Source: Blasia pusilla
Taxonomy: Eukaryota
Reading direction: 5' to 3'
NCBI GenBank assembly: GCA_050084515.1
Contig: CM114271.1
Coordinates: 28,272,001-28,336,000 of the forward strand
DNA: 64,000 nt
This document shows positions 1 through 64,000 of the stretch, piece after piece. How positions within the stretch are numbered: position 1 is the stretch's first letter; each line of letters opens with the position of its first letter. The notes below the pieces were generated by a model, which did no database searches, was not told where the DNA came from, and was given only the letters and a program-made list of their open reading frames with translations. The position numbers were made by a program, and so were the translations under genes.

Positions 1-116
1 ACTCTCTCAGGTTTCCCGAGGCCTCAGGAGATCATCCTCGACTTACTTAGCGTGTCCTCCACTACTCACGTAGACGCTCTACTAGATCTCACCAATCTAT
101 CCTAGAAGGCATGACA
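1..116 (-). repeat. Start of an A terminal repeat of the methyltransferase-Gypsy family (continues off the left edge)
   Basis: Reverse complement begins TGTCATGCCTTCTAGGATAGATTGG and aligns by eye with the A repeat at 7823; it abuts RNase H coding sequence at 117. Confidence 0.85.
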
Positions 117-388
117 CAAGCTTCCCTGTAAGCTTGTCGAACTCCATCAACCACTTCAGTGGTTGATGATCAGTGATGATGGTAAAGGGGTTGCTGGATA
201 AGTAACACCTAAAATGCGCGACAGCCCACACCATAGCCAAGCACTCACCCTCATACAAGCTATACTTTGCCTCTGTAGTGTTTTTCGAGTGGCTAGTGTT
301 AGCCACCACAAACTCTCTACCCTCATCATCATGCTGGGTGAGCACCCCTCCAAGCCCCAACATGCTCCAATCTGTGTGCAACTCTTCG
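117..388 (-). pseudogene. RNase H fragment of the methyltransferase-Gypsy family (probably element E2)
   Basis: LHTDWSMLGLGGVLTQHDDEGREFVV...IITDHQPLKWLM, nearly identical to the peptide at 14988-15473. Confidence 0.85.
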
Positions 389-1742
389 GAGTCTGTGGAC
401 CCCGTCGTGCCATCCATGGAGGCTTTGGTGTTTGTAGAGGATGCTTCGTCCTTGGAAGAAGAACTAGTTTGCAAAGAACCTCGTCGTTGATGACGCTGTC
501 TTCGCATTTTTTGGGATTTCTCGGAGGCCTCGTACGCCTCTGCGGATGCTATAACTGCTTCCAAGGAATCTCGTTGGCCTCATCGGCAGTATTGGTCCAT
601 TTCTTTGGACAGTCCCGATACAAACCAATCTACCAATTGTGAGGTAGTGGTGTGTTCAAGTTTATTTACAAGGCTACGGAACCTTTGGGTGTATTCCCTG
701 AGAGTTTCCTTCTTTTTACGTTTCACGTCGCGAAGCTTCGTCAGAATCTTGTCCTCGAACTCATGGTTACGGAACTCATGAAGAAAGGACTCGAGTACCC
801 TTTTCCAGGTTTCCGTGACATCCGCTCCCAGACCCTAGTACCATTGGCTTGCTCGCTTCTTAAGCACGCCAGGAAAGACTCGCAACAAATCCTCCCCTAA
901 GCCTTCCCCATTAGCCTTAGCTACTTGGGTAAATTCAAGCACAAAGTTGTCAACATCATCTCGCCGTCCGCCTGCAAACGTGGGGTATCTTAACAGCGTC
1001 TTTCTAGTGTTGGCCATTGGGAAATTTCTGCTCCTGGATGCTCGGGAGGGAGGAGGGAGCGGTTCCGATCTGGTTGATTTGGTCGGCTCCTTTTCCCCCG
1101 AGTCCCCAAAGGGATTCCAGGTTGCCTCTCTATCCGACTGCAAACTGGCAGGAGACGTGTTGGGGAGCGTATTCCTGTCCCTCCTCTTGATCTTGGGCTT
1201 TGTGCGAGCCCGAAGACTGGGAGATATCCCTGGCGGTCTCCAAGACGAGTGATCTTCCTGTTGCTTAGTGCGTCGATCAGCTCGGTGATCTCGCGATGAG
1301 GGCCGGGGAGACTTCCATGAGTCTTTTCTGGGATTCGGGAGCTTGCTTCTGCACCCATGATCGCCACAAGGTAGGGGTCCATGGAGGGAACTTGGATCTT
1401 CCTAATTCCTAGAGGAGTGTGCGGGTGCTCTTAATCTACCTGCCAAGTTTTCCTCCCATAAACAGAAGTACCGGGTCATCACCAAGTAGAACTGACCTTC
1501 ATAGGCGAAGCACTATTCGGTGACTAGTTCTTTGACAATACTAATAAGTTGTTCTATCTTTTCTAGCACCAATGCAGCAAACCGATTGTTATCTTCTTTC
1601 ATCCATTGTCTTAAGGGGATAGCTAGAGATAGCAGATGGTCTTCAGTAAGAACTAGATGGTTGGGTCTCCTAGGAGACGAGGCTTCTTTCCCCGCTCTTG
1701 GGTCTCCCATGAGTCTCTCTCTCTTCCCATCAAAGCTTATGA

Positions 1743-1760
1743 TCCCCGGCAGCGGCGCCA
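1743..1760 (-). other. tRNA primer-binding site (Athila type, likely tRNA-Asp)
   Basis: TGGCGCCGCTGCCGGGGA 3 nt downstream of the LTR terminal CA on the minus strand. Confidence 0.75.
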
Positions 1761-1763
1761 AAA

Positions 1764-3032
1764 TGTTTTATCTCTTATATGTAATGTACAATGAGTAACA
1801 GAATTGATCTTTTTACATTAATTTAATGACTTCGATCCCCAAGAGGATCATTGTGTGGTGGAAAGAGAGTTCAAATTTACAATTCTCTTGTAATAAGTGT
1901 ATTTAAGTGTGCATGATTTAGATTCAATGTCTTATCAATATCTTTGGATCTTTCTTAGTACCAAGGTTTCTTTCCTCTATTCTCTCTAGTGGAGTTGATA
2001 GCACGCTCAGGTAGATTTCCTCTTGATATCAAGAAACCTCACACAGACCTCAACAAGAAATCTGGATTCTCCTACTTTCGGAACTCAATCCGTCTCGGCA
2101 TGATATTCTCTGTCAAAAAAATTTCCTACAACTCTATGTTGATTATTCCATTGATGAGAAAGGTTTGTCAGATTCGCTCTTCACTCTGCAAACCCAAAAA
2201 GAATACTCAAACATAAGCATCGCACACCAGAATGAATGAATGAGTGCTTTACTACTCAATCAAGAATGAGAAACCTTCAAAAGTGTAGACAAGCTCGAGA
2301 GGATACTACTCCCTTGCTCGGACCATTCCTACAACATAAGGACTTCGTAAGAGAATGATGATGATAGCTACTTTCATGTTTCTTAAATACTCTTTGAAGT
2401 AGGAGTGTTCCAAAGATTCAAAGCGTTCTTGATGAAGGTGGTGTCTCTTCAACATTTGTAACTACCTAGATCTATGGTGCTCTTCTCTTTTCCTAAGATC
2501 CCTATAAATCCGCAAAACGAAATGGTCTTAACTACCTATTTGATGTAAAGAGTTGCGCCTTTTCCTATTCTAACTGTTCTAAATATGTGTTGATTGAAAT
2601 CATTGTCAGTCTTAGCTTTGCTTCGTTGTTCAATTTGAATCTCCGAAGCTCTTGCTTTGAGGACGAAGCGCTTCATTCTTCATTGGTACCTCATTCTTTG
2701 TTCTTCGTTCAGAAGCGAAGCACTTCTTTCTCTTCTTCTTCTTCATGCTTTGTTCAAGAGCGAGGCACTTATCCACAACTTCTTAATAGAGTTTCGTTGT
2801 CTTTTTTAAGCTTCACGCTGGGTCTTTAGACTTCATTATTGTATTCTCCTCTCCTCTCAGGAAAATCCTTGATTTTCTATCTCTCTGCCTTGTCCTTGGA
2901 GCTTCTTGATTCACTTCAATCTCACTCATTCTTCTACTACGCAACCATAATATCAAAATCATAATGTATATACAAGTCTTCTTTGAATAAACAGATGTAA
3001 TTCTTCAAAAGTACAAAATTTTGGATATCACA
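1764..3032 (-). repeat. 5' LTR of the Athila-like element
   Basis: TG...CA termini; long shared blocks with 23087-24278 in opposite orientation (e.g. CTCATCAATGGAATAATCAACATAGAGTTGTA). Confidence 0.8.
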
Positions 3033-3649
3033 ATACTCCCCATGCAACATCTCCACTAGTCCTGCTCCAACCAAGTCTTGGCTCCTACTCTGAATCAGAG
3101 CCCTCTCCATATCACTGTACTTGTAGGATCGTTGAAAGATTGACGTATCACTCGACAACTCAATGCGGATCCCCGGTCCATTTAGCGTACCCAAATGCTC
3201 CATGCTAAACGCAAAACAGCTCCTATAACTCTTGAGGAACTAATGTATCCGGCGCCGCTCTCCTCCTCTCAACTTAGGGCCCATATCTGGCTCCCAAGTC
3301 TCCATCGTGACTACGGTAGGACTCTCCGGCGCGGGTATCGGTGGTTGCTATGATGCAACCCCGTCTCGAACAACACTCGGCCGCTCTCCCACAGCCAACT
3401 GCAAACTCTGATCTCCTCCACGTGCAATGCTTGGAACCACGCTTGATACTATGGCTATCATCTCCTGGCGTACCTGCAAAACATCCCAAGAAGTCCAAAG
3501 GTGTCTCTCCTGATCTCCCCTGGTGTCTAGATCTCCTCGGGTCTCGCCCCCAACCACTGCCTCCACCGTCGTTGTAGGCGTGGGGCTTACCAACGCAACC
3601 GTTGTGATCTGTCGTGATCTCACAGGGTGCTGCTCAACCACTCTCAAGC

Positions 3650-4590
3650 TAAGGATCCATGTCAAGCAGTTCATGTCAATCGTCTGACCCAAGACATGGC
3701 GTCTTGATGCCTCTGACATTGACGGTACTATCGTCAATCCTGTGGGAAATCCCATCGCTTGCTCTCTCTCGTTGGCGTTGGGCTCCACCAACCACTGAAC
3801 CTAGTCATCCCAAACCAAGCCAAGACCGGCCTCCTTGTATGCATAAGAAGCGGGAAAACTCACAAACGTGGGCAAGGCTGCCCGTGGTCTGCCTACCCTA
3901 TTGACCACAGTCAACAATGGCCGATCATCGTGCGTCACTGCCTGTGATCGATGACCTGGATCTAGAATGGAATCCACTAACAAATGAGAGGGGCGCTCCA
4001 CTCTTGCATATGCCTTCTGTAACATCCCATGGGGCACCAAGTTGGTCCACCATAGACACGGGCGATGGGCTCTAGAACCTACACTCGCCGCATCCAAGAA
4101 CACTGTTGGGCCGATCCAGGCACGCACCTGATGAGCACTCATCACCACCCGTGACCTGGAGTCTCCTAAGATCGGCACATTCTCCAAAATGTTGGTTGGA
4201 GAACGAGACTAGTGCTCTTGCAACTCTTGTAAGATCCTCAACATCTCCCAAAACAACCTGGACCGAGTGTCAGCCAACCCGCTGCCTTGTCCAACACTTG
4301 ATTGGCCCAGACCTGGCCAACCGGAAATGACCAAATCAATGGTCCCTACCCGCTCTAAGTCATGCGCCCCCAAGAACGAAATATCCCTCGGTAGGGAACT
4401 CTACTACCCCTATACCGCGGACGCAACAATGAGTCGGGAAAACGTAGGCATAACTGCGCCACATGTCGTATTGAGACACACCTCGCAACATCATCACTCT
4501 CCACATCCATGTATTGTTGTACTCGCACTCTTGCCTGCAAAACAGTAGCTAACCTGATGCTAATCCTTCCAAAGAGATCTAACATTCGAA
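3650..4590 (-). pseudogene. C5 cytosine DNA methyltransferase domain (E2, frameshifted; catalytic Cys appears as Gly)
   Basis: LDLFGRISIRL, DLVISGWPGLG, ENVP, RAHRPCLWWTN, ANEREQAMGFP, RRHVLGQ. Confidence 0.8.
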
Positions 4591-4597
4591 TACCCTC

Positions 4598-5323
4598 CTA
4601 CGGGATACACCACACAATGGGTGTGGTATCCAAGGATGTCATTGTAGCACTCCCTGCTACCTCGGGTTCCTCAGACCCGTCATGCTCCGCTGCAAACGCC
4701 TCGCTCCACGCGGTTTGCACGTGCTCATCTGCCAATCGTCCAAGCTCCTCAGTCGAGCCCCACAGCGGCACCTCTCCTCCAAGGAATGATGCGGCTACCA
4801 TAACACTCCTCTCCATAGAAATGTCAGGAACGGGAGTATCCTCTGCATAGACATGTCCCTCAATCAAATCACTAGGCCAAGTGATGGCACTGCTAAATGC
4901 TGCTAAGGTCGTCATCTCTCCTAGTCGTTGCTCGATCACTACACTTGTGAATCGAATGGGTAATGAGCTAAGACGCCCATCACATGACTGCCATCCTAGT
5001 CTGTAGGACCCAGACTCTTCCGTATAATCCAAGGAAAACCCCATCGGGTATAACACTGCTCCACCAACCAAGACGTCGTAGGACTTTGCATCAGTCACTA
5101 TCGCCTTGGCTCGCACCAAAGACTCATCTGTAGGATGTCCTGGGTGAATCCTCACCACAACTTCTTTTCGGGTGATATACTGTGTGGTACTTGCTTCACC
5201 CAAGGATTTTTGTATCCGGAATGGATAACGCTCCTCATCGGCTCTCGTCAAGCCCAATCCTCTGAATGACGCTTTCCCCAATATCAAGGGTTGCGCTCTT
5301 GAATCCAACAAGACGAGCTGCAC
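4598..5323 (-). pseudogene. Aspartic protease and linker (E2)
   Basis: VLLDSRAQPLILG ... YDVLVGGAVL; retropepsin-like D(S/T)G variant. Confidence 0.7.
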
Positions 5324-7822
5324 TCGTTTCTCCCATCGCCCTCAGTGCCTGCACACCAACAACATCACCAACTCTCCAGGTTCTTTGATAAAGACCCATC
5401 GATGGGGTCCTCATCGCTTCGGACAACGTGAAAGACTGAGGAAGCCTAGTTTGTTTCCTGGCTTCCCCTCGCGGTGGATCCAACTCTGCGGCTACTCCAT
5501 GCGTCACAACTGCAGCGGCGTCCATCAGGGCAACCCCGTACATCCAACCAGGATCCTCCATATCTCTAGCTGCTCCATATGATGTTGATGCCACGGATCC
5601 GGCATCAGGTAACCTCAATACCATAGCGGCAATCCACTCGTGTAGCTGTTGTATCTTAACAGCCATCCTAGCCTCACGTCTGACGTCTCCCTCGGCACGT
5701 CTAGGTGGTGGTACTCTACCTCCTCCACGGGCAGCTCCACCACCCTTTCGGGAAACTCCAACTCCTCGTCCCCCAACAGAACCACTTGGTGCACGATCTT
5801 TAGCCCGCCCAGACCGGCTACTCGCTCTGGTGCCCTCTATGGCCCTCGATCCGGACATAACTCTGGATGTAAACTGAAACACGTGGCGCGTGTATGACCA
5901 TACCTCTGACAATAGTCATACTGATAACCACCTGATGTAGCACCATCTCCTCCCCATGGTGAGGCACACGTCCATGACCCTTACGAGTGCAATCGCACTG
6001 ATGATGGGCTCCACCACATGATCAACAAGTAATAGTAGGTGGTTTTTGTTGAGCCGCAGGTCTCTATGGCACAGCCTCCTGGTATCCTCCCTGAGCTCGT
6101 GGTGGCACATTCGACCTATCCTGGAGTCCACGTTGTTGCACTGGTGGTGCAGCCAATCTTGATTGCTCTCGCCTAGAACCCATGGTGGCTACGCTCTCCT
6201 CCGCCATATTGCGCTCAATGTTCTCGGCGGTCCTAAGAACATCTCTCAATATAGGGGAGGTGTTCATAAGAAGCACCCCCTCCCGCACCCGTGTCCGTAG
6301 GGTCCGTTCCAGCATCGCGTACCATGACTAGATAGCTTGAGCCTCTATCATCCCCTGAGTGATGTTGATCAACCGGTGCAAGCGAGAGTAAGCCTCACAC
6401 AAACTCTCACCCGGGCGCCTCTAGAAGTCGTGGATGCTCTGTAACTTCTCTGTCCGTACCCCCTGGTAGCTTGCCCTCAACTTAGCAAAGAACTCAACCA
6501 TAGGGTTGAACCTGGGACAAACCTAGACAGTGCAACTGCTCCCGTACGAGTGACCCCTCCTAAAACGTCACAAGAGGAAGATGAAGTAGCCTCTCATGAC
6601 TCCTCCTCCTCATTTGGGAATGACTCCGTCCATGACACATAATGTGGGTCATAGTAGAGCCTCCACGCCTCGATTTGACGTGCGTATCTTTAAGAGAACT
6701 CATGGTAATCGTCCATGGGCGCCCCCTCTAAATGCTTGAACATACCGCTCCATGCTATAAACGGGCTAAACTCTCTAGAGTTCCTGGCCTGCTGGGAGTT
6801 GCACCAACTCCTAGACTCTGCTATGAAATCGTGCAACTCAATCGTACCTACTACACCTGAAAACCCACGCGGTCCTCTACGTCATAGCTTTTCAAGATGG
6901 ACGCCGTGATGACCCTCGTGCCCCTCTCACCCGATCACTCTCGCCTCACAAGTAATCCCTCAATCACTCATCCCAAACATGCGCACTCGATGTACACTCT
7001 CCCTCCCCGAGACGTGTAACGTGCGGCGACAAGCGGCGTGGTGCGGAAAATCGACCAGGTTATCATCTCATCGACAACCTACCCTCAACTCCGAACATCC
7101 CACACATGTCTATGTCCCCTAAACCATATACATAAATTATACTCTCAACATCCACACACCCAATATCCCCAAATAAACTACCCAAATCCCAGAATCCCTC
7201 ACGTGCAGGGTAAATGACCAGAATAAATAACATGAACACATGTCGATGTCACTCCTCACCAATTGCAAATCTTGACCCCAACTCGGTCGTGGAGACAACT
7301 CCTCCAATCAACAAGTCATACTCATCCCGTATTGACGTTGCTCAAAACTCCTCGATAGACAGTGCGGTTCCAGCGGAACGGTGCGGCGTTGTAGGCGGCA
7401 CGGAATGGCTATGAACGGCATGGCTCTCGATGGTGGGATGGGGCACTCGACGGCATATCCTCCTCAATCAACAATAAACCCACACACTGCTCCACGATGA
7501 GGGTGCGGCCACGAGCGGTAGGGCGCGGTAATCGGCGGCGCGCTGCGGCTACGAGCGTCACGGCACGGTACTCGATCGTCGTCGAGTGGCTACCAATCAC
7601 AACAAAGCAGCATGAAATCAAAACTTAAACACCATAACCAGAGGTCATCTGCCATCACTGGTTGATGACGAAACTCCAATGACAGTGGTGGCCAAAACAA
7701 AGTACGTGGTGGCGATGCAAGTCAGAGAATCAAAAAATGTCGTGGAAGACCCTCCACTCCGTAACGACGACAATGGCAACCAAAGGATGGACAACGAACA
7801 GTCGACCGTTGACGGTGACAAT

Positions 7823-8346
7823 TGTCACGACTGTTAGGATAGATCGGTGGGATCTAGAAGAGCGTCTTCAGGAGTAGTGGAGGACAGGCCCATGAGGTCG
7901 AGAATGACCTGTTGAGGCCCCGGGAAACTTGAGAGAGCAGGTTTCCCCTTTGTTACGGCTCATTACCATTCGTTACGGAGCCATATAGAGAAACTTACTA
8001 TTTCAGGTAAGTTTCCATATTGAGGATAGTTGATTTTCTATTTTTGGTAAGTGGCCCTTGACCTCCTACATCAGATCAAGAGCCAAGGAGGTGACTTGGG
8101 AGCATAGGTTACCATGGAGAGAGCTTGGGAGAGGGGAGGGATATACCTCAAGGAGAGAGAGCTTGAGAGCTTATTCTCTCTTTGTTGAACCTCTTGGCAT
8201 GAGGCGGCGGAGCTATGGTCCCTTGCCTTGTGAGTGTAACCCAAGCCTCTCATTAGGAGAGTGGGTTTGGTTTGACATGAGAGAGAGTGCACACCTTTGA
8301 GAGCTATGGTGTGGGATGGTGTAGAGAGAGATTGGATCTTACTTTA
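7823..8346 (+). repeat. A1 terminal repeat of E1
   Basis: Direct repeat of 17352-17864; identity ends at GGATCTTACTTTA. Confidence 0.9.
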
Positions 8347-9880
8347 CAAAGAGAGAATGAGAGAGTGAGAGCGCTACAATGTCGGGAGCTTGCTGGATTT
8401 TTGCTGTGTGTGCAGGTTAGGGACCATGTTCCCTACTTCATGACTCATGAGAGTGCTCACAGGAGCAAGAGTCATTCAATTTGCTATTTTCCTTTACCGT
8501 TTTTTCGTACAAAAGAGTGGCGCGCGGAAGCGCTGCCCAAATGTTGGTAGAATTTGAGTGTGTGGGCGGATTACCCACGCCAGTGCTCTCGGGAGCACTG
8601 TGTAGCTTTCTGATTTGTCTTTTCACAGGTTTTACATTTTCGTTGGGAGAAATCAGCGCGGAAGCGCTTCCGAATTTTGGGGAGAAGAAAGAGACGTTGG
8701 GGTTTACGACAGTCCCCATCAGTTCTTATAGGATTTTTTGATTCAAAATATGTTTTTACTCCATTGTAGATCTTGAAGCTGCGCACGTTGTGCAATAGAT
8801 GGTGCGCGATTTGGAGCTGCGAGCATAAAGTTATGGCTAATTTTGTAAACTGCCAATTTTAGGGTAAAAATCGAAACTCTAAAGCCGCAGTCGCCGTTGG
8901 CGGCGCCGTCACCGTCGACCACCGTCACCGTCAACATGGACCACCGTCGCCATCACCGTTGACCACCGTTGTAGTCGCCGTCGCCATCGGACAAGATGTC
9001 AACCCGTCGCCTGGCCGTCAACCCGTCGCCAGGACGTCAACCCTTCATCAGGCCGTCAACCCTTTGCCATGCCCTTTGACCCGTCAGCTAGCCCGTTACC
9101 CGTCAAGCTGTCGTCGACCGACTGGAGTACTATTCTGGATGACGTGTGACCCAATGATTTATGGGGTCCAAGTTTTCTAGCCGCGTTACTATGTTTTGAG
9201 TTGGAAGCCGCTCCATGAAGATTGAGGACTGTGACGTGTCGCCCGTAGCCGCAACGCGCCGCCGATTTCCGCGCCGTGCCGCTCGTGGCCGCACCGCACT
9301 GTCTCGATCGCGGAGCCGCACCGTCATTGTAGAGTAGATTGTGTTTTGCAGGTTTGAGGAGTTTGGCTTCACAACCGAGTTGGGGTCAAGATTTACAGTT
9401 GCTAAGGAGCGACATTGACATGTGTTCACGTTACCCATTCTGGTCCTTTACCTAGCACGTGTTAGGGATTTTGGGATTTGGGTAGTTTATATGGGGATCT
9501 TGGGTGTGTGGATGTTGAGAGCATCAGTTATGTATGTGGTTTAGGGGACATAGACCTGTGTGGGATGTCCAAAGTTGAGGGTAGGTTGTCGATGAGATGA
9601 TAGTTTGGTCGATATGTCGCACCACGCCGCCTGTTGCCGCATGTTACATCTCTCGGGGAGGGAGAGTGTAGATCGAGTGACGCATGTTTGGGATGAGTGA
9701 TTGAGGGATTACTCACGAGCTTCAGAGTGATTGGGTGAGAGGGGCACGAGGGTCATCACGGAGTCCGTTCGGGACTTTGAGAGGCCAGGTGGTGAACCCG
9801 AGAGTAGTTCTAGAGGTTTTACGCAGAGTGGCGCGAGGTTCCGAGGGTCTCCACGTGAGGGACCACCTTGACCTCCTTCT

Positions 9881-11396
9881 ATGTCATCGTCAGACAAGGG
9901 GGAGGGTGTAGAGGAGTTTGTGAGCACATCGCCACACATTGTGAGTGGTCCTACCAGTTGGGCGTACGAGATGGACGACCGGGGTAGAGGACCGCGTAGG
10001 TTTTCAGGTGCAGTAGGCACGATTGAGTTGCACGATTTCATAGTAGAGTTTAGGAGTTGGCGTGACTCCCAGCGGGCCAAGAACTCTAGAGAGTTCAACC
10101 CGTTTACATCATGGAACGGTATGTTCCAGCATTTAGAGGGGGTGCCCATGGACGATTACCATGAGTTCTCTTAGAGATATGCAGGTGAGATCGAGGCGTG
10201 GAGGCTCTACTATGACCCACATTATGTGTCATGGACGGAGCTGTTCCCATATGAGGAGGAGTCAAGAGAGGCTACTTCCTCTTCCACTAGTGACGTTTTA
10301 GGAGGGATGACTCCCACGGGAGCACTTGCACCGTCTAGTCGGGTTTGTCCCAGGTTCAACCCTGTGGTAGAGTTCTTTGCTGAGTTGAGGGCGAACTACC
10401 AAGGGGTACGAACGGAGAAGTTGCGGAGCATCCACGACTTCCAGAGGGGCCCGGGTGAGAGTTTACGTGAGGCTTACACTCGCTTGCGCCGGTTGATCAA
10501 CGTCACTCAGGGGGTGACAGAGGCTCAGGCTATCCAGTCATGTACGCGATGCTGGATCGGACCCTGCGGACACGGGTGCAGGAGGGGGTGCTTCTTATGA
10601 ACACCTCCCCTACATTGAGAGATGTTTTTAGGACTACCAAGAACATTGAGCGCAACATGGCGGAGGAGAGCGTAGCCACCATGGGTTATGGGTGAGAGCA
10701 ATCACGATTGAGCAGCAACGTGGACTACGAGATAGGTCAACTGTGGAACCACAAGCTCAGGGAGGATACCGGGAGGCCATGCCACAGAGACCTGCGCCTT
10801 CATATGCGGCTCAGCAGTAGTCGCTTACTATTACTTGTTGGTCATGTGGTGGAGCCCATCATCATCGCGATTGCACTCGTTAGGGTCATGGACGTGTGTC
10901 TCAGCATGGAGGAGGAGATAGTGCTGCACCAATAGGTTCTTAGTGTGACTACTGTCAGAGGTATGGTCAGACACGCGCCAGGTGTTTCAATTTACATCCT
11001 GAGTTACGTCTGAACCGAGGGCTAGAGAGATCACCAGAGCGAGAAGCCAGTCCGGGTGGGCCTAGAGATCGTGCACTAGGTGGTCCCGTTGGGGGACGAG
11101 GAGCTGGAGTTGCCCGACAAGGTGGTGGAGCTGCCCGTGGAGGAGGTAGAGAACCACCACCTAGACGGGTCGAGGGAGACGCCGGACATGAGGCTGGGAT
11201 GGCTACTCAGATACAGCAGCTACAGGAGCAGATTGCCGCTATGGCATTGAGGTTACCCGATGCCGGATCCGTGGCATCGACATCATATGGAGCAGCCAGA
11301 GATTTGGAGGATCCTGGTTGGATGTGCGGGGTTGCCCTGATGGAGGCCGCTGCTGTTGTGACGCGTGGAGCAGCCGCAGAGTTGGATCCACGGTGA
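9881..11396 (+). pseudogene. Gag with two zinc knuckles (E1, disrupted)
   Basis: PRRFSGAVGTIELHDF, FQRGPGESLREAYTRL (retrotrans-gag-like), CWSCGGAHHHRDC and CDYCQRYG-TRARC knuckles. Confidence 0.8.
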
Positions 11397-11914
11397 GGGA
11401 AGCCAGAAAACAGACTAGGCTTCCTCAGTCTTTCACGTTGTCCGAACCGCTGAGGACCCCATTGATGGGTCCTCATCAAAGTTCCTTGAGAGTTGGTGAT
11501 GTTGTTGGTGTGTAGGCATGGAGGGCGATGGGAGAAGCGAGTTTGAGGACTCTTATTGTTGATGCTCAGGAGGGGCATGTGTCGAGCACGTTGTTGGGGG
11601 CGGCCATCATTGTGTGCCGCACTCCTTTATTTTCTGCTTCCGATGTTATGACGTTGGGGGGTACGCCCGCCAAGGCTTTTCGGCTGGCCGCTTCACTATG
11701 TGAGCGCGGAGTTGGAGTTCTTGCATCACGTTCAGAGGTGATTGCAGAGGAGGTGATGGACCTGCCCTTGGAGCGGATGCTCGGGCGGTCCACGTCAGAT
11801 TCATGGCAGGCTGCGGTTGCTAGGATGGCGGAGATGCGCGCTAGACCGGCGATAGAGCATGCCATGGCTTCTCTTGGTGTTGTGTTCCTAGATAACTGAG
11901 GAGAGGTCTTCCAC

Positions 11915-12514
11915 TTGGTGAGTCCTGGAGGTAGAGCTTTTAGTCCGCAGCGTGTCTTGTTGGATTCAAGAGCGCAACCCCTGATGTTGGGGAAAGCGTC
12001 ATTCAGAGGATTGGGCTTGACGAGAGCCGATGTGGAGCATTGTCCATTCTGGATACTGACATCCTTGGGTGGCGCGAGTACCACACAGTATATCACCCGA
12101 CAGGAGGTTGTGGTGAGGATTCGCCCGGGACATCCTACTGATGAGTCTCTGATGCGCGCCAGGGCAATAGTGACAGATGCAGAGTCCTACGACGTCTTGG
12201 TTGGTAGAGCAGTGTTATACCCGATGGGGTTTTCTATGGATTACTGGGAGGAGTCAGCGTCCTACAGACCAAGATGGCAGTCATGTGATGGGCGCCTTAG
12301 CTCATTACCCGTTCAATTCACATGTGCAGTGATCAAGCGACGGCCAGGAGAGATGGCGACCTTAGCAGCATTTAGCAGTGCCATCACTTGGCCTAGTGAT
12401 TTGATTGAGGGACATGTCCATGCAGAGGATACTCCCGTTCCTGACATTTGTATGGAGAGGAGTGTTATGGTAGGTGCATCATTCCATGGAGGAGAGGTGC
12501 CTCTCCTCCACTGA
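11915..12514 (+). pseudogene. Aspartic protease (E1)
   Basis: RVLLDSRAQPLMLG ... YDVLVGRAVL. Confidence 0.75.
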
Positions 12515-12684
12515 GGAGCACCTCTCCTCCAGAACTTCGACGATTGGCAGATGAGCACGTGCAGACCGTGTGGAGCGAGGCATTTGCACCGGAGCGTGAC
12601 GGGTCTGAGGTACCCGAGGTAGCAGGGAGTGCTACGATGACACCCTTGGATACCACACCCATTGTGTGGTGTACCCCGGAGGAG

Positions 12685-13630
12685 GGTATTCGAGTGTTAG
12701 ATCTCTTTGGAGGGATAAGCACCGGGTTAGCTACTGTTTTGCAGGGAGGAGTGCGAGTACAGCAGTATCTGTATGTGGAGAGTGATGATGTTGCGAGGCG
12801 CGTCTCACTACGACATGTGGCGCAATTACGCCTATGTTTTCTCGACTTATTGTCTATGTCCGCAGTACAGAGGTATCAGAGTTCCCTATTGAGGGATATT
12901 TCGTTTTTGGGGGCGCAGGACTTAGAGCGGGTAGGGACCATTGATTTGGTTATTGCCGGTTGGCCATGTCAAGGCCAATTGAGTGCTGGACGAGGCAGCG
13001 AGTTGGTTGACACTCGGTCCATGTTGTTTTGGGAGATGTTGAGGGTCTTACGGAAGTTGCAGGAGCACCTGTCTCGTTCTCCAGCCTACATTCTGGAGAA
13101 TGTGCCGATCTTAGGAGACTCCAAGTCACGGGTGGTGACAAGTGCTCATCAAGTGCGTGCCTGGTTCGGCCCAGCAGTGTTCTTGGATACGGCGAGTGTA
13201 GGTTCTAGAGCCCATCGCCCGCGTCTATGGTGGACCAACTTGGTGCCCCATGCGATGTTATGGAGGGCGTATGCGAGAGTGGAGCGCCCCCATTTGTTAG
13301 TGGATTCCATTCTGGATCCAGGTCGTCGATCAGAGGCAGTGAGGCACGATGATTGACCACCGTTGACTGTGGTCAAGAGGGTGGGCAGGCCGCGGGCAGC
13401 CTTGCCCACGTTTGTGAGTTTTCCCGCTTCCTATGCATACAAAAAGGCCGTTCCTGGCTTGGTTTGGGATGACCAGGTTCAGCGGTTGGTGGAGCCCGAC
13501 GCCGACGAGAGAGAGCGAGAGATGGGATTTCCCACAAGAGTGACGGCAGTACCGTCAATGTTAGAGGCATCACGACGCCATGTCTTGGGTCAGGCGATGG
13601 ACCTGAACTGCTTGACATGGATCCTCAGCT
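12685..13630 (+). pseudogene. C5 cytosine DNA methyltransferase domain, DNMT3/DRM-like (E1; one internal stop)
   Basis: Motif I VLDLFGGISTG, II YVESD, IV DLVIAGWPCQG, VI YILENV, VIII RAHRPRLWWTN, IX EREREMGFP, X RRHVLGQAMD, in canonical order. Confidence 0.92.
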
Positions 13631-14039
13631 TGGGAGTGGCTGAGCAGCATCGTATGAGATCGCGACAGATCACAGGGGTTGCGTTGGTGAGCCCCATGCC
13701 TACCGAGATGGTGGAGGTAGTGGCAGGGGGCGAGACCCGAGGAGATCTACGCACCAGGGGAGATTGGGAGAGACACCCTTGGACTTCTCGGGATGTTTTG
13801 CAGGTACGCCAGGAGATGATAGCCATAGCATCGAGCGTGGTTTTGGGCACTGCACGTGGAGGAGATCAGAGTTTGCAGTTGGCTGCAGGAGAGCGGCCGA
13901 GTGTTGTTGTTCGAGACGAGGTTGCACCATAGCAACCACCGATACCTACGCCGGAGAGTCCTACCGTAGTCACGATGGAGACTTGGGAACCAGATATGGG
14001 CCCTAAGTTGACAGGAGGAGAGCGGCGCCGAATACATCA

Positions 14040-15470
14040 GTTCCTCAGGAGTTATAGGAGTTTCTTTGCATTTAGCATGGAGGATTTGGGTACGCGGAAG
14101 GGACCGAGGATCCGCATTGAGTTGTCGAGTGATACGCCAATCTTCCAATGATCCTACAGGTACAGTGATATGGAGAGGGCTCTGATTCAGAGTAGGAGCC
14201 AGGACTTGGTCGGAGCAGGACTAGTGGAGATGTCGCATGGGGAGTATTGCATCTGCCATTGTCATGCCCGCCAAGAAGGATGTGCATGGCAACTGGATGG
14301 ATAGGCAGATGTGTGGCGATTACCGACCTATCAATCGGCATACGAAGTCCGATAGGTATGCCATGCCCACCCCTGAGGAGATCTTTGATACGATTGGTCA
14401 CGCAAAGGTCTTCAGTTCATTGGATTTGCGAGCCGGATACCATCAACTGCCTATCACATTGGAGGACATGCAGAAGATGGCATTTTGGGGCATCGATCCT
14501 CACGGGAAGGATTGTTTGTACCAGTGGCGGTTCTTACCATTTGGGTTAAAGAATGCTCCGGCTGAGTTTCAGAGGGTCATGGATAGGATCTTGGCTGGTC
14601 TGGATTTTTCTAGGTGTTATATTGATGACATCGTGGTCTTAAGCGCCACGGTTGAGAGCATGAGCGGCATCTAGAGGAGGTGTTTCGACGATTGCAATTA
14701 CATGGGCTGAAGCTACATCCAGGAAAGTGCAAGTTCTTCTACGACCAGATTGAGTACTAGGGTCATACGATATACTCATGGGGCCTTGGTGTTCAGTTGA
14801 CGAAGGTAGAGGCATTCCACGCATTCCACGCCCTACAGATGTGAGCCGTGTTCATGCATTTGTGGGATTGGCGAACTTCTATCGGCGATACGTCAAGGGA
14901 TTGAGTTCGATTGCGAAGCCGCTGACCTTGCTGACCAAGGTGGATCAAGAGTGGCACTGGGGAGATGAGCAAGAGCGAGCATTTTAGTTGCTCAAGGACA
15001 GGTTGATGTCTACGCCGATCTTGAGGAGACCGATCAGGGGGCGTCCTTTCCAGTTGCACACAGATTGGAGCATGTTGGGGCTTGGAGCGGTGCTCACCCA
15101 GCATGATGATGAGGGTAGAGAGTTTGTGGTGGCTTATGCTAGCCGCTCAAACAATGCAGAAGAGGCGAAGTACAGCTCGTATGAGGGTGAGTGCTTGGCT
15201 GCGGTGTGGGCTGTCGCGCATTTCAGGTGTTACTTATTCGGCAACCCCTTTACCATCATCACTGATCATCAACCACTGAAGGGGTTGATGGAGTCAGACA
15301 AGCTTACAGGGAAGCTTGCGAGATGGGCTCTGTTGTTCCACGAGTATGATTTTCAGGTGGTACATAGACCTAGGACGCTCAACCAGGATGCAGATGGGTT
15401 GAGTCGTAACCCATGCCTGAGTCAACAAGATGCGATTGGAGCTCGATGGCATGGAGAGAGTGATCAGGAG
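14040..15470 (+). pseudogene. Reverse transcriptase and RNase H (E1, disrupted)
   Basis: MCGDYRPIN, LDLRAGYHQ, LPFGLKNAPAEFQR, CYIDDIVV; RNase H LHTDWS, EGECLAAVWAV, TDHQPL, DADGLSR. Confidence 0.92.
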
Positions 15471-15699
15471 TAGGTGCCAGGATGGCACCCGTCAGCCTAT
15501 TTAGGCATGTTGGCTATGGAGAGCCAGAGTGTGGAGACTTCGATGGTGAGGTCTAGTGGAGAGTCCTTGGATCCCGAGGCCAGTGAGGAGACGGCAAGTG
15601 GCAGAGATATTCATGATGATGGAGTAGTCTTGGAGTACCTTCGTATTGGCAGCGTTGCGAGCACCGTGGATGCTAGAGAGCGGGATCGGATCCTACAAC

Positions 15700-16860
15700 G
15701 GGCCAGACGGTTCCGTTGGGAGGGGACACACGTTTTGAGGGTTTGGGAGGATGGCAGAGTACGCGTAGTGCCGCATCCTTCGCATAGAGCACGACTAGTG
15801 CAGCATGCCCACGAGGAGTTGGGTCACTTTGGGGTGAAGCGGACGTACAGCTTGCTCCAGATTCAGTATTGGTGGCGAGGCATGCAGACTGACGTTCAGC
15901 AGTTTGTTGCCAAGAGCATGGTGTGTGATCGGGTCCGAGCATCGTTCAATGCTCTAAATCCACAGTTGCATCCATTACCGATCACGGGCTTAGGGTATAG
16001 ATGGAGTTTGGATTTTGCAGGACCTTTGCCTTTGACGGAGCGTCATACTCGTTATGTGTTGGTGATGGTCGAGCACTTCTCGAAGTGGATCGAGTTGGTT
16101 GCATTGCTTGACAAAGCGAGTGAGGGAGTAGCTTATGCCTTCCTTGACAGAGTGCTGAGTCATTATGGCGCACCGGCTGAGATGTTGACAGACCAGGGTA
16201 CCGAGTTTTGCGGTGAGTTCCAGGCCTTGTGTGATCAGGCGCTGATCGACCACCGCACGACTTCGCGAGATCATCCCGAGGCGGATGGATTAGCGGAGAG
16301 AGTTGTGCAGATTGTGAAGAGGGGTTTATGCAAGTATGGCTTGCAGAGAGGGCACCTAGGAGGTTGGGATCTCTAGTTGCCATGGTTGGCGATGGGATTC
16401 AGATTCAACATGCAAGCATCCTTAGCGTCGTTTTCACCATACTTGCTACTTTATGGCCGAGAGCCAGATTTACCTGCGGCCATTTGTCGAGATGTTGGTG
16501 AGGTGCTAGACCTTGATGACCCAGATATATGGGTGTGAGCATATTCTCAGAGGTTTGAGTTGTTTCGGAAAGTGATGCCCATGGCGTTCGAGAACTTGGC
16601 GATTGCGCAGCATCGAGATACGTTGAGGTATGCGACTATTCGGGGTGGTGGTTATCGACCAACTATGCGGAGGTTTCATCAGGGAGATTATGTCTACTTG
16701 CAGCAAACGGCACCGACGACGTTGGATGTGATTGAGGGCGCAATATCCTGAGAGTGCGTGACGTTTTGCCATCCGGTGTTCTCTTGCTGGAGGGACGCGA
16801 TGGTATGGTATGGAAGAACCATGTGTGTAATTGTGCGCCATGTCACCTTCCTAACATTGA
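15700..16860 (+). pseudogene. DDE integrase (E1)
   Basis: HAHEELGHFG zinc-binding region; WSLDFAGPLP, VEHFSKW, LTDQGTEF, HPEADGLAERVVQ. Confidence 0.92.
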
Positions 16861-16899
16861 TGGTCAAGTAGATCCGAGCTTAGCAATAGTTCCTGCAGG

Positions 16900-17046
16900 C
16901 TTGCGTTGTATGTTGTGTAGTTATGCCCGTGGTGCGGCCACGATGCTAGTCTGTGATGGATGCTCGAGAGGTTGGCATATGGCATATCTGACGCCACCTC
17001 TCACTAGGGTTCCTCGGGGATGATGGATATATCCCAGATGTACATA
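16900..17046 (+). pseudogene. C-terminal PHD finger (E1)
   Basis: CMLC...MLVCDGCSRGWHM...LTPPLTRVP.G.W..P.C; complete C4HC3 in the E4 copy. Confidence 0.85.
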
Positions 17047-17224
17047 GAGGAGATACTAGGTAGGTTTCGATTCCAACTTTTTCTGTGATAGGGATGACAG
17101 GAAGGCGACTAACGATGGGGCCACATGAGCACCCGGCCTTTCTGCTCTTAGAGTCCTAGAGATATATGTCGTGGTAGGTAGGGATAGATGGCTATCTGGA
17201 GTTAGAGGGACCTAACCACCAGCT

Positions 17225-17234
17225 AGGGGGGCGA
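17225..17234 (+). other. Polypurine-tract-like motif immediately 5' of B1
   Basis: AGGGGGGCGA; near-identical at the same position in E3 (25031) and E4 (49024-49033, minus). Confidence 0.55.
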
Positions 17235-17974
17235 TTGGAGATATTTTGGTACTTCTCGCCTCTATGTATGGATGCCATGAGTTAGCATGGGATCGTGTGT
17301 GTTTGATGACAACGATGTATGTTGTGTAGCGATATGTATGCGCACGACAGTTGTCATGACTATTAGGATAGATCGGTGGGATCTAGTAGAGCGTCTTCAC
17401 AAGTAGTAGAGGACAGGCCCATGAGGTCGAGAATGACTTGCTGAGGCCCCGGGAAACCTGAGAGAGCAGGTTTCCCCTTCGTTTCGGCTCATTTGAAGCC
17501 ATATAGAGAAACTTACTATTTCGGATAAGTTTCCATGTTGGGGATAGTTGGATTTCTATTTTTGGTAAGTGGCCCTTGACCTCTTACGTCAGGTCAAGAG
17601 CCAAAGAGGTGACTTGGGAGCATATGTTACCATGGAGAGAGCTTGGGAGAGGGGAGGGGTATATCCCAAGGAGAGAGAGCTTGAGAGCTCATTCTCTCTT
17701 TGTTGAACCTCTTGGCATGAGGTGGCGGAGCTATGGTCCCTTGCCTTGTGAGTGTAACCCAAGCCTCTCATTAGGAGAGTGGGTTTGGTTTGACATGAGA
17801 GAGAGTGCACACCTTTGAGAACTATGGTATGAGATGGTGTAGAGAGAGATTGGATCTTACTTTATTGGAGATATTTTGGTACTTCTCGCCTCTCTGTATG
17901 GATGCCATGAGTTAGCATGGGATCGTGTGTGTTTGTGTGTGTGTTCGATGACAGCGATGTGTATGCGCATGACA
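17235..17974 (+). repeat. B1-A2-B2 3' terminus of E1
   Basis: B1 17235-17349, 2-nt spacer GT, A2 17352-17864, B2 17865-17974. Confidence 0.9.
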
Positions 17975-18634
17975 CAGTTGACCGTTGATGGTGACGGTGA
18001 CGATTGACCATCTATGGTGATGGTTGACCGTCGCTGGCGGACCATTGACGGTGACTATGATGGCGACGGTCGTCGCCGGCGTGGCGGCTGGTTTAGGGTT
18101 TGAACAATTTAACCCTAAAAAATACCTAGCAATGGCAGTTTTGCAAGATTGACCATAACTTTTTGCTTGCAACTCCACATTGCGCACAACGTACACAGCT
18201 TCACAATCTACAACAATGTCAACAAATATTTAGAATCAGAAATTCCAGTAAAAACTGACGCGGACTGTCGTAAAGCCCAATGTCTCTTTCTCCTACATAA
18301 AATTGAGCAGCGCTTCCGCGCTGATTTCTCCCAACAAAAATGTAAAACCTATAAAAATACAAATCAGCAAGCTATATGGTGCTCCCCAGAGCACTGACAT
18401 GGGGCAACTTGCCCCCATAATCAATCTCTATCAGAAATTGGGCAGCGCTTCCGCGCGCCACTCTTCCACACGAAAAATTGGCAAATACAAAGAACAATCA
18501 AAGCAGCCCTTGCTCCGGTGAGCACTCCCGTGAGCAGCTGAATGGGGAACACGGTCCCTAATGTGCAAAACAACAAGTGACCAGCGAGCTCCCCCATGAA
18601 GATCTCTCTCTCTCATTCTCTCATTCTCTCTTTG

Positions 18635-19147
18635 TAAAGTAAGATCCAATCTCTCTCTACACCATCTCACACCATAGCTCTCAATAGTGTGCACTCTCCC
18701 TCATGTCAAACCAAACCCACTCTCCTAATGAGAGGCTTGGATTACACTCACAAGGCAAGGGACCATAGCTCCGCCGCCTCATGCCAAGAGGTTCAACAAA
18801 GAGAGAATGAGCTTTCAAGCTCCCTCTCTTGGAGGTATACCCCCTTCCCTCTCCCAAGCCCTCTCAACGGTAACCTATGGTCGTAGGTCACCTCCTTGGC
18901 TCTTGATCTGCTCTAGTGGGTCAAGGGCCACTTCCCAAAGTGGAAAGTCAACTGTCCCTAATATAGAAACTTACCCAAAATAGTAAGTTTCTCTATATGG
19001 CTCCAAATGAACCAAAACGAAGGGAAAACCTGCTCTCTCAGGTTTCTCGGGGCCTCAGCAGGTCATCCTCGACCTCCTGAGCCTGTCCTCCACTACTCGT
19101 GAAGATGCTCTACTAGATCCCACCAATCTATCCTAAAAGTCGTGACA
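18635..19147 (-). repeat. A1 terminal repeat of E2 (not followed by B)
   Basis: Reverse complement of A; continues into CAAAGAGAGAATGAGAG exactly as E1 A1 does. Confidence 0.88.
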
Positions 19148-19344
19148 CATCAGTCTGTGGAGGAGAGGTGTCGCCTTGGGGCTTGACTTAGGAGCTTCGA
19201 CGCTTAGCCACTGAGCATGTGCAGACCACGTGGAGCGAGACACTTGCACTAGAGTGTGACGGGTCAGAGGAACCCCATGTAGGCAGGAGTGTTGCTATGA
19301 TCGCTTTGGACACCACCCGAATTGTGTGGTGCATCCCTGAGAAG

Positions 19345-20290
19345 GGTATTCGGGTATTGGATCTCTTTGGAGGGATCAACATTGGGTTAGCTATTGTTTT
19401 GCACCTTGGAGTGCGCGTGCAGTAGTACCGGTATGTGGAGATTGATGATGTTACAAGGCGCGCTTGACTTCACCATGTGGCGCTGTTACGCTTCCATTTT
19501 CCCGACTTGTTGTCTGCGTCCGCCATTTAGGGTTACCAGAGTTCCCTACCGAGGGACATTTCATTGTTGAGGGCGCAGGACTTGGAGCGGGTAGGCACCA
19601 TAGACTTGGTCATTGCTGGTTGGCCGTGTCAGGGCCAATCGAGTGCTGGACGAGGAAGCGGGTTAGATGACACTCGCTCCATGTTGTTTTGGGAGATGAT
19701 GCGGATCTTGCGACATTTACAAGAGCATCAACCTCGTTCTCCAACATATATTTTGGAGAAAGTGCCAATTTTGGGCGATTTGAGGTCCGCGTGGTGACGA
19801 GTGCACATCAAGTGCCTGTATGGATGGGCTTGGAAGTGTTGTTAGATGCGATAAGTGTAGGTTCTAGAGCACATCGCCCGCATCTTTGGTGGATCAACTT
19901 GGTACCACATGAGATGTTGCGGACGACTTATGTGACACTGGAGCGTCCCTCTAATTTATTGGTGGATTCTAGATTGGATTCAAACCATCGATCACAAGCA
20001 GTGTGGCACAATGATCGACCGCCGTTGATTGTGGTCAACAAGATTGGCATGCCACAAGTAGCCTTCCCCACATTGGTGAGTTTTCTCGCTTCCTATGCAT
20101 TCAAGGAGGCCGGACGTGGCTTGGTTTGGGACGGACCAGGTATAGATGTTGGTGGAGCCCAATGCTGATGAGCGAGAGTGAGCGATGGGATTCCCCACAT
20201 GAGTGACGGAAGTACCATCACTATCACAGGCATCACGACGTCATGTCTTGGGTCAGGCAATGGACCTGAATTTCTTGACATGGATTTTCA
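19345..20290 (+). pseudogene. C5 cytosine DNA methyltransferase domain (E3, frameshifted)
   Basis: VLDLFGGINIG, DLVIAGWPCQG, YILEKVP, RAHRPHLWWIN, RRHVLGQAMD. Confidence 0.85.
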
Positions 20291-23086
20291 GCTTAGGAGT
20301 AGCTGAGCAACGTCGTTTGAGGATGCAACGGATCACAAAAGTTGCGTTAGTGAGCCCCATGCCTACCGCGATGGTTGAGGAAGTGGCTGAGGGTGAGACT
20401 CGAGGAGATTGACACACCAGGGGATGATTGGGGGAGACACCCTTGGACTTCTTGGGATGTTTTTGCAGGTACGTGAGGAGATGATAGCCACAGCATCAAG
20501 CGTGGTTCTGGGTACTGCACGTGGAGATGAGAGTTATATTGTCCAAGATGGGGTTGCACCATAGCAACCATCGACATCCGCGTCGGAGAGTCCTACCGTA
20601 GTCACGATGGAGACTTGGGAGCCACATATGGGCCCTAAGTTGACAGGAGGAGAGCGGTGTCGAATACATCAATTCCTTGGGAGTTATAGGAGTTGTTTTG
20701 CATTTATTATGCATGATTTGGATACGCTAAAGGGTCCAAGGATCCGCATTGAGTTGTCGAGTGACACGCCGATCTTCCGACGACCCTACATGTACAATGA
20801 CATGGAGAGGGCTATGATTCAGAGTAGAAGCCAGGACTTGGTTGGAGTAGAACTAGTGGAGATGTCGCATGGAGAGTATGCATCTGCCACTATCATGCCT
20901 GCCAAGAAGAATGTGCATGGCAATTGGAAAGATAGGCGGAAGTGTGGGGATTACTGACCCATCAATCGGTAGACGAAATCCAATAGGTATACCATGCCCA
21001 CCCCTAAGGAGATCTTTGATGCGATTGGGCATCCAAAGGTCTTCAATTCATTGGATTTACGAGCCATATACCATCAACTGCCTATCATATTGGAGGACAA
21101 GTAGAAGACCGCATTTAGGAGCATCGATCCTCACGGGATGGATTGCTTGTACCAATGGGGGTTCTTACCATTGGGGTTAAAGAACACCCCGGTTGAGTTT
21201 CAGAGGATCATGGATACGATCTTGGGAGGTCTGGATTTTTCTAGGTGTTATATTGATGACATCGTAGTCTTTAGCGCCACAGTTGAGAAGCATGAGCGAC
21301 ATGACATCTAGAGGAGGTATTTCAACGATTGCACTTACATGGGCTGAAGCTACATCAAAGCAAGTGCAAGTTCTAGTACGACCAGATTGAGTACTTGGGT
21401 CATACGATATACTTGGGGGGCCTTGGTATGCAACAGACAAAGGTAGAGGCTATTTCATGCATTCCACGCCCTACAGATGTGAGTCAAGTTCGTGCATTCA
21501 TGGGATTGGCAAACTTCTATCGATGGTACGTCAAAGATTTCAGTTTGATTGCGAAGTCGCCAACCTTGATGACCAAGGTGGATGAGGAGTGGCATTGGGA
21601 GGATGAGCAAAAGAGAGCATTTAAGATGCTCAAGGACAGATTGATGTCCGCGCCCATATTGAGGAGACCGATCAGAGGTCGTCCTTTCCAGTTGCATACC
21701 GATTGGAGCATGTTGGGGCTTGGAGCCGTGCTCACCCAACATGACGATGATGGTAGAGAGTTTGTGGTGGGTTACCCTAGTTGCTCTAACAATATTGTAG
21801 AGGCAAAGTATAACTTGTATGAGGGTAAGTGCCTGGTTGCAGTGTGGGGTGTCGCACATTTCAGATGTTATCTATTCGGAATTCCCCTTACCATCATTAC
21901 TGATCATCAACCATTTAAGTGGTTGATGGAATCCAAAAAGTTTACAGGGAAGCTTGTGAGATGGGCTCTTTTGTTGCAAGAGTATGACTTCCAGGTGGTG
22001 CATAGACCTCGGATGTTCAACCAGGATGCAGATGGTTTTGAGTCGTAACCCATGCCTGAGTCAGCGAGATGCGACAAGAGCTCGTTGGCATGGTGAGAGT
22101 GATGAGGAGTTGGTTCTACGATGGCATGCGTGAACCTATTTGGGCTTGTTGGCTATGGAGAGCAAGATTGCTGAGATTTCGACGGCAAGGTCTGATGGAG
22201 AGTCCTTAGATCCACAGGCCGGTGAGGAGATGGAAGGTGGCCGAGATATTCATCACGATGGAGTGATCTTGGAGTACCTGCGTATTGGCAGCGTTGCGAG
22301 CACAGTGGGTGCTAGAGAGCGGGATTGGATCCTATAGCGAGCTAGACAGTTTTGGTAGGAGAGCACACATGTGTTGTGAGTGTGGGAGGATAGTAGAGTG
22401 AGTGTAGTGCCTCATCCTTTGTAGAGAGCACGTTTGGTGCGTCATGCCCACGAGGAGTTGGGTCATTTTGGAGTGAAGTGAACTTACAGCTTGCTCCAGA
22501 TTCAATGTTGGTGGCGAGGCATATAGATTGACGTTCAACAGTTTGTTGCCCGATGCATGGTGTGTGATGGAGTCCACAGTTGCATCCACTTCTGATCATG
22601 GATTTAGGTTATAGATGGTGTTTGGATTTTGCAGAACCTTTGCCTTTGACGGAGTGCCATAGTCGTTATGTGTTGGTGGTGTTCGAGCATTTCTCGAAGT
22701 GGATAGAGTTGGTTTCATTGCTTGACAAAGGGAGTGAGGGAGTAGCATATTCCTTCCTAGATTGAGTGTTGAGTCATTACGGCACACCGACTAAGGTGTT
22801 GATAGACCAGGGTACAGAGTTTCGCGTGGAGTTTTAGGCCTTGTGTGATTAGGCACTGATTGACCACTGCACTACTTCGCGAGATCATCCTAGACGGATG
22901 GACTAGGAGAGTGGGTTGTGCAGACGGTAAAGAGAGGACTACGCAAGTATGGCTTGAAGAGAGGTCACCTATGAGATTGGGACCTTCAGTTGTCGTGGTT
23001 GGCGATGGGATACAGATTCAACAGGCATACATCCTTAGTGTCTTTCTCACCATACTTGTTGCTTTATGGCTGAGAGCCACATTTAC

Positions 23087-24278
23087 TGTGATACCCACAA
23101 TCTGTACTTCGGAAGAAATTTATCTTTTTATTGAACAAAGACTCTTGTACATTATGGTTTTGATTCTTATATGCAATTATGGAGAAGAACGAGTAAGATT
23201 CAAGTGAATCACGAAGCTCCTAAGACAAGGCAGAGAGATGGAAGATCAAGGATTTGCCTTAGAGGAGAAGCAAAAGCAGTAACAAAGTATAAAGGACCAA
23301 CGCGAAGCTTAGCGAAGCTTAACGCAACTTAGCGAAGCTCAACAAAGCTCTGTACACGAAGTACTTTGCTCTTAAGCGAAGCACGAAGAGCGAAGCACGA
23401 AGAGAATGAAGAATGAAGAGCTTCGTCCTCCGGAAATTCAGCGCAGAGAAGCTCAGTATGATTGTGATTCGAACCGGTACATAGTTAAAACAGTTAGCCT
23501 AGGAAGAAGCGCAACCCTTTGTATCAGATAGACAGTTAGGACAATTTTGTTCTCCGGATTCCTAGGGATCATCGGAAAAGGAACGCACACCATAGATCTA
23601 GGTAGTTACAAATATTGAAGAGACACCAACTTCATCAAGAACGCTTCGGATCTTGGAAACACTCCTACTCTCGAGAATATTTAAGAAACAAGACAGAAGC
23701 TACAATTATCATTCGCTCATGAAGTCCTTATGCTGTAGGAATGGTCCGAGTAAGAGAGTAGTACCCTCTCGAGCTTGTATACACTTTGAAGTCTTCCCAT
23801 TCTTGATGGAGTAGTAAAGCAATCATTCATTCATTGTGATGTGCGATGCTTATGTGTGAGTATTCTTTTTGGGTCTGCAGAGTGAAGAGTGAAATCAGAC
23901 AAACCTTTCTCATCAATGGAATAATCAACATAGAGTTGTATGAAATTTGTTTGACAGAGAGTAACCTGCCAAGACGAATTGAGTTCCGAAAGTAGGAGAA
24001 GCCACCTTTATTGTTGAGATCTCTGTGAGGTTCCTAGATGTCGAGAGAACAATTTTCCTGAGCGTATTTTAAATTCCACTAGAGAGAATTGAAGAAGAAA
24101 ACATGGGTACTAAGAAAGATCGGAAGATGTTACTGGAATACTACATTTGAATTACATAATCAACCACACTACTTTTACAACATAATAATCACCTTATCCT
24201 CTCTTTTCATCCAACAATGATCCTCTTGGGGATCAAACTCTACAAATGGCTGTAAATTAGAAACACTTGTATATTACA
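23087..24278 (+). repeat. Solo LTR of the Athila-like family inserted in the E3 integrase
   Basis: TGTGATACCC...TATTACA with a perfect 5-bp TSD TTTAC on both sides. Confidence 0.9.
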
Positions 24279-25849
24279 TTTACCAACGGCCATTCGTCGA
24301 GATGTTGGTGAGATGTTGAATCTTGATGATCCTGATGTATGGATGCGAGCATATTCTCAGAGGGCTGAGTTATTTCGGAGAGTGATGCCCATGGCGTTTG
24401 AGAACTTGGCGATTGCGCAACACCGGGATACGTTGAGGTATGCGACTATTCGGGGAGGTAGTTATCTACCTACTATCGGGAGGTTTCATTAGGGAGACTA
24501 TGTCTACTTGCAGCAGACGGCACCCACAACGTTGGATGTGACTGCATGGGGCACCATCTTGAGAGTGCGTGAGGTTTTGCCATGTGGTGTTCTCTTATTG
24601 GAGGGACGCGATGGTATGGTTTGGAAGGATCATGTGCGTAACTGTGTGCCATGTCATCTTCTGAACACTGACGGTATAGTTGATCCGAGCTTAGCAATAG
24701 TTTTTGCAAGCTTGCGATGTATGTTGTGTGGTTCCGCGCGTGGTGCAGCCACTATGCTAGTCTATGATGCGTGTTCAAGAGAATGGCATATGGCATGTTT
24801 GACGCCACCTCTCCCTATGGTTTTTCAAGGACGATGGATGTGTCCTAGATGTACATAGAGTAAGTAGTTCTACATTCTGACTTATGTTTGTAACATGGAT
24901 GATAAGAAGGCGACTAACAACGGGGCCACATGAGCACCCGACCTTCTTGCTCTTACCGTCCGAGAGATGTATGTCATGGTAGGTAGGGATAGATGACTAT
25001 TTGGAGTTAGAGGGACCTAACCACCAGCTTAGGGGGCGATTGGAGATATTTTGGTACTTCTTGTCTCGTTGTTTGGATGCCATGAGTTACCATGGGATTA
25101 TGTGTGTTCGATGATAACGATGTATGTTGCGTAGCAATATGTATACGCACGAAAATTTTCACGTCTTTTAGGATAGATCGGTAAGATCTAGTAGAACGCC
25201 TTTGTGAGTAGTGGAGGACAGGCTCTGTAAGTCGAGGATGACCTGTTGAGGCCCTGTGAAACCTGAGAGAGCAGGTTTTCCCTTCGTTTTGGCTCATTCA
25301 GAGCCATATTGAGGAACTTACTATTTTAGGTAAGTATCATCTGAGTATATTATCAACTTTATATTTTTGTTAAATGGTCCTTGACCTCCTACATCAGGTC
25401 AATAGCCAAGGAGGTGACTTGGGAGCATAGGTTACGATGGAGAGAGCTTGGGAGAGAGGAGGGATATACCTCAAGGAAAGAGAGCTTGAGAGCGCATTCT
25501 CTCTTTGTTGAACCTCTTGGCATGAGGCGGCGGAACTATGGTCTTGCTTGCCTTGTGTGTGTAACCCAAGCCTCTCATTAGGAGAGTGGGTTTGGTTTGA
25601 CATTGAGAGAGACATATGAGACTACGCACATGTGAGAACTATGATGTTGTGAGAGAGATTGGATCTTATTTTATTGGAGATATTTTGGTACTTCTAGTTT
25701 CGTTGTTTGAATGCCATAAGTTAGCATGAGATCGTGCGTGTTTGTGTGTGTGTTCGGTGACAGCGATGTATGTTGTGTAGCAATGTGTATGCGCACAAAA
25801 AATACAAAAGTAGTTGAAGTTATTGATACCCATTCAAACATGGAGAGGA

Positions 25850-28800
25850 AAGGATTATTGGATCCGAACCGTATTGTTGGCCATAATGAAAGCTTTGGCG
25901 ACGAGAAAAGGATGCAGCAAGAGTCCTTGGGTTAGAGAACCTTAGGTGTCCATGCAATGAGTGCAAGGGGGTCAAACTGAGATTAATATGTGTAGTTGAG
26001 GGGCATATGATTCTCTACAAACGGTATCCTTTAATTAGAATTCGGAGAAACACATAAGATTATGACTCTTCTGATGAAGAGTGGGATAAAAGTGTCCACT
26101 TCGGTTTCAAGGATCGTCAAGATGACTTGAACTATCATGAGGATGGTTTGACTAACCATATCAACAAGACAAATTTTGGCGAAAGGCTTGATGAGGGTGT
26201 AGATATCCACAAGATGATAAACGAAGCATTCCATCAGTACAATGAAGCCTTGAGGGGTGAGCGCAAACCAGATTTTGACAAGCAAAGAGAAAAAAATCCT
26301 GAAAATGAAGACATGACATCTGAGATTGGAATTAATGGAGAGCATGGGAAGATGAAGACATGATCTTTGACTCTACAATTGTGCAGCATGGGTGTCAACC
26401 TTTATTCAAGGGGAGCCAAACTAGTATCATAGCATTCACAATGTTATTGTTGAACATATATAGCACACATAATGTTTCAAATATTGTTGTGTATGAGCTA
26501 TTGAGGTTTCTATGGGTACAAGTCCTACCCAAAGACAACGTTCTTCCCAAAAATCACTTCGCTGCAGAGAAGCTAATGTCTGAATTATGTGCAAATCCAT
26601 GCTTGTCCTAATGGATGTATGCTATTTCAAGGAGTGCATTCAAACTTGAATGAGTGCTCCAAATGCAATGCCCAAAGGTATAGAGATTTTGGCAAAAGTA
26701 AGATAGCAGAAAAGGTTCTTAGGTATTTCTCGATTGTCCCCTGTTTAAAATGCATGTATACATGCAAGTCCTTAGTTGAGTTATTTACATGGACAAGTTC
26801 AAATAAGAGTCTAGATGGCAAGGTTAGAAATCCAAGGGATTCTAAACAATAGAAACATATAAATGATTCATGGCCAAATTTTGCAATGGAGCCTTGCAAT
26901 TGTCGATTTGGGCTAGCATTAGATGGAGTAAATCCTTTTAGTAATAAGAAAAATGTCCGGTCTACTTGGCCAATAGTCTTAGTGAATTATAATCTACTTC
27001 CTTGGTTGTGCACCAAGAAGTTCTTCCTCCAATTGGCTATGATTATTCCTGGGAAAGAATCTGTGACATCCAATAACTTGGATGTCTACTTGTCTCCACT
27101 AATTGAGGAGTTGCAATTGTTGTGGAAAGGAGTCAAAGCATATGATAGTACTCAACCAGCCAGAAGGGGTGGATTTATTCTTAGAGCTATGGTAATGTGG
27201 ACAATTAATGACTATCTTGGTCTTGGAATCATATCAGGCCAATCCACCAAAGGATTGCTTGGGTGTTGTGTTTGTGGGCCGCGGGTGGACTCATACTACT
27301 CTAAGCCCTTACACAAGCCCACATTTCAAGGCCACAAACGTCACAAAGATAGGGATCATCCATACATGAGGAATTCTATGGTGCACTTGTTCAATCGAAA
27401 GGTCGAGACACGTGCATCTCTAGATCAAGTTTCAAGTGCTGAGATACTAGAGTGGTCCCAACTGAAGATGGAATTTGGAGATGCCCCTAAAACCAAGCAA
27501 AGGCGAGGTGAACCTTGCCTTGTACATCCTTAAAAAAAGTATGGTGTCCAAAGAAGGAGCATACTTTTTTACTTGCCTTATTGGAAGGTAAGACTAATAT
27601 CACTTTTCTTGAAGTGTATAATTTTTTTCAATTTCTTCATTGCTTTAGCCATAAAAATACTCTCAATCTCATGCCCATTGAGGGACTGGTTGATTTTTAG
27701 GACTTGTTGATCCAACATATTTGGATTTGATGCATTGTGAACAAAATCTTGTTGATAATATAACAAAACCATATTTGGCTTGCATAAGAAAGATTCTATC
27801 CAAGTTAGGCAGGATATGTAGATGAGGGATATCCGTCCTCACTTATGGCTTCAATCTCATCCTACTAGAGCCATAGTTAAGTTGAAACCAAAAGCAGATT
27901 ATGTGCTAACGGTTGATGAGATGAAAGTTTTCTATGCTAGAGTAAGGGCACTCAAAGTGCCTACTAGTTATGCTGGTGCTTTACAAAAGCATAACTAGTA
28001 GGCGAAGTTGGGAGCTTAAAGTCCCATGACTTGCATATCTTTATGTAACAATTATTGCCATATTGTTTACATACGTGGTCTGATGAAAGTTCCCATCAGA
28101 ATGACAATCATGAGGATGTCGCAAGTATTTCATAGACTAAGTGTAAAAACATGGGATCCAATATATATGGAATCTTTGAAAGAGGATGTGTCGACCACTT
28201 TATGCCTCATGGAAATTCATTTCCCCCCTTCTTTCTTTGATGTCATGACTTATCCAATGATTCATCTAGTAGAGGAGCTTGATATATGCGGCCGTGTTGC
28301 AACTCGATGGATGTATCCCATTGAGAGGTACTTGGGTGTCTTGAAAGAGTATGTAAGGTCTCGAGCTAGACCATAGGCTTGTATGGCTGAAGGATATATA
28401 CTCGATGAAGCCTTGGGATTTATCACAGAGTATATGCAAGATTATACAATTTTACAAACAAGGGTGTGGGATGCATATGAAGAGGAGGATGTCCTTGGCA
28501 AAGTAATGGAAGGGCCGGCATTAAACAACAACTGAGTGTTGAACTACTCGAAGTAGCACACAAATATGTTTTAGAAAATAGCGAATGCTTCACAAGCTGG
28601 ATGGAGTAAGTATCTTCTGATTTAACCTTGAAGGAGATTTGCCATGTTATTCATTAATATTGGATACTAAGCCTTGGGTTGACTAGATATACATGATTTT
28701 TTTCCATGTAGAATATTTAGTGTCAAGAAGACAGGTGACGAGACTTTCTCTCAATGGATACGTACAAAGATCAAGAGTTTAGTTGCGGAGGGGAAGGAAG

Positions 28801-29254
28801 TAGAAGATTTGGCTATCAAGTCATCCATACCTCCTTCACGCCATTATCTTTCTTATAAGAAAATGAAAGCATATGGGAATCATTATAGAGTTGAAGATAG
28901 TGGGTCGTTTGCTACATATGACTCTGGAATTGCATCTATCTTCTTATCCAAGAATCATGGTGAAGTTAGAGAAGATACTTATGTGGGGGTCTTAATAGAT
29001 ATCCTAGCATTAGACTACAGTATGAAAGATCCAATGGTGTTGATGAGAGGGAGATGTGTTCAATCAACTTGGGACCCTCCTCATCCTTCAATGATTCGTG
29101 ATAAAATGGTTTTTTGTTGGCTAATTTCAAAACACTTCTACCATTAAATTGTGATCCTTTTGTATTTCCAAGCCAAGTAGAGCAAGTTTTCTATGCCGAT
29201 GTGGAGGAGAAGCTAGGTTGGAAAATATTCATACAAAAACCTACAAGATCTCGA

Positions 29255-29285
<31 letters not shown>

Positions 29286-29520
29286 GGGGGGAATTGATAT
29301 ATTAACGAATGATAATGTTGAGCCTTCAGCCTTTCAAGCACCTACAAACCTGGATATAGAAGTCCCAAACGTATCTTTGGTTGGGGCAATAACACTTACT
29401 ACATCAAAACTAGCTTTGACAACTATTGGTTTGCCTCTAGAAGATAGAGATAGAGAGTTTGGATCCTCAGATGATGAGTCATTGCAAAGTTCTAGCGATG
29501 GTTGTAACTATGATATATAA
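25850..29520 (+). pseudogene. CACTA transposase (Tnp2/TnpD-like), disrupted
   Basis: IHACPNGCMLF, FGLALDGVNPF, STWPIVLVNYNLLPW, LDVYLSPLIEELQLLW, MWTINDY, FPPSFFDVM, WMYPIERY, DPFVFPSQVEQVFY. Confidence 0.9.
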
Positions 29521-30427
29521 ATGTTTTGCACATCGATCGGTTATTTTTTGCCATGTTCTTTGGCCTAGTAACCTAGTTTGAGTTTTTAAATTCCAATATG
29601 ATGTTGTTTGTTCCTATATATTTTTTCCAAGTTTCTTAATATCCAAGCTCTGGTCCGAGCTAGTCTGACGCTAGTTGAGGATTTCTCGTTATCTGAATCT
29701 CTCTTGAACTTGTAGATATTATGTTTACTCCATGATGTTTGTAACACCTTAGTAAGCCAAAAAATCTTGAATATATGTCAACTTTGTTTGTTGCTATTGT
29801 GATATTCACGTGTATTGACTAGTGCAAACAGAGAACTCTTCCAACAAGGGTCATGAAAGGAGGCAACAGGAATGCTACGAGGTAGTAAGAGAAGAACTTG
29901 TGCTCTTGCTCAGAAGTAGCAGTTTGTAATGCTGCCACAATCATATTATCAGCAATGTTGTGTTCTTTGACTTTCCTATGATGATTTAGGAATCATAAGA
30001 GCTATTATGGACATAGCTATAAGAGCATAAGAGCATAAGAGCTATTAGTAATTAGAGATAGTAGGAATGAGAGTGGATTTGTTCAATGCTTTGTAAAATC
30101 AGGTTTTACTTCCAATGTTCTAAACACATGTGTTGAATTTCCTGAGCATAGGTCAAAAACTCTTGCAACAAGTGCAGATTCATCATCTCCAAAGACAATA
30201 TCATCTCGTGGATGGACCACGGTAAACCTGATGGAAGATTTGACTTCAAAGGAGGATAGATTTTGTAGTGAGGCAGTGCTGGATTCTCAACATCCACTCC
30301 TCTGAGCACCATTGATTTGATCGGCCCCCTTTTATGAGGAGAAGCCTGGATCGATGGTTCCGACTTAGACGTCGAAGGAGTCATAGTAATATGACGTAGG
30401 TGGTTTACAGCGTAGCATTACTAGGTT

Positions 30428-30486
30428 TATCTAACCCTATATTGCATCAGGGTGCGGGGCACCCTGATGCAATATAGGGTTAGATA
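30428..30486. repeat. Perfect inverted repeat (28-bp arms, GGG loop)
   Basis: TATCTAACCCTATATTGCATCAGGGTGC-GGG-GCACCCTGATGCAATATAGGGTTAGATA. Confidence 0.95.
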
Positions 30487-30726
30487 GAAAATATAGGGCA
30501 ACATTTTTTTATTAATAGAAACAAAGAAAAATAGGTAAAAACCCTAGTTTTCCCGAGTAGTGAAATAGTCGGGAGCCGCAGTGGTAGCGCATTCTCGTAT
30601 GTCGAGTTATCTCCCAGTTTTGGTTCCATCGAAGCTCTTCTATGAGCGCACGGACGAACTAGGCCACTTTGTATCTCTAAGTTTTGTAAAGATTTCAGTG
30701 ATTTTGTCACTTTCTGTTTTCTCACA

Positions 30727-33700
30727 GGCAGATGAATCAGATCCTCACTTTGATGTAGCACTAGAAAGATCAGACCCCGAAGAGTCTGAATCTACCTGGC
30801 CCACAAAAATGAGGTCTCCTCATTACAAGAGCAAACGACCAAATCAGTTAGATATATTTATGACACAATCTATTGATTCAGTTGGGAGTGCTTCTTGTTT
30901 GTAAGTAATTAGATTTGAAGACCGTGTGTAACATAGTGAAGTTTACGATGTGAATAGGGTGTGAACCCAAAAGACAAGAATTCTAGGTTGCAAAAGGGTC
31001 CATATACAGGCCCACAATGGCCTATGCAAGGGTATAGTTATCCAATGCAACAATGGCCAACAACAATGGCAGGTATGGTTGTTCAGTCATTCTCGAAATG
31101 AATTACGAATGTAGTTGTTTCTAATGGAAAATATTTTGAATGATAGTAATTTCCATACCTCATGTGACCATTTTGGATGTTACAAGGTCCATTCCAATAG
31201 GTTGGGGCCCCTACTCTACAATTGGTACTTTCTATCCACCCCCACCTCAACCTTCCATGGTTGAGTGGCCCATTGGAGCCCAAAAACCTCTTAGTAAGTA
31301 ATTAAAACATTAATTTAACTACCCATTCTTCAAAGTAATGCTATAATGCATAGCATCTGATCCTACATTGAAATTGCATGGACTTGATATTTTTCTCCAT
31401 AAGGTATTTATTGTGATGATGATAATTATCTTCTTATATAGACTCTTCCATTGCTCGAATGAGGAGAAAAGAGGAGTATGAGACATGGAAAGCTACATGC
31501 AAAGTTCGAGAGCGTCTGGGTTTGTTGCCTATTGTGGAAGTAACCTCCAATGGTGAGACAGTTTATTGTTGCAAAGGTAAGGCAGTGTGGTATGATGATG
31601 TAAAAGCTTATGTTCATCGCCACCTTGATCTAAACATTTTTTATGTTAGTAAACAATGTGATCATGATCTCAAGACTATTCGTTGGGAGTAAGACTCACG
31701 CTATGAATAAAAGGCGGTGAGGTCACTGAAAATTTTTGGTAAGTTGTCTACAAGATATTCTCAAGAGAGAAAGGGCTAGGTTGAAAAAAAGTATGGAAAG
31801 AACAAGGGGCTGTGTAGGAGATTCCCCCACCCCTAGATGTGAATCCTAGGACATAGCAAAATTTGAAAGCGTATTGGATAGTCGCCTAAGGGTGAGTCCA
31901 GATCTCAAAGAATGAAGGCAAATAGAAAAAAGGTGAAGGAAAATAGAGCAAAGGTGGAGCATATGAATCCAAATGGTCCAAGAGGATACGATGGGCAGAG
32001 GAATTACATGGTAAGTCAAATGTTACTATTTCCATAAAATGTTGGTGGTATTTTTTGTAATGGTGCCAGGGTAAAATGGTTGTATTTACATTGTTTGTGT
32101 ATTTGATTGTGTAGAGAAAAGAGCGTGGTGCTCGTCCCTCATTACAAGACTTGGAGGAGTCTTTGGGTGTGGCTCAAAAAATAGAAAAAGTCACCAATCA
32201 GTGAGCACTAAGGCATGTAAAATTGTACATTTGAAAATAGAGCATTGCACATATCTATCTAGAAGGATTACTATAGAAAATTCCTTTCGTGCGTGCACTT
32301 ATTTTAGCTTCATAGGTAGTAGTGTATATGATCTTCTAATATTATAATGTGTTGACTTATTCATACACATTTTTATGACTAAATGTGAACTTATATGTAC
32401 TTGTGTGGCTTTGGGTAGAGTGAGGTGACATCCTTAACCAATAGAATGGAGAGGTTTGAGAAACAATGTGAGACTATCCAAACCGAGGTAGTCACTATGA
32501 AAGAATCTCTTACCCACATGATGGATATGCTTCAGCATTTGACTAAAGTGGTTTCAACCACGAGTAGTCATGGAGATGATGGAGGAGATCCTCATGTTCC
32601 ATGTGTTCATGATCCTCCTATTGCTGCTAAAACTCTCCATGCTCAATCTCTTTCTTGAAGTCTTCCTACTCCCAAGATATAGCCTCCTTCTTTGCAGTCT
32701 TTTCTTCCCCATCCTACCTTGCCAAACATGGCTTCTAGTGCTTCCACCAAGAGTCCTTGGAAACCATTGGTATCTAAATCTGCAATTTCTAGGGTTGTCG
32801 ATTCCACCTATGAATGTATCGATCCTTCCCTCCCTATCGAAGATCAGCACGCTGAAGTAGACGCAAGTATTGATCCACTTGACACTCTTGAATCACAAGA
32901 GGTGAAAGAAAATGTTGATATTCATCAAGCAATGAAGGAGAAGGAGCAGCCCAGAAAGGAGCAACTTGCAAAGCTGAAATCAAAACAAAAGGTTTTAACG
33001 ATGCAAGATAGGAAAGAAAAGCATCAAGTAAGTTTCATGCCTTAAGCATTTTTATTTGATATGATGATACTTTGAATCATTTGATGGAATCCTTGTTGCT
33101 TACATGAGATTCATATATCTGTACAAAAATTGATGATATGTTGATTTCTTTTGTAGAATTGCATGCCATTGGATGGTGTCGTGCGCATACACATCGCTAC
33201 ACAACATACATCCTTGTCATCGAACACACACACAAACACGCATGATCCCATGCTAACTCATGGCATCCAAACAACGAGACAAGAAGTACCAAAATATCTC
33301 CAATTAAAGTAAGATCCAATCTCTCTCTCCACCATCTCACACCATAGCTCTCAAAGGTGTGCACTCTCTCTCATGTAAAACCAAACCCACTCTCCTAATG
33401 AGAGGCTTGGGTTACACTCACAAGGCAAGGTACCATAGCTCCGCCGCCTCATGCCAAGAGGTTCAACAAAGAGAGAATGAGCTCTCAAGCTCTCTCTCCT
33501 TGAGGTATACCCCTCCTCTCTCCCAAGCTCTCTCCATGGTAACCTATTATCCCAAGTCACCTCCTTGGCTCTTGACCTAATGTAGGAGGTCAAGGGCCAC
33601 GTACCAAAAATAGTAAGTTGATCATATACTCAAAATGGTACTTACCTAAAATAGTAAGTTTCTCAATATGGCTCCAAATGAGCCGAAACGAAGGGGAAAC

Positions 33701-34246
33701 CTGCTATCTCAGGTTTCCAAGGGCCTCAGCAGGTCACCCTCGACCTACTGGGCGTGTCCTCCACTACTCATGAAGGCGCTCTATTAGATCTCACCGATCT
33801 ATCTTAAAAGACGTGACAATGATCTTGGAGTCTTGGCATTCTCTTCTAAACTTCCAAAACATGGTTGGAGTCTTAAAAAGGTAAGTAGTGGGATTTCAAT
33901 ATGGTCATCTAGATAGATTATTTGGAAAACATCAACTTTATCTCCTTTAAGCATTGTTCTTTTGCAGTTAACAATAGGAGATCAGGTATATTTGTCAAAA
34001 AGCCGCAAGGGATGGGAGCATGTTGGAGTTGGAAGAGTATCAGGCATCGTTGGTTGAAAAAAGTGCCATGGTAAATTTATCCCACTTGGTGTCATTAAGG
34101 TGGAAGTGATTGAGATAAATGATCCTGATGCAAAGTTGCCCTATCCAAATTTAGATGATATGCCGCCACAAACACACTTGAAGCATGCAACGGGGACTTC
34201 TGTTTTGTGGCCTCAGCAATCAGTCAAAAAAATCATTCCTCCATAA
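30727..34246 (+). pseudogene. Putative CACTA TnpA-like multi-exon gene remnant
   Basis: Short exon-like ORFs bounded by AG/GT sites downstream of the transposase; last segment contains DPDAKLPYP-like sequence; product assigned by position only. Confidence 0.4.
33177..33818 (-). repeat. Solo A-B unit of the methyltransferase-Gypsy family
   Basis: A 33818-33304 followed by B 33303-33177; TG...CA ends; flanks ATGG/ATGA. Confidence 0.9.
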
Positions 34247-37200
34247 GCGTAGAGTATTTCTTGAACTTTCAATAGCATTCTTTTAAGAGAGGAGGCACTT
34301 TTTCAGGCTTGGAAGTTGCCACTTGATCTCTCATTTTTCCTAATTATACTCTTGCAGCTGATTATGATAAACTTTAACTTCGGTTTCTCTAACTAGGATG
34401 TGTAAGAATTTTTTGTTCAATAAAATTCCTTGCAATCTTTTTATGATGTCTTTCATTCCATCTCACCACGACTTGAGTTTCATAGCTACTTCTAGATGAC
34501 TATAAAATCAAAGTCGAGACTCTATATCACTGAGAGACTCTTTGTGGAGATAACTTGGATTTCTACAAAGCTCGACATGCTTGCTGCATTTGAAATTAGT
34601 TGTACGAAATACTTGAATATGCCATTAATGTAAACTTTTGATGATCATATTCATAAAGTAACTTGAGCTTCATAAGTGCAAGGATAAGACATGACTCAAT
34701 TTCTCATGTAACTAGTTGAAACTTTTCAAATACCCAAACATGCAAACTGAATTATTAAATAAATACAACTGAATTTTGGTATATGATACCTTGGATTTAG
34801 TTTCATATTAATCATGAACTAGTCTCAAACCTACATTTACAACTGGATCTAGTCAATTTTGGAGATCTAAAACTAACCGTATAGTGCGTAGTATCTAAAT
34901 ACAACTACATATTTAAAACATCCAAAAATACCACTAAACGACTAAAGAAATACAAGTAGTTTCTGATACAAGATATGTCCATTGGCTTTAGTTTCATATT
35001 AACCATAAACTAGTCTCAAACCAACGTTTACAACAAGATCTAGTCAAGAGAACTATCCGTAGTATCTTAAATACAACTATAAATATCAATGACCATTCTT
35101 GAAGTGACATGTGTCAGGACGCAACTCTACCACAACCATATTTCGCAATCTCGTATGCCACATGGCAAAATTAGACACGCATAATTAAGAACAATGCATT
35201 GATCTATCAATACGTGTCCACGTTACATGCATGCATGTGGAATATGCATGATTGTAGTCCACATCATTATTTGGCCATTGCCATGTCATCCTAGACTGAT
35301 TGATGATTGGGATGGATTTGGTGTACAATTGTCACATCATCCATGCTTTCACAATGCCATGTAAGATTGTTGATATGTCAATACACAACTAGAAATCCAA
35401 TATAAGGAGTCCTTTGACAATACATGTTTGTTAGTTGTTACTTGTAGTCATCAGTTGTAATAAAAAATATACAACTATGCATAGTTGTAAATGTTAGTGT
35501 CTAAATAGTAACTTCCTTCTAGTGTTAGAGTCTTGTTTGTGGCAGTTCTTCACTCTTTATGAGAGTATATCATATCAACGAAGATGTAATATTTACCGAT
35601 TATTAGGTTGGGGTTGGGATTAGGATATACCTCAGAGATTGAACTCCAAAATAGGGAAAATATAAGATTTTAAACTTTCATCGATCTTTGAGAACGAGTG
35701 CCACTTTTTAGAAGGGGAGTGACCAAGTAGATATTTGGAGCCATAATATATTCTTTTTTATTCAACATTAAGCCATATTGAATTTGTTACTATGATTAGA
35801 ATAAAAATTATTGGTTGTAGTTAATTATATTGACGATTTCATTATCAAGCTACAATGCCAAACTTTGAGTAGTCTAGTGCAATTGAGGCCTAGAGTTGTG
35901 GTGATAAAACTTATAAGAGCAGCAATAGTAAGCAATCACAATAGGCAGGAAATCTCTTTCATAAACAATTGTGAAAATCATGCTATTAATATGTAAAGAT
36001 TATACTAAATGCCGCATGGAAAGGCTTTGAAATTGGATCTTTCTTAGTGGTCAAATTTATGACAGTCATATTTTTTGGAGGTCTTTTATAGTTAGTTACT
36101 TTGTATTTCCATAATCAAACAACCTAAAAAAAGATATCATGAACATCAATATTTACTATCAAGGGCTTATCCCCTTTTTATCATGAAGAGGAATAGAAAA
36201 TTCATTCGAATTAAAATGAAAGAATGAGGGAGAGATAATGTGAGGTTTTCAACTACTTTAGCCTTATAAGGTAAAATGAAAATATATGAATGTTCCCTTT
36301 TTTATAGGAGAGGGGAATAAAGGTAAGAAATAATTTGAAAATTCAGATGAGAATAGAAAAAGTGGTAAATTTTCAACAAAAGAAGGCCTAATAAGAAAAA
36401 AAAATTACCAAGGAGGGCTTACCTAAGGAAAGTTTTTAAAAGTGCTTGATTTTCAATAGAGTAAGCATAGAAAAAAGATCAAATTTCAAGAAGGAAAGCT
36501 TTCAAAATAATTGTCTTAATTGTTTAATAATTTTCAATAGGGAGTAACAAACAAAGAGATTTTTCCAAAAAGGCATAGTTTTACAAGGAACTTTTAAGAA
36601 AGTGACAACTTTCTAATATGAGAGAGGAATAGAGATAGGTAATCATTTTCTTAATAGGGGGAACCATATGAAATAATGCAATAGAAGACAACTTGAGAGG
36701 CATAAAGGACCAACCTTCATCTAATCCTCTCAAAAGAATCTTCTTTATTCCTATGCTAAGTGAAGGGATAAATCCTATCCACCTCATTCCCTACAAGGAA
36801 TGAGAGTGTACGGAGGACACAATCCATCTGTATCATCCTCTCTCCATTCATAGTTTTTGTAAAGTGGTGTATATAGACAATAGGCCAAATAAACCCTCTT
36901 GGATTTCCAAGGAGGACTATTTCATCTTTGGAGAGAGGGAAGGATTCCCTCTGACTTTGTGAGTTCACTCTCTATTCCTTTACATAGGAACGGAGGTTTT
37001 ATCCTTCCTCTCTCTAGAAAATGCACCTCTTCCCTTTTCATATTTTTACCTATGAAGAAATGGAGAGGATTTATCCCTATCCCTCATCTTCAATCTCCCC
37101 ATTAGCCAAAAATATATTGATTTAATAAATACTTACTATTTGTAATTTCTTAGCATATTTTAAAATAAAATTTCTGATTTCCACCCAATCGCCTCGTGCA

Positions 37201-39839
37201 TGGTTTTTGATGGGACACGCCCAAATAATACTCACATACACTAAGTTACTTGTTTTATTTAATAGATCCTTTAGTGATTTTTTAAAATTATTTGTTGTGT
37301 TGGTAACAAGTAAAGGTACTATATTGCCTTTGATAGGATCAATCTCTTCCATCCCTTTTACTTTGGACTCACAAGAACCTTTTTCTCTAGAGCACCTTTA
37401 CACTCCCTAAAAAGCCAAGCACCTCAATTAAAAAATGGAAATCATTTAAACTACCTGCTTTAGGATGAAATTGAATACATTTCTCTCAATGTCTATTCTA
37501 TGAACGAAATGTCTTCCTTTGTGATTGGGAGCTCATTGTGCATGTTTTATCACAAGGCTCGGTGAGTCGGAGTGCTGATTGACCTAGATTCGAATAACGT
37601 GAGTGCGTGTGATTGGGTGCAGATCAGCAATGAGAGTGTGTCCTATTGAACGCACGCTTTCGTAACACTAGAGTTTGACGTTCAAGAAGAGTAGGCACGC
37701 GACAAACAAAGGAATTCTAGTTTGCAGTCTGGATATTTGAGAGTGGTTATGTTATTCGCTCTTATGAAGAGTATAGGAAGGATGAAGAGTCGTTTGGAAC
37801 TCTCATCTCATGTGGGTTCTAGTGGCATGTGATAGGCCAAACAACTTGGATGGAGGAGTTTCCTACGCGACCAAGGATTAATTAAGTGGAGATTTCCTAC
37901 CCTTGTTGCCCTATTGGATAACACCAAGGAAATTTTTTTGGGTCGAGCACTTTAGTGTGATGAACTAATGAGAGTACATGGTCCTTCACTCTAGAACATA
38001 ACCCTTAATGTTAAGTCATGAGTCACTTACAGGTTTAGCAATTTTTTCTAAGTTAGAGAGTTGTCTATTCATATCCAAAAAGCTCTTGCTAGTTTGAGTG
38101 TGTGGTACTTCATGACATAACACAATTGATAATAAGGATGCAACTAGAGGATTCTATTCATAGTTTGATGGTGAGGGTTTAAGCAATAATAATTGACATT
38201 GAGTCATATAATGTGCTTGTTGGTGATGCCATTTGTATCTCATGGGATTCACATTGGAATATTGGGAGAATAAGGGCTCTTATCAAATGGATTGGTAGTC
38301 AAGTAGTGGTATGTTGGTCACTTTTTAGTGAATGTGATTTGCAATTTCATGCAATGGGGTGCAAAATGTTGCAACGTATTTTTTGGGGATGGGTTGGGCC
38401 AAAAACTTGCAGAAGAACAAGCCAATGATGGATGAGGGTTAAATTATGAAGAATTATATTTTGTATGTGATAATATATGAACTTTGTGCTCAAATGCCCA
38501 AATTGAGCAATTTGGGCATTTGAGCACAAAGTTGTGACCGTTTCCATGGGCTACCACAACCAACTTGTGATGGAAGGAGCAATTTTAATTTTTTTGGTAA
38601 AACTCTTAGTTGAGAGGTAGGAAAAAGTAAAATCCTTTTATCTTAGTACATATGAGAAGAGGAAAAAGTTATTTGAGGGTGAAGTCAAGTGGAAAATTTA
38701 TTTAGTAGGTGTTGACCCAAGATTTATGGGGCTTAGTGGTATATAAGCCAAATGTGAGATAATTTTAGTGAGTTGACCCTTGGTTTAAGAGTTAGTGGAG
38801 TGGAAAAAACAAAAGACATTGACTTTTGAATAAAGTTAAAATAAAGCCATATTTACCCATGTGTGAGATAATATAACTACCATTGATTTTCATCGTCCGT
38901 CCGAGCCATCCCTGCTCCGTCACTTGGCTGCTGTCGACGACGTCAATAATCGTTCGCGGATAATTTAGGGTTGTTGATTGAACGGTAGGTTTAAGAACCA
39001 TTATTTTTTGTGACTTGAGGCCGTTGAGTACTAGTAGCCATGATTGAGGGTTGAGAGTGAGTTGTTACACTGTTGACATCGGCATGACCAGTGTAGTTGT
39101 GCCATCACTGATTGTTTGCGAGTAGCTTCCAATGATGACATGTGACCTCTTGATTTAGGGGATCTGAGTTTTATTTATGCCATGCTATGCATATTTTTTG
39201 GTAGTCGCTGGACGAAAATTGGGTATCGTGTCGTGACGCGTGTACCCTAAACCCTTAACGCGCCGCCGATTGCCGTTTGTGGTCCTACCACAATATCTCC
39301 ATTGCGGAGCCGCACCATTTCTTGGGAGCAGAGTATGTATTTCTGATAGAGGAGGATATGCGGTTGAGTGCCACATCCCTTCATCAAGTGTTGCGTCGAT
39401 TGTAGCTGTTTTGTGCCGCCACTACCGCACCGTACCACACACACTAGAATAAATATGTGGTTTTTATGACTAGACTTCAAATGACTCACCAAAAGAATGA
39501 CTCAAATTATGACTAAAATGGTTTAGTCCTCAAATTTATGTTTACACGACTCACATAGTTATATGCTTATTACTAAAGTAGTTATCAACACTCTTTAGTC
39601 AAGACTAGTCGTACTTGTTTCACTTGATTAGTAATACTAAGTCATGAAGAACGACTTATGTGTTTAGTGATTTCATACTCTAATATTACCGTAAATTTAT
39701 TTGTTTGTTTGTTATATATATATATATACACCATACATTCTTGGGGTTGCCCCTCAGGATCAAATTTGAACATTCTTGGACCCTTGGTTCAGGGAAAAGG
39801 GTACTAAAAGAAGGCTCAAGAATGAAGAGGGGAAATTTG

Positions 39840-40928
39840 GGTTGGATTGTTCTACATCTCTATGCCATTTTCATCTAATCATGGACTTAAATTTTCTTCC
39901 CACCATTGGATGGTGTTGAAACTTGGCACCACCTAAGGCCATAAATCCCTCCATATCTTCAATAGTTCAAATCTGCCCAGTAAGTCCCTCATACTCAAAC
40001 AAAAAATGGAAGACCTTTTTTAGGGTTTATGATTTTTAATTCTATGTGTGATTGGTCATTTGAAGTTTTTTTTCTTTTCTATGTGTTCCTGGATGATGGC
40101 TTCCATCCTCGGAAAGTTTCATGATTTTTGGTCCCCTTATGGAGGGTTGAGGATAGAAAAAGAGGGGTCAAGAAGGAGGAAAAGGGCCTTACGTATGACT
40201 CTTTCGAGTGGTTGTGGGATGTTCTTGTTATCATGGAGTTAACGTTTATTTCCAGCATTGGATGGTGTTGAAACTTGGCAATACCCAAGGCCATAAATCC
40301 ATCCACAAATTTAACGGTTTAGATCTTCTAGGTACCTCCCCATGCTCCAAAAAAAAATGGGAGACCTTTTTAGGGTTTACGAATTGTAATTCCGTGTGTG
40401 ATTGGTCATTTGAAGTTTTTCCTTTTCCTATGTGTTCCTAGATAATAGCTTCCATCATGGGGAAAGTTTCATGATCTTTGGTCAGCTTGTGGAGGGTGGA
40501 GTATTGAGAAAGAGGGGTCAAGAAGGAGGAAGAGGGCCTTAAGTAAGACTCTTTACGAGTGGTTGTGGGATTTTCTTGTTATTATGGAGTTGAATTTTCT
40601 TCCCACCATTAGATGGTGCTGAAACTTAACACCACCTAAGGCCATAGACTCCTCCACAACTTCAATGGTTCAGATCTCTCAATTAGAACCCCGTTCTCAA
40701 ACCAAAAATGGAAGACCCGTTTTAGGGTTAACGATGTTTAATTCCATGTGTGTGTGGTCATTTGAAGTTTTTTCTTTTGCTTTGTGTTTTTGGATGATGT
40801 TTGCTACCTTGGGGAAAGTTTCACGATTTTTGGTCTCCTTGTGGAGGGTGGAAGGTAGAAAAAGTGGGGCTAAGAACTAGGAATCTAGCGAGTGGTTGTG
40901 GGATTTTCTTGTTATCATGGACTTAAAT
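39840..40928. repeat. Tandem repeat, about 350-bp unit, three copies
   Basis: CATTGGATGGTGTTGAAACTTGGCA-like anchor near 39904, 40256 and 40607. Confidence 0.85.
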
Positions 40929-41507
40929 AAGAGGTTTGGGCTGACCTTTAATATATGTTTTTATATCCTATAGCTTAATCGCATGGGCTTTCATATGTCG
41001 TGGCGTATCTATATTTTTTAGTTGTAACGTTAACCAAGTCTAAGTAGCCAATATGTTTAGGTGGTTTACTTTCCATTTAGTCTAGGAGGCTGAAGAAATG
41101 ACAACACTCACTTTAACACTCACATGGATGGGAAAGTGCCTATGTCTATGTCTATGTCAACGTTTGGGTTTTCGGTTGATATGGTATGTTGAGTCTTCTG
41201 TGGCACACATGATTACTTTGGAAACTTGGCGCTTTGTTTGGACTCATGTTTTGGACTCCATTTTGGTTTGGAAGGCCTAGACTCATGGGTCCTATTCCCG
41301 CGTGGACATTTTTGTGAGTGAGGAAATTGAGAAAAAGAGAGGGAAAGGTTCCAAAAAAAGATTGCACGAGGGGCATGGAGGGTGCGTCCACTTTGGAGCT
41401 TATAGAGCATTGAGGATGAAAGCTTGGAGTTAGCGTGTTGTTGAATACTTGTAGAAATGAGAAGAACATCGGCGTTGCAGAAATCTTGAAGAAATCAGAA
41501 AAATGTG

Positions 41508-41613
<106 letters not shown>

Positions 41614-42199
41614 AGGACCTATGTGCTTGTGACAACAGATAGGTCCTAAAATTCATAACAATCACAAATGTTTGGAGTTGTGATTGTGTGTGCTACAGCA
41701 GAAATCTAGGGATGGAGAAGATGACATTTCCAACTGACTAGCTATTTTGCACGTGAGAGAGTCATAAAGTAGTTCCAATTATAGTCTTGTGCGATAGATC
41801 TCGCCCTCTGATTGGATGGTGCTAAAGATTGGGATGGATGCAGAGGCAGGAACAAGTGAAGAAAGTAACACGTAACATGAGGAAGACTCTCATAAAGAGC
41901 AAGTGTTGATGCGCAACTTCTAGTTATCAGCCAAGGAATTCTGGAGGACAAGATAAAGCTAGCCTGATTGATGTGAATCCTCTAAAGCCGACGCTTCACG
42001 GTGCAACAGCTTTGGGCGGTTAATATAGGCTATTGAACTTGATATACGGCTCATTGATCCTAGCTTATCAAGTAGACATAGGAGTGCTCCATGTATGCAC
42101 AAGGCAGGTGCAAAACGATGTTAGCTTTAAGGCGGAACAAGCCTCCAACATGTCGGAAATTAACGGATTTCCTTACAAATTCCTAAAAAATCCGCTGTG

Positions 42200-42700
42200 C
42201 AACCCGTCGGATCCCGACTTGTTGTATTGGTTGCTTTTTTTCTTATCAGCTTAATTAGGCAGAGTTCCAACTGATAAGCAACACGTCAGAACCCGACGGG
42301 TTGCTCACCATCAAAGTTACAATTGTAGTAGCTCTACAACTTCGTCAAAAAGTTCCCGAGAAACCCTTTGGATCCCAACGGGTTGTACTGATTGCTTTTT
42401 TCCTTATCAACTTAGGCAAAGTTCTAGCTGATAAGCAACCCGTCAGCAAAGTAACAATTCAAGTAGTTGTACAACTTCCTAAAAATTCCCGTGCAACTGT
42501 CGGATCCCAACGAGTTGCATTGGTTGCTTTTTTCCTTATTTGCTTAGGCAGAGTTCTAGCTGATAAGCAACCAATCAAATCTAACGGGTTGCTCATCAGC
42601 AAAGTCACAAGTCTATGAGCAACCCGCCGGGTGTCGACGGGTTGCAAATCATGTCTCTACACAATTCTTCCAACCCGTTGGAATCCGACGGGTTGCATGT
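42200..42700. repeat. Three imperfect repeats of about 130-160 bp with CAACCCG/CGGGTTG motifs in both orientations
   Basis: TTGCTTTTTTCCTTAT...AGTTCTAGCTGATAAGCAAC-like block near 42230, 42391 and 42523. Confidence 0.75.
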
Positions 42701-42899
42701 GTAAACCTACAATCTACAACATAAAAAATAAATAGAAATTAGTAATTTGGAACACACTAGGATTTGATTTGAAGCCGATCTGAGTGGGTATTCATTTTAA
42801 ACCACCCAAGACTGCGTCGTCCTCCACTTGAGCGACCTCTTCATGCACTGAAGGTTGAAGAGCTCGTCTTTGCTCCCTCCACTCAGCACCAAGAAACAC

Positions 42900-44760
42900 C
42901 CCCTGTCACTGAAATATGCGTCCGCAAAAGAAAACAAGAGAGGGATCTAGTCATAAGTGAGAGCGACATTCCAATCTAGGACGGTGTCGGATGGATTGTC
43001 GTTCCACAATCGATATCCATAAGGCAAATCTACAATTATTAGGTCCACTTTCACCTCCTTAGCTACCCCATGGACCGTCCATGGGACATGCCCATTTTGG
43101 AGAAGTTTTTGCCCAAGCACGGTCAACTTCTCGATTTTAGCTGTCGACTTATGAGTAAAAAAACTTTGTTGTTTATCAAGGAGGGAAGTTTGGTAGAGCA
43201 AGATAGTGATCGTGCTCGTAGTATCCCTATGCCCAACTAATGCTGAAGGAGTGTATTCCACATCCTTACTAAATCGTGCGGAAAATTTCTGGCGCCTCCT
43301 GCTTTCGCTTCTCGCGAGTTTGTTGCCAGCCTGTTGGTGTGTCTGTTACTTCAGACTCCACAAGAGTTTTTTTGTTCGGCTCTCTAGTCCGCCCCTCTTG
43401 TCTAGAAGATTCTGCCTTTGAATGTCTTGACCCCTTTGCCTTGGTTTTCATGCCTGCAATTGATTTATCCTTGGCAGTCACTCCCTTGGAGACCAACTCG
43501 GTTATCTCGATGGCTTGTTACTCCGCATCTCCTTCAAAATATTCTCCAACCTTCACGAAGTTCGGGATGTCGTCCGTGCTAGTGACGATTGCATCATACA
43601 CAACGTGCAGGTTCTTGTCGGTCATTTCTTTTGGGTCATTGAAGTCTAACCAGATTGGACAATTCAACACTTCCCACTCGGACATATCCTACCCCATCTC
43701 CATGTCGTACATGGAGAATTCTTCTCCACTAGGAGGAAAAGTCCACAATTTGCATGCTCTTGAGTATTTGCACCAGGTCCTTGTATTCACACAGTAGATC
43801 AGGTATCAACATACCATCCGTTGGGCAACTCTTTTCCGGGATACCTCTGCCGCTTATTCTTGAAGATCTTGGTTCTTTTTAGCGAAATGCCGCTTTCTAG
43901 CGTCAATTTCCTCGTCGAGATCTGCTTGAGAGAGGATGTGATTCTTGAACATAGTTTGGAAGCCTTGGTTTTTTTTCCGGCTTATCCCAAATGTCATCCA
44001 ACCACAACTCATAATCCTCAGCAGCCTCTAGGTTGGCCTCCTCTCGAACTGGCTCAATCTTTTTGAGCTCCGCTTGAAGACTATCGATCATCGACTTCCC
44101 AAGTAGACGTTGTGCATCCCACAAAGACCTTTCTCTCAGCCAATGAGAGATCACAAGATCTGATATCCTCAAAGGATGATGTATCGCCCATTTGTGTGCC
44201 TCAGTCCCCTGGAGACTAATTTTCATCAGTCAGATCCGCCTAAATTTGGATATATTTGAAAGTGCAAACCTGTGGACGCGGTCTAACGAGACTTTTCCCC
44301 AATTTGACCCTGTGGGTCTTCGTCCCTCTACCTCTGCCGTTGAATGATCGCCTTTAACTCCTTGTAGATGTCCTGGTGGAGATCTAGGTTGAGGATGGAA
44401 ATGTACCGCTACATCTTAAACGTAGTCTATTTGGTGGCTATTGACACAACACCCTAAATGAACTTTGATCACTCCAATGCGAAAACGTTTTCCCTCCGCT
44501 CCTTCTCCAATGCGACACTTTTCTTGGCTACCTCGATTTTGGACTAGCACAGAATCGTGACCGCCGCATATTGGGAGATGTATGTATTTGCCCAAGTCTT
44601 ATTCTTGATTTGTGCACCCTTCGCGAGCATCTCATCCACTCACTCTTGCCCGAGTAATCCTTTGTACTCCGCCGGGTGTAAGCAACTTCTTGACTCTATC
44701 CCAATTTTGGATCCAATGATGCATCACGTTCCCTTTGGGACAATCTTGCAAATCGTCAAG
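42900..44760 (-). pseudogene. Decayed coding region of unknown origin with a DPPY-like amino-methyltransferase motif
   Basis: Chain of broken minus-strand ORFs; KVDLIIVDLPYG at about 43016-43050. Confidence 0.35.
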
Positions 44761-44967
44761 ATAAAGTGAGATATATATATATACATCGAGGAGGTTTCAA
44801 AATCGTCATTACTAGAGGAGTACGACTTGCTGATTGGAGGATTTTATCTTTACGACTGAGCTGGGGGGAGATTTCTAGTTGTTGAGGTGCGACATCGATA
44901 TTTGTTCCGGTTAACCATCTTGGTCTTTCGCCTTTCACGTATGGGGGAATTTTGGGCACTAGGCAGT

Positions 44968-45255
44968 TATTTGGGATATTGGGATTGGTGGGACTGTTGA
45001 GAGTATTGTTGATGTATGTGATTTAGAGGATATAGACTTGTGTGCGATGTCTAGAGTTGAGGGTATATTATGATGATGAGACGATATGAGTTGATTTGCC
45101 GCACCATGCATGACGCTAGTTGTTGCACATACAGTACACGTCTCACTGAGAGAGAGTGTAGATTGAGGGCCCTACGTTTAGACCAAGTGATTAAGGGATT
45201 ATTTGCAAGATTGAGAGAGATGGTGTGAGAGGGGCACGAGGGTCAACACGGCATC
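44968..45255 (+). repeat. Isolated 5' UTR fragment of the methyltransferase-Gypsy family
   Basis: Aligns by eye to about 9470-9760 (e.g. GTGAGAGGGGCACGAGGGTCA). Confidence 0.7.
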
Positions 45256-46336
45256 CTTTCAAGATAAAATATATCAGTTCCAATCTTGCTTCAAAAAATA
45301 CCCATGGTTAAGATTCAAAATCCATCCACCAAAAAGAAGGTGGAGACCTTTCACAAAACATGTATCGTAGACATGGGGGATAAAGTCTTATAGATTAGGA
45401 AAATAGGTTGCAACCATGTAACCCAACCTTGTCATTGGTTATATGATGACCAACATGGTATTCTTGAAACTTCCTGCAATGACGAAGCTAAGTTTAAGTG
45501 GGACTCAAACATAGAGCCAATAGATTTAGATAGAAGCTTAAATTGTATAAGTTATACGGACAAGGTCGTAAAGTCATACCTATACAAATTGGGATTTTTA
45601 CCAAGTACCAAATGATTGGGATTCATGTCCACTATAATGGAAGTTTGTAGATGAGTGATTGGAGGAGGATAATCCGATATACACACATGAAACTTTATCT
45701 AAGGGAGATAATCATAATCCTTTTCCTTCCAAATTTAGGAATAAAGGGTAGGATCCTATTCTATCTTTCATATGATATTTGGGAAACAAGATACAAGACG
45801 TAACTACCAAGAGACTAATAAGTATGGGTCAAACTTGAAATATGCCCAATGGAGTAACTTAGGGCGATCAAAAGTTAGAACTTGGCTAAGGTTAGCCATT
45901 TTCATGAGAATCATCAAGCTTCCAACTAGGAGATCCCATTGGCAAACGTAATATAAAGATGTTTCAAAATTTCATACATATCTAGTTTTATGAGTAAAAA
46001 TTGATGAGAGAAAATCCTCGAATGCCTTTATATAGTCAACAATATGCTCAAGCTTTCCGTATTGGGAAAATGGGAACATAACCTCGTGCCATTCTAGTTA
46101 AGTTTGTTGATCAAAATCAACATAATACTGCCATGGCTAACAAGGCCGTTCTCAAAGGACGGAGGATGTGGTTGGATCCTGATCTTATAGCTCTACAAGT
46201 CGAAGCTAGGAGAAAGGAGCTTGCAAAGGTCAAAGAGGCTCAAGAAGCAGGTTTTATTGCTTATCTATGCGATGGTCGAGCAATTTTTATCCAGAGAAAA
46301 AGAGAGTTATCAACCTAGCAATCCAAGAAGCTGAGA

Positions 46337-48917
46337 GTGTTGATGTGGAATATACGAGGCCTTTCAACAACAAAGTATGTGAGTGCTCTACCAATTTGGG
46401 AGATGGCGGACATTATCAATATTGTGGAGACTTGGGAACATGAGAGCAATACTATTGCAGAGATGCAAGGGTTTACTTTAGTGGGATTGACATGGAACCA
46501 AAGAAGGCAACGAGCAGGAAGGGGTTATGGCGGTATTGCTACTTTCATCAGGTCTCAATTTCTACCTCTCATACATCTAGAAGATCAAGATATCGGGGGC
46601 CAATATCATTGGCTACGTCTTGGTTTGGTTGGGGGATCTTATTGTTATTTGGCAGTTCATTATTTTGCACCACTGTCCATGCCTATCTACTCAAAACGCA
46701 CTTACAATGGAAGTCAACCGTTCCATCGACTTATTGGGGATGTTCTCAAATATCAAAACAAAGGTGAAGTCTTTCTAGTTGAGGATTTCAATGCTCGCAC
46801 ACATATTGCTTAATTTACCCAATTTAGTGATTCCTTGACTTCTCCTATTCTCGAAGAACATGAGGATGGTTTGTGGTCTACAATCTCTTTAGATCTTTCT
46901 ACAAATCCTTTGATAGAGCATTTTTTAACTTTCGGAGGCACTTGTAATTTGAAAGTTCTTAACAGAACCTCTCATTTTCCCAACTCTCACTCCAATACGT
47001 GTTTCTCCTCTACCGGCGCTAGCACCATCGATTATCATTTGTCCTCGCCCGCTTATAGCTCTCTTATCTCTAAATTTGATATTCTAGAACCTCTGCCTGA
47101 ATCAGATCACGCACCTCTTTTGTTTACTCTCTCACTGTCAAAGGAAATTCCTCTCTTGACATGTCAATCTATTTTAGCTTCTCCCAAGTTTCGCTGGTAA
47201 AAAATATCTTTATACGCTACATTTATAAGAACTCTTGACTCGCATTATATGGAGCCCACATCCACACACTGCAAGTTTGCAACTAATTGAATTGCTCAAA
47301 AATACTGCATCTAAGTTCTTTTCGCGGCACAGGGATAAAAGTGGTAGGAGAATGCCTTGTAATGGGTGGTTTGACTCTGAATGCAAGCAAGGAAGGGCAA
47401 GATCAGTAGATAAATAGTTGGATATCCAAAGTCGGCTTATTATGACGAGCCTTTACAAATACTTGGTGAAATATAAGAAACGAGCTTTCTTATGGCGGAA
47501 GCAAGAGTCCTTGACAAGGGAGATACATGACGATCCCAAATTTTTTTGGAGATGGTTACTAGTACGATCTTCAAAACCTACTCTTGATCCCAAGTCTTTG
47601 ATATCTTTTGCCGAAAAGCTTTATTTCTTCCCCGATGCTATATCTATGCCACATTGTGAAGGAATACCTGGCTTATTCTCTGAAGCAGAGGTGATGACTC
47701 CACTAAGAAGATTAGTAAATGGTAAATGTGAGGATTTGGATGGTCTTTCTATTGAACTTTTCAAGTGGGGAGGAGATTCTATTCGACCGATCCTCACCAA
47801 AGTATTGGATGATGTTGCTATCTATGGTTTTCCTTCAACCTGGTCGCTACGAGAGATTGTTCCTATTCATAAATCAGGAAGGAAGGACTTGGTGACAAAC
47901 TATCGCACTATCATGGTGGGTAGTGTTTTTGCCAAGCTCTTTGGGAAATTGGTGGAGTCAAAGTTGAGCGCATGGACAGAGTCTTTCCAAAAGATAGCAC
48001 GGCTCCAAGCTCATTTTTTCCCAACATACAACACCATCGACCATATCTTGGCCTTGCCTGTTTTATGGGAGAAATCTAAGGGTAATGGAAAAGCTTTGTT
48101 TTGCGGTTTCATCGATTTTAAGAAAGCTTTTGATATTGTACCTCGTAAGCTCTTATGGGAAAGGCTGCAAGCCATTGGAGTACCACCAAATCTCCTAGCA
48201 ACCGTGGCCACGTTATACCATTCTGTTCGGGCCAAGATCAAAAGTTCACAAACTCAAGAGATCTTGAATACCATCGGAGTCATTCAAGGTTGCCCTCTCT
48301 CCCCTACTCTATTTGGAGTTTTCATAGATGATATCGAAAAGTGGTTGGAGGAATGTGATAGTGAAGGTGTCAAGCTTGGAGACTTTGTCATCAAAGCTCT
48401 ATTGTATGCAGATGATAGCATATTACTAGCACGTGATGGCATTAGTTTACAAAAACACCTCAACACTTTGGCAAGATTTTGTACCCAGAATCAGATGGAG
48501 GTTAATATGGAGAAGTCTAAAGTCATTATGATGGGTACTAGATCCACGTTCTTGTTCTTTTACAAAGGTCTACAATTAGAATAAGTGAAGAGTTACAAAT
48601 ATCTAGACATCGATTTGTCTCATGACTATAGTTGGGCACTTTGCGTGTTAAAGATAGGAGAAGCTGGTAACAAAGCTCTATATTCATTTTTAAACTGGTG
48701 TAGAAGAGCTCATCTTGTGTCTTGGGATCTTAAGAAATTCTTATTTAGGAGCTTAGTGTTGCCGGTGGTCTTATATGAGACCAAAGTTTGGGGCCTTAAT
48801 TGTAAGAAAGGTTCGGAGCGCGTGGAGAGGGTGCAAAAGATATTTCTACAAGAAGAATTGGGTGTAAGAAACCAAACTCTGTATGCTATTGTTCTTGTGG
48901 AAATAGGTTGTCTTCCT
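46337..48917 (+). pseudogene. LINE ORF2 (AP endonuclease and RT), disrupted
   Basis: WNIRGL, VETW, DFNAR, TIDY, ESDHAPL; IVPIHKSG, NYRTI, IDFKKAFD, GVIQGCPLSPTLF, LLYADD. Confidence 0.9.
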
Positions 48918-49196
48918 TGTCGTGCGAATCCACATCGTCATACAATATACATCGCTGACATACCATACTCACATACATACATAACATAGACGAGAGCATC
49001 CAAAAACACAAGTGTACCACAACTCGCCCCCCTAACTGGCGGTTAGGTCCCTCTAACTCCCAGGTAGCCCTATACATCTACTACATGCTATACACCTTCT
49101 TGGATGCCCGAATCAGAAGGTCGGGTGCTAGGTTGCCCCATCGTTAGTCGCACATCTGTAATCCATATCATGCAAAGATCAAGTCATCTACCTCTC

Positions 49197-49345
49197 CTAA
49201 GTACATCGAGGACAAACCCACCTTCCAGTAAGAACAACATCCATACGTGGAGTCAAACACATCATGTGCCAACCCCTAGAACACCGATCACACACAAACA
49301 TACGGGCTGCGTTACCAGCAGACCCACACAACATGCACCTCAAGC
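49197..49345 (-). pseudogene. PHD finger (E4)
   Basis: CMLCGSAGNAARMFVCDRCSRGWHMMCLTPRMDVVLTGRWVCPRC, a complete C4HC3 pattern. Confidence 0.9.
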
Positions 49346-52043
49346 TAGCACGGATCATGGCTAAGCTTGGGTCAACAATACCATCCACATTTGGAAGATG
49401 ACATGGCGCACAATTACGCATATGGTCCTTCCAAACAACTCCATCACGACCCTCCAACATGAGAACTCCAGAAGCTAACACCTCGCGCACTCGTAAAATA
49501 GTGCGGCTTGCCGTCACATCCAACGTTGTCGGTGCAATCTGCTGCAAATAGACATAGTCCCCCAAATGGAACCTACGAATCAATGGTCGATAAGCTCCAC
49601 CCCGAATGGTTGCATACCGCAACGTATCCCTGTGTTGAGCAATGGCAAGATTCTCAAAGGTCGTTGGCATAACTCAAAGAAAGAGCCGCTAAGAACACAC
49701 TCTCATCCACATCTCTCGGCTCATCAAGGTTCACCACCTCACTAGACTCGAAAAATTTCTTTGGCAAGTCCGGATCTCGTCAGTATAATGTAAAATAAGG
49801 TGAGAAGGAAGCCAAGGATGCTTGGCGACTAAACCTATACCCCATGGCTAACCATGGCAATCGAATATCCAGTCTCCAAGATGCCCTTCAGAGGCCATAC
49901 TTGCGCAATGCCCTCTTTCTTTTGCCCGAACCACACTCTCAGCCAAACCATCCGCCTTTGGATGATCTCGAGACGTGGTCCGATGATCAATCAACGCCTT
50001 GTCATACAAGACGTGAAACTCACCTTGAAACTCTGTACCCTGGTCGGTCAGCACTTCATCTCGTGCACCAAAATGACTAAGCACTCTATCAAGAAACGCA
50101 TACGCCGTTCCCTCACTTGCCTTGTCCGGTAATGCCACCAACTCAATCCACTTGGAGAAGTGCTCCACCATCACCAACACATATCGATGATGTCGTACAG
50201 TCAACGGTAACGGTCCCGCAAAGTCCACACTCCAACGGTAACCCAACCCCATAATAGGCAAGGGGTGTAATTGTGGTGTAGGGGCATTGAATGATGCCCT
50301 CACCCGGTCACAAACCATACAACGTGACACCAACTGGTGCACCTGAGTATGCATGCCACGCCACCAATATTGGCCAAGGAGTAAGCTATACGTACGCTTT
50401 ATCCCAAAATTTCCTAACTCCTCATAGGCATGTCGCACAATACGCTCTCTCTAAGCCAAATGTGGCACTACTCGTACTCTACCATCCTCCCACACGCGGA
50501 GAATATGTGTTCCCTCCAATCGATACCTCTTAGCACGTTGAAGAACACGGTCTCGCTCCATGGGTACATAGAACATGGGTTCCTACTCAACCCATCAGCA
50601 TCAAGGTTGGCAACTCCAGGTCTATGTACCACCTGGAAGTCATACTCCTGTAAGATAAGAGCCCACCGTGCAAGCTTCCCTGTAAGCTTGTCAGACTCCA
50701 TCAACCACTTGAGCGGCCGGTGATCAGAACAAGGGTAAATCGTGGTGCCAAACAAGTAACATCTAAAGTGTCCCCTGGCCCACACTTTGCTAAGCACTCT
50801 CCCTCATATGAACTATAGCGCGACTCCGCTGCATTATTCGAACGACTTGCATAGGCCACCACAAACTCCATGTGCTCATCATCATGTTGTGTCAACACCG
50901 CTCCAAGTCCTAACCTACTCCAATCAGTGTGTAACTGAAATGGGCGCCCTCTGATAGGTCTCCTCAAGATAGGCACCGCCACCAACTGGGCCTTAAGCTC
51001 CACAAAAGCTCTCTCCTGATCATCTCCCCAATGCCACTCTTGATCTGATTTCAGGAGTTGGTTCAAAGGCTTTGCCATAGCACTAAATCCCTTCACATAC
51101 CTCCGATAGTTGTTTGCCAATCCCATGAATGCTCGAACTCTACTCACATCTACAAGACGCGGAATAAGTGCAATAGCCTCCACCTTTGCTTGCTGAACTC
51201 CTAAACCACCTGGATAGATCACATGACCCAAGTACTTAACATCCTCATGGAAGAACTTACACTTTCCTGGATGCAAACGTAATCCATGAGCTTTCAATCG
51301 CTCAAACACCATCTGCAAATATATCTGATGCTCCTCCACCGTGTTACTGAACACCAAGATATCAATGTAACACCGAACAAAATCCAACCCTGCTAGGATC
51401 CTGTCCATCACTCTCAGAAACTCGACAGGTGCATTCTTCAACCAAAGGGTAAGAATTTCCACTGGTACAAACAATCCTTGCCATGAGAGTTGACACCCCA
51501 AAATGCTGTCTTGGCCTCGTCACTCTCCCAAATCGGCAATTGATGGTATCCTGCCCGAAGATCCAAAGTACTGAAAATCTTTGCCTGTCCCACCACATCA
51601 AAGATCTCCTCAAGTGTAGGCATGGCATACCTATCGTCCTTGGTTTGCCGATTGATAAGACGGTAATCTCCACACATACGCCTATCCGTGTAGTTGCCAT
51701 GCATATCCTTTTTAGCAGGCATGACAGTGGCTGATGCATACTCTCCATGCGACAACTCCACTAATCCAGCCTCCAAAAGGTCCAACGTCCTACTCTGAAT
51801 CAGGTCCCTCTCCATATCACTATATCAGTAGGGACGACGGAAGATTGGCGTATCACTAGCCAAATCAATCCGTATACCGGGTCCAACCAGAGAACCCAAC
51901 TCCTTCATGCTAAAGGCAAAACAACTCCTATAAGCACGTAGGAACTCTGTCAAGCGTCGTTTCTCACCTTCCGTAAGCTTGGGCCCAAGTAATGGCTCCC
52001 AAGTCTCCTCCACTGGCACACTAGCGGGAGAGGACGATGCCAT
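49346..52043 (-). pseudogene. RT, RNase H and integrase (E4, disrupted)
   Basis: RMCGDYR, LDLRAGYHQ, LHTDWS, WSVDFAGPLP, LTDQGTEF, DGLAES. Confidence 0.9.
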
Positions 52044-52312
52044 TGGCTGCTATGCAACCCCCTCACAAGATGGTACACCCTTAGCTACACCATCATCTGA
52101 GCAAATAACTCCTCCACGAGCATGAGCAACCAACTCCACATGCCCAGCCATTACATCCCATTTACTCCAAGGATGCAAAATACTACTCTCCTCGCCCCCA
52201 GCCGATGCCTCTACCGTCCCGGTAACCATCGAGCTCATTACAAGGGGTGGAAGACCCACAGACATAGTCCGAAGTCGACGCTGCTCGGCCATACCAAGAC
52301 TCAAAATCCAAG

Positions 52313-53250
52313 TCAAAAATTCAGGTCCATGGCCTGACCCAACACATGACGTCGTGAAGCCTCGTAAATAGAAGCAACTTTGTCACACCAAAGAGCAAAT
52401 CCCATCGCACGCTCTCTCTCATCAGCGTTAGGCTCCACCAAGTGTCGCACATGAGAATCCCATACAAGCCCCAGACCACCTTCTCTGTAAGCATGTGACG
52501 AGGGAAAACTCACAAATGTGGGTAGTGCCATCCTAGGCTGGCCCACACAGTTCACCACTGCCATGGGTGACCGATCAATAACCCTCACCACCTGAGAAAG
52601 TCGCCCAATATCCAAGATACTATCCACGGTAGGGCAAGGATCCCGCTGCACTGCATCATATGCTCGACGTAGAGCCTCCCTGGGCAACAAGTTTGTCCAC
52701 CACAAGCATGGAAGATGTGCACGCGAGCCAACTCGCGCTGCATCCAACAACACCGTTGGTCCAATCCAAGACCGCACCTCATGAACACTCGCCATCATCC
52801 GGGTCCGAGTGTCATCCAACAATGGAACATTCTCCAGAATGTAAGCTAGAGCACGTGCCTGATGAACCTGAAGATGTCGTAACACCCGTAACATCTCCCA
52901 AAACAATCGAGACCTAGGGTCATGTAATCCCTCATCACGACCAGCACGTGTATGACCCTGACATGGCCATCCAGCAATCACCAAATCCACAGGACCAACC
53001 CTCTCAAGATCCTGCGCCCCCAACAATGCAATGTGTGATGGTAAAGCACGCTGGTATCCACGAATAGCTGATGGCGGCAACAACTCAAGATATCTCTGCA
53101 TCAATTGACCAATATGTTGGGATGAGACTCTCTGGGCCGTCTCATCTCGCTCCACATACACGTATCTCCTTGCAGACAGAATACCGGCCGCAACATGCTG
53201 CTAGCCTAAACCAGTGCTAATCCCACTAAAGAGATCTAACACACAAATGC
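52313..53250 (-). pseudogene. C5 cytosine DNA methyltransferase domain (E4)
   Basis: VLDLFSGISTG, YVERD, DLVIAGWPCQG, YILENVP, RAHLPCLWWTN, ERERAMGF, RRHVLGQAMD. Confidence 0.9.
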
Positions 53251-54708
53251 CCTCCGCGGATATGCCATACAATGGGTGTAGTATCCAAAGGGATAACCTA
53301 ATCTGGACTGAAGTAGGAGTCCGCCGTGGGGCCTCCTCTTCCTCGTGAGGTATAACAACCTCACACCAAGCCTCTGCACTAGGCGTCGCCTCGCCGTAGT
53401 GCACCGCTGAACTCCAAAGTGGCACATCCAACGATGATGATGCCACTTCTGCAAGAATAGGGACCTCCTCTACCTCCTCATGCCCAGGAGAATCCATAGC
53501 AGAAACATTACCCTCCAAAAAGTCTCCTGGCCAAGTGACTACTCCACTAAAACCAGCCACAGATGCTAACACTTTGTTGGGGAAGACCCTCTGGTCGAGC
53601 CCCGAGGAAATAAATCTCATAGGAACTTGGCTCATACGTCCATCCCGGACTACCAACCAGGTCTATAAGACGCTATCTCGACCCAAGTAATCCATTGAAA
53701 ACCCATCGGGTACAATCGCTCCTCCAACTAGTACATCATACGACTCGGCTTATGTGACTACAGAGATACTCCTAATCGGGAGCTATCGTCGCATGATCTG
53801 GTGTCAATCATCACAGAAAACTTCTCCTGTGTCATGAATTGAGATCTATCATTGGCTCCTCCAAGTGATGTTTGAATCAGGAATGGGCAAGGCTCAAGCT
53901 CTGACCTCCGAATACCCAAACCAATACATGCCGCCTTTCCCAACATCAAGGTTGGGCACCGAGTCTAACAAGACTCTATCGGTCTATACACTGTCTGTAG
54001 GACTCACCAATCGGAATATCCCACTCCGGTTGTCCAACATACATACACCAGGTGTAAGTCTCTCACGATCAATGGTGGCCGGGCCGGTAATGCATCCATC
54101 TTCGCCGCCGCTCGCTAAGTAGCATGGTAGTCAATGCTACACCTGACATAGAGGGTCGCTCCACTGCAACACCCTCATCCACCTCAACACGTGTAGCAAT
54201 AACACCCCCACGTTCATACAACGTGGCTGCAAGGTGAAATACAGGAGCTAAGTCAACTCCTAAAGCCATCAGCTCCGTGGCGAAAACAATGGGGATCCTA
54301 ACACTTTGAAGTTGCCATCCGCACATCTTGATCGATGTTGCATCCGTATGCGCTACACGCGATGTAGATGCCTCAGTCTCCACTGTCGGCTCAATAGGCT
54401 GTGTAGGACCCATGGATGGAGTCCTAAGCATCTCAGACAACAAGAATGACTGGGGAAGCCTAGCCTGCCTCCCAGCCTCACCCCTCTGTGGGTCTAACTC
54501 CACAGTAGCACCACGTGGCTCGACGCTCGAGTGGATCCTCTCAGAATCGCGGTGATGCCTCAACCTGTGTTGCACTCGCCATATAAGAGAGATCATCCCC
54601 TCCATAAGAGGTGGAAGCCCCTGCTCCCGAACCTAATCTATGCTAGATACCACCATAGTAGCCAACTGCTCCAATCTGCTCAATCTCGGCGACCATAGTC
54701 GCCCTCTG

Positions 54709-56085
54709 TCAGAGTGGTAGGGGTAGCCACCGTAGGCTCTCCAACCACTCGGGTCCACCTCTACCACCTCTATCACCTCGGCCTCTCGGAGCTACTCCAC
54801 CACGGCCGCGGCCTGATCTCAACTTTGGATGAAGATCAAAGCAATGCTCTCGAGGATGACCTGGTCTCCCGCAAAGATCACACTGAGTTGGGACCGACTG
54901 AGGCCCATCCTCCAAAGTCCGTCTCCCATCCTTTTGGGGATAAAACTTCCTAACATGATCACCTCCACATATCGAACATGATTGTCCTTGCTGCGGGGCA
55001 GCAAATGAAGGCAATGGTCTCTACGCAAATGTCCCTCTAGGACCTGACTGAGGTCGTGTGTACTCCCCACGACTCCCACTACTACTACCACCACCACTAC
55101 TATAAGACCGTGAGGTGGATTGCTGAACACGAGAGGTAGTAGTTGTATCCCTACTGAATGCGGATGTCACCACTCTCTCCTTCACCATGTTAAGCTCAAT
55201 CTTCTCAGATAGAGCAAACACATGGGTCAATGTGGGTGAATCACCACTCATAAGAGTAGCATCACGTACCCTACGGCGTAAATCGTTGTCCAAGATCCCA
55301 TACCAAAACTGGACTGCCTGATCCTCAATCACACCCTGGGTAACTGAAATCATGCGTCGCATACGAATGTATGCCTCACGAAAACTCTCACCAGTCTTTC
55401 GCTCAAATTCTTGAAGATTCTTCAACTTCTCCGTCTTCACTCCGTGATAATTCTTCTTCAACCTCTTGAAGAACTCTGCAACCGGGCTGAACGATGGTGG
55501 GGCACTAGTACCTCCACTAGTACCCCCACTAGTACCCCCACTCCGGCTCGTACTCGTACCACTCAACGTCGGGCTGGCTGGCATAGTAGGAGCACTACTA
55601 CCAATACCACCATGGGTAATAGACACATAGCCTGAAGACCAATATTGTCTCCATGCCTCAATCTCAACAACATGGTCCTTCCTAAACTCATGGTAATCAT
55701 CCATGGGTGGTCCTTCCAAGTGCTCAAACAACCCCTTCCAAGCCAAGAAGGGTGTAAACAACGTGGCGTTCCGCAACACCTGCATATCACACCACGTATC
55801 AAACTCCTGCATGAAGTCCTCCAACTCAATGGTGCCCACTGCACCCGAGTATCGTCGTGGGCCCTTCATGGCCCCATATCCACTGTCCATGTCCCAAATC
55901 AATGGAGCTGCAACACTCGATAACAACGTAGAAGACTCGGTGTTTGGAACACCCTCGTCCTCCTCTTCATCAACCGTCGGAAGTGGAAAAGGTAGCCGAC
56001 ACCTAAATCCACTCCGTGTGAAATCACCACTGTCCGCACCACGGTCCCCAACTAGACCACCCGACAGCTCCGTGATGACCAACAC
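54709..56085 (-). pseudogene. Gag with zinc knuckles (E4)
   Basis: PRRYSGAVGTIELEDF, FERKTGESFREAY, CDLCGRPGHPREHC. Confidence 0.8.
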
Positions 56086-58739
56086 CGATGCCGCACCACC
56101 ACCAAATTACCACCACCAAATAGCCAAGTGACGTCGATGTCGCTTTACTATTCTAGCTCTACGAGCTATGGGTGTAGGCAACCTAACCTGTCATCACCAC
56201 AAGAAGCCTCCCACTGTCTACTGGTCATCACTCCAGCCTCACTATCGGTAGCACACAGGAGTAACACTACTCTGGAAATCAACGTCAACCCTAACAATGG
56301 GCGCGCAAGCAAGAAGTACCAATGGAGGGGATCCAAACACAGGAAGTCCAACGACAACCCTCTAATCGCAAATGGAAATCAAGGTAACACAATCCACCAA
56401 ACTTGGTGCCCCCTGACTCCACAAAATCCACCACACAATTCTAACGCAATAGCTACTCCGCCGCGGGTCGATGACGTGCTAGTCGAACTCGCAGCACCTG
56501 AAAATATCACCTGCATGGAGAGGCTACACCGTACTATGTGCTAGAGGTACATCAACCAAAAACTGAGATGCATAAAGCGCCTAACACCTCTCCGAACAGC
56601 ACCAAATGAGCTACAACAGTGTGTACATTGGCATAGTTAAGAACTCAGCAGTTAAGCTTCCTCCAGGCAGAATAGCCCAAAGATGGGAGACCAGTTATGC
56701 AACACTCAAATCCCAAATCCTGCAAAAATTGCCTCACGCCCAAGCAAGCTTTCTTGCTTGCTTGCTCCTTGCTCCTTACTCCGCCTCTCATGCCCACTCG
56801 CCCCGAGCTACCACGAGTTGCCTCGAAGCCTCACATGCTCAAGACATGCCCCGTTCGCCACGCTTCGCCATGCTTTGCTATGGAGAGAGGCCCAACTAGG
56901 GCGCCCCCAATGGGATAGGCGTCTCCAACAATGAACGAGTCACCAACCAACCAGACCCTCCGATCCGCTATCCACCATAGCCAGACCTTGAGCTAGTCGG
57001 CAAAATTTCGATCAGCAATTACTTCACAAATCCGTGACTGAAATCAAATCTGTTTCAACCAGAATTAAATTGACCACCATAGCTATCTCTCCACAAAAAA
57101 TCAGCTACAATTGAGCTTTGTACTCCGAGCTAAAAATCAGACAAACTTGCTGTCCATACACCTCCAGAATCGCAAATCCGACAGCGCTTCTGCCAAGTTT
57201 CATGCACGCAGAAATCCGCAACGCTCCACACACTCGAGCAAATAGCTTCACATGAGATCACAATATAAGTAGCAATAAGAACCTCTCACTCGATCTGGAT
57301 GAACTTCAATAGAGCTTCCGCACTCCAAGCTCTCCACATCAGAAAACCGTCGAACACAAACCAAAATCTTCAATCCTTGATAACTTCCAACTCCCTTGAC
57401 GAAATCCGGCGATCTAAAGTGCATTGGAAAGCTCTCAGGAAGGCGCTTCTTTCCCAACCAACCACGCACCAGATTCACACCTCCAACATAGGCCACAAGC
57501 CACAAACATCCACGGTTGAGTACACAATCAGCCCTAACCAGATCCTACTGATCTACAATCGAAGCTACCATCGATCTACTCCAGTTCTTTGAGTGAAATC
57601 CGTGAAAGACCTACTGTCATAAAACACGTATACAATCACATACAATTGAGCCAAACCCACTCCACGATGGGAGAATCTAGGTCGAAGCTTGCGGGAAACA
57701 CCATAGCCAAGAGCTCTACTCACTACCAAGGCTAACTCCCAACGCAAGAGGCTCAACTCAAAGAACTGACTGTTCTTTGAGTGCACTCCACCTTATATCC
57801 TCCAACCTAAGAGCGGGCCCTACTGGGAAAGTCACCCCCAACTGAGTAACCCCCAACCCAATGTATGAAACCGCATCTCTACCAAGCCACTACGGTCCTA
57901 CATAAGGAATGGCCTCTACTAGCACACTATACTCTACGACATAATCCGTATGGTCATGACATCCTCTAGAGGCTGAAGCTCTTTACTTGACCATCACTTA
58001 CATCACAAGGATGAGATCTCTTGTTGTTTCTTGCCTCCCTCATCAAGCTTTGCGAGCCACACGTTCCATAGGGTGGATGGCGGATGTGGTGACTTGGTCT
58101 TCAAAGTGGAATGTGGCGGAACGCGATTGGGAGTTGAAACCGATGGCACTCCGCGAGCATCTACAGTTGCAATTTCTCAATATTATTTGGAGCATCCCGG
58201 GCACCAAAATGGAGTTTTATCAACTTCATGTTAATCATATGCTTGTATATTTTGAACAAGGATACCTACTTGCGGGGATCTCCACGTTCTTACATCATAT
58301 TATCGCACGACATAGAATAGGGTCTCATAGGCTAGGAATTGAGAAAGGTTGATGGTTTCATATTGAAAGAAGTGAATGAATTTGTAGGTTATGTGATGGA
58401 GAAAATATTGAGGATGAAGAACATGTGTTTGTTACATGTCCAAGGTATGAAGAGATTAGACTAGCTCATAAAATAGATGTGGAGAATTTCTATTCTTTAC
58501 TATAGCTAGTGCCTTATGATTTAGGTTATTATATTAGGGACGTCATTATTCATCGCTCAAGTGCTCTATGCAGTAGCTAGGAGAAGGTCTTTAGGATCTG
58601 TTTTCGGGTCAGTGAATGAATGACTTGTAATGTGTTTTTCAGCCTTTTGACCCTTTGGGTTCCACGGGCTTGATCTATTTACCATTTACCATTTTACAAT
58701 GAAAAAGTTTGCAAGGATAAAATAAATAAAGACTATGAT

Positions 58740-59410
58740 AAGATTGCGAAGTCAAGATCCTTCTTAGAAAGTTTGAATGCTAGGTTCAAGGATTTGGTAG
58801 AGATGTCCTATCTCTTGACATTGGATGACATGAAAATTCATTAGGGGGCAAGGGATGCATGGTGCTATATAGTTTGATATAACCTAGCTTCAAGAAGAAG
58901 GCAGATATGAGAACAGGAGCCTCATAGCAACAAAACTATGTGGAACAATAACACCAAGGACAGTACCAAGAACAACAATATTCACAAACTGAGCATCTCT
59001 TGGTAATGACTCATCATATGGGAGCAATGGTCAAGAAAGACTTGACAACAAATTGATATATTGACTCAGTTGCATCAAATCATATGACCTCACAAGCTAA
59101 ATGGTTCAATAGCATGCAGCCGGTGAAAGATCTTGCAATTGTGCTCACAGGAGATGACACTTAGCATCATATCACGCATATCGGTAAAGTTCCAATAGCA
59201 TTAGATGATTTTTGTGCTCTTGGAAATATTCTCTATCTTCCTACCATTGCAAGAAACTTGATCTTTGTAGGACAAAGAGTAGAACATGGTTATCAAGTGA
59301 ATTTTAACATATATGGTTGTTTCATTGAAATAATGGATAATCAGCTATGATAGCCAAATGAATTAGATCTGTCAGAATATTCAAATGAGATGTTTCTATG
59401 GTAGAGATTC
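58740..59410 (+). pseudogene. Highly decayed Ty1/Copia gag-pol fragment
   Basis: Remnants HITHIGKV, NILYLPTIARNLIFVGQ, GYQVNF, typical of the Copia protease region. Confidence 0.55.
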
Positions 59411-62400
59411 TGTCGTGCGCATACACATCGCTACACAACATACATCGTTGTCACCAAACACACACACAAACACGCACGATCCCATGCTAACGCATGGCAT
59501 CCAAACAACGAGATAAGAAGTACCAAAATATCTCTAATAAATCAAGATCCAATCCCTCTCACAACACCATAGTTCTCACATGTGTACACTCTCATATATC
59601 TCTCTCAATGTCAAACCAAACCCACTCTCCTAATGAGAGATTTGGGTTACACTTACAAGGCAAGGGACCATAGCTTCGTCGCCTTGTGCCAAGAGGTTCA
59701 ACAAAGAGAGAATGAGCTCTCAAGCTTTCTCTCCTTGAGGTATTCCCCTCCCCTCTCCTAAGCTCTCTCCATGGTACCACCTATGCTCCCAAGTCACCTC
59801 CTTGGCTTTTGACTTGATATATGAGGGGAAGGGCCACTCACCATAAATATAAAGTCGACCATATACTCAAAATGATACTTAACTAAAATAGTAAGTTCCT
59901 CAATATGGCTTCAAATGAGCCGAAAGGATGGGAAAACCTGTTCTCTCAGGTTTTCCGGGGCCTCAACAGGTCATCCTCGACCTGTTGAGCCTCTCCTCCA
60001 CTACTCGCAAAGGCGCTCTACTAGATCTCACCGATCTATCCAACAAATATAACAGTTGTCGTGCGCATACACATCGCTACATAACATACATTGTTATCAC
60101 CGAACACACAGATAAACACGCACGATCCCATGCTAACGCATAATATCCAAACAACGAGATAAGAAGTACCAAAATATCTCGTATCGCGCCTAGTTGGTGG
60201 TTAGATCCCTCTAACTCCAGATAGCCATCTATCCCTACTTACCATGACATACATCTCTCGGACGCTAAGAGCAAGAAGGTTGGATGCTCATGTGGACCTT
60301 TCGTTAGTTGTCTTCTTATCATCCATGTTAGAGAGACTAGTCAGAATGTAGAACTACCTACGTTATCAACATCTGAGACACATCCATCGTCCCTAAGGAA
60401 CCCTAATGAGAGGTGGCGTCAAACGTGCCACATGCCATCCTCTCGAACATCCATCACATACTAGCATAGTGGCTGTATCGCGGGCAGAACCACATAACAT
60501 ACATCACAAGCCTGCACGAACTAGTGCTAAGCTTGAGTCAACTATACTGTCAATGTTCAGAAGGTGACACGACGCACATTTACGCACATGGTCCTTCCAA
60601 ACCAGACCATCGCATCCCTCCAATAAGAGAATATCTGATGGCAAAACCTTACGCACTCTTAAGATGGTGCGCCTACAGTCACATCCAACGTCGTGGGTGC
60701 CGTCTACTGCAAGTAGACATAGTCTCCTTGATGAAACCTCCGGATAGTAGGTCGATAACCACCTTCCCGTATAGTCGCATACCTCAATGTATCCCGATGC
60801 TGCACAATCGCCAAGTTCTCAAACGCCACGAGCATCACTCTCCGAGAAAATATTCAGCCCTTTGAGAACATGCTCGCATCCATACATCAGGGTCATCATG
60901 GTTCAACACCTCACCAACATCTCGACGAATGGCCGGAGGTAAATCTTGCTCATGACCATAAAGTAGCAAGTACGGTGAGAAAGATGCTAAGGATGCATGC
61001 CTACTGAATTTGTATCCCATCGTCAACCATGGCAACTGAAGGTCCCAATCTCCTTGGTAACCTCTTTGCAAGGCATACTTGCGTAATCCTTTCTTCACCA
61101 TGTGCAAAACCCTTTCCGCTAGTCCATCCGCCTCAGGATGATCTCGCGTAGTGGTGCGATGGTCGATCAGTGCCTGATCACATAAGGCATGAAACTCCCC
61201 GCAAAACTTTGTACCCTGGTCTGTTAACACCTCAGCCGGTGGGCCGTAATGACTCAACACTCAATCCAGGAAGGCATATGCTACTCCCTCACTCACTTTG
61301 TCACGCAATGCAACCAATATCCACTTCGAGAAGTGCTTGTCCATCATTTTTGCGACCCTCATAACCAAACAACACCAAAAAGGCGCCAAGCGGAACATCA
61401 GAACTCAAGTGGACTCACGTTGCAATGTTCGTGCTTTGGAGAGGCGTTTGGAAAGGTCTCTTGGAAAAGTCCAAGAGACAAAACGCGGAACAAAGTTGTG
61501 TGTTTCATGCGTTAGTGGTCTCGACCAGGAAACCTAGACCAAATGCAATCCAAGACTTGAGATGAGTTGAGTCTTGGAAGGTTGGTTGCCAAAGAGGTGA
61601 GAACCAGTTTTGGAACACGACTAGCGTTTGGGGAATTTGACTGTGTTTTGGACTATAACATTTAGCCCCAAGATGCATTATAGAGAAGTAAATACGCGTT
61701 GGAAAGCTTATCTTAAGATGCTTCCAACGCACCAAAGATCTTAGCAAACGCATAATTACAGACTGAGATATTGGTCGAAAACAACTGTGAGAGCAATCGG
61801 ATTGAGGTCCAATTGGAGAGGCTCGAGTGTCTTTCCCTAAATTTAGGGAACCTTGGAGATCCCCAGAAGTACTAGTAAAGGAGGAGTCTCTCCAAGATAT
61901 CTTGGAACACGAATCCCCACTCTGAGCACCAAACGGTGTCTTAGAGGCACGGGATGGAACGGGAGTTTGGCGTTGGAACTCGAAACCCAAACTTGATCCA
62001 AGGGAGTAGACTTTGTACGCCACACTTGGATTCCAACCCGAGATTCACTTCGTGTGAGTCTCGGTTAGGGCCTCATGGATGTCCATTGGACAGTTGGAAC
62101 CGCCACGCGCAAAACGTTGTTTGAGGGTCTTGAACCGATTAGAAAGTCTGTCCCAAGTCTTTTGAGACTTGCCCGTGTTGTAAACCGCGAAACAAGGAAG
62201 GTTGAGCTTGATGAGAGACCAAGACAAGAACTCAGAAAGTAAGTCCGCTGCTTGATCCAAGAACCGACTGAACAAAGTGTGTGTTTGGATGCAGATCAAC
62301 GTTGAGAGCGTGACGAACTGAACGTACACTTCTGCAAAAACAAGATTAACGGTCAATGAGAGTAGGCGCACGATAATCACCAACACTTAACGACTATGGC

Positions 62401-64000
62401 ACTCCATCAAAGGCAAAGGTACTACAAAATTAAAACTCCATCTATAACCTAAACCCATTATCGAAAGTGGATGCAACTGTGGAGTTGGAGCATTAAACGA
62501 TGCTCGGACTCAATCACACACCATGCATCTGGCAACAAACTGATGAACATCAGTCTGCATGTCTCGCCACCAATACTGAATCTAGAGCAAGATGTACGTC
62601 CACTTCACTCCAAAATGACCCAACTCCTCTTGGGCATGACGCATCAAACGTGCTCTCTGCGAAGGATGAGGCACTACACGCACTCTACCATCCTCCCACA
62701 CCCGCAATACATATGTCCCCTCCCATCGAAACCGTCCGGCTCATTGTAGGATCTGATACCGCTCTCTAGCACCCGCTGTGCTCACAACGCTGCGAGTACC
62801 CAAGTACTCCAAGACTACTTTGTCGTCGTGAACATCTCGGCCACTTATCGTCTCCTCACCGGCCTCTAGATCTAAGGATTCTCCATCAGACCTTGCCGTC
62901 GAAGTCTCCGCAATCTAGCTCTCCACAGCCAACAAGCCCAAATAGGCTGACGGATGCCATCATAGTACCAACTCCTCATCACTGTCACCATGCCAACGAG
63001 CTCCAATTGCATCTCGTTGACTATGGCATGGGTTATGGCTCAAACCGTTTGCATCTTGGTTCAGCATCCCTGGTCTATGCACCACTAGGAAGTCATACTC
63101 TTGCAACAAAAGAGCACCTTGCAAGCTTCCCTGTAAGCTTGTCAGACTCCATCAACCACTTAAGTGGCTGATGATCAATAATGATGGTAAGGGGATTTCC
63201 GCATAGATAACATCTGATATGTGCGACAGCCCACACTGCAACCAAGCACTCACCCTAATACGAGCTATACTTCGCCTCTATAGCGTTGTTCAAGCGACTC
63301 GTGAGCCACCACAAACTCTCTACCATCATCGGCATACTAGGTAAGCACGGCTTCAAGCCCCAACATGCTCCAATCGGTATGAAAGTGGAAAGGACGTCCC
63401 CTGAACGGTCTCTTCAATATGGGTGCGGACGTCAATCTGTCCTTGAGCATCTGAAATGCTCATCCCCCTAGTGCCACTCCTGATCCACCTTGGTCAACAA
63501 GGTCAGTGGCTTTGCAATCGAGCTGAAACCCTTGATGTACTGTCGATAGAAGTTCACCAATCTCATGAATGCACAAACTCGACTCACATCTGTAGGGCAT
63601 GGAATGTGTGAAATAGCCTCTACCTTCGTTTGTTGCACACCAAGGCCACATGGGTATATCGTATGACCAAAGTACTCAATCTGGTCGTAAAAGAACTTGC
63701 ACTTGCCTAGATGTAGCTTCAACCCATGTAATTGCAATTGTCAAAATATCTCCTCTAGGTGTCGCTCATGCTCCTCAACCATGGCGCTAAAGACTACAAT
63801 GTCATCAATATAACACCTAGAAAAATCTAGACCTGCCAAGATCCTACCAATGACCCTATGAAACTCAGCCGGGGCGTTATTTAACCCAAATGGTAAGAAC
63901 CTCCACTGGTACAAACAATCCTTCTCGTGAGGATCGATGCCCCAAAATGCCGTCTTCTGCCTCTCCTCCAATCTGATAGGCAGCTGATGGAATCCGACTC
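59411..64000 (-). mobile_element. Element E5: 3' part of a methyltransferase-Gypsy family copy (RT-RH-IN-PHD-B-A-B), running off the right edge
   Basis: B2 59411-59537, A2 59538-60054, B1 60057-60183, PHD about 60365-60510, integrase, RNase H and RT CYIDD; high similarity to E1 and E3. Confidence 0.88.
61348..62375. repeat. About 1-kb insertion in the E5 integrase, probably a solo LTR of another family
   Basis: Host integrase resumes on both sides; flanks ATCAT/ATCAC; decayed ends TTTTGCGACC...GCGCACGATA. Confidence 0.6.

Follow-up and report, generated by a model that had tools for sequence, protein, structure and literature searches.

Coding content of the element

The analysed stretch of DNA (the window, 64,000 nucleotides) contains at positions 7823-17974 of the plus strand one old, stop-ridden Ty3/Gypsy insertion, belonging to a family that carries a Dnmt3-like C5 DNA methyltransferase (DNMT). 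All features of this main element lie on the plus strand. Its long leader (8362-9985), which includes a low-complexity GTCACCGTCAACGG-like stretch, yielded no protein family match in the profile search and was the least conserved part of the element, with low DNA read depth. The leader is followed by a remnant of ORF1 (9986-13797), which is interrupted by stops and encodes a gag-like part, a putative CCHC/protease-like part and then the C5-DNMT; it aligned with residues 9-1243 of the Marchantia protein P0005. The DNMT was matched in Pfam at 12889-13131 (PF00145, E = 6.7e-9). The columns of the PCQ and EN motifs showed no or almost no variation across the aligned sequences; the main copy retains both. 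The closest DNMT matches came from Calypogeia fissa (63%) and Marchantia polymorpha (approximately 60%). Remnants of reverse transcriptase (RT) and RNase H occupy 14249-15482, with Ty3 as the best solved relative (E = 8e-14 for RNase H). The integrase remnant (15579-17041) comprises an H2C2 zinc domain at 15777-15941 (Integrase_H2C2, E = 1.4e-15) and an rve core at 15996-16277 (E = 4.8e-14), both identified in Pfam. The Ty3 Gag-Pol polyprotein was the best solved relative of the integrase (E = 2.3e-17), and the D, D and E columns were retained despite the decay. The pol order is RT-RNase H-integrase (rve, DDE), as in Ty3/Gypsy elements, in agreement with an earlier note on this DNA that had called the element Gypsy-type with a DDE integrase. 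The DNMT, which that note overlooked, precedes the RT inside the gag-protease ORF and ties the element to the known Gypsy-Dnmt3 kind. No chromodomain was matched in the Pfam search of the element pieces. A profile search for a tyrosine recombinase, which had been suggested in the same note, detected none at E ≤ 1 in nine pieces, five of which were frames of the leader, nor any at E ≤ 0.01 in ten pieces of the element, nor any in the proteins of six relatives, with the caveat that the Pfam phage-integrase model may miss DIRS-type recombinases; the rve integrase was found instead. Among the relatives, a second, widespread domain order (RT-RH-DNMT-INT-PHD) was also observed, Haematococcus included.

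Repeat layout of the main element and of other copies in the window

The 5' end of the main element is formed by A1 (7823-8346, starting TGTCACGAC), which probably comprises U3 and R-U5 (the last ~177 nt). The 3' end consists of B1 (17235-17349, ending ...GCGCACGACA), a 2-bp spacer GT (17350-17351) between the CA end of B and the TG start of A, A2 (17352-17864) and B2 (17865-17974, ending ...GCGCATGACA); the coordinates of the A and B repeats had been given correctly in the earlier note. A1 and A2 matched at 92% over 524 nt. B1 (17234-17305) and B2 (17864-17935) were identical at 71 of 72 nt, and the remainder of B, up to 17349 and 17974, respectively, showed a TG-microsatellite length difference and some substitutions. 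The repeat comparison within the window found no B upstream of A1. The main element as a whole unit starts with TG, ends with CA and is flanked by a probable 4-bp target duplication, CAAT at 7819-7822 and CAGT at 17975-17978, which was scored 3/4 because of the single mismatch, a transition. The A2/B2 joint (17864/17865) looks like an LTR-LTR junction.

The main element was inserted into the leader of an older family member, copy H (minus strand; 3' part at 117-7604, 5' part at 18184-19147). The 5' end of H (19147 to 18635) reads flank-A-internal without B, and its breakpoint between A and internal sequence, CTTACTTTA/CAAAGAGAGAATGAG, is that of the main element, as had been claimed for a second B-less 5' end. 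Further B-A-B 3' ends, likewise reported earlier, were found at 25040-25800 (plus) and at 60180 to 59411 (minus), in the same internal-B-NN-A-B-flank order as in the main element. The first belongs to E3 (19192-25800, plus), an older copy split by H and ending internal-B-AT-A-B-flank; the second belongs to E6 (59411-64000, minus), ending internal-B-AC-A-B-flank. The 5' parts of both E3 and E6 lie off the window. A solo A-B unit (33177-33819, minus) is flanked by TCAT and CCAT and has one extra A at its A/B joint. E5 (48918-57961, minus) is a diverged copy of the simple form A-internal-B, without NN-A-B, and has a perfect 4-bp target duplication, AGGA, at 57962-57965 and 48914-48917. An active master copy was not seen, as every copy read is decayed.

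Architecture and target duplications across related loci

The architecture counts cover 80 related metagenome loci and the window and were not deduplicated; the metagenome loci probably represent one host genome, as they were drawn from a few related samples. In the window and these loci, the integrated form of the family is A-internal-B-NN-A-B rather than a unit with two equal LTRs. Among 46 visible A ends, 31 continued into internal sequence and 13 into B, and none of the 31 ends leading into internal sequence passed through B. All 24 A copies that were followed by internal sequence and had a visible start were preceded by flank other than B. When four duplicate loci were merged, there were 20 independent 5' ends of the order flank-A-internal, with B neither before nor after A, and 10 independent complete 3' ends of the order internal-B-NN-A-B-flank. 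Six copies had the simple form A-internal-B, and the mirror product (A/B-NN-A-internal-B) was seen neither in the 80 loci nor in the window. The A...B-A-B layout is far beyond chance, and the order repeats at unrelated flanks in the metagenome relatives, in two diverged families and in separate assemblies.

The 4-bp target duplications were perfect in seven of the nine elements with both ends visible (L025, TCTC; L038, CATA; L057, AAGG; L072, AATC; L023, CACA; L022, TGTT; and E5 of the window, AGGA) and matched at 3/4 positions in the other two, the main element and the solo A-B unit of the window. The family has the TG...CA termini and the 4-5 bp target duplication of Ty3/Gypsy elements but lacks their two identical outermost LTRs, as the left end carries A only and the right end A-B. 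Insertion as a single TG...CA unit with 4-bp duplications bears the hallmark of the DDE integrase of the family rather than that of a tyrosine recombinase. The earlier note had regarded A...B-A-B as a family trait rather than decay, and had named A-B at both ends, or duplications bracketing the terminal A-B only, as observations that would contradict it. None of the copies carries A-B at its 5' end, B precedes none of the 24 5' A copies, and the duplications bracket the whole A...B-A-B unit, all of which upholds a trait passed on by transposition.

Joints, priming signals and RNA

The spacer between B and A was 2 bp long in 11 of 12 joints. It was GC in four, as in the least mutated relatives, and AT, AC or GT in seven, all of these being transitions of GC; a deletion at the B-NN-A junction was found in one of 12. 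The B-NN-A joint is a palindrome of the form GACA-NN-TGTC, GACA-GC-TGTC with the GC spacer, in which two integrase-recognised termini lie head to tail, 2 bp apart. Extra bases were present at three of 12 A/B joints (L025, L023 and the window solo unit) versus none of 19 junctions between internal sequence and B, and in L023 the first 9 nt of the extra bases match the beginning of the primer binding site exactly. The contrast (3/12 versus 1/31 at the other junctions) is no more than suggestive of an A/B joint that is remade in each cycle.

A predicted primer binding site of the self-priming type (8346-8361) adjoins the end of A1, and a complementary site within A (8170-8185) is the predicted 5' end of the RNA and the predicted self-primer. 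This site, approximately 177 nt inside A, is complementary to the 16 nt following A1 at 15/16 positions in the main element and at 16/16 in copy H; 16/16 pairing was also found in L030 and in L057 with L055, which are one locus. A complement of at least 11 nt (at most one mismatch) was located 173-184 nt before the end of A in 12 of 17 5' ends. The sequences differ between the window and the metagenome family while the pairing persists, which is covariation, and the predicted RNA folds pair both ends (z-scores of −2.9 and −4.0). Such covarying pairing would represent a signature of Tf1-like self-priming. A conserved G-tract block (17198-17234, ending AGGGGGGCGA), the predicted polypurine tract, lies directly before B1 and not before A2, with no indels at 19 of 19 junctions between internal sequence and B; the RNA reads from a diverged subfamily map solely to this block. 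The RNA of the family was sense-stranded, with a depth of ~100-230 through the integrase, B1 and A2, and dropped from ~35-41 in the 3' part of A2 to ~2 in the bin with B2, as resolved in 354-base bins only and with most reads derived from other copies (85-95% alike).

Discussion

The earlier note is probably right that the family has a replication route of its own, one that differs from the textbook LTR cycle. The route that we tentatively favour, with a little less than even confidence and on sequence evidence, is a self-primed cycle in which a cDNA with B-NN-A LTRs integrates via an internal palindrome to give the A...B-NN-A-B provirus. The RNA would start in A1, ~177 nt upstream of the A1 end, and terminate within A2, its own 5' end would prime the minus strand at the site adjoining A1 (Tf1-type self-priming), and the G-tract before B1 would prime the plus strand. 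Given the predicted self-priming site at A1 and the G-tract at B1, the linear cDNA should be (B-NN-A)-internal-(B-NN-A). If B-NN-A is the LTR produced by ordinary reverse transcription, the genomic form would be a circular permutation of the cDNA. The integrase would bypass the physical cDNA ends, which would be joined either within a 2-LTR circle or through post-integration repair, creating the A/B joint, and would open the palindrome in the upstream LTR, leaving A-internal-B-NN-A/B. The simple A-internal-B copies would arise when the two palindromes are both opened, or by B x B recombination at a later stage, and the solo A-B unit by A x A recombination. However, a symmetric circle should also yield the mirror product, which was never seen. 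Its absence would need either a bias or rapid removal of this form through recombination of the two A copies that lie close together in it, a removal that would feed the six simple copies; these are equally explicable as secondary B x B deletions. With more reserve, we propose that the family stands for an entire lineage of DDE-integrase LTR elements in streptophytes, with a route new for LTR elements, in which the integrase may use LTR-internal palindromic att half-sites, the provirus may be a permuted cDNA and the LTR-LTR junction may be obligatory in competent copies.

The architecture could also result from a DIRS-like regeneration of the termini, which we consider unlikely. The RNA would begin within A1 and extend into or beyond B2, all joints including A2/B2 would be inherited via the RNA, B-NN-A would serve only as the template restoring the outer ends, and the DDE integrase would insert linear DNA. 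PAT/Ngaro-type elements have this repeat order, their polarity (A1...B1-A2-B2) fits the lack of mirror forms (0/24), and the A/B joints were exact in nine of 12. Nevertheless, the self-priming site at A1 and the G-tract at B1 predict a normal two-jump cycle in which B2 is never copied, and both the drop of sense RNA at the bin with B2 and the primer binding site remnant in the L023 joint argue against inheritance of B2 through the RNA. Less probable still is that the RT adds the extra B: in plus-strand synthesis, once the right LTR is done, it would switch end to end onto the left cDNA end, giving (B-A)-internal-(B-A)-B, and the integrase would bring together the start of the first A and the end of the last B, requiring neither a circle nor host ligation. 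Extra or templated bases at A/B joints, as in L025, L023 and the window solo unit, are typical of such switches, and the observed polarity would arise without a mirror product; yet it is not truly explained, as the minus strand could switch likewise at the opposite end. It is highly improbable that a tyrosine recombinase, undetected in the element or provided in trans, inserts a circle through the B/A joint as in DIRS elements, with the integrase as a relic. The split-repeat order would suit such an enzyme, as would the 1.6-kb leader (8362-9985) with no assigned function, but the leader is the least conserved part, the profile searches of the element pieces and of the proteins of six relatives were negative, the D, D and E residues persist even in the decayed main copy, and the 4-bp duplications and TG...CA ends are described as absent from DIRS elements in the consulted part of PMC8969392. 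A mundane rearrangement of a normal A-B LTR element (loss of the 5' B in one lineage, duplication of B before the 3' LTR and segmental duplication, or else an assembly error) would be in keeping with copies that are all old and nested in a repeat-rich region, but has hardly any likelihood left and is largely refuted by the independent ends (20 5' and 10 3') at unrelated flanks with their own 4-bp duplications, in two families and separate assemblies, by the lack of A-B-internal copies (0/31) and by the same order in Klebsormidium (Fig. 4c legend of PMC5890265).

The A...B-A-B order alone cannot indicate the integration enzyme, as this family combines all hallmarks of insertion by an integrase with a repeat order regarded as typical of tyrosine-recombinase elements. 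Software that detects LTR elements by a pair of equal terminal repeats will set wrong boundaries for such elements or split them, and A...B-A-B Gypsy-DNMT elements appear to be common in liverwort and moss genomes. If the self-primed, permuted-integration route is true, circular or end-joined cDNA would be a productive intermediate instead of a dead end, and the family would provide a DDE-based parallel that helps to explain the A...B-A-B order shared by PAT, Ngaro and TOC1. The route is testable, since public runs of the source organism contain RNA from this family. New here are the covarying putative self-priming site, the G-tract before B1, the predicted B-NN-A LTR with the genomic form as a putative circular permutation of the cDNA, the resemblance of the A/B joint to an LTR-LTR junction and the palindrome at B-NN-A.

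Comparison with known systems

The split direct repeats A1...B1-A2-B2 are shared with DIRS elements of the PAT, Ngaro and TOC1 types; TOC1 is a DIRS-type element with split direct repeats. In IS3/IS911-type insertion sequences, DDE-enzyme ends are abutted in circle junctions. The earlier note had called the architecture undescribed, which does not hold, as the Fig. 4c legend of de Mendoza et al. 2018 (PMC5890265) gives DIRS-like repeats (A-coding-B-A-B) for KnitGypsy-Dnmt3 of Klebsormidium nitens. By description, not by sequence, that element resembles the present one in being Gypsy-type, in the Dnmt3-like DNMT within its polyprotein and in its repeats. The passages of PMC5890265 on KnitGypsy-Dnmt3 propose no mechanism and describe neither target duplications nor a primer site, nor do they analyse the junctions; within the sources consulted, the Gypsy layout has been mentioned once in print, for an alga, and never explained. 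In contrast to the algal host, the host here is bryophyte-like by best DNMT matches. PAT/Ngaro-type elements have the order A1-internal-B1-A2-B2, in which the joined termini recur as an internal B-A joint, and are described in the relevant part of PMC8969392 as having a tyrosine recombinase and no target duplications, unlike the rve integrase, TG...CA ends and 4-bp duplications found here. As in Tf1/Sushi and plant Tcn1 elements, the sequence beside the 5' repeat appears complementary to the predicted RNA 5' end, whereas those elements have ordinary identical LTRs; self-priming is predicted for the Tcn1 clade, reported from moss species, in the pertinent section of Neumann et al. 2019 (PMC6317226). 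Retroviral 2-LTR circles, too, contain two DDE-enzyme ends that are separated by a few bp and together form a palindrome: according to the consulted parts of the respective reports, HIV-1 integrase cuts the palindromic LTR-LTR junction (PMC1905944) and foamy-virus integrase cuts 2-LTR circles (PMC1180852), yielding an integration-ready linear form. In retroviruses, however, the palindrome coincides with the ligation joint, so that cleavage there restores a normal provirus, while in the route proposed for this family the provirus would be permuted, because the palindrome lies inside the predicted LTR and the ligation joint, A/B, stays in the provirus.

Split repeats and termini of the main element

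The repeat coordinates put forward in the earlier note were correct, as both repeat matches were re-found. The two A copies (A1, 7823-8346; A2, 17352-17864) shared 92% identity across 524 nt. The two B copies were identical at 71 of 72 nt from positions 17234 (B1) and 17864 (B2) on; beyond these 72 nt, they differed in the length of a TG microsatellite and by some substitutions. When the window was searched, B was absent upstream of A1. The A repeat started with TGTCAYGAC and the B repeat ended with GCGCAYGACA; the unit is therefore of the TG...CA type with a short terminal inverted repeat. The sense strand of all copies (window 8000-18000 and the others) showed a strong excess of G over C (skew of about +0.2). 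The differences between copies and reads were mostly C>T and G>A, as methylated repeats would show.

Coding content

The plus strand of the main element contained 118-149 stop codons per frame, and every ORF was broken in three related full-length loci. The ORF pieces gave clear Pfam matches to RVT_1, RT_RNaseH, Integrase_H2C2 and rve, a match to the C-5 DNA_methylase family (E 6.7e-9) and a weak match to Retrotrans_gag (E 0.0011, under the Pfam cut-off). The domain order was gag-like, CCHC/aspartyl-protease-like stretch (a lead only), DNMT, RT, RNase H and integrase. For the second of these, the Atlas look-alikes of residues 200-830 of P0005 (a Marchantia protein aligned to ORF1; the residues correspond to mid-ORF1) were CCHC and aspartyl-protease clusters, all with scores below 0.9 and hence a lead only. 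The Ty3 Gag-Pol polyprotein was the best solved relative of the RNase H and integrase pieces alike, and the D, D and E columns of the integrase alignment were retained. The proposed identity of a DDE Gypsy element with split repeats was correct. The earlier note had made no mention of the C5 DNMT domain (12445-13797; Pfam match 12889-13131), in which the PCQ and EN motifs were retained. The proteins closest to the DNMT piece came from liverworts (Calypogeia fissa, 63%; Marchantia polymorpha, approximately 60%) and Sphagnum, and relatives of this region were annotated as host genes in the Marchantia, Calypogeia and Sphagnum protein sets.

The HMM search for a tyrosine recombinase that the earlier note had called for gave no Pfam match in 19 plus-strand ORF pieces or in six relatives' proteins. 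Protein alignments covered 9986-17041 without a gap roomy enough for another enzyme, and the sole stretch without an assigned function was the 1.6-kb leader, where conservation within the family was lowest. The case for absence of a tyrosine recombinase is strong but not absolute, since the Pfam model may miss recombinases of the DIRS type (the tyrosine-recombinase retroelements, e.g., PAT, Ngaro and TOC1).

Repeat order across the family

Alignment of these DNMT proteins retrieved 80 related metagenome-contig loci (DNMT identity 39-61%). They came from a few related samples and thus probably represent one host genome; their A and B repeats measured approximately 342 and 116 bp. Repeat orders were counted over the 80 loci and the window, not deduplicated. 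Among 46 A copies with a visible end, A was followed by the internal start in 31, by B in 13 and by other sequence in two. All 24 A copies with a visible start and internal sequence after them had flank other than B on their 5' side, with no case of B there, which excludes a complete A-B at both ends of most copies. Merging four same-flank locus pairs left 20 independent 5' ends. The composite 3' end, internal|B-NN-A-B|flank (NN, 2-bp spacer), was found at ten independent sites: L020, L025, L038 (the same locus as L056), L057, L064, L065, L072, the main element and window copies E3 and E6. For two further 3' ends (L010; L051 with L052), the contig end fell within A2. Six independent 3' ends were simple, internal|B|flank, with nothing beyond B (L021, L022, L041, L048, L059 and window copy E5). 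Given these B-less 5' ends and recurrent B-NN-A-B 3' ends, the A...B-A-B order is a family trait, as had been supposed.

Target duplications were scored in nine elements with both ends visible. In seven of them, the A start and the B end were immediately bordered by a perfect 4-bp duplication: L025 (TCTC), L038 (CATA), L057 (AAGG), L072 (AATC), L023 (CACA) and, in the simple form, L022 (2510-11240; TGTT) and E5 (48918-57961, minus strand; AGGA). The main element (CAAT/CAGT) and the window solo A-B (TCAT/CCAT) matched at three of four positions, with one transition each. As the duplications border the entire A...B-NN-A-B, the composite was inserted as one unit through a staggered 4-bp cut; duplications around the terminal A-B only, the other outcome considered in the earlier note, are likewise excluded.

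Nested and neighbouring copies

The main element is the youngest layer of a nest. It is flanked on each side by one half of the leader of H, an older copy of its own family (minus strand; 19147->18184 and 7604->117); these halves, once joined, were colinear with the main element's own leader. H itself interrupts the still older copy E3 (19192-25800, plus strand). The window also held a solo A-B (33819->33177), copy E6 with a B-A-B end (64000->59411) and the diverged copy E5 (57961->48918), which has the simple A-internal-B form and in which no terminal repeats were found. A long target duplication or recombinase core at the flanks of the main element was rejected, as the likeness of approximately 20 nt was a low-complexity repeat of the H leader. 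TTTAGGG-like motifs of the plant telomere type formed an inverted pair in the leaders of two copies (8856-8890 and 18095-18125). Elsewhere, there were a tandem array at 39878-40883 (period 352, 2.9 copies, 80% matches) and a (CT)50 run at 41510-41609. A 388-aa open frame (47418-48584, plus strand; RVT_1, E 7e-27) adjoined the 3' end of E5 and belongs to another retroelement, outside the main element's family by DNA.

Predicted primers, junctions and transcripts

The 16 nt starting at the last base of A1 were complementary to a site within A. In the window family, ACAAAGAGAGAATGAG was complementary to CTCATTCTCTCTTTGT, 177 nt ahead of the A end; copy H matched at 16/16 positions and the main element at 15/16. 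The metagenome family had a different pair, CTCAAAGAACTATGTT and AACATAGTTCTTTGAG, at 179-180 nt, where L030 and the single locus represented by L057 and L055 each matched at 16/16. Complementarity of at least 11 nt with at most one mismatch was present at that place in 12 of 17 5' ends, and was missing from L038, L025, L015, L035 and L028. The two ends were paired in predicted RNA folds (z-scores −2.9 and −4.0). Such covarying pairing reads as the signature of Tf1-type self-priming. Passages of Neumann et al. (2019, PMC6317226) describe self-priming as predicted for the plant Tcn1 clade, reported from moss species. The position of the pair would put the U5 end at the A end and the RNA start approximately 177 nt upstream. 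A primer site of the tRNA type (TGG...), whether following A1 or at the B start, was dropped, the families having only TGGTAC in common; B as the U5 of an A-B LTR was also dropped, because the predicted primer site adjoins A, not B.

A block of approximately 37 nt ending in AGGGGGGCGA adjoined B1 without an indel in all 19 internal|B junctions. It was almost identical between the window and metagenome families, and RNA reads of a diverged subfamily mapped on the window copy over this block only. The block is the predicted polypurine tract, placed ahead of B and not of A2. The distance from the B-end CA to the A-start TG was 2 bp in 11 of 12 B-NN-A junctions, and L051 carried a deletion across the junction. 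The spacer was GC in four cases (L020, L038, L057 and L010), AT in four, AC in two and GT in one, the last three being transitions of GC; with GC, the junction forms the perfect palindrome GACAGCTGTC. The internal|B and B-NN-A junctions together had one indel in 31. The A|B junction was exact (U5 end plus first B base) in 9/12 cases, with extra bases in L025 (approximately 19 nt), the window solo (one A) and L023 (15 nt, the first nine being the start of the predicted primer binding site). Aberrant LTR-LTR junctions of circles carry additional bases derived from the primer site. L023 (13262-13591; the same locus as L024) was also rearranged: its 3' A began near base 9 of the predicted self-primer, was preceded by a 43-nt stretch copied from the leader and was followed by a primer-site remnant and then B. 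This looks like a record of aberrant strand transfer.

Stranded RNA reads from raw runs bearing the same species label were mapped to the main element copy. Family RNA was in sense, with a depth of approximately 100-230 from RT through B1 and A2, 35-41 over the 3' part of A2 and approximately 2 in the bin containing B2. These depths fit an RNA that ends in A2 and excludes the A|B joint, but this reading has real limits: the reads were mostly only 85-95% like the copy, B reads were placeable on B1 and the bins spanned 354 bases. Neither a start nor an end of the transcript could be drawn from the mapped reads, and read joints between A1 and A2 were discarded as mapping effects of a two-copy repeat. 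At 14096-15167, 14 and 23 family reads skipped 1070 nt across RT; expression of a deletion derivative is the apparent reading. Small numbers of reads (4 and 8) connected 17178 to a place within A (17178->8142).

Proposed replication route

With the primer site at the A end and the polypurine tract before B, ordinary reverse transcription from the two predicted primers would give a cDNA of the form [B-NN-A]-internal-[B-NN-A], for which there was no genomic copy among the 80 loci and the window. The provirus would be a circular permutation of this cDNA: its physical ends would be joined into the A|B joint, via a 2-LTR circle or repair after integration, and integrase would open the palindrome within the upstream LTR. 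By reasoning rather than computation, if integrase cut the palindrome 3' of each CA, the CA-3'OH ends would be recessed and the 5' overhangs 2 nt long, which is the normal processed state. Precedents exist for HIV-1 and foamy virus, whose integrases cleave a palindromic LTR-LTR junction and 2-LTR circles (PMC1905944, PMC1180852). Simple copies would result either from the use of one half-site per LTR or from B x B recombination at a later time, and solo copies from A x A recombination. We favour permuted integration tentatively, giving it somewhat less than an even chance. Its main weakness is polarity, as the mirror form A|B-NN-A-internal-B, expected from a symmetric circle, was seen in 0/24 cases. 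This form would hold two long A copies only approximately 117 bp apart and, as an auxiliary assumption, could collapse fast into the simple one; this would agree with the six simple copies versus 12 composite 3' ends (10 complete, two cut by the contig end).

A DIRS-like, RNA-templated route is unlikely, and an end-to-end switch by the reverse transcriptase is somewhat less likely still. Mundane rearrangement, set against recurrent composites inserted as single units, and a hidden recombinase, for which the leader is the remaining room, are both very improbable. The suggestion in the earlier note of a replication route of its own is plausible and now testable.

Relation to known elements

The architecture had been suggested to be undescribed, but it is of a known kind: de Mendoza et al. 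(2018, PMC5890265) report Dnmt3-bearing Gypsy elements from Klebsormidium nitens and, in a single legend sentence, ascribe to them a DIRS-like repeat arrangement. The main-text passages of that paper offered no mechanism for this order. In the literature searched, 'KnitGypsy-Dnmt3' was found in PMC5890265 only, and nothing relevant on Marchantia DNMT retrotransposons was found. Searches by title and abstract for a DDE, Gypsy or integrase element with split direct repeats gave nothing but papers on DIRS elements and general reviews. None of these searches turned up a printed account of the target duplications, TG...CA ends, self-priming site, polypurine tract before B, palindromic junction or junction heterogeneity. 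A search of DNMT-bearing Gypsy proteins surfaced no Klebsormidium protein. It included many Gypsy polyproteins, most of them without a name (P0026-P0163), with the domain order RT-RH-DNMT-integrase-PHD finger. Their sources were metagenomes, transcriptomes of algae and Haematococcus lacustris; one was labelled bacterial (Minisyncoccia) at its source, probably from a mis-binned contig. The main element belongs to the known but barely described Gypsy-Dnmt3 kind. Its host lineage differs from that of the Klebsormidium elements, and its DNMT lies ahead of RT. Another domain order, RT-RH-DNMT-INT-PHD, is widespread both in environmental data and in Haematococcus.

What the first reader, a model, noticed from the sequence alone, without database searches (positions are those of the whole stretch)
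12685..13630. Retrotransposon-encoded DNMT3-like cytosine methyltransferase inside pol
Seen: ordered C5-MTase motifs (FGGISTG, GWPCQG, ENV, RxRxWW, ERxMGFP, LGQAM) lie between protease and RT in four copies from two diverged families. The catalytic PC is kept in E1, E3 and E4. Known: the motif wording resembles DNMT3/DRM catalytic domains, and DNMT-bearing retrotransposons were reported in dinoflagellates and a charophyte (de Mendoza et al. 2018). Inference: a polyprotein-released enzyme could methylate the element's own cDNA or integration site. An abundant lineage in a land-plant-like genome would extend that earlier report.
Basis: partly seen in the sequence, partly recalled or inferred. 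Interest (0 to 1): 0.88.

Follow-up and report, generated by a model that had tools for sequence, protein, structure and literature searches.

The report
Dead retrotransposons carrying a DNMT3-like methyltransferase
The window holds four decayed copies of a plant jumping gene that carries its own DNA-methylating enzyme, of a kind first described in a green alga and here seen in a moss- or liverwort-like genome.

Summary
Four copies of a Ty3/gypsy LTR retrotransposon (E1 +, E2 -, E3 +, E4 -) carry a C5 cytosine methyltransferase domain between protease and RT, with motifs I, IV, VI, VIII, IX and X in the normal order (Pfam PF00145, 36 bits against a cut-off of 22). By profile and by predicted fold the domain is closest to DNMT3A/B/C, then DRM, then bacterial enzymes. 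dN/dS between the families is 0.18-0.19, as for RT. All four copies are pseudogenes, so nothing here is active. RNA reads 95-99% alike show sense transcripts of close paralogues.

The element has the same domain order as a Klebsormidium nitens gypsy polyprotein (43% identity). Its DNMT falls in the same clade, together with Marchantia, Calypogeia, Sphagnum and Closterium proteins. It is therefore a new member of the known streptophyte Gypsy-DNMT3 kind.

Three things are new here:
- A sister lineage in chlorophyte algae has the DNMT moved to between RNase H and integrase.
- Integrase is followed by a PHD finger.
- A stop codon conserved in all four copies lies between DNMT and RT in one frame. 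This puts the DNMT at the end of a Gag-protease-DNMT ORF.

The enzyme's function (methylation of the element's own cDNA) remains inferred. Placement inside DNMT3 was not tested with a rooted tree.

The parts
7817..8346 (+). E1 5' LTR (aligned part; true ends not resolved)
   Evidence: 92.1% identity over 530 nt to 17346-17864. Starts TGTCA.
9986..11396 (+). E1 gag region
   Evidence: tblastn of Marchantia P0006 residues 9-195 and 290-454. Retrotrans_gag is weak: 19.6 bits, below the cut-off of 24.1.
11582..12505 (+). E1 protease-like region; the active-site DSG reads DSR (LLDSR at 11957-11971)
   Evidence: tblastn of P0010 residues 27-334. Homologues read VLLDSGAQPLMLGK; DSR in E1. No Pfam hit in E1. 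Asp_protease_2 on homologue P0064 at 22 bits, below its cut-off of 24.3.
12643..13650 (+). E1 DNMT3-like C5 methyltransferase domain, motifs I-X
   Evidence: PF00145. Profile against PDB: DNMT3A 1.1e-27. AF2 model pLDDT 92.1. Foldseek top matches are DNMT3A/B/C.
13354..13356 (+). In-frame TGA that breaks E1's DNMT (E2 has Arg here)
13930..13932 (+). TAG between DNMT and RT in E1, context TAG CAA CCA; RT goes on in the same frame
   Evidence: Shared by all 4 window copies and by loci L001 and L002.
14225..14674 (+). E1 reverse transcriptase (YIDD at 14618)
   Evidence: RVT_1 6.8e-17
14988..15473 (+). E1 RNase H
   Evidence: RT_RNaseH 3.7e-35
15474..16376 (+). E1 integrase (H2C2 zinc domain and core)
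   Evidence: Integrase_H2C2 1.4e-15, rve 4.8e-14
16907..17023 (+). E1 PHD finger after integrase
   Evidence: PHD 22.6 bits, just under the cut-off of 24. PF00628 is on record for many relatives. 45.7 bits in P0048.
17346..17864 (+). E1 3' LTR (aligned part)
3354..4823 (-). E2 DNMT region, dead: PC is PG, motif I is spoiled, stops and a frameshift. TAG at 3348-3350. RT to integrase is mostly deleted.
19192..20561 (+). E3 DNMT region, dead: stops and three or more frame changes, ENV is EKV, PC kept. TAG at 20562-20564. The element is cut at its 5' side at about 19148.
52077..53254 (-). E4 DNMT region (second family): a stop just after motif I, PC and ENV kept, RxR lost. TAG at 52050-52052.
59411..64000 (-). 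Fifth copy (LTR, PHD, integrase, RNase H, RT), cut by the window's end before its DNMT

Best explanation
What it is (shown). The window is a nest of at least five decayed copies of one Ty3/gypsy LTR retrotransposon lineage. Its coding layout is Gag - aspartic protease - DNMT3-like C5 cytosine methyltransferase - conserved UAG - RT - RNase H - integrase - PHD finger. The DNMT is an integral, selected part of the element. It is the same lineage, with the same domain order, as a gypsy polyprotein of Klebsormidium nitens, the species in which KnitGypsy-Dnmt3 was described. The lineage is also present in Closterium, Sphagnum, Marchantia and Calypogeia. None of the window's copies is functional.

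How intact members most likely work (inferred).
1. The genomic RNA is translated into a bulk Gag-protease-DNMT protein.
2. Occasional read-through of the UAG adds RT-RNase H-integrase-PHD.
3. The DNMT uses SAM and the Cys of motif IV (PC) with the Glu of ENV, as a de novo enzyme of DNMT3 type. It methylates the newly made cDNA, or DNA at the integration site.
4. The new copy thus enters the genome already carrying host-like methylation. The PHD finger on integrase helps to choose the chromatin target.

My odds: about 0.9 for the identity, about 0.35 for the cDNA-methylation step.
For: Domain and motifs: PF00145 above cut-off; motifs in frame.

Same place in every copy: the domain sits in the same position in 4 of 4 window copies. 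It also lies inside uninterrupted ORFs of relatives. P0064 reads CCHC-protease-DNMT-RT-RNase H-integrase in one 2188-aa ORF, and P0006 reads gag-protease-DNMT in 1278 aa.

Selection: dN/dS of the DNMT is 0.175-0.192 between families (bootstrap 0.10-0.25) and 0.23-0.25 against E3. It is 0.78 (0.48-1.31) for the young pair E1-E2. For comparison, E1-E4 gives RT 0.178, RNase H 0.155 and integrase 0.092.

Catalytic residues across 40 aligned family members: the Glu of ENV and the second Arg of RxR (R194) are invariant; the Cys of PC and the first Arg (R192) are kept in 90% or more.

DNMT3 affinity:
- The family profile against PDB gives DNMT3A 100.5 bits, 3B about 90, 3C 88, DRM 51-65, M.HhaI 37 and DNMT2 29. 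DNMT1 does not appear at E <= 0.01.
- All 74 metagenome loci outside the element family score 78 bits or less with the same profile.
- The AF2 model has pLDDT 92.1 and pTM 0.92.
- Every Foldseek match listed (32 rows, down to rank 47) is DNMT3A/B/C, with target-normalised TM about 0.8 for catalytic-domain chains.

Klebsormidium link: 43% identity over 253 aa, E 2e-56. The order is PR-DNMT-RT-RH-INT. It falls on the same side of the 100/100 split in the tree.

Stop between DNMT and RT: it lies at the same aligned codon in 6 of 6 DNA copies examined (4 in the window, plus L001 and L002), and RT follows in the same frame. Five database ORFs end 72-94 aa after motif X.

Transcription: about 500 RNA reads per run lie on the stretch laid (3001-23000) in 3 of 3 raw RNA runs. 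Over E1 the first mate is mostly on the minus strand, which means a plus-sense RNA in the usual stranded library. Depth in the DNMT bins is 0.7-3.3.
Against: - No activity is shown for any member of this lineage. In yeast the KnitGypsy-Dnmt3 domain gave no methylation, which the authors call inconclusive (PMC5890265, section 10, passage read).
- All window copies, and loci L001 and L002, are broken.
- Only 14-28 of about 500 RNA reads per run are 99% or more alike. The transcripts therefore come mainly from other copies, and low depth says little about protein.
- Placement inside DNMT3 is by best match only. No host DNMT3 or DRM sequence could be brought into a tree.
- The ESM Atlas feature search ranks phage methylases at 0.95, right after the protein's own cluster (a lead only).
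- Read-through is inferred from a conserved stop and its context, and has not been measured. Two of the six contexts (L001, L002) read CAA CCC, not CAR YYA.
- CpG observed/expected in the elements is 0.65-0.75, not lower than in the rest of the window. There is thus no special mark of self-methylation.
Confidence: 0.8

Rival explanations
1. The DNMT acts on host chromatin, not on cDNA. Brought in with the integration complex, it methylates DNA around the insertion site. The PHD finger on integrase may guide it. The effect would be to build or join heterochromatin, limiting harm and copy number (self-restraint or a safe haven).
For: A PHD finger is linked to integrase in the same elements. DNMT3-type enzymes are de novo enzymes guided by histone readers (established knowledge). 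The window is a nest of copies inserted next to and into each other.
Against: The DNMT sits in the upstream ORF with Gag and protease, not next to integrase, in this architecture. Nothing here shows its target. Nesting of old copies is common for any LTR element.
Confidence: 0.2
2. The domain is kept for something other than DNA methylation. It could bind nucleic acid, methylate RNA as DNMT2 does, or serve as a structural part of the Gag-protease precursor.
For: No methylation by the Klebsormidium domain in yeast (PMC5890265, passage read). The authors raise RNA methylation for another TE DNMT. The domain is made with Gag, an RNA-binding protein.
Against: The catalytic Cys, the Glu of ENV and the RxR are kept in 90-100% of 40 diverse members. 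Fold and profile are closest to DNA enzymes of the DNMT3 type and far from DNMT2, at 29 bits.
Confidence: 0.15
3. The methyltransferase came from a bacterium or phage (a Dcm-like enzyme) and only resembles DNMT3.
For: The Atlas feature search lists phage methylase clusters at 0.95. Metagenome loci with the same motif IV wording exist at 24-31% identity.
Against: The same family profile scores DNMT3A at 100.5 bits. It scores 78 bits or less for all 74 such loci and 37 bits for M.HhaI. Every Foldseek match listed is DNMT3. The Atlas structure search puts DNMT3A clusters first, at TM 0.75.
Confidence: 0.07
4. The DNMT pieces are fragments of a host DNMT3 gene that happen to lie inside the elements. 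This would be chance capture by one copy that then spread, with no function for the element.
For: All four copies here are pseudogenes.
Against: The domain holds the same position in two families with dS 1.65 and dN/dS 0.18. It also holds it in hundreds of polyproteins from other organisms: 185 clusters at E <= 1e-30. The DNMT and RT trees give the same grouping.
Confidence: 0.02

Closest known systems
KnitGypsy-Dnmt3 of Klebsormidium nitens (de Mendoza et al. 2018, PMC5890265)
   Same: A Ty3/gypsy LTR element with a non-rearranged DNMT3-related domain in the polyprotein, and Ka/Ks below 0.2. A K. nitens polyprotein (P0299) has the same order PR-DNMT-RT-RH-INT. It is 43% identical in the DNMT and sits in the same clade.
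   Different: The host here is bryophyte-like, not a charophyte alga. The copies here have plain direct LTRs, whereas the paper's legend says the Klebsormidium repeats are arranged as in DIRS. Here the layout is two ORFs with a conserved stop after the DNMT, and a PHD finger follows integrase. No PHD was found in P0299, which is a partial gene model. I could not check that P0299 is one of the paper's copies, because the supplements are closed.
Chlorophyte gypsy elements with RT-RNase H-DNMT-integrase-PHD (Scenedesmus, Monoraphidium, Haematococcus, Cymbomonas and Volvox proteins, found here)
   Same: The same DNMT family (30-44% identity over the whole domain), the same RT/RNase H/integrase/PHD lineage, and one clade in the RT tree.
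   Different: The DNMT sits between RNase H and integrase, not before RT. The DNMTs form a separate clade with 100/100 support.
Host DNMT3A/3B/3C (animals) and plant DNMT3
   Same: Best matches by profile and by fold. Motif order is I to X. The TRD is small.
   Different: About 21% identity. No PWWP or ADD domains. Motif IV reads GWPCQG/D, not GSPCN. It is encoded inside a transposon and lacks introns.
DRM2 (plant domains-rearranged methyltransferase)
   Same: Second-best family by profile, at 51-65 bits.
   Different: DRM has its motifs circularly permuted. Here the order is not rearranged.
SymbioDIRS-Dnmt3 of dinoflagellates, and DAM- or chromodomain-carrying LTR elements
   Same: Retrotransposons that carry chromatin-modifying or chromatin-reading modules. 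DAM-bearing relatives with a PHD finger turned up in the RT search (P0384, P0390).
   Different: A different element class (DIRS) or a different enzyme (adenine methylase). In the RT tree the DAM-bearing and chromodomain elements fall outside the DNMT-bearing clade.

Membership tests
C5 cytosine DNA methyltransferase (Pfam PF00145) | Profile match above the curated cut-off | tested here: met
   36 bits against 22, E 6.7e-9
C5 cytosine DNA methyltransferase (Pfam PF00145) | Catalytic motifs I (FxGxG), IV (PC), VI (ENV) and VIII (RxR), plus IX and X | tested here: met
   All present in E1. PC is lost in E2, ENV in E3, and RxR in E2, E3 and E4. They are conserved across 40 family members.
C5 cytosine DNA methyltransferase (Pfam PF00145) | Open reading frame able to give an enzyme | tested here: not met
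   0 of 4 window copies are open through the domain.
DNMT3 family | Closest known relatives by sequence profile and by fold are DNMT3 enzymes | tested here: met
   DNMT3A 1.1e-27 against M.HhaI 1.5e-8. Foldseek's listed matches are all DNMT3. Other metagenome methylases score 78 bits or less.
DNMT3 family | Falls inside the DNMT3 clade in a rooted tree with DRM, DNMT1/CMT, DNMT2 and bacterial enzymes | not testable with these tools
   No host DNMT3 or DRM sequence could be fetched. All 150 listed hits of the library search were element copies. The published tree places the Klebsormidium TE copies as a divergent Dnmt3-related clade (PMC5890265, section 9, read).
DNMT3 family | N-terminal reader domains (PWWP and ADD in animals) | tested here: not met
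   No such Pfam hit on the window ORFs or on P0006, P0064, P0299, P0358 or P0048. A PHD finger lies after integrase instead.
DNMT3 family | De novo methylation of DNA | not testable with these tools
   This needs an enzyme assay. The published yeast test of the Klebsormidium domain was negative and inconclusive.
DRM | Circularly permuted motif order (VI-X before I-V) | tested here: not met
   The order here is I, IV, VI, VIII, IX, X. DRM chains match only through their C-terminal part.
Streptophyte Gypsy-DNMT3 lineage (KnitGypsy-Dnmt3) | DNMT inside the coding region of a Ty3/gypsy LTR element | tested here: met
   LTR pair. The order gag, PR, DNMT, RT, RNase H, integrase.
Streptophyte Gypsy-DNMT3 lineage (KnitGypsy-Dnmt3) | DNMT and domain order shared with a Klebsormidium nitens element | tested here: met
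   P0299: 43% identity, E 2e-56. Order PR-DNMT-RT-RH-INT. Same side of the 100/100 split.
Streptophyte Gypsy-DNMT3 lineage (KnitGypsy-Dnmt3) | Purifying selection on the DNMT | tested here: met
   dN/dS 0.175-0.25 for all pairs except the young pair E1-E2.
Streptophyte Gypsy-DNMT3 lineage (KnitGypsy-Dnmt3) | P0299 is one of the copies the paper named | not tested
   The main text gives no gene numbers ('kfl' occurs 0 times). The supplements are closed.

The most novel reading that the evidence does not exclude
One ancient Ty3/gypsy lineage has carried a DNMT3-type methyltransferase and a PHD reader through the whole green lineage, both chlorophytes and streptophytes. It moved the DNMT once within its coding region, from before RT to after RNase H or the reverse. 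In bryophytes it expresses the enzyme at Gag levels through a leaky UAG of tobamovirus type, and it is still transcribed. It would then be a long-lived, self-methylating retroelement present in the genetic model Marchantia, not a one-off capture in Klebsormidium.
Probability: 0.3. Interest if true: 0.7.

Novelty: new member of a known kind. Interest (0 to 1): 0.5.

Why it matters
Transposon-borne DNA methyltransferases turn the usual picture around, because the parasite carries the host's silencing tool. The only plant-side case in print that I could find is in the alga Klebsormidium, where it was read as a local capture and the enzyme assay failed.

Members in land plants, including the transformable model Marchantia, would let the function be tested by genetics. 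The tests would be mutation of the catalytic Cys, methylomes of new insertions, and read-through reporters.

The wider pattern seen here has two domain orders, split between streptophyte-named and chlorophyte-named hosts. It suggests a much older and more stable partnership than was reported.

The window's own copies are dead, so the window adds a record, not a working enzyme.

Tried and rejected
- Whole genome: none is held, so copy number in the genome and a search for intact copies could not be done.
- Homodimer prediction. A second job with the intact Calypogeia homologue P0001, residues 300-640, two copies, gave 'no answer' (score 0.01). This is no evidence either way.
- Sequencing runs. 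No listed holder is on record as RNA in the index. The raw RNA runs were laid instead.
- Rfam: no match in the window.
- Rooting the DNMT tree with host DNMT3. PDB sequences are not held as proteins, so I left them out.
- Metagenome loci for the DNMT-RT junction. Only 2 of 80 loci (L001, L002) carried both sides of it.
- LTR ends, primer binding site, polypurine tract and target-site duplication of E1 were not resolved. The 5' and 3' LTRs align only over 530 nt, and other LTR copies align further.
- CpG depletion as a mark of self-methylation. CpG observed/expected is 0.65-0.75 in the elements against 0.39-0.59 in the other parts of the window, so there is no support.
- Literature. Seven searches found no paper in the held library that describes DNMT-bearing gypsy elements in liverworts, mosses or chlorophytes. 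Subscription journals and supplements were not seen.
Full report
**1. The observation**

The stretch 12685-13630 lies in a frame that is open from 12445 to 13932 apart from one TGA at 13354-13356.
- FGGISTG at 12706-12726
- GWPCQG at 12958-12975
- ENV at 13096-13104
- RPRLWW at 13216-13233
- EREMGFP at 13513-13533
- LGQAM at 13585-13599

Pfam's DNA_methylase (PF00145) matches at E 6.7e-9, 36 bits against a cut-off of 22.
- E1, 12445-13929 (+)
- E2, 4823-3354 (-)
- E3, 19192-20561 (+)
- E4, 53254-52077 (-)

The catalytic Pro-Cys is kept in E1, E3 and E4 and reads PG in E2.

**2.

- E1 has the in-frame TGA, where E2 has Arg. Its protease active site reads DSR where Marchantia relatives read DSG.
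- Projected on E1's frame, E2 has 7 stop or gapped codons in 336, E3 has 7 and E4 has 2. tblastn needs several frames for E2 and E3.
- E3 reads EKV for ENV. The RxR of motif VIII survives only in E1.
- E2 has also lost most of RT to integrase. E3 is cut at its 5' side at about 19148, next to an inverted LTR copy.

**3. Anatomy of the element**

E1 is flanked by direct repeats, 7817-8346 and 17346-17864, which are 92.1% alike over 530 nt. Between them lie, in order:
- a gag region (tblastn with Marchantia P0006; Retrotrans_gag is weak)
- a protease-like region
- the DNMT
- RT (RVT_1, 6.8e-17)
- RNase H (3.7e-35)
- integrase (H2C2 and core)
- a PHD finger (22.6 bits, just under the cut-off of 24)

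A fifth copy at 59411-64000 (-) runs off the window before its DNMT. The rest of the window holds other transposon-like ORFs and repeats. The window is a transposon nest.

**4. A conserved stop after the DNMT**

All four copies carry a TAG at the same aligned codon, about 110 codons after motif X in E1. RT goes on in the same frame:
- E1, 13930-13932
- E3, 20562-20564
- E2, 3348-3350 (-)
- E4, 52050-52052 (-)

The context is TAG CAA CCA in E1, E2 and E3, and TAG CAG CCA in E4. Two related metagenome loci have TAA CAA CCC (L001) and TAG CAA CCC (L002) at the same place, again with RT in frame. These were the only 2 of 80 loci that carried both sides of the junction.

Five database ORFs of the bryophyte clade end 72-94 residues after motif X (P0001, P0002, P0005, P0006, P0026). 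RT-first ORFs begin just after that point.

The other stops in the copies are not shared by all of them. One codon is stopped in both E2 and E3.

I read the shared stop as an ancestral stop that separates Gag-protease-DNMT from RT-RNase H-integrase-PHD, passed by read-through. Stop-CAR-YYA is the leaky-stop context of tobamoviruses. That is recalled from my own knowledge, not from a call. Read-through itself is inferred.

**5. Selection**

dN/dS values (Nei-Gojobori) on codons projected to E1's frame:

| Pair | dN/dS | Bootstrap 2.5-97.5% |
|---|---|---|
| E1-E4 | 0.175 | 0.10-0.24 |
| E2-E4 | 0.188 | |
| E3-E4 | 0.192 | |
| E1-E3 | 0.233 | |
| E2-E3 | 0.248 | |
| E1-E2 | 0.78 | 0.48-1.31 |

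The young pair E1-E2 behaves as expected for decay after insertion. For E1-E4 the other domains give RT 0.178, RNase H 0.155, protease 0.171, PHD 0.138 and integrase 0.092. dS between the families is about 1.65 and thus near saturation, so the ratios are rough.

**6. Which methyltransferase family**

- Sequence against PDB. phmmer of E1's first 237 residues ranks DNMT3A (1.8e-9), 3C and 3B first, then DRM (about 1e-3), DNMT2 and M.HhaI.
- Profile against PDB. A profile of 40 family members (A1) gives DNMT3A 1.1e-27 (100.5 bits), DNMT3B 2e-24, DNMT3C 8e-24, tobacco DRM 8e-17, DRM2 1e-12, M.HhaI 1.5e-8 and DNMT2 5e-6. No DNMT1 appears at E <= 0.01.
- Profile against metagenome loci. The same profile was run on the six-frame ORFs of all 80 metagenome loci that share the motif IV wording. 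It scores the six element loci at 128-501 bits and every other locus at 78 bits or less.
- Fold. An AlphaFold2 model of E1's domain (X at the stop, 40-row alignment) has pLDDT 92.1 and pTM 0.92. All 32 Foldseek rows listed, down to rank 47, are DNMT3A, 3B or 3C, with E about 1e-19 and target-normalised TM about 0.8 for the catalytic-domain chains.
- ESM Atlas. Its structure search also puts DNMT3A clusters first (TM 0.75). Its feature search lists phage methylases at 0.95 (leads only).
- Motif order. It is not permuted, so this is not a DRM.

'DNMT3-like' is therefore supported by best match. A rooted tree with host DNMT3 could not be made here.

**7. Relatives**

The word-index search with E1's domain found 51 longer proteins. 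The best are 65% identical and come from Calypogeia fissa, Marchantia polymorpha (over 20 entries), Sphagnum and Closterium, plus unnamed metagenome proteins. The exhaustive library search found 2278 clusters at E <= 1e-3, 624 at <= 1e-10 and 185 at <= 1e-30. The best 150 cover the whole domain at 30-66% identity, and many are polyproteins of 1000-3400 residues.

Local domain mapping of 299 fetched proteins shows two layouts:
- 17 have the DNMT before RT/RNase H (type A), and 37 more are protease-DNMT pieces.
- 137 have it after RNase H (type B), and 34 more are DNMT-integrase pieces.
- 74 are undecided.

Pfam coordinates confirm both layouts. Type A appears in P0064, in Klebsormidium P0299 (DNA_methylase 312-369, RVT_1 770-930) and in Closterium P0358. 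Type B appears in P0048 (RVT_1 166-318, DNMT 894-955, integrase 1277-1446, PHD 1657-1701).

Named hosts, as the sources label them:
- Type A: Marchantia, Calypogeia, Sphagnum, Closterium, Klebsormidium.
- Type B: Scenedesmus, Monoraphidium, Haematococcus, Cymbomonas, Volvox.

**8. Trees**

DNMT domain, careful IQ-TREE (LG+C20+F+G4, ultrafast bootstrap / SH-aLRT), 66 rows. I dropped 12 long, gappy or duplicate rows and thinned the Marchantia and type B swarms.
- Types A and B are the two sides of one branch (100/100).
- A clade of 15 rows holds all four window copies with Marchantia, Calypogeia, Sphagnum and unnamed rows (100/100).
- E1-E3 form a clade (100/99).
- E4 groups with two Sphagnum proteins and P0004 (100/90).
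- Klebsormidium P0299 lies on the A side.
- The larger quick tree (118 rows) gave the same picture with weaker support.

RT-RNase H, quick tree (LG+G4, SH-aLRT only), 102 of 219 eligible rows.
- All DNMT-bearing rows fall in one clade of 86 (96).
- Chromodomain, DAM-bearing, angiosperm and animal gypsy rows fall outside it.
- Type B is one clade (100) among type A branches.

This fits one capture followed by one move of the domain. The inner forks are open, however, and one row without a detectable DNMT (P0365) lies inside the clade.

**9. The Klebsormidium link and the literature**

E1's domain is 43% identical to P0299 over 253 residues (E 2e-56).

De Mendoza et al. 2018 (PMC5890265; I read the abstract, all of section 9, and passages of sections 7, 10 and 11) describe Dnmt3-related, non-rearranged, intron-less DNMTs in the Pol ORF of a gypsy element of K. 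nitens. They report Ka/Ks below 0.2 and call it an acquisition 'in the K. nitens lineage'. The words Marchantia and liverwort do not occur in that text. In yeast the KnitGypsy-Dnmt3 domain gave no methylation, which they call inconclusive. They propose self-methylation of cDNA for DIRS elements.

Later papers cite the case as 'streptophytes (Gypsy-DNMT3)' (bioRxiv 10.64898/2026.05.21.726589, passage) or 'as previously reported in streptophytes' (PMC12344493, passage). Hoguin et al. 2023 report no DNMT3 in green algae of MMETSP (PMC9998398, passage).

Seven searches of the held library found no description of such elements in liverworts, mosses or chlorophytes. Supplements and subscription journals were not seen, so this is not proof that none exists.

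**10. Expression**

Three raw RNA-seq runs carrying the same coded species label as the best DNA holder were laid on 3001-23000.
- About 500 reads per run lie on it, and 14-28 of them are 99% or more alike. The rest are 95-99% alike, so they come from close paralogues.
- Over E1 (9671-18341) the first mate lies mostly on the minus strand: depth 1.4-16 there against 0-2.2 with the first mate on the plus strand, apart from one near-empty bin (11005-11671).
- Over the minus-strand copy E2 (4335-5001) the first mate lies on the plus strand.

In the usual stranded library this means sense transcripts of both orientations. The DNMT bins have depth 0.7-3.3. The family is therefore transcribed at a low level. 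Nothing shows that the window's own copies are.

**11. Mechanism and odds**

Shown: a selected DNMT3-like domain with conserved catalytic residues is an integral part of a gypsy lineage. It lies upstream of a conserved stop.

Inferred: Gag-protease-DNMT is made in bulk, read-through gives the RT-integrase part, and the DNMT methylates new cDNA or DNA at the target site.

I put about 0.9 on the identity and about 0.35 on cDNA methylation. Methylation of host chromatin at the target gets about 0.2, and a non-DNA or non-catalytic role about 0.15.

**12. Verdict**

The copies in this window are fossils.

It is a new member of the known streptophyte Gypsy-DNMT3 kind. The wider facts gathered on the way are leads worth a proper study, most easily in Marchantia:
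- members in land plants
- a chlorophyte sister lineage with the domain moved
- the PHD finger
- the conserved stop

Noticed in passing
window 13930-13932, 20562-20564, 3348-3350 (-), 52050-52052 (-); L001 6401, L002 2686: A stop codon lies at the same aligned place between DNMT and RT in 6 of 6 copies, and RT continues in the same frame. The context is stop-CAA/CAG-CC(A/C), like the tobamovirus leaky-stop motif (recalled). It suggests a two-ORF layout expressed by read-through.
   Followed up: partly
proteins P0048, P0072, P0259, P0260, P0295, P0388 and about 130 more: A sister lineage has the order RT-RNase H-DNMT-integrase-PHD. Its named members are all chlorophyte algae. Its DNMTs form a separate clade (100/100), and its RTs form one clade inside the DNMT-bearing gypsy clade.
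   Followed up: yes
window 16907-17023 and relatives: A PHD finger follows integrase, where chromoviruses have a chromodomain. With the DNMT, this gives the element both a writer and a reader of chromatin marks.
   Followed up: partly
proteins P0384, P0390, P0392: Gypsy polyproteins with a Dam-type adenine methylase domain (PF05869), two of them (P0384, P0390) also with PHD, turned up among the RT relatives. The two that were put in the RT tree (P0384, P0390) fall outside the DNMT-bearing clade.
   Followed up: no
protein P0365: A 2028-aa polyprotein with PHD but no detectable DNMT lies inside the DNMT-bearing RT clade. This may be a loss or a very diverged domain.
   Followed up: no
window 12532-14249 against E2 and E3: Of the changes derived in E1 and E2, 29 of 57 and 52 of 88 are C>T or G>A. 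The rate at CpG is 2.4 times that at other C/G in E1 and 1.2 times in E2. E2 and E3 share a stop at one codon that is Arg in E4.
   Followed up: partly
window 7670-8336: The LTR bin has the highest RNA depth (20-30), with molecule ends piling up at 8326-8328. This may be a transcript end or start within the LTR.
   Followed up: no
window 26853-29147 and 46319-48989: There are long ORFs that look like a DNA-transposon transposase and like a non-LTR (LINE) endonuclease plus RT. This is judged by eye only and was not searched.
   Followed up: no
window 39878-40883, 41510-41609, 42312-42572: Tandem repeats: a 352-nt unit x 2.9, (CT)50, and a 132-nt unit x 2.
   Followed up: no
window 26000-39000: An AT-rich stretch (GC 0.37) has stronger CpG depletion (observed/expected 0.39) than the elements (0.65-0.75).
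   Followed up: no

Follow-up and report, generated by a model that had tools for sequence, protein, structure and literature searches.

The 64,000-nucleotide stretch of Blasia pusilla DNA analyzed here (the window) contains a retrotransposon, E2, which is a Ty3/gypsy element by its proteins, priming sites and target duplications and does not belong to the DIRS order. Its family has the layout A1-coding-B1-nn-A2-B2. It is highly probable that the element carries a circularly permuted LTR, which is cut internally, and that A and B are newly joined to each other. Our best explanation is that the ends of the permuted-LTR cDNA are joined first, as a two-LTR circle, and that integrase then cuts the internal site; we assign this sequence of events a probability of roughly 0.55. 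The internal CA-nn-TG junction itself is real, conserved and mechanistically unusual.

E2 spans positions 7823 to 17974 of the window and sits inverted within the leader of a sister copy. Its features are as follows.

7819..7822, forward strand: left copy of the target duplication, CAAT, with one difference from the right copy
7823..8346, forward strand: A1, the left terminal repeat, which begins TG and has no B ahead of it
8173..8184, forward strand: predicted self-primer in A1, complementary to bases just past A1
8347..8361, forward strand: primer-binding site (PBS) of the self-priming type, directly past A1; its first bases recur as inserts at A2/B2 joints
12445..13356, forward strand: C5 cytosine methyltransferase domain in a decayed frame (Pfam DNA_methylase, E 6.7e-09)
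14988..15473, forward strand: RNase H of the RT region in a decayed frame (Pfam RT_RNaseH, E 3.7e-35)
15474..16376, forward strand: DDE integrase, zinc-binding and core domains (Pfam Integrase_H2C2 and rve)
17225..17234, forward strand: polypurine tract (PPT) AGGGGGGCGA, directly ahead of B1; 485 PPT-B-nn-TG matches genome-wide
17235..17349, forward strand: B1
17342..17359, forward strand: att-like site (B1 end, spacer, A2 start), from pattern matches; the same core occurs in family 2 and in metagenome relatives
17352..17864, forward strand: A2, with a TATA-like box at 17660 and a self-primer copy at 17688-17702; putative promoter
17860..17870, forward strand: A2/B2 joint, flush in E2 (17864/17865); putative end-to-end join of cDNA ends
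17865..17974, forward strand: B2, the right terminal repeat, which ends CA
17975..17978, forward strand: right copy of the target duplication, CAGT

The left end of the element consists of A only. Among 30 A1 loci, 27 have no same-strand B match, one has a B ahead of A and one has a B beyond the leader. Inserted copies do not carry two full identical terminal LTRs. The repeats pair within elements, as LTR pairs do: A1 matches its own A2 best in 8 of 10 copies, and the B subfamily motif is the same in B1 and B2 of 28 of 30 elements, including near the B start (one element is discordant and one mixed). Private variants common to B1 and B2 of one element are seen in L084 and L085. A few copies are rearranged. 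L046 and L104/L080 are short, internally deleted copies that keep the A start and the B end, the former with a GATC duplication, and L059 has PPT-B-nn-A followed by leader.

The integrase alignment has invariant D180 and D240 and a nearly invariant E275. Pfam also finds RT and PHD domains in the family-2 copy E6, and a relative with open frames encodes protease-like (below the Pfam cut-off), methyltransferase, RT, RNase H, integrase and PHD domains. The protease-RT-RNase H-DDE integrase order, the TG...CA ends with a 4-bp duplication, and the presence of both PBS and PPT are those of Ty3/gypsy elements; the nearest solved RT-RH to the homolog P0008 is that of Ty3 (E 4e-97). The A1-B1-A2-B2 split direct repeats are those of PAT/Ngaro, but tyrosine recombinase has no Pfam match in 20 window frames or in 11 frames of the relatives L194 and L245, where an rve integrase is found instead. 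The frames of relatives likewise give no chromodomain match, and a PHD finger is present. The stop at 13354-13356 was considered as a programmed stop and ruled out, as most copies have CGA there. In L194 (5083-5091) and L195 (4661-4669), an in-frame TAG lies in the same place, between the gag-protease-methyltransferase and RT-RH-IN-PHD frames. It is followed by CAG TTA / CAA TCA, which resembles the leaky-stop motif CARYYA.

At the internal junction of E2, B1 terminates in ...CGCACGACA at 17349 (CA at 17348-17349), the spacer GT occupies 17350-17351, and TGTCATGAC opens A2 at 17352 (TG at 17352-17353). The surrounding core is palindromic, GACA-RY-TGTC. An initial annotation of this DNA had read the junction as a B1 end, two spacer bases and an A2 start, and had reported the same spacing in E3 and E5. 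The coordinates agree on all three: the spacer is AT at 25155-25156 in E3, where the dinucleotides beside it have decayed to AA and TT, and AC at 60055-60056 on the minus strand in E5. The other copies in the window are these.

25040..25800, forward strand: E3, a B1-AT-A2-B2 block
59411..60183, reverse strand: E5, a B1-AC-A2-B2 block, with an approximate B1 start
33177..33818, reverse strand: solo A-B unit, its joint with one extra A, flanked by TCAT/CCAT
48918..57961, reverse strand: E6, a family-2 copy of the form A-coding-B only, with its own A' and B', the same att core and a perfect duplication (AGGA/AGGA)

Genome-wide searches covered the 390-Mb assembly of 26 contigs. The pattern GCACGACA N{0,8} TGTCACG has 747 exact matches there versus 3 for the reversed control. 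A 2-nt purine-pyrimidine (RY) spacer is present in 669 of the 747, and just 5 have a spacer of 3-8 nt. All of the first 100 matches listed have 2 nt (AC 34, GT 22, GC 19, AT 13, other 12). Spacer length thus does not vary freely when the junction is compared across copies, and the proposal that the right end of the element is joined to its left end through a fixed 2-nt spacer is borne out. The CA-nn-TG junction is a family-wide, conserved feature. The annotation further suggested that this junction could act in a circular intermediate. The part that assigns it to integrase holds up, in that CA-nn-TG is likely to be an integrase cut site within the LTR made by reverse transcription; its role as a DIRS/PAT-type template that restores the ends is not supported.

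Target duplications define the insertion unit as A1...B2. In family 1, 4-bp duplications bracket this unit in all 12 scorable copies, 11 perfectly and one with one mismatch (20 copies were fetched with their upstream 10 kb, and 12 had a scorable A1 start). In family 2, 7 of 7 scorable copies (13 fetched) have a perfect duplication, giving 18 perfect among the 19 scored in both families. Metagenome relatives are mixed, with two of four perfect, one with one mismatch and one with none. A different origin, which the initial annotation had raised in part, is that the junction is an artefact: an A-B LTR of the ordinary kind, or a solo LTR, would have landed beside a B remnant, and the spacer would form part of its target duplication. 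E2 viewed singly would fit, as CA plus spacer (CAGT) equals the right flank at 17975-17978, and CAGT on either side of A2B2 mimics a duplication around it. None of nine other full copies shows such a match, so the coincidence in E2 is due to chance. With duplications that bracket the whole element, RY spacers in the great majority of junctions (669/747), and a layout kept in a second family and in other hosts, an artefact of this kind is hardly credible.

The priming sites are offset from the integration ends. The PPT is ahead of B1 in 28 of 30 best-match loci and 28 of 30 position-ordered loci, and it is not found ahead of A2. The bases past A1 are complementary to a stretch of 12-15 nt within A, which follows a TATA-like box at a distance of about 28 nt, and a fold of the PBS/self-primer region pairs both stretches (z -3.85, 0/200 shuffles). 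Family 2, whose A is unalignable to that of family 1, has its own 12-nt PBS/self-primer pair, and metagenome relatives have pairs of 10-17 nt of other sequence. The pairs of family 1, family 2, L174 and L239, which are 12-17 nt long, differ from lineage to lineage, yet they remain complementary. In both families, the predicted transcript start has a hairpin, a near-copy of the PBS just ahead of the self-primer (17660-17702; 57730-57780). By standard LTR logic, the cDNA LTR extends from PPT to PBS. Because the PPT is ahead of B1 and the PBS is past A1, the cDNA LTR would be B-nn-A, with CA-nn-TG inside it. Ordinary LTR reverse transcription could then copy B-nn-A to both ends with no splint, which speaks against the proposed end-restoring template.

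RNA reads from three runs with the same species label are mostly 90-95% alike to the window copy and so report on the family and not on that copy. Sense coverage continues through B1-nn-A2 and drops on entering B2, from a depth of 65-89 to 10-18, a weak signal given that repeats are masked near there. A few reads span A/B. No discrete transcript start or end is seen in the reads of the three runs, with repeats masked near B2.

The joint between A2 and B2 is variable. Among the first 100 of 1128 A/B joints, 70 are flush, 22 have an extra A, 6 have inserts starting like the PBS (2-24 nt), and 2 have inserts ending like the PPT, one of which carries a 10-nt filler; the search pattern needs both ends intact and so misses joints with deletions, and the count includes solo units. 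This added A need not be a PPT base and may have arisen without a template. Its presence does not cluster on the A2 tree, where 13 rows need 13 changes against a shuffled mean of 11.1; a control label, the B subfamily, does cluster (2 changes, shuffled 12.7, 0/500). This argues that the A2/B2 joint is not inherited. This tree has 40 rows and is star-like, with 8 of 37 inner branches well supported. By these signs, the joint that looks newly made is A2/B2, not CA-nn-TG. Leftover primer-site and PPT bases are what is expected at joined cDNA ends, as at those of retroviral two-LTR circles. The ends of such circles are reported to be joined by end-joining (PMC5314604); a search of that review turned up no mention of leftovers of this kind. 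Fillers of 10 nt occur at two joints (L021 and L078). At L027 (G000:C7, about 29200400-29200700), an uncut B-nn-A-leader left end is linked through a 15-nt filler to 30 nt of the B end, copied in inverted orientation; the far end of this locus was not found on search, and another element interrupts it.

These joints bear directly on the DIRS-like reading of the initial annotation, in which the RNA would begin inside A1 and stop inside B2, with the internal B1-nn-A2 as the template that restores both ends of a circle. The layout does match the split direct repeats described for PAT/Ngaro (PMC4157794), the ICR of DIRS (a complementary region inside the element) is reported as required for transposition (PMC7192593), and the few RNA reads across A/B agree with such a transcript. 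The reading predicts, however, an inherited A2/B2 joint, whereas the joint is variable and unclustered, with primer-site and PPT remnants, so that it is A2/B2 and not the proposed template that varies like a fresh ligation. It also predicts separate B1 and B2 lineages, whereas the two agree within elements even near the B start. The positions of the PPT and PBS are left unexplained, the frames scanned lack a tyrosine recombinase, and the fall in sense RNA depth at B2, weak as it is, points the other way. We regard this reading as improbable.

From the layout, spacer, PPT, PBS pairing, duplication, variable A/B joint and one-sided cutting, all of which are read directly from the sequence, we infer a transcript start, the steps of reverse transcription, a cut geometry, circularity and joining ahead of cutting. 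RNA would start inside A, and its 5' end would pair with the PBS past A1 and self-prime. The plus strand would be primed at the PPT and begin at B. Reverse transcription would yield a linear [B-nn-A]-coding-[B-nn-A], the ends of which are not TG...CA. The two cDNA ends would be joined at A/B with occasional primer-site or PPT leftovers, most likely as a two-LTR circle. At the left, internal CA-nn-TG site, the DDE integrase would then cut the two strands in staggered fashion, each behind its CA. With the 2-bp spacer between the cuts, each end would have a 2-nt 5' overhang and a CA-3', resembling a processed retroviral end; this shape is described for the retroviral integration intermediate (PMC11054761). 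Insertion with a 4-bp duplication would give A1-coding-B1-nn-A2-B2. An A end joined to a B start, combined with a cut at the left CA-nn-TG, yields exactly this product. The junction in the window would be the second, uncut twin site, retained for the next cycle. Foamy virus integrase has been reported to cut palindromic LTR-LTR junctions (PMC1180852). For retroviruses, the circle-junction model was set aside in favor of linear DNA (PMC11054761).

One result counts against a simple circle. A covalent two-LTR circle that is symmetric offers two identical sites, and both possible products should then be about equally frequent. The other product, A-B-nn-A-coding-B, has two pattern matches genome-wide, both of them ordinary copies and neither followed by A, versus 485 for PPT-B-nn-TG. 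Judged from these copies, cutting is confined to one of the identical sites (485 versus 0), and a symmetry breaker must exist, be it nearness to the cDNA end, the timing of reverse transcription or methylation. Methylation could come from the methyltransferase that the element itself encodes, which may mark one of the sites or protect it; the GC-spacer palindrome is hypermutable. The absence of the second product keeps alive a rival with the same permuted LTR and internal cut and no free covalent circle, in which joining of the ends follows insertion or results from an RT jump. In the host-repair variant, integrase would cut whichever site lies closest to the linear cDNA's left end, both pieces would be inserted, and the A and B ends would be joined later; in the other, RT itself would jump from the right end over to the left one and so create the joint. 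Such routes account for the same joints and duplications, and end proximity could explain the one-sided cutting. B is shorter than A in each lineage measured (about 127 versus 513, 106 versus 367, and 178 versus 280), and the fillers of L021 and L078 and the uncut end of L027 show free B starts getting joined. Against them, every insertion would need a chromosome break, and flush joints make up 70 of the 100 scored, in a count blind to deletions. We hold this rival to be possible but distinctly less probable than joining ahead of cutting.

Spacer states also sit uneasily with the best explanation. GC is the most frequent spacer in family 2 (11 of 26) and the commonest in relatives, for which reason GACA-GC-TGTC is probably the ancestral state. 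Across 40 repeat pairs, the spacer changes at about 0.4-0.5 per site versus 0.18 at other CTG sites, and single spacer changes are in excess (p 0.013). Plain CHG decay, tried as the source of this variation, accounts for only part of it, given these rates. Spacer state is unclustered on the A2 tree (22 changes versus a shuffled mean of 19.7). This pattern would be unexpected under simple inheritance and counts against circle formation followed by internal cutting.

The system extends beyond family 1. The att core is retained in family 2, whose A and B are different; among 30 loci, 26 extend into A', in 25 cases past a 2-nt spacer, and 4 stop at B. The latter four (E6, L121, L123 and L135) are A-coding-B copies without A2-B2, which may be products of one-LTR circles or recombinants between B1 and B2. 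The idea that E6 represents a family lacking A2-B2 is ruled out by the 26 loci that run on into A'. Of 79 metagenome loci, 4 have A1, B1, A2 and B2 and 17 more have a B1/B2 repeat pair; most loci with repeats have a PPT together with the GACA-RY-TGTCA core, intact or decayed. Those discussed have 48-84% integrase identity. Many of the contigs are not long enough, and several were re-assembled from the same material and hence are not independent. Named integrase homologs come from Riccia, Calypogeia, Sphagnum, Klebsormidium, Closterium, Chlamydomonas eustigma and Tetrabaena.

The closest described element is KnitGypsy-Dnmt3 of Klebsormidium nitens, for which a figure legend notes DIRS-like repeats (A-coding-B-A-B) with Gypsy domains (de Mendoza et al. 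2018, PMC5890265). It shares with the Blasia element these repeats and a C5 methyltransferase within the Gypsy polyprotein (PMC5890265). The K. nitens DNMT-RT-RH-IN protein has 52% identity to the window integrase and 47% over 923 aa to the Pol of a relative; the kinship is one of pairwise RT-RH-IN similarity. In the text searched, PMC5890265 offers no mechanism, does not contain the word 'circular' and does not mention spacer, target duplication, PPT or PBS. A literature search for the element's name finds this paper only, and the literature searched, which includes few subscription journals, Repbase reports or theses, describes neither a permuted LTR nor an internal att site, though supplements and figures may bear on this.

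The A1-coding-B1-A2-B2 arrangement and an internal copy of the joined ends are shared with descriptions of PAT/Ngaro/VIPER and the DIRS-1 ICR (PMC4157794, PMC6681497, PMC7192593). Those elements use a tyrosine recombinase. The Blasia element instead combines a DDE integrase with TG...CA ends and 4-bp duplications, and it has both a PPT and a self-priming PBS. Tf1/Sushi and Tcn1 are described with the RT-RH-IN order and a PBS complementary to an LTR stretch instead of a tRNA, as here (PMC6317226, PMC4600332), but with two full TG...CA LTRs. The priming sites of the Blasia element are offset from its integration ends, and its family has a PHD finger and no chromodomain match in the frames of relatives. 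Cleavage of retroviral two-LTR circle junctions likewise involves integrase at an internal palindromic CA...TG and end-joined ends (PMC1180852, PMC11054761, PMC5314604). There the ligated joint is the cut site and circles are a side route, while in the Blasia element joint and cut site are separate places and the joint is in every copy. The arrangement has a further parallel in bacteria. In the circle-junction transposition of IS3/IS911 and IS30, a DDE enzyme acts on abutted ends with a short fixed spacer, as in the Blasia element; these elements are DNA-only, and their spacer is made anew from flanking DNA, while that of the Blasia element is RY-constrained.

The textbook view is that LTR elements and retroviruses integrate from the two free ends of linear cDNA, with two-LTR circles as a side product. 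That integration in a green-lineage Gypsy clade always starts at a site within the LTR of end-joined (circular) cDNA, as a natural case of circle-junction integration, is in our judgement an evenly balanced proposition. Thousands of genomic copies record an end-to-end joint per insertion and an internal cut, so the circle question can be tested on a natural element. The permuted LTR offers a mechanism for a layout that was recorded in 2018 and left unexplained. The same logic may explain the PAT/Ngaro split direct repeats without a splint. The element also points to a way in which paired LTRs and split direct repeats could be connected. The layout also explains why LTR-pair finders would mis-call or miss an abundant clade.

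Other repeats share the window. Another repeated element, beginning TGTCGTGCGA, adjoins E6 at 57962-58330 on the minus strand; it has 899 genome candidates, and its start is an inverted form of the B end. A fragment of a CACTA-type Transposase_21 (Pfam) lies at 26853-27533, and LINE-like endonuclease and RT frames lie at 46319-48584. Tandem repeats occupy 39850-40930 and 42174-42610, with periods of about 351 bp and about 150 bp.

Follow-up and report, generated by a model that had tools for sequence, protein, structure and literature searches.

E4, a Gypsy element with TG...CA ends on the minus strand of a 64-kb window of Blasia pusilla DNA (the window being the whole stretch analysed, 64,000 nucleotides; element at 48918-57961), is probably, judging from sequence comparisons, a dead-end copy left by a B1xB2 deletion in a family whose replication intermediate would have its ends joined and then reopened. 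The usual family structure was A1-body-B1-NN-A2-B2 (A of 368 bp, B of 106 bp, NN a 2-nt spacer), and inserted copies look like a two-LTR circle reopened internally, which suggests such an intermediate. This layout is already on record once, in KnitGypsy-Dnmt3; the family is more interesting than E4, which alone is only a deletion-type derivative.

The ends of E4 carried short terminal inverted repeats (TGTCGTG at 48918-48924 and CATGACA at 57955-57961, 6/7 inverted match) flanked on the plus strand by TCCT target-site duplications (TSDs) at 48914-48917 and 57962-57965, of the 4-bp length that is the family rule. The host was a LINE: its left part (46319-48917, plus strand; endonuclease and reverse transcriptase, PF03372 and PF00078) ended in ...EIGCLP, and its right part (57966-58352, plus strand) continued with LEAEAL... 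in unchanged phase. In the LINE paralogue L038 both E4 flanks were contiguous, as in an empty site. The sequence-only reading had described the ends, the inverted repeats, the TSD and the clean interruption of the LINE correctly. On the minus strand, E4 began with repeat A1 (57594-57961, 368 bp, starting TGTCATG) and finished with the polypurine-tract-like GGGGGGCGA (49032-49024; the same motif precedes B1 in a second family, “family 2”), adjoining a 106-bp B (49023-48918, ending CACGACA), after which came the TSD, without NN-A2-B2. A 3' end made of such a motif and a B segment of about 105 bp, and a 5' sequence unrepeated at that end, had both been noted, and both held. Self-BLAST (word size 7) found no direct repeat above 26 bits between the ends, and the best local alignment between the first 700 and the last 2000 bases scored 28 (shuffle mean, 30.6); a diverged LTR pair, one of the two outcomes that would have refuted the earlier reading, was not found in E4 by these two comparisons. 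No tRNA genes were found in the 64-kb window.

The coding content, all on the minus strand, comprised a gag-like frame piece (55021-56106, labelled from its position and the family layout, with no Pfam match), a CCHC zinc knuckle (54841-54882, motif scan), a Dnmt3-like C5 cytosine methyltransferase (52313-53236; PF00145, E=8.7e-10; motifs I, IV and VI), reverse transcriptase and RNase H split over three frame pieces (50468-51824; PF00078, PF17917 and PF17919), an integrase with an H2C2 finger and a core with D, D and E (49848-50450; PF17921 and PF00665) and, at the end of pol, a PHD finger (49197-49337; PF00628, E=1.3e-9). The order of reverse transcriptase, RNase H and then DDE integrase was that of Ty3/Gypsy. 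P0121, a homologue 78% identical to the E4 methyltransferase, had DNMT3A as its top match (E=6e-12). No chromodomain match was obtained in E4, the PHD finger standing at the end of pol instead, and no tyrosine recombinase match in the 10 element ORFs scanned. The element had been called complete; both termini and the main coding regions were indeed present, but the reading frames were broken, E4 lacked, near window position 50565, about 260 bp that most relatives carry, and it showed neither a Pfam match for an aspartic protease nor a D-S/T-G motif. An LDSG motif was visible in the Marchantia homologue P0002. The sequence-only reading had mentioned neither the Dnmt3-like domain nor the self-priming site, nor the KnitGypsy-Dnmt3 precedent for the layout.

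Many hundreds of copies of the family were present in the genome. Forty-three of 48 family 3' ends were of the B-A-B type that the relatives had been expected to show; 2 were truncated and 3, E4 among them, were B-only. B continued into A at 28 of the 29 other family 3' ends and junction-A-B gave 463 genome matches, so that the split-repeat model proved right for E4's own family. Copies without NN-A2-B2, like E4, made up roughly 5-9%. The TSDs flanking A1...B2 in 28 full copies matched at 4/4 positions in 23, at 3/4 in 3 and not at all in 2; the corresponding numbers for 8 B-only copies were 5, 2 and 1 (one of the checks took 12 copies, of which 7 had the 5' end outside the examined windows). 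Twenty-two of the 30 A-B units examined were solos (12 with a 4/4 TSD), and B-A-B-A-B triplications were seen once in E4's family (L195) and in 2/30 cases in family 2; solos and triplications together indicate that repeat-mediated rearrangements occur. In Marchantia, Calypogeia, Riccia and Sphagnum, the annotation lists homologues as hypothetical genes.

Signals putatively involved in reverse transcription were located on the minus strand at both sides of the body. A TATA-like box (57792-57797; its function is inferred) lay 30 nt upstream of the inferred start site, a spacing also kept at two 5' ends of family 2 (31 nt). From that start, the predicted RNA would begin with 11 nt (57757-57767) complementary to the 11 nt right after A1 (57583-57593), a putative primer-binding site. 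The probability of such a match by chance was low (9 of 20000 random 11-mers occur in A), its register was preserved in the two families with differing sequences, and the pairing was present in the predicted fold (z=-2.1). Since the putative primer site adjoins A1 and the purine tract adjoins B1, the repeat defined by reverse transcription would be B-NN-A, with a palindromic integrase-type site, CA-NN-TG, between B and A. RNA reads spanned B|NN|A with GC and AC as spacers (88 and 125 reads), RNA depth dropped within A, and no RNA across A|B appeared among the matches listed, an absence which is only suggestive.

The A|B joints (768: 683 modal and 85 with net insertion) included 7 with primer-type remnants of at least 3 nt: the complete 11-nt site in three, a partial site in one and at least 7 nt of the purine tract in four, one joint having primer site and purine tract together, in the correct order. 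Such remnants are as expected from joined cDNA ends, though some primer-retaining joints, in solo-like units, could be body deletions. In three more 3' ends, A2 was followed by the primer site and a leader of 83-160 nt before B, and family 2 showed like remnants at L170 and L191/L194. The joint at C8:24740036, a tandem duplication, was left out of the count, and the reading of the net +1 joints (69 of the 85 insertion joints) as purine-tract remnants was dropped, since the joint contains a CAG and CWG sites are where small indels concentrate.

In the replication cycle that we propose, transcription would begin inside A1, the 5' 11 nt of the RNA would pair with the site just after A1 and so serve as the minus-strand primer, as in Tf1, whose self-priming also uses an 11-nt primer, and the plus strand would start at the purine tract 5' of B1, giving a linear cDNA bounded by the B-NN-A repeat. 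The A end of this cDNA would join the B start, either in a two-LTR circle or by direct mending of the break after insertion, and the DDE integrase would open the CA-NN-TG of the left repeat by cuts staggered by 2 nt, generating the TG...CA ends and the 4-bp TSD. The split repeats would thus amount to an ordinary LTR pair in circularly permuted form. E4 would have lost NN-A2-B2 by B1xB2 deletion after insertion, and its RNA, without A2, would miss the 3' repeat required for strand transfer.

Several observations do not fit this proposal well. In a plain two-LTR circle the two internal sites are equivalent, and only one was ever opened, which argues against the circle: there were 0 instances of the alternative permutation, A-B-NN-A-body-B, all 4 matches for junction-A-primer-site were 3' ends, and the single match for A|B-junction was a triplication. 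A1 and A2 were not always nearest neighbours, which also argues against the proposed mechanism (the own A2 ranked 1-2 for A1 in only 16 of 28 cases, and 9 or worse in 10). Finally, a U3 variant was present in 68 B-linked A copies vs. only 2 A1 copies, with two elements combining a clean A1 and a variant A2, a bias not predicted by one-template LTR copying. A base-calling error is our preferred, as yet unproven, explanation for this variant, based on the 2.5-fold enrichment of small indels at CWG sites and on the difference in indels per copy between B1 and B2 (0.5 vs. 0.0). Interpreting the B1|A2-junction and the A2-specific variants as inherited lesions needing a helper template was set aside in favour of the same, unproven, explanation by base-calling error; no internal template was found. 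A tree built from 24 3' regions had a star-like shape and gave no information, and the comparison of A1 and A2 loads was confounded by most A1 having been chosen for their likeness to E4; in 8 unselected A1/A2 pairs, gaps numbered 13 on each side. More tentatively, it is possible that in a green-lineage Gypsy clade the integrase attachment site moved from the cDNA ends to the LTR palindrome, with obligate end joining and reopening at one internal site, as in IS3 circles. E4-type copies would then be direct one-LTR insertions, and something would protect the second site: candidates are its proximity to the end, its strand history, or methylation of CAGCTG by the element's own Dnmt3-like enzyme.

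The family layout is also that of DIRS elements, and DIRS-like replication, with an RNA carrying A2-B2, an inherited A|B joint, B1-NN-A2 templating only the termini and primer-like sites being secondary, would agree with the precision of 683 of the 768 A|B joints and with A2-specific variants seemingly not passed to A1. We consider it rather improbable, given the exact 11-nt primer-site and purine-tract remnants at A|B joints, the self-primer register conserved across two families, the homogenised B1 and B2, the DDE integrase and 4-bp TSD found where no tyrosine recombinase matched, and the RNA profile described above.

Regarding E4 itself, the sequence-only reading offered a B1xB2 recombination product or a natively LTR-less form. 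A natively LTR-less Gypsy family has next to no probability and was abandoned: nothing but the E4 locus and the B-only minority speaks for it, and against it stand the A that follows B in nearly all other 3' ends, the 463 junction-A-B matches and the several B haplotypes among the B-only matches listed. B1xB2 deletion is the likeliest cause and fits everything seen, the two 106-bp B copies standing 370 bp apart in the usual layout, an ordinary deletion substrate. Direct insertion of a one-repeat circle, or of a linear cDNA in which both internal sites had been cut, would give A-body-B with a clean TSD and a sequence identical to E4. The two cannot be separated, because within a copy B1 and B2 are of one haplotype (subfamily alleles shared at 84/85, 78/81, 83/86 and 84/86) and because B-only copies were not measurably older than controls (0.036 vs. 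0.032, p=0.19), in a comparison with little power (12 B-only copies vs. 18 controls of a young family, 2/20 controls dropped for short overlap). The missing age excess, which deletion after insertion might have produced, argues for direct insertion to the extent that this test allows; so do the numbers of B-only copies (estimated at about 36-45 vs. about 87 solos, though B is short), the reciprocal triplication matched just once and, in the available part of one HIV study, one-LTR circles outnumbering two-LTR circles (PMC5314604). A good substrate should, however, be common, and B-only copies were fewer than 1 in 10, while the right-hand site was otherwise never opened; we regard direct insertion as a serious but less likely alternative. 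Collapse of a true B-A-B locus during assembly is very unlikely: the assembly is error-prone in repeats (about 92 small indels per copy vs. E4, enriched at CWG) and no contig or read was shown across flank-B-purine tract, but the same assembly resolved B-A-B at 43 of the 48 3' ends, the absent piece is just about 476 bp, and the 64-kb window contained no N.

Compared with other systems, Ty3/Gypsy elements share with E4 the TG...CA termini and a TSD of 4-6 bp, but have two full terminal LTRs and a tract before the 3' LTR, which fits neither E4 nor its family, whose purine tract precedes B1. PAT/Ngaro are split-direct-repeat DIRS elements, and SymbioDIRS-Dnmt3, of this same type, has an A-body-B-A-B order; DIRS elements use a tyrosine recombinase, whereas a DDE integrase, TG...CA ends and 4-bp TSDs characterise E4's family. 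In IS3/IS911, bacterial DNA transposons without reverse transcription, the enzyme that opens the circle junctions, with their abutted inverted ends and short spacer, is a DDE relative of retroviral integrase. Integration from circle junctions was once proposed for retroviruses, and later came to be regarded as a side path. In foamy virus and HIV-1, according to the accessible portions of the reports, integrase cuts the LTR-LTR junction of two-LTR circles (PMC1180852, PMC1905944, PMC5314604), a palindromic CA...TG cut internally by a DDE integrase into integrable ends, as genomic footprints suggest here; the viral palindrome is made by end joining on a side path, whereas that of E4's family is encoded in the repeat with a 2-nt spacer, at a distance of 106 bp from where the ends are joined, and would provide the main route. 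Tf1/Sushi and the plant Tcn1, in the available text, have a primer site after the 5' repeat complementary to the RNA 5' end (here an inferred one), but ordinary paired LTRs and chromodomains instead of a PHD finger, methyltransferase and permuted repeats (PMC6317226).

KnitGypsy-Dnmt3 of Klebsormidium nitens, arranged A-coding-B-A-B as in DIRS (de Mendoza et al. 2018, PMC5890265), combines in the accessible text a Gypsy pol with a Dnmt3-like domain; E4's family has the same order, and E4 itself, unlike KnitGypsy-Dnmt3, is A-coding-B. The family differs in its land-plant host, of liverwort type judging by the nearest named homologues, in its hundreds of copies and in its RNA, and the available parts of that account do not mention a primer site, a TSD, an internal junction or a mechanism. 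The E4 reverse transcriptase clustered with Klebsormidium P0034 and P0036 in a PHD/methyltransferase Gypsy clade (support 1.0 in a quick FastTree of 71 of 130 rows, P0034 and P0036 not being identified as KnitGypsy-Dnmt3); no Klebsormidium methyltransferase was among the matches listed. The literature searched, which did not extend to subscription papers, theses, Repbase or bioRxiv supplements, contained the layout in a Gypsy element only in PMC5890265, and neither liverwort members nor a mechanism.

If the circle junction were the main route, the family would be a natural, abundant and transcribed model of internal integrase cleavage, and the DIRS-like repeats of KnitGypsy-Dnmt3, noted there without a mechanism, would be explained. 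Structure-based LTR finders require two similar terminal LTRs, according to the accessible text of PMC6317226, and would be expected to miss or mis-bound elements with permuted repeats, which may be why the literature on the family is sparse; pieces of the family may also be mistaken for DNA methyltransferase genes of the host. In Chlamydomonas, the available description of Gypsy-7a_cRei mentions LTR “subparts” and a PHD finger.

The Gypsy element E4 (window 48918-57961, minus strand) starts with TGTCATG, ends with CACGACA and is flanked on both sides by TCCT. The sequence-only reading had described an element with its own ends and a perfect target site duplication (TSD), devoid of terminal direct repeats and interrupting a LINE frame cleanly. 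All of this held: no internal direct repeat rose above noise, the LINE frame broke off after a whole codon on its left side, to resume in phase on the right, and one LINE copy (L038) carried both flanks side by side without the insertion. The term “complete” was correct for the termini, both present, but not for the interior, in which reading frames were broken and a stretch of about 260 bp that most relatives have was missing near window 50565. The coding order (5' to 3') was a gag-like piece, a CCHC knuckle, a C5 cytosine methyltransferase, reverse transcriptase (RT), RNase H, an integrase with D, D and E all present, and a PHD finger; no protease motif was found in E4.

The genome searched comprised 390 Mb in 26 contigs. 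Among 30 loci fetched from 41 matches to the E4 3' end, 28 continued from B (106 bp) into A, a copy of the first 368 bp of E4, one stopped at B and one was E4 itself, which refutes a natively LTR-less family. The 30 loci fetched from 40 matches to the 5' end all had unrelated sequence before A, never B. The survey for B-A-B ends that the sequence-only reading had called for yielded 43 B-A-B, two truncated and three B-only ends (E4 included) among 48 3' ends. The usual copy is A1-body-B1-NN-A2-B2, with a TSD around A1...B2 of 4/4 bases in 23, 3/4 in three and none in two of the 28 copies with both ends, and the junction-A-B pattern had 463 matches genome-wide. This split-repeat Gypsy layout is already known and was noted once in print: a legend line of de Mendoza et al. 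2018 (PMC5890265) gives it for KnitGypsy-Dnmt3, in which DIRS-type repeats are combined with Gypsy domains, and a literature search for that name found this paper only. One copy (L042 and L098, G000:C3:11384471-11396970) had A1 and A2 from different subfamilies inside a 3/4 TSD, reflecting either two templates or conversion. At L018/L019/L077 (G000:C1:7357389-7371424), three tandem copies of a unit made of flank, A1 and 322 bp of leader stood before one element, which sits inside a family 2 repeat.

Family 2 is a second Gypsy family in the window, with the identical layout built from other repeat sequence; its A measures about 520 bp and its B about 124 bp, and its pol is 65-75% alike to that of E4. 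Its nested copies lie at 7823-~17975 (plus), 18125-19147 (minus), 19148-25801 (plus) and 59411-64000 (minus), and a solo A-B unit with a 3/4 four-base duplication lies at 33177-33818 (minus). Although their sequences differ, the two families have the purine tract, the internal palindrome and the register of the self-primer in common.

The 11-12 nt directly after A1 were complementary to A positions 194-205, which start about 30 nt past a TATA-like box. Of 20000 random 11-mers tried, 9 occurred in A; the pairing was present in the RNA fold, and two family 2 5' ends kept the same register with different letters. This arrangement, with a predicted RNA start complementary to the site directly after the 5' repeat, resembles that of Tf1, in which the primer has 11 nt. 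Self-priming in the Tf1/Sushi and Tcn1 groups is described in PMC6317226. The polypurine-tract-like motif adjoined B1, not A2, in both families. At the B1/A2 junction, a two-base spacer separates the conserved inverted ends, CA on one side and TG on the other; the spacer is in most cases GC or a deamination product of it, and RNA reads crossed this junction (88 and 125, spacers GC or AC). The primer-site sequence occurs a second time shortly before the inferred start, where it and the self-primer form a hairpin of 10 bp (window 57757-57784, minus); within the A2 of the RNA, this hairpin could hide the 3' primer copy.

We propose a permuted LTR opened internally. Because primer site and purine tract would set the cDNA ends, the repeat made by reverse transcription would be B-NN-A; a 2-nt staggered cut at CA-NN-TG would yield processed integrase ends, and A1-body-B1-NN-A2-B2 would be a two-LTR molecule whose ends were joined and which was reopened inside the left repeat. 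The proposed cut has a parallel in foamy virus and HIV-1, for which PMC1180852, PMC1905944 and PMC5314604 describe integrase cleavage at palindromic LTR junctions. The mechanism is probably correct, and well supported by genomic footprints.

The A/B joint, at which the end of A meets the start of B, looks made anew. Primer remnants were kept at seven of 768 joints (683 modal and 85 with net insertion; net deletions were left out): the full 11-nt primer site at C1:60900859, C1:14749424 and C8:14358095, a partial site at C1:27722289, and at least 7 nt of purine tract at C2:41547075, C2:43020069, C8:1438110 and C8:14358095, the last with site and tract in the order that a joining of ends would produce. 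Of six viewed in context, three were in full B1-A2-B2 and three in solo-like or partial surroundings. In L101, L102 and L103, A2 ran through the primer site and leader and then into B or a partial A-B, and in L124 the tract was retained before B2; family 2 had both kinds of remnant (L170; L191 and L194, probably one event). Within copies, B1 and B2 had subfamily alleles in common, and so did A1 and A2 in about 24 of 27 copies (by eye), which would follow if every cycle rebuilt both. Multi-base primer remnants differ in kind from base-calling errors; 69 joint variants of net one base were excluded from the evidence, because base-calling error is favoured for small indels.

E4, as A1-body-B, is a minority, dead-end derivative of this family. 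The purine tract and B without a following TG matched 47 times in the genome, and 30 inspected matches comprised 13 clean B-only copies (including E4), three followed by other element sequence, 13 junction variants and one B2. The filter-corrected estimate was about 36-45 B-only copies, or roughly 5-9% of 3' ends, a rough figure since motif lengths differ; collapse of the 3' repeats during assembly, which would make E4 an artefact, is unlikely. The TSD was 4/4 in five, 3/4 in two and absent in one of the eight B-only copies with both ends placed (in 7 of 12 windows the 5' end lay outside), and their age showed no measurable excess over 18 controls (p=0.19). Solo A-B units were estimated at about 87 (22 of 30 inspected among 67 matches), and B-A-B-A-B triplications occurred in L195 and, in family 2, in 2 of 30. 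The sequence-only reading had offered B1 x B2 recombination or an LTR-less form; the split-repeat family behind the former proved real, the latter false, and the simplest account of E4 is that a deletion occurred between B1 and B2. A one-repeat intermediate that inserted directly would yield an identical sequence and is a real, though less likely, alternative to that deletion.

Some features fit the mechanism less readily. The mirror product, A-B-NN-A-body-B, was found zero times in genome pattern searches, so that one internal site would have to be strongly preferred. The standard scheme, as outlined in PMC6894440, leads to identical LTRs. Only 16 of 28 copies had their own A2 as the nearest or second nearest relative of their A1, one U3 variant occurred in 68 B-linked A copies versus 2 A1 copies, only two A1 started with CG, and L111 and L131 combined a clean A1 with a variant A2. 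Copying of the left repeat from a second template could account for this. Base-calling errors are favoured, because small indels relative to E4 (about 92 per copy) were enriched near CWG (35% vs. 14% background), B1 had 0.5 small indels per copy vs. 0.0 in B2, a single A1 present three times in tandem showed the U3 variant in one of its copies, and in L131 private variants were common to A1 and A2 on either side of the U3 variant. Nanopore base calls err at methylated sites. With so many CWG-enriched indels, frameshift counts and LTR ages from the assembly need caution.

Two RNA runs with an identical species label, sampled to about 6% and 12%, covered E4 end to end with a 3' bias, putatively on the sense strand. 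Of the aligned reads, no more than 56 of 4265 and 63 of 4213 were at least 99% alike to E4, so the reads stem from other copies; no RNA row spanned the A/B joint among the matches listed. In run X22, 28 molecules began at window 57800 on the first mate (depth beside 110), with none in X23; they would mark the 3' end of an RNA close to A position 162, before the inferred start site. Reads of both runs skipped 6216 bases (window 49587-55804) and 97 bases (48973-49071), through either expressed internally deleted relatives or splicing.

The closest named homologues of E4 were from Calypogeia, Marchantia, Riccia and Sphagnum, followed by Klebsormidium and Closterium, and they point to a host of liverwort type. 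The predicted methyltransferase is Dnmt3-like: DNMT3A was the first match of a 78%-identical homologue. A fast RT tree built from 71 of 130 rows grouped E4 with liverwort proteins in a PHD- or methyltransferase-bearing Gypsy clade (support 1.0), containing two Klebsormidium proteins. Methyltransferase-related pol proteins that also had integrase and a PHD finger (P0295, P0298, P0281-P0289) were present in chlorophyte records (Chromochloris, Monoraphidium) and on many contigs, so methyltransferase capture may predate the streptophytes.

The window also contained a putative Copia-like fragment (59000-59410, recognised by eye) broken by the 3' end of a family 2 element, two near-perfect palindromes of 54-59 bp (30428-30486 and 38480-38533) and two tandem arrays with units of about 350 and 150 bp (39867-40928 and 42174-42610).
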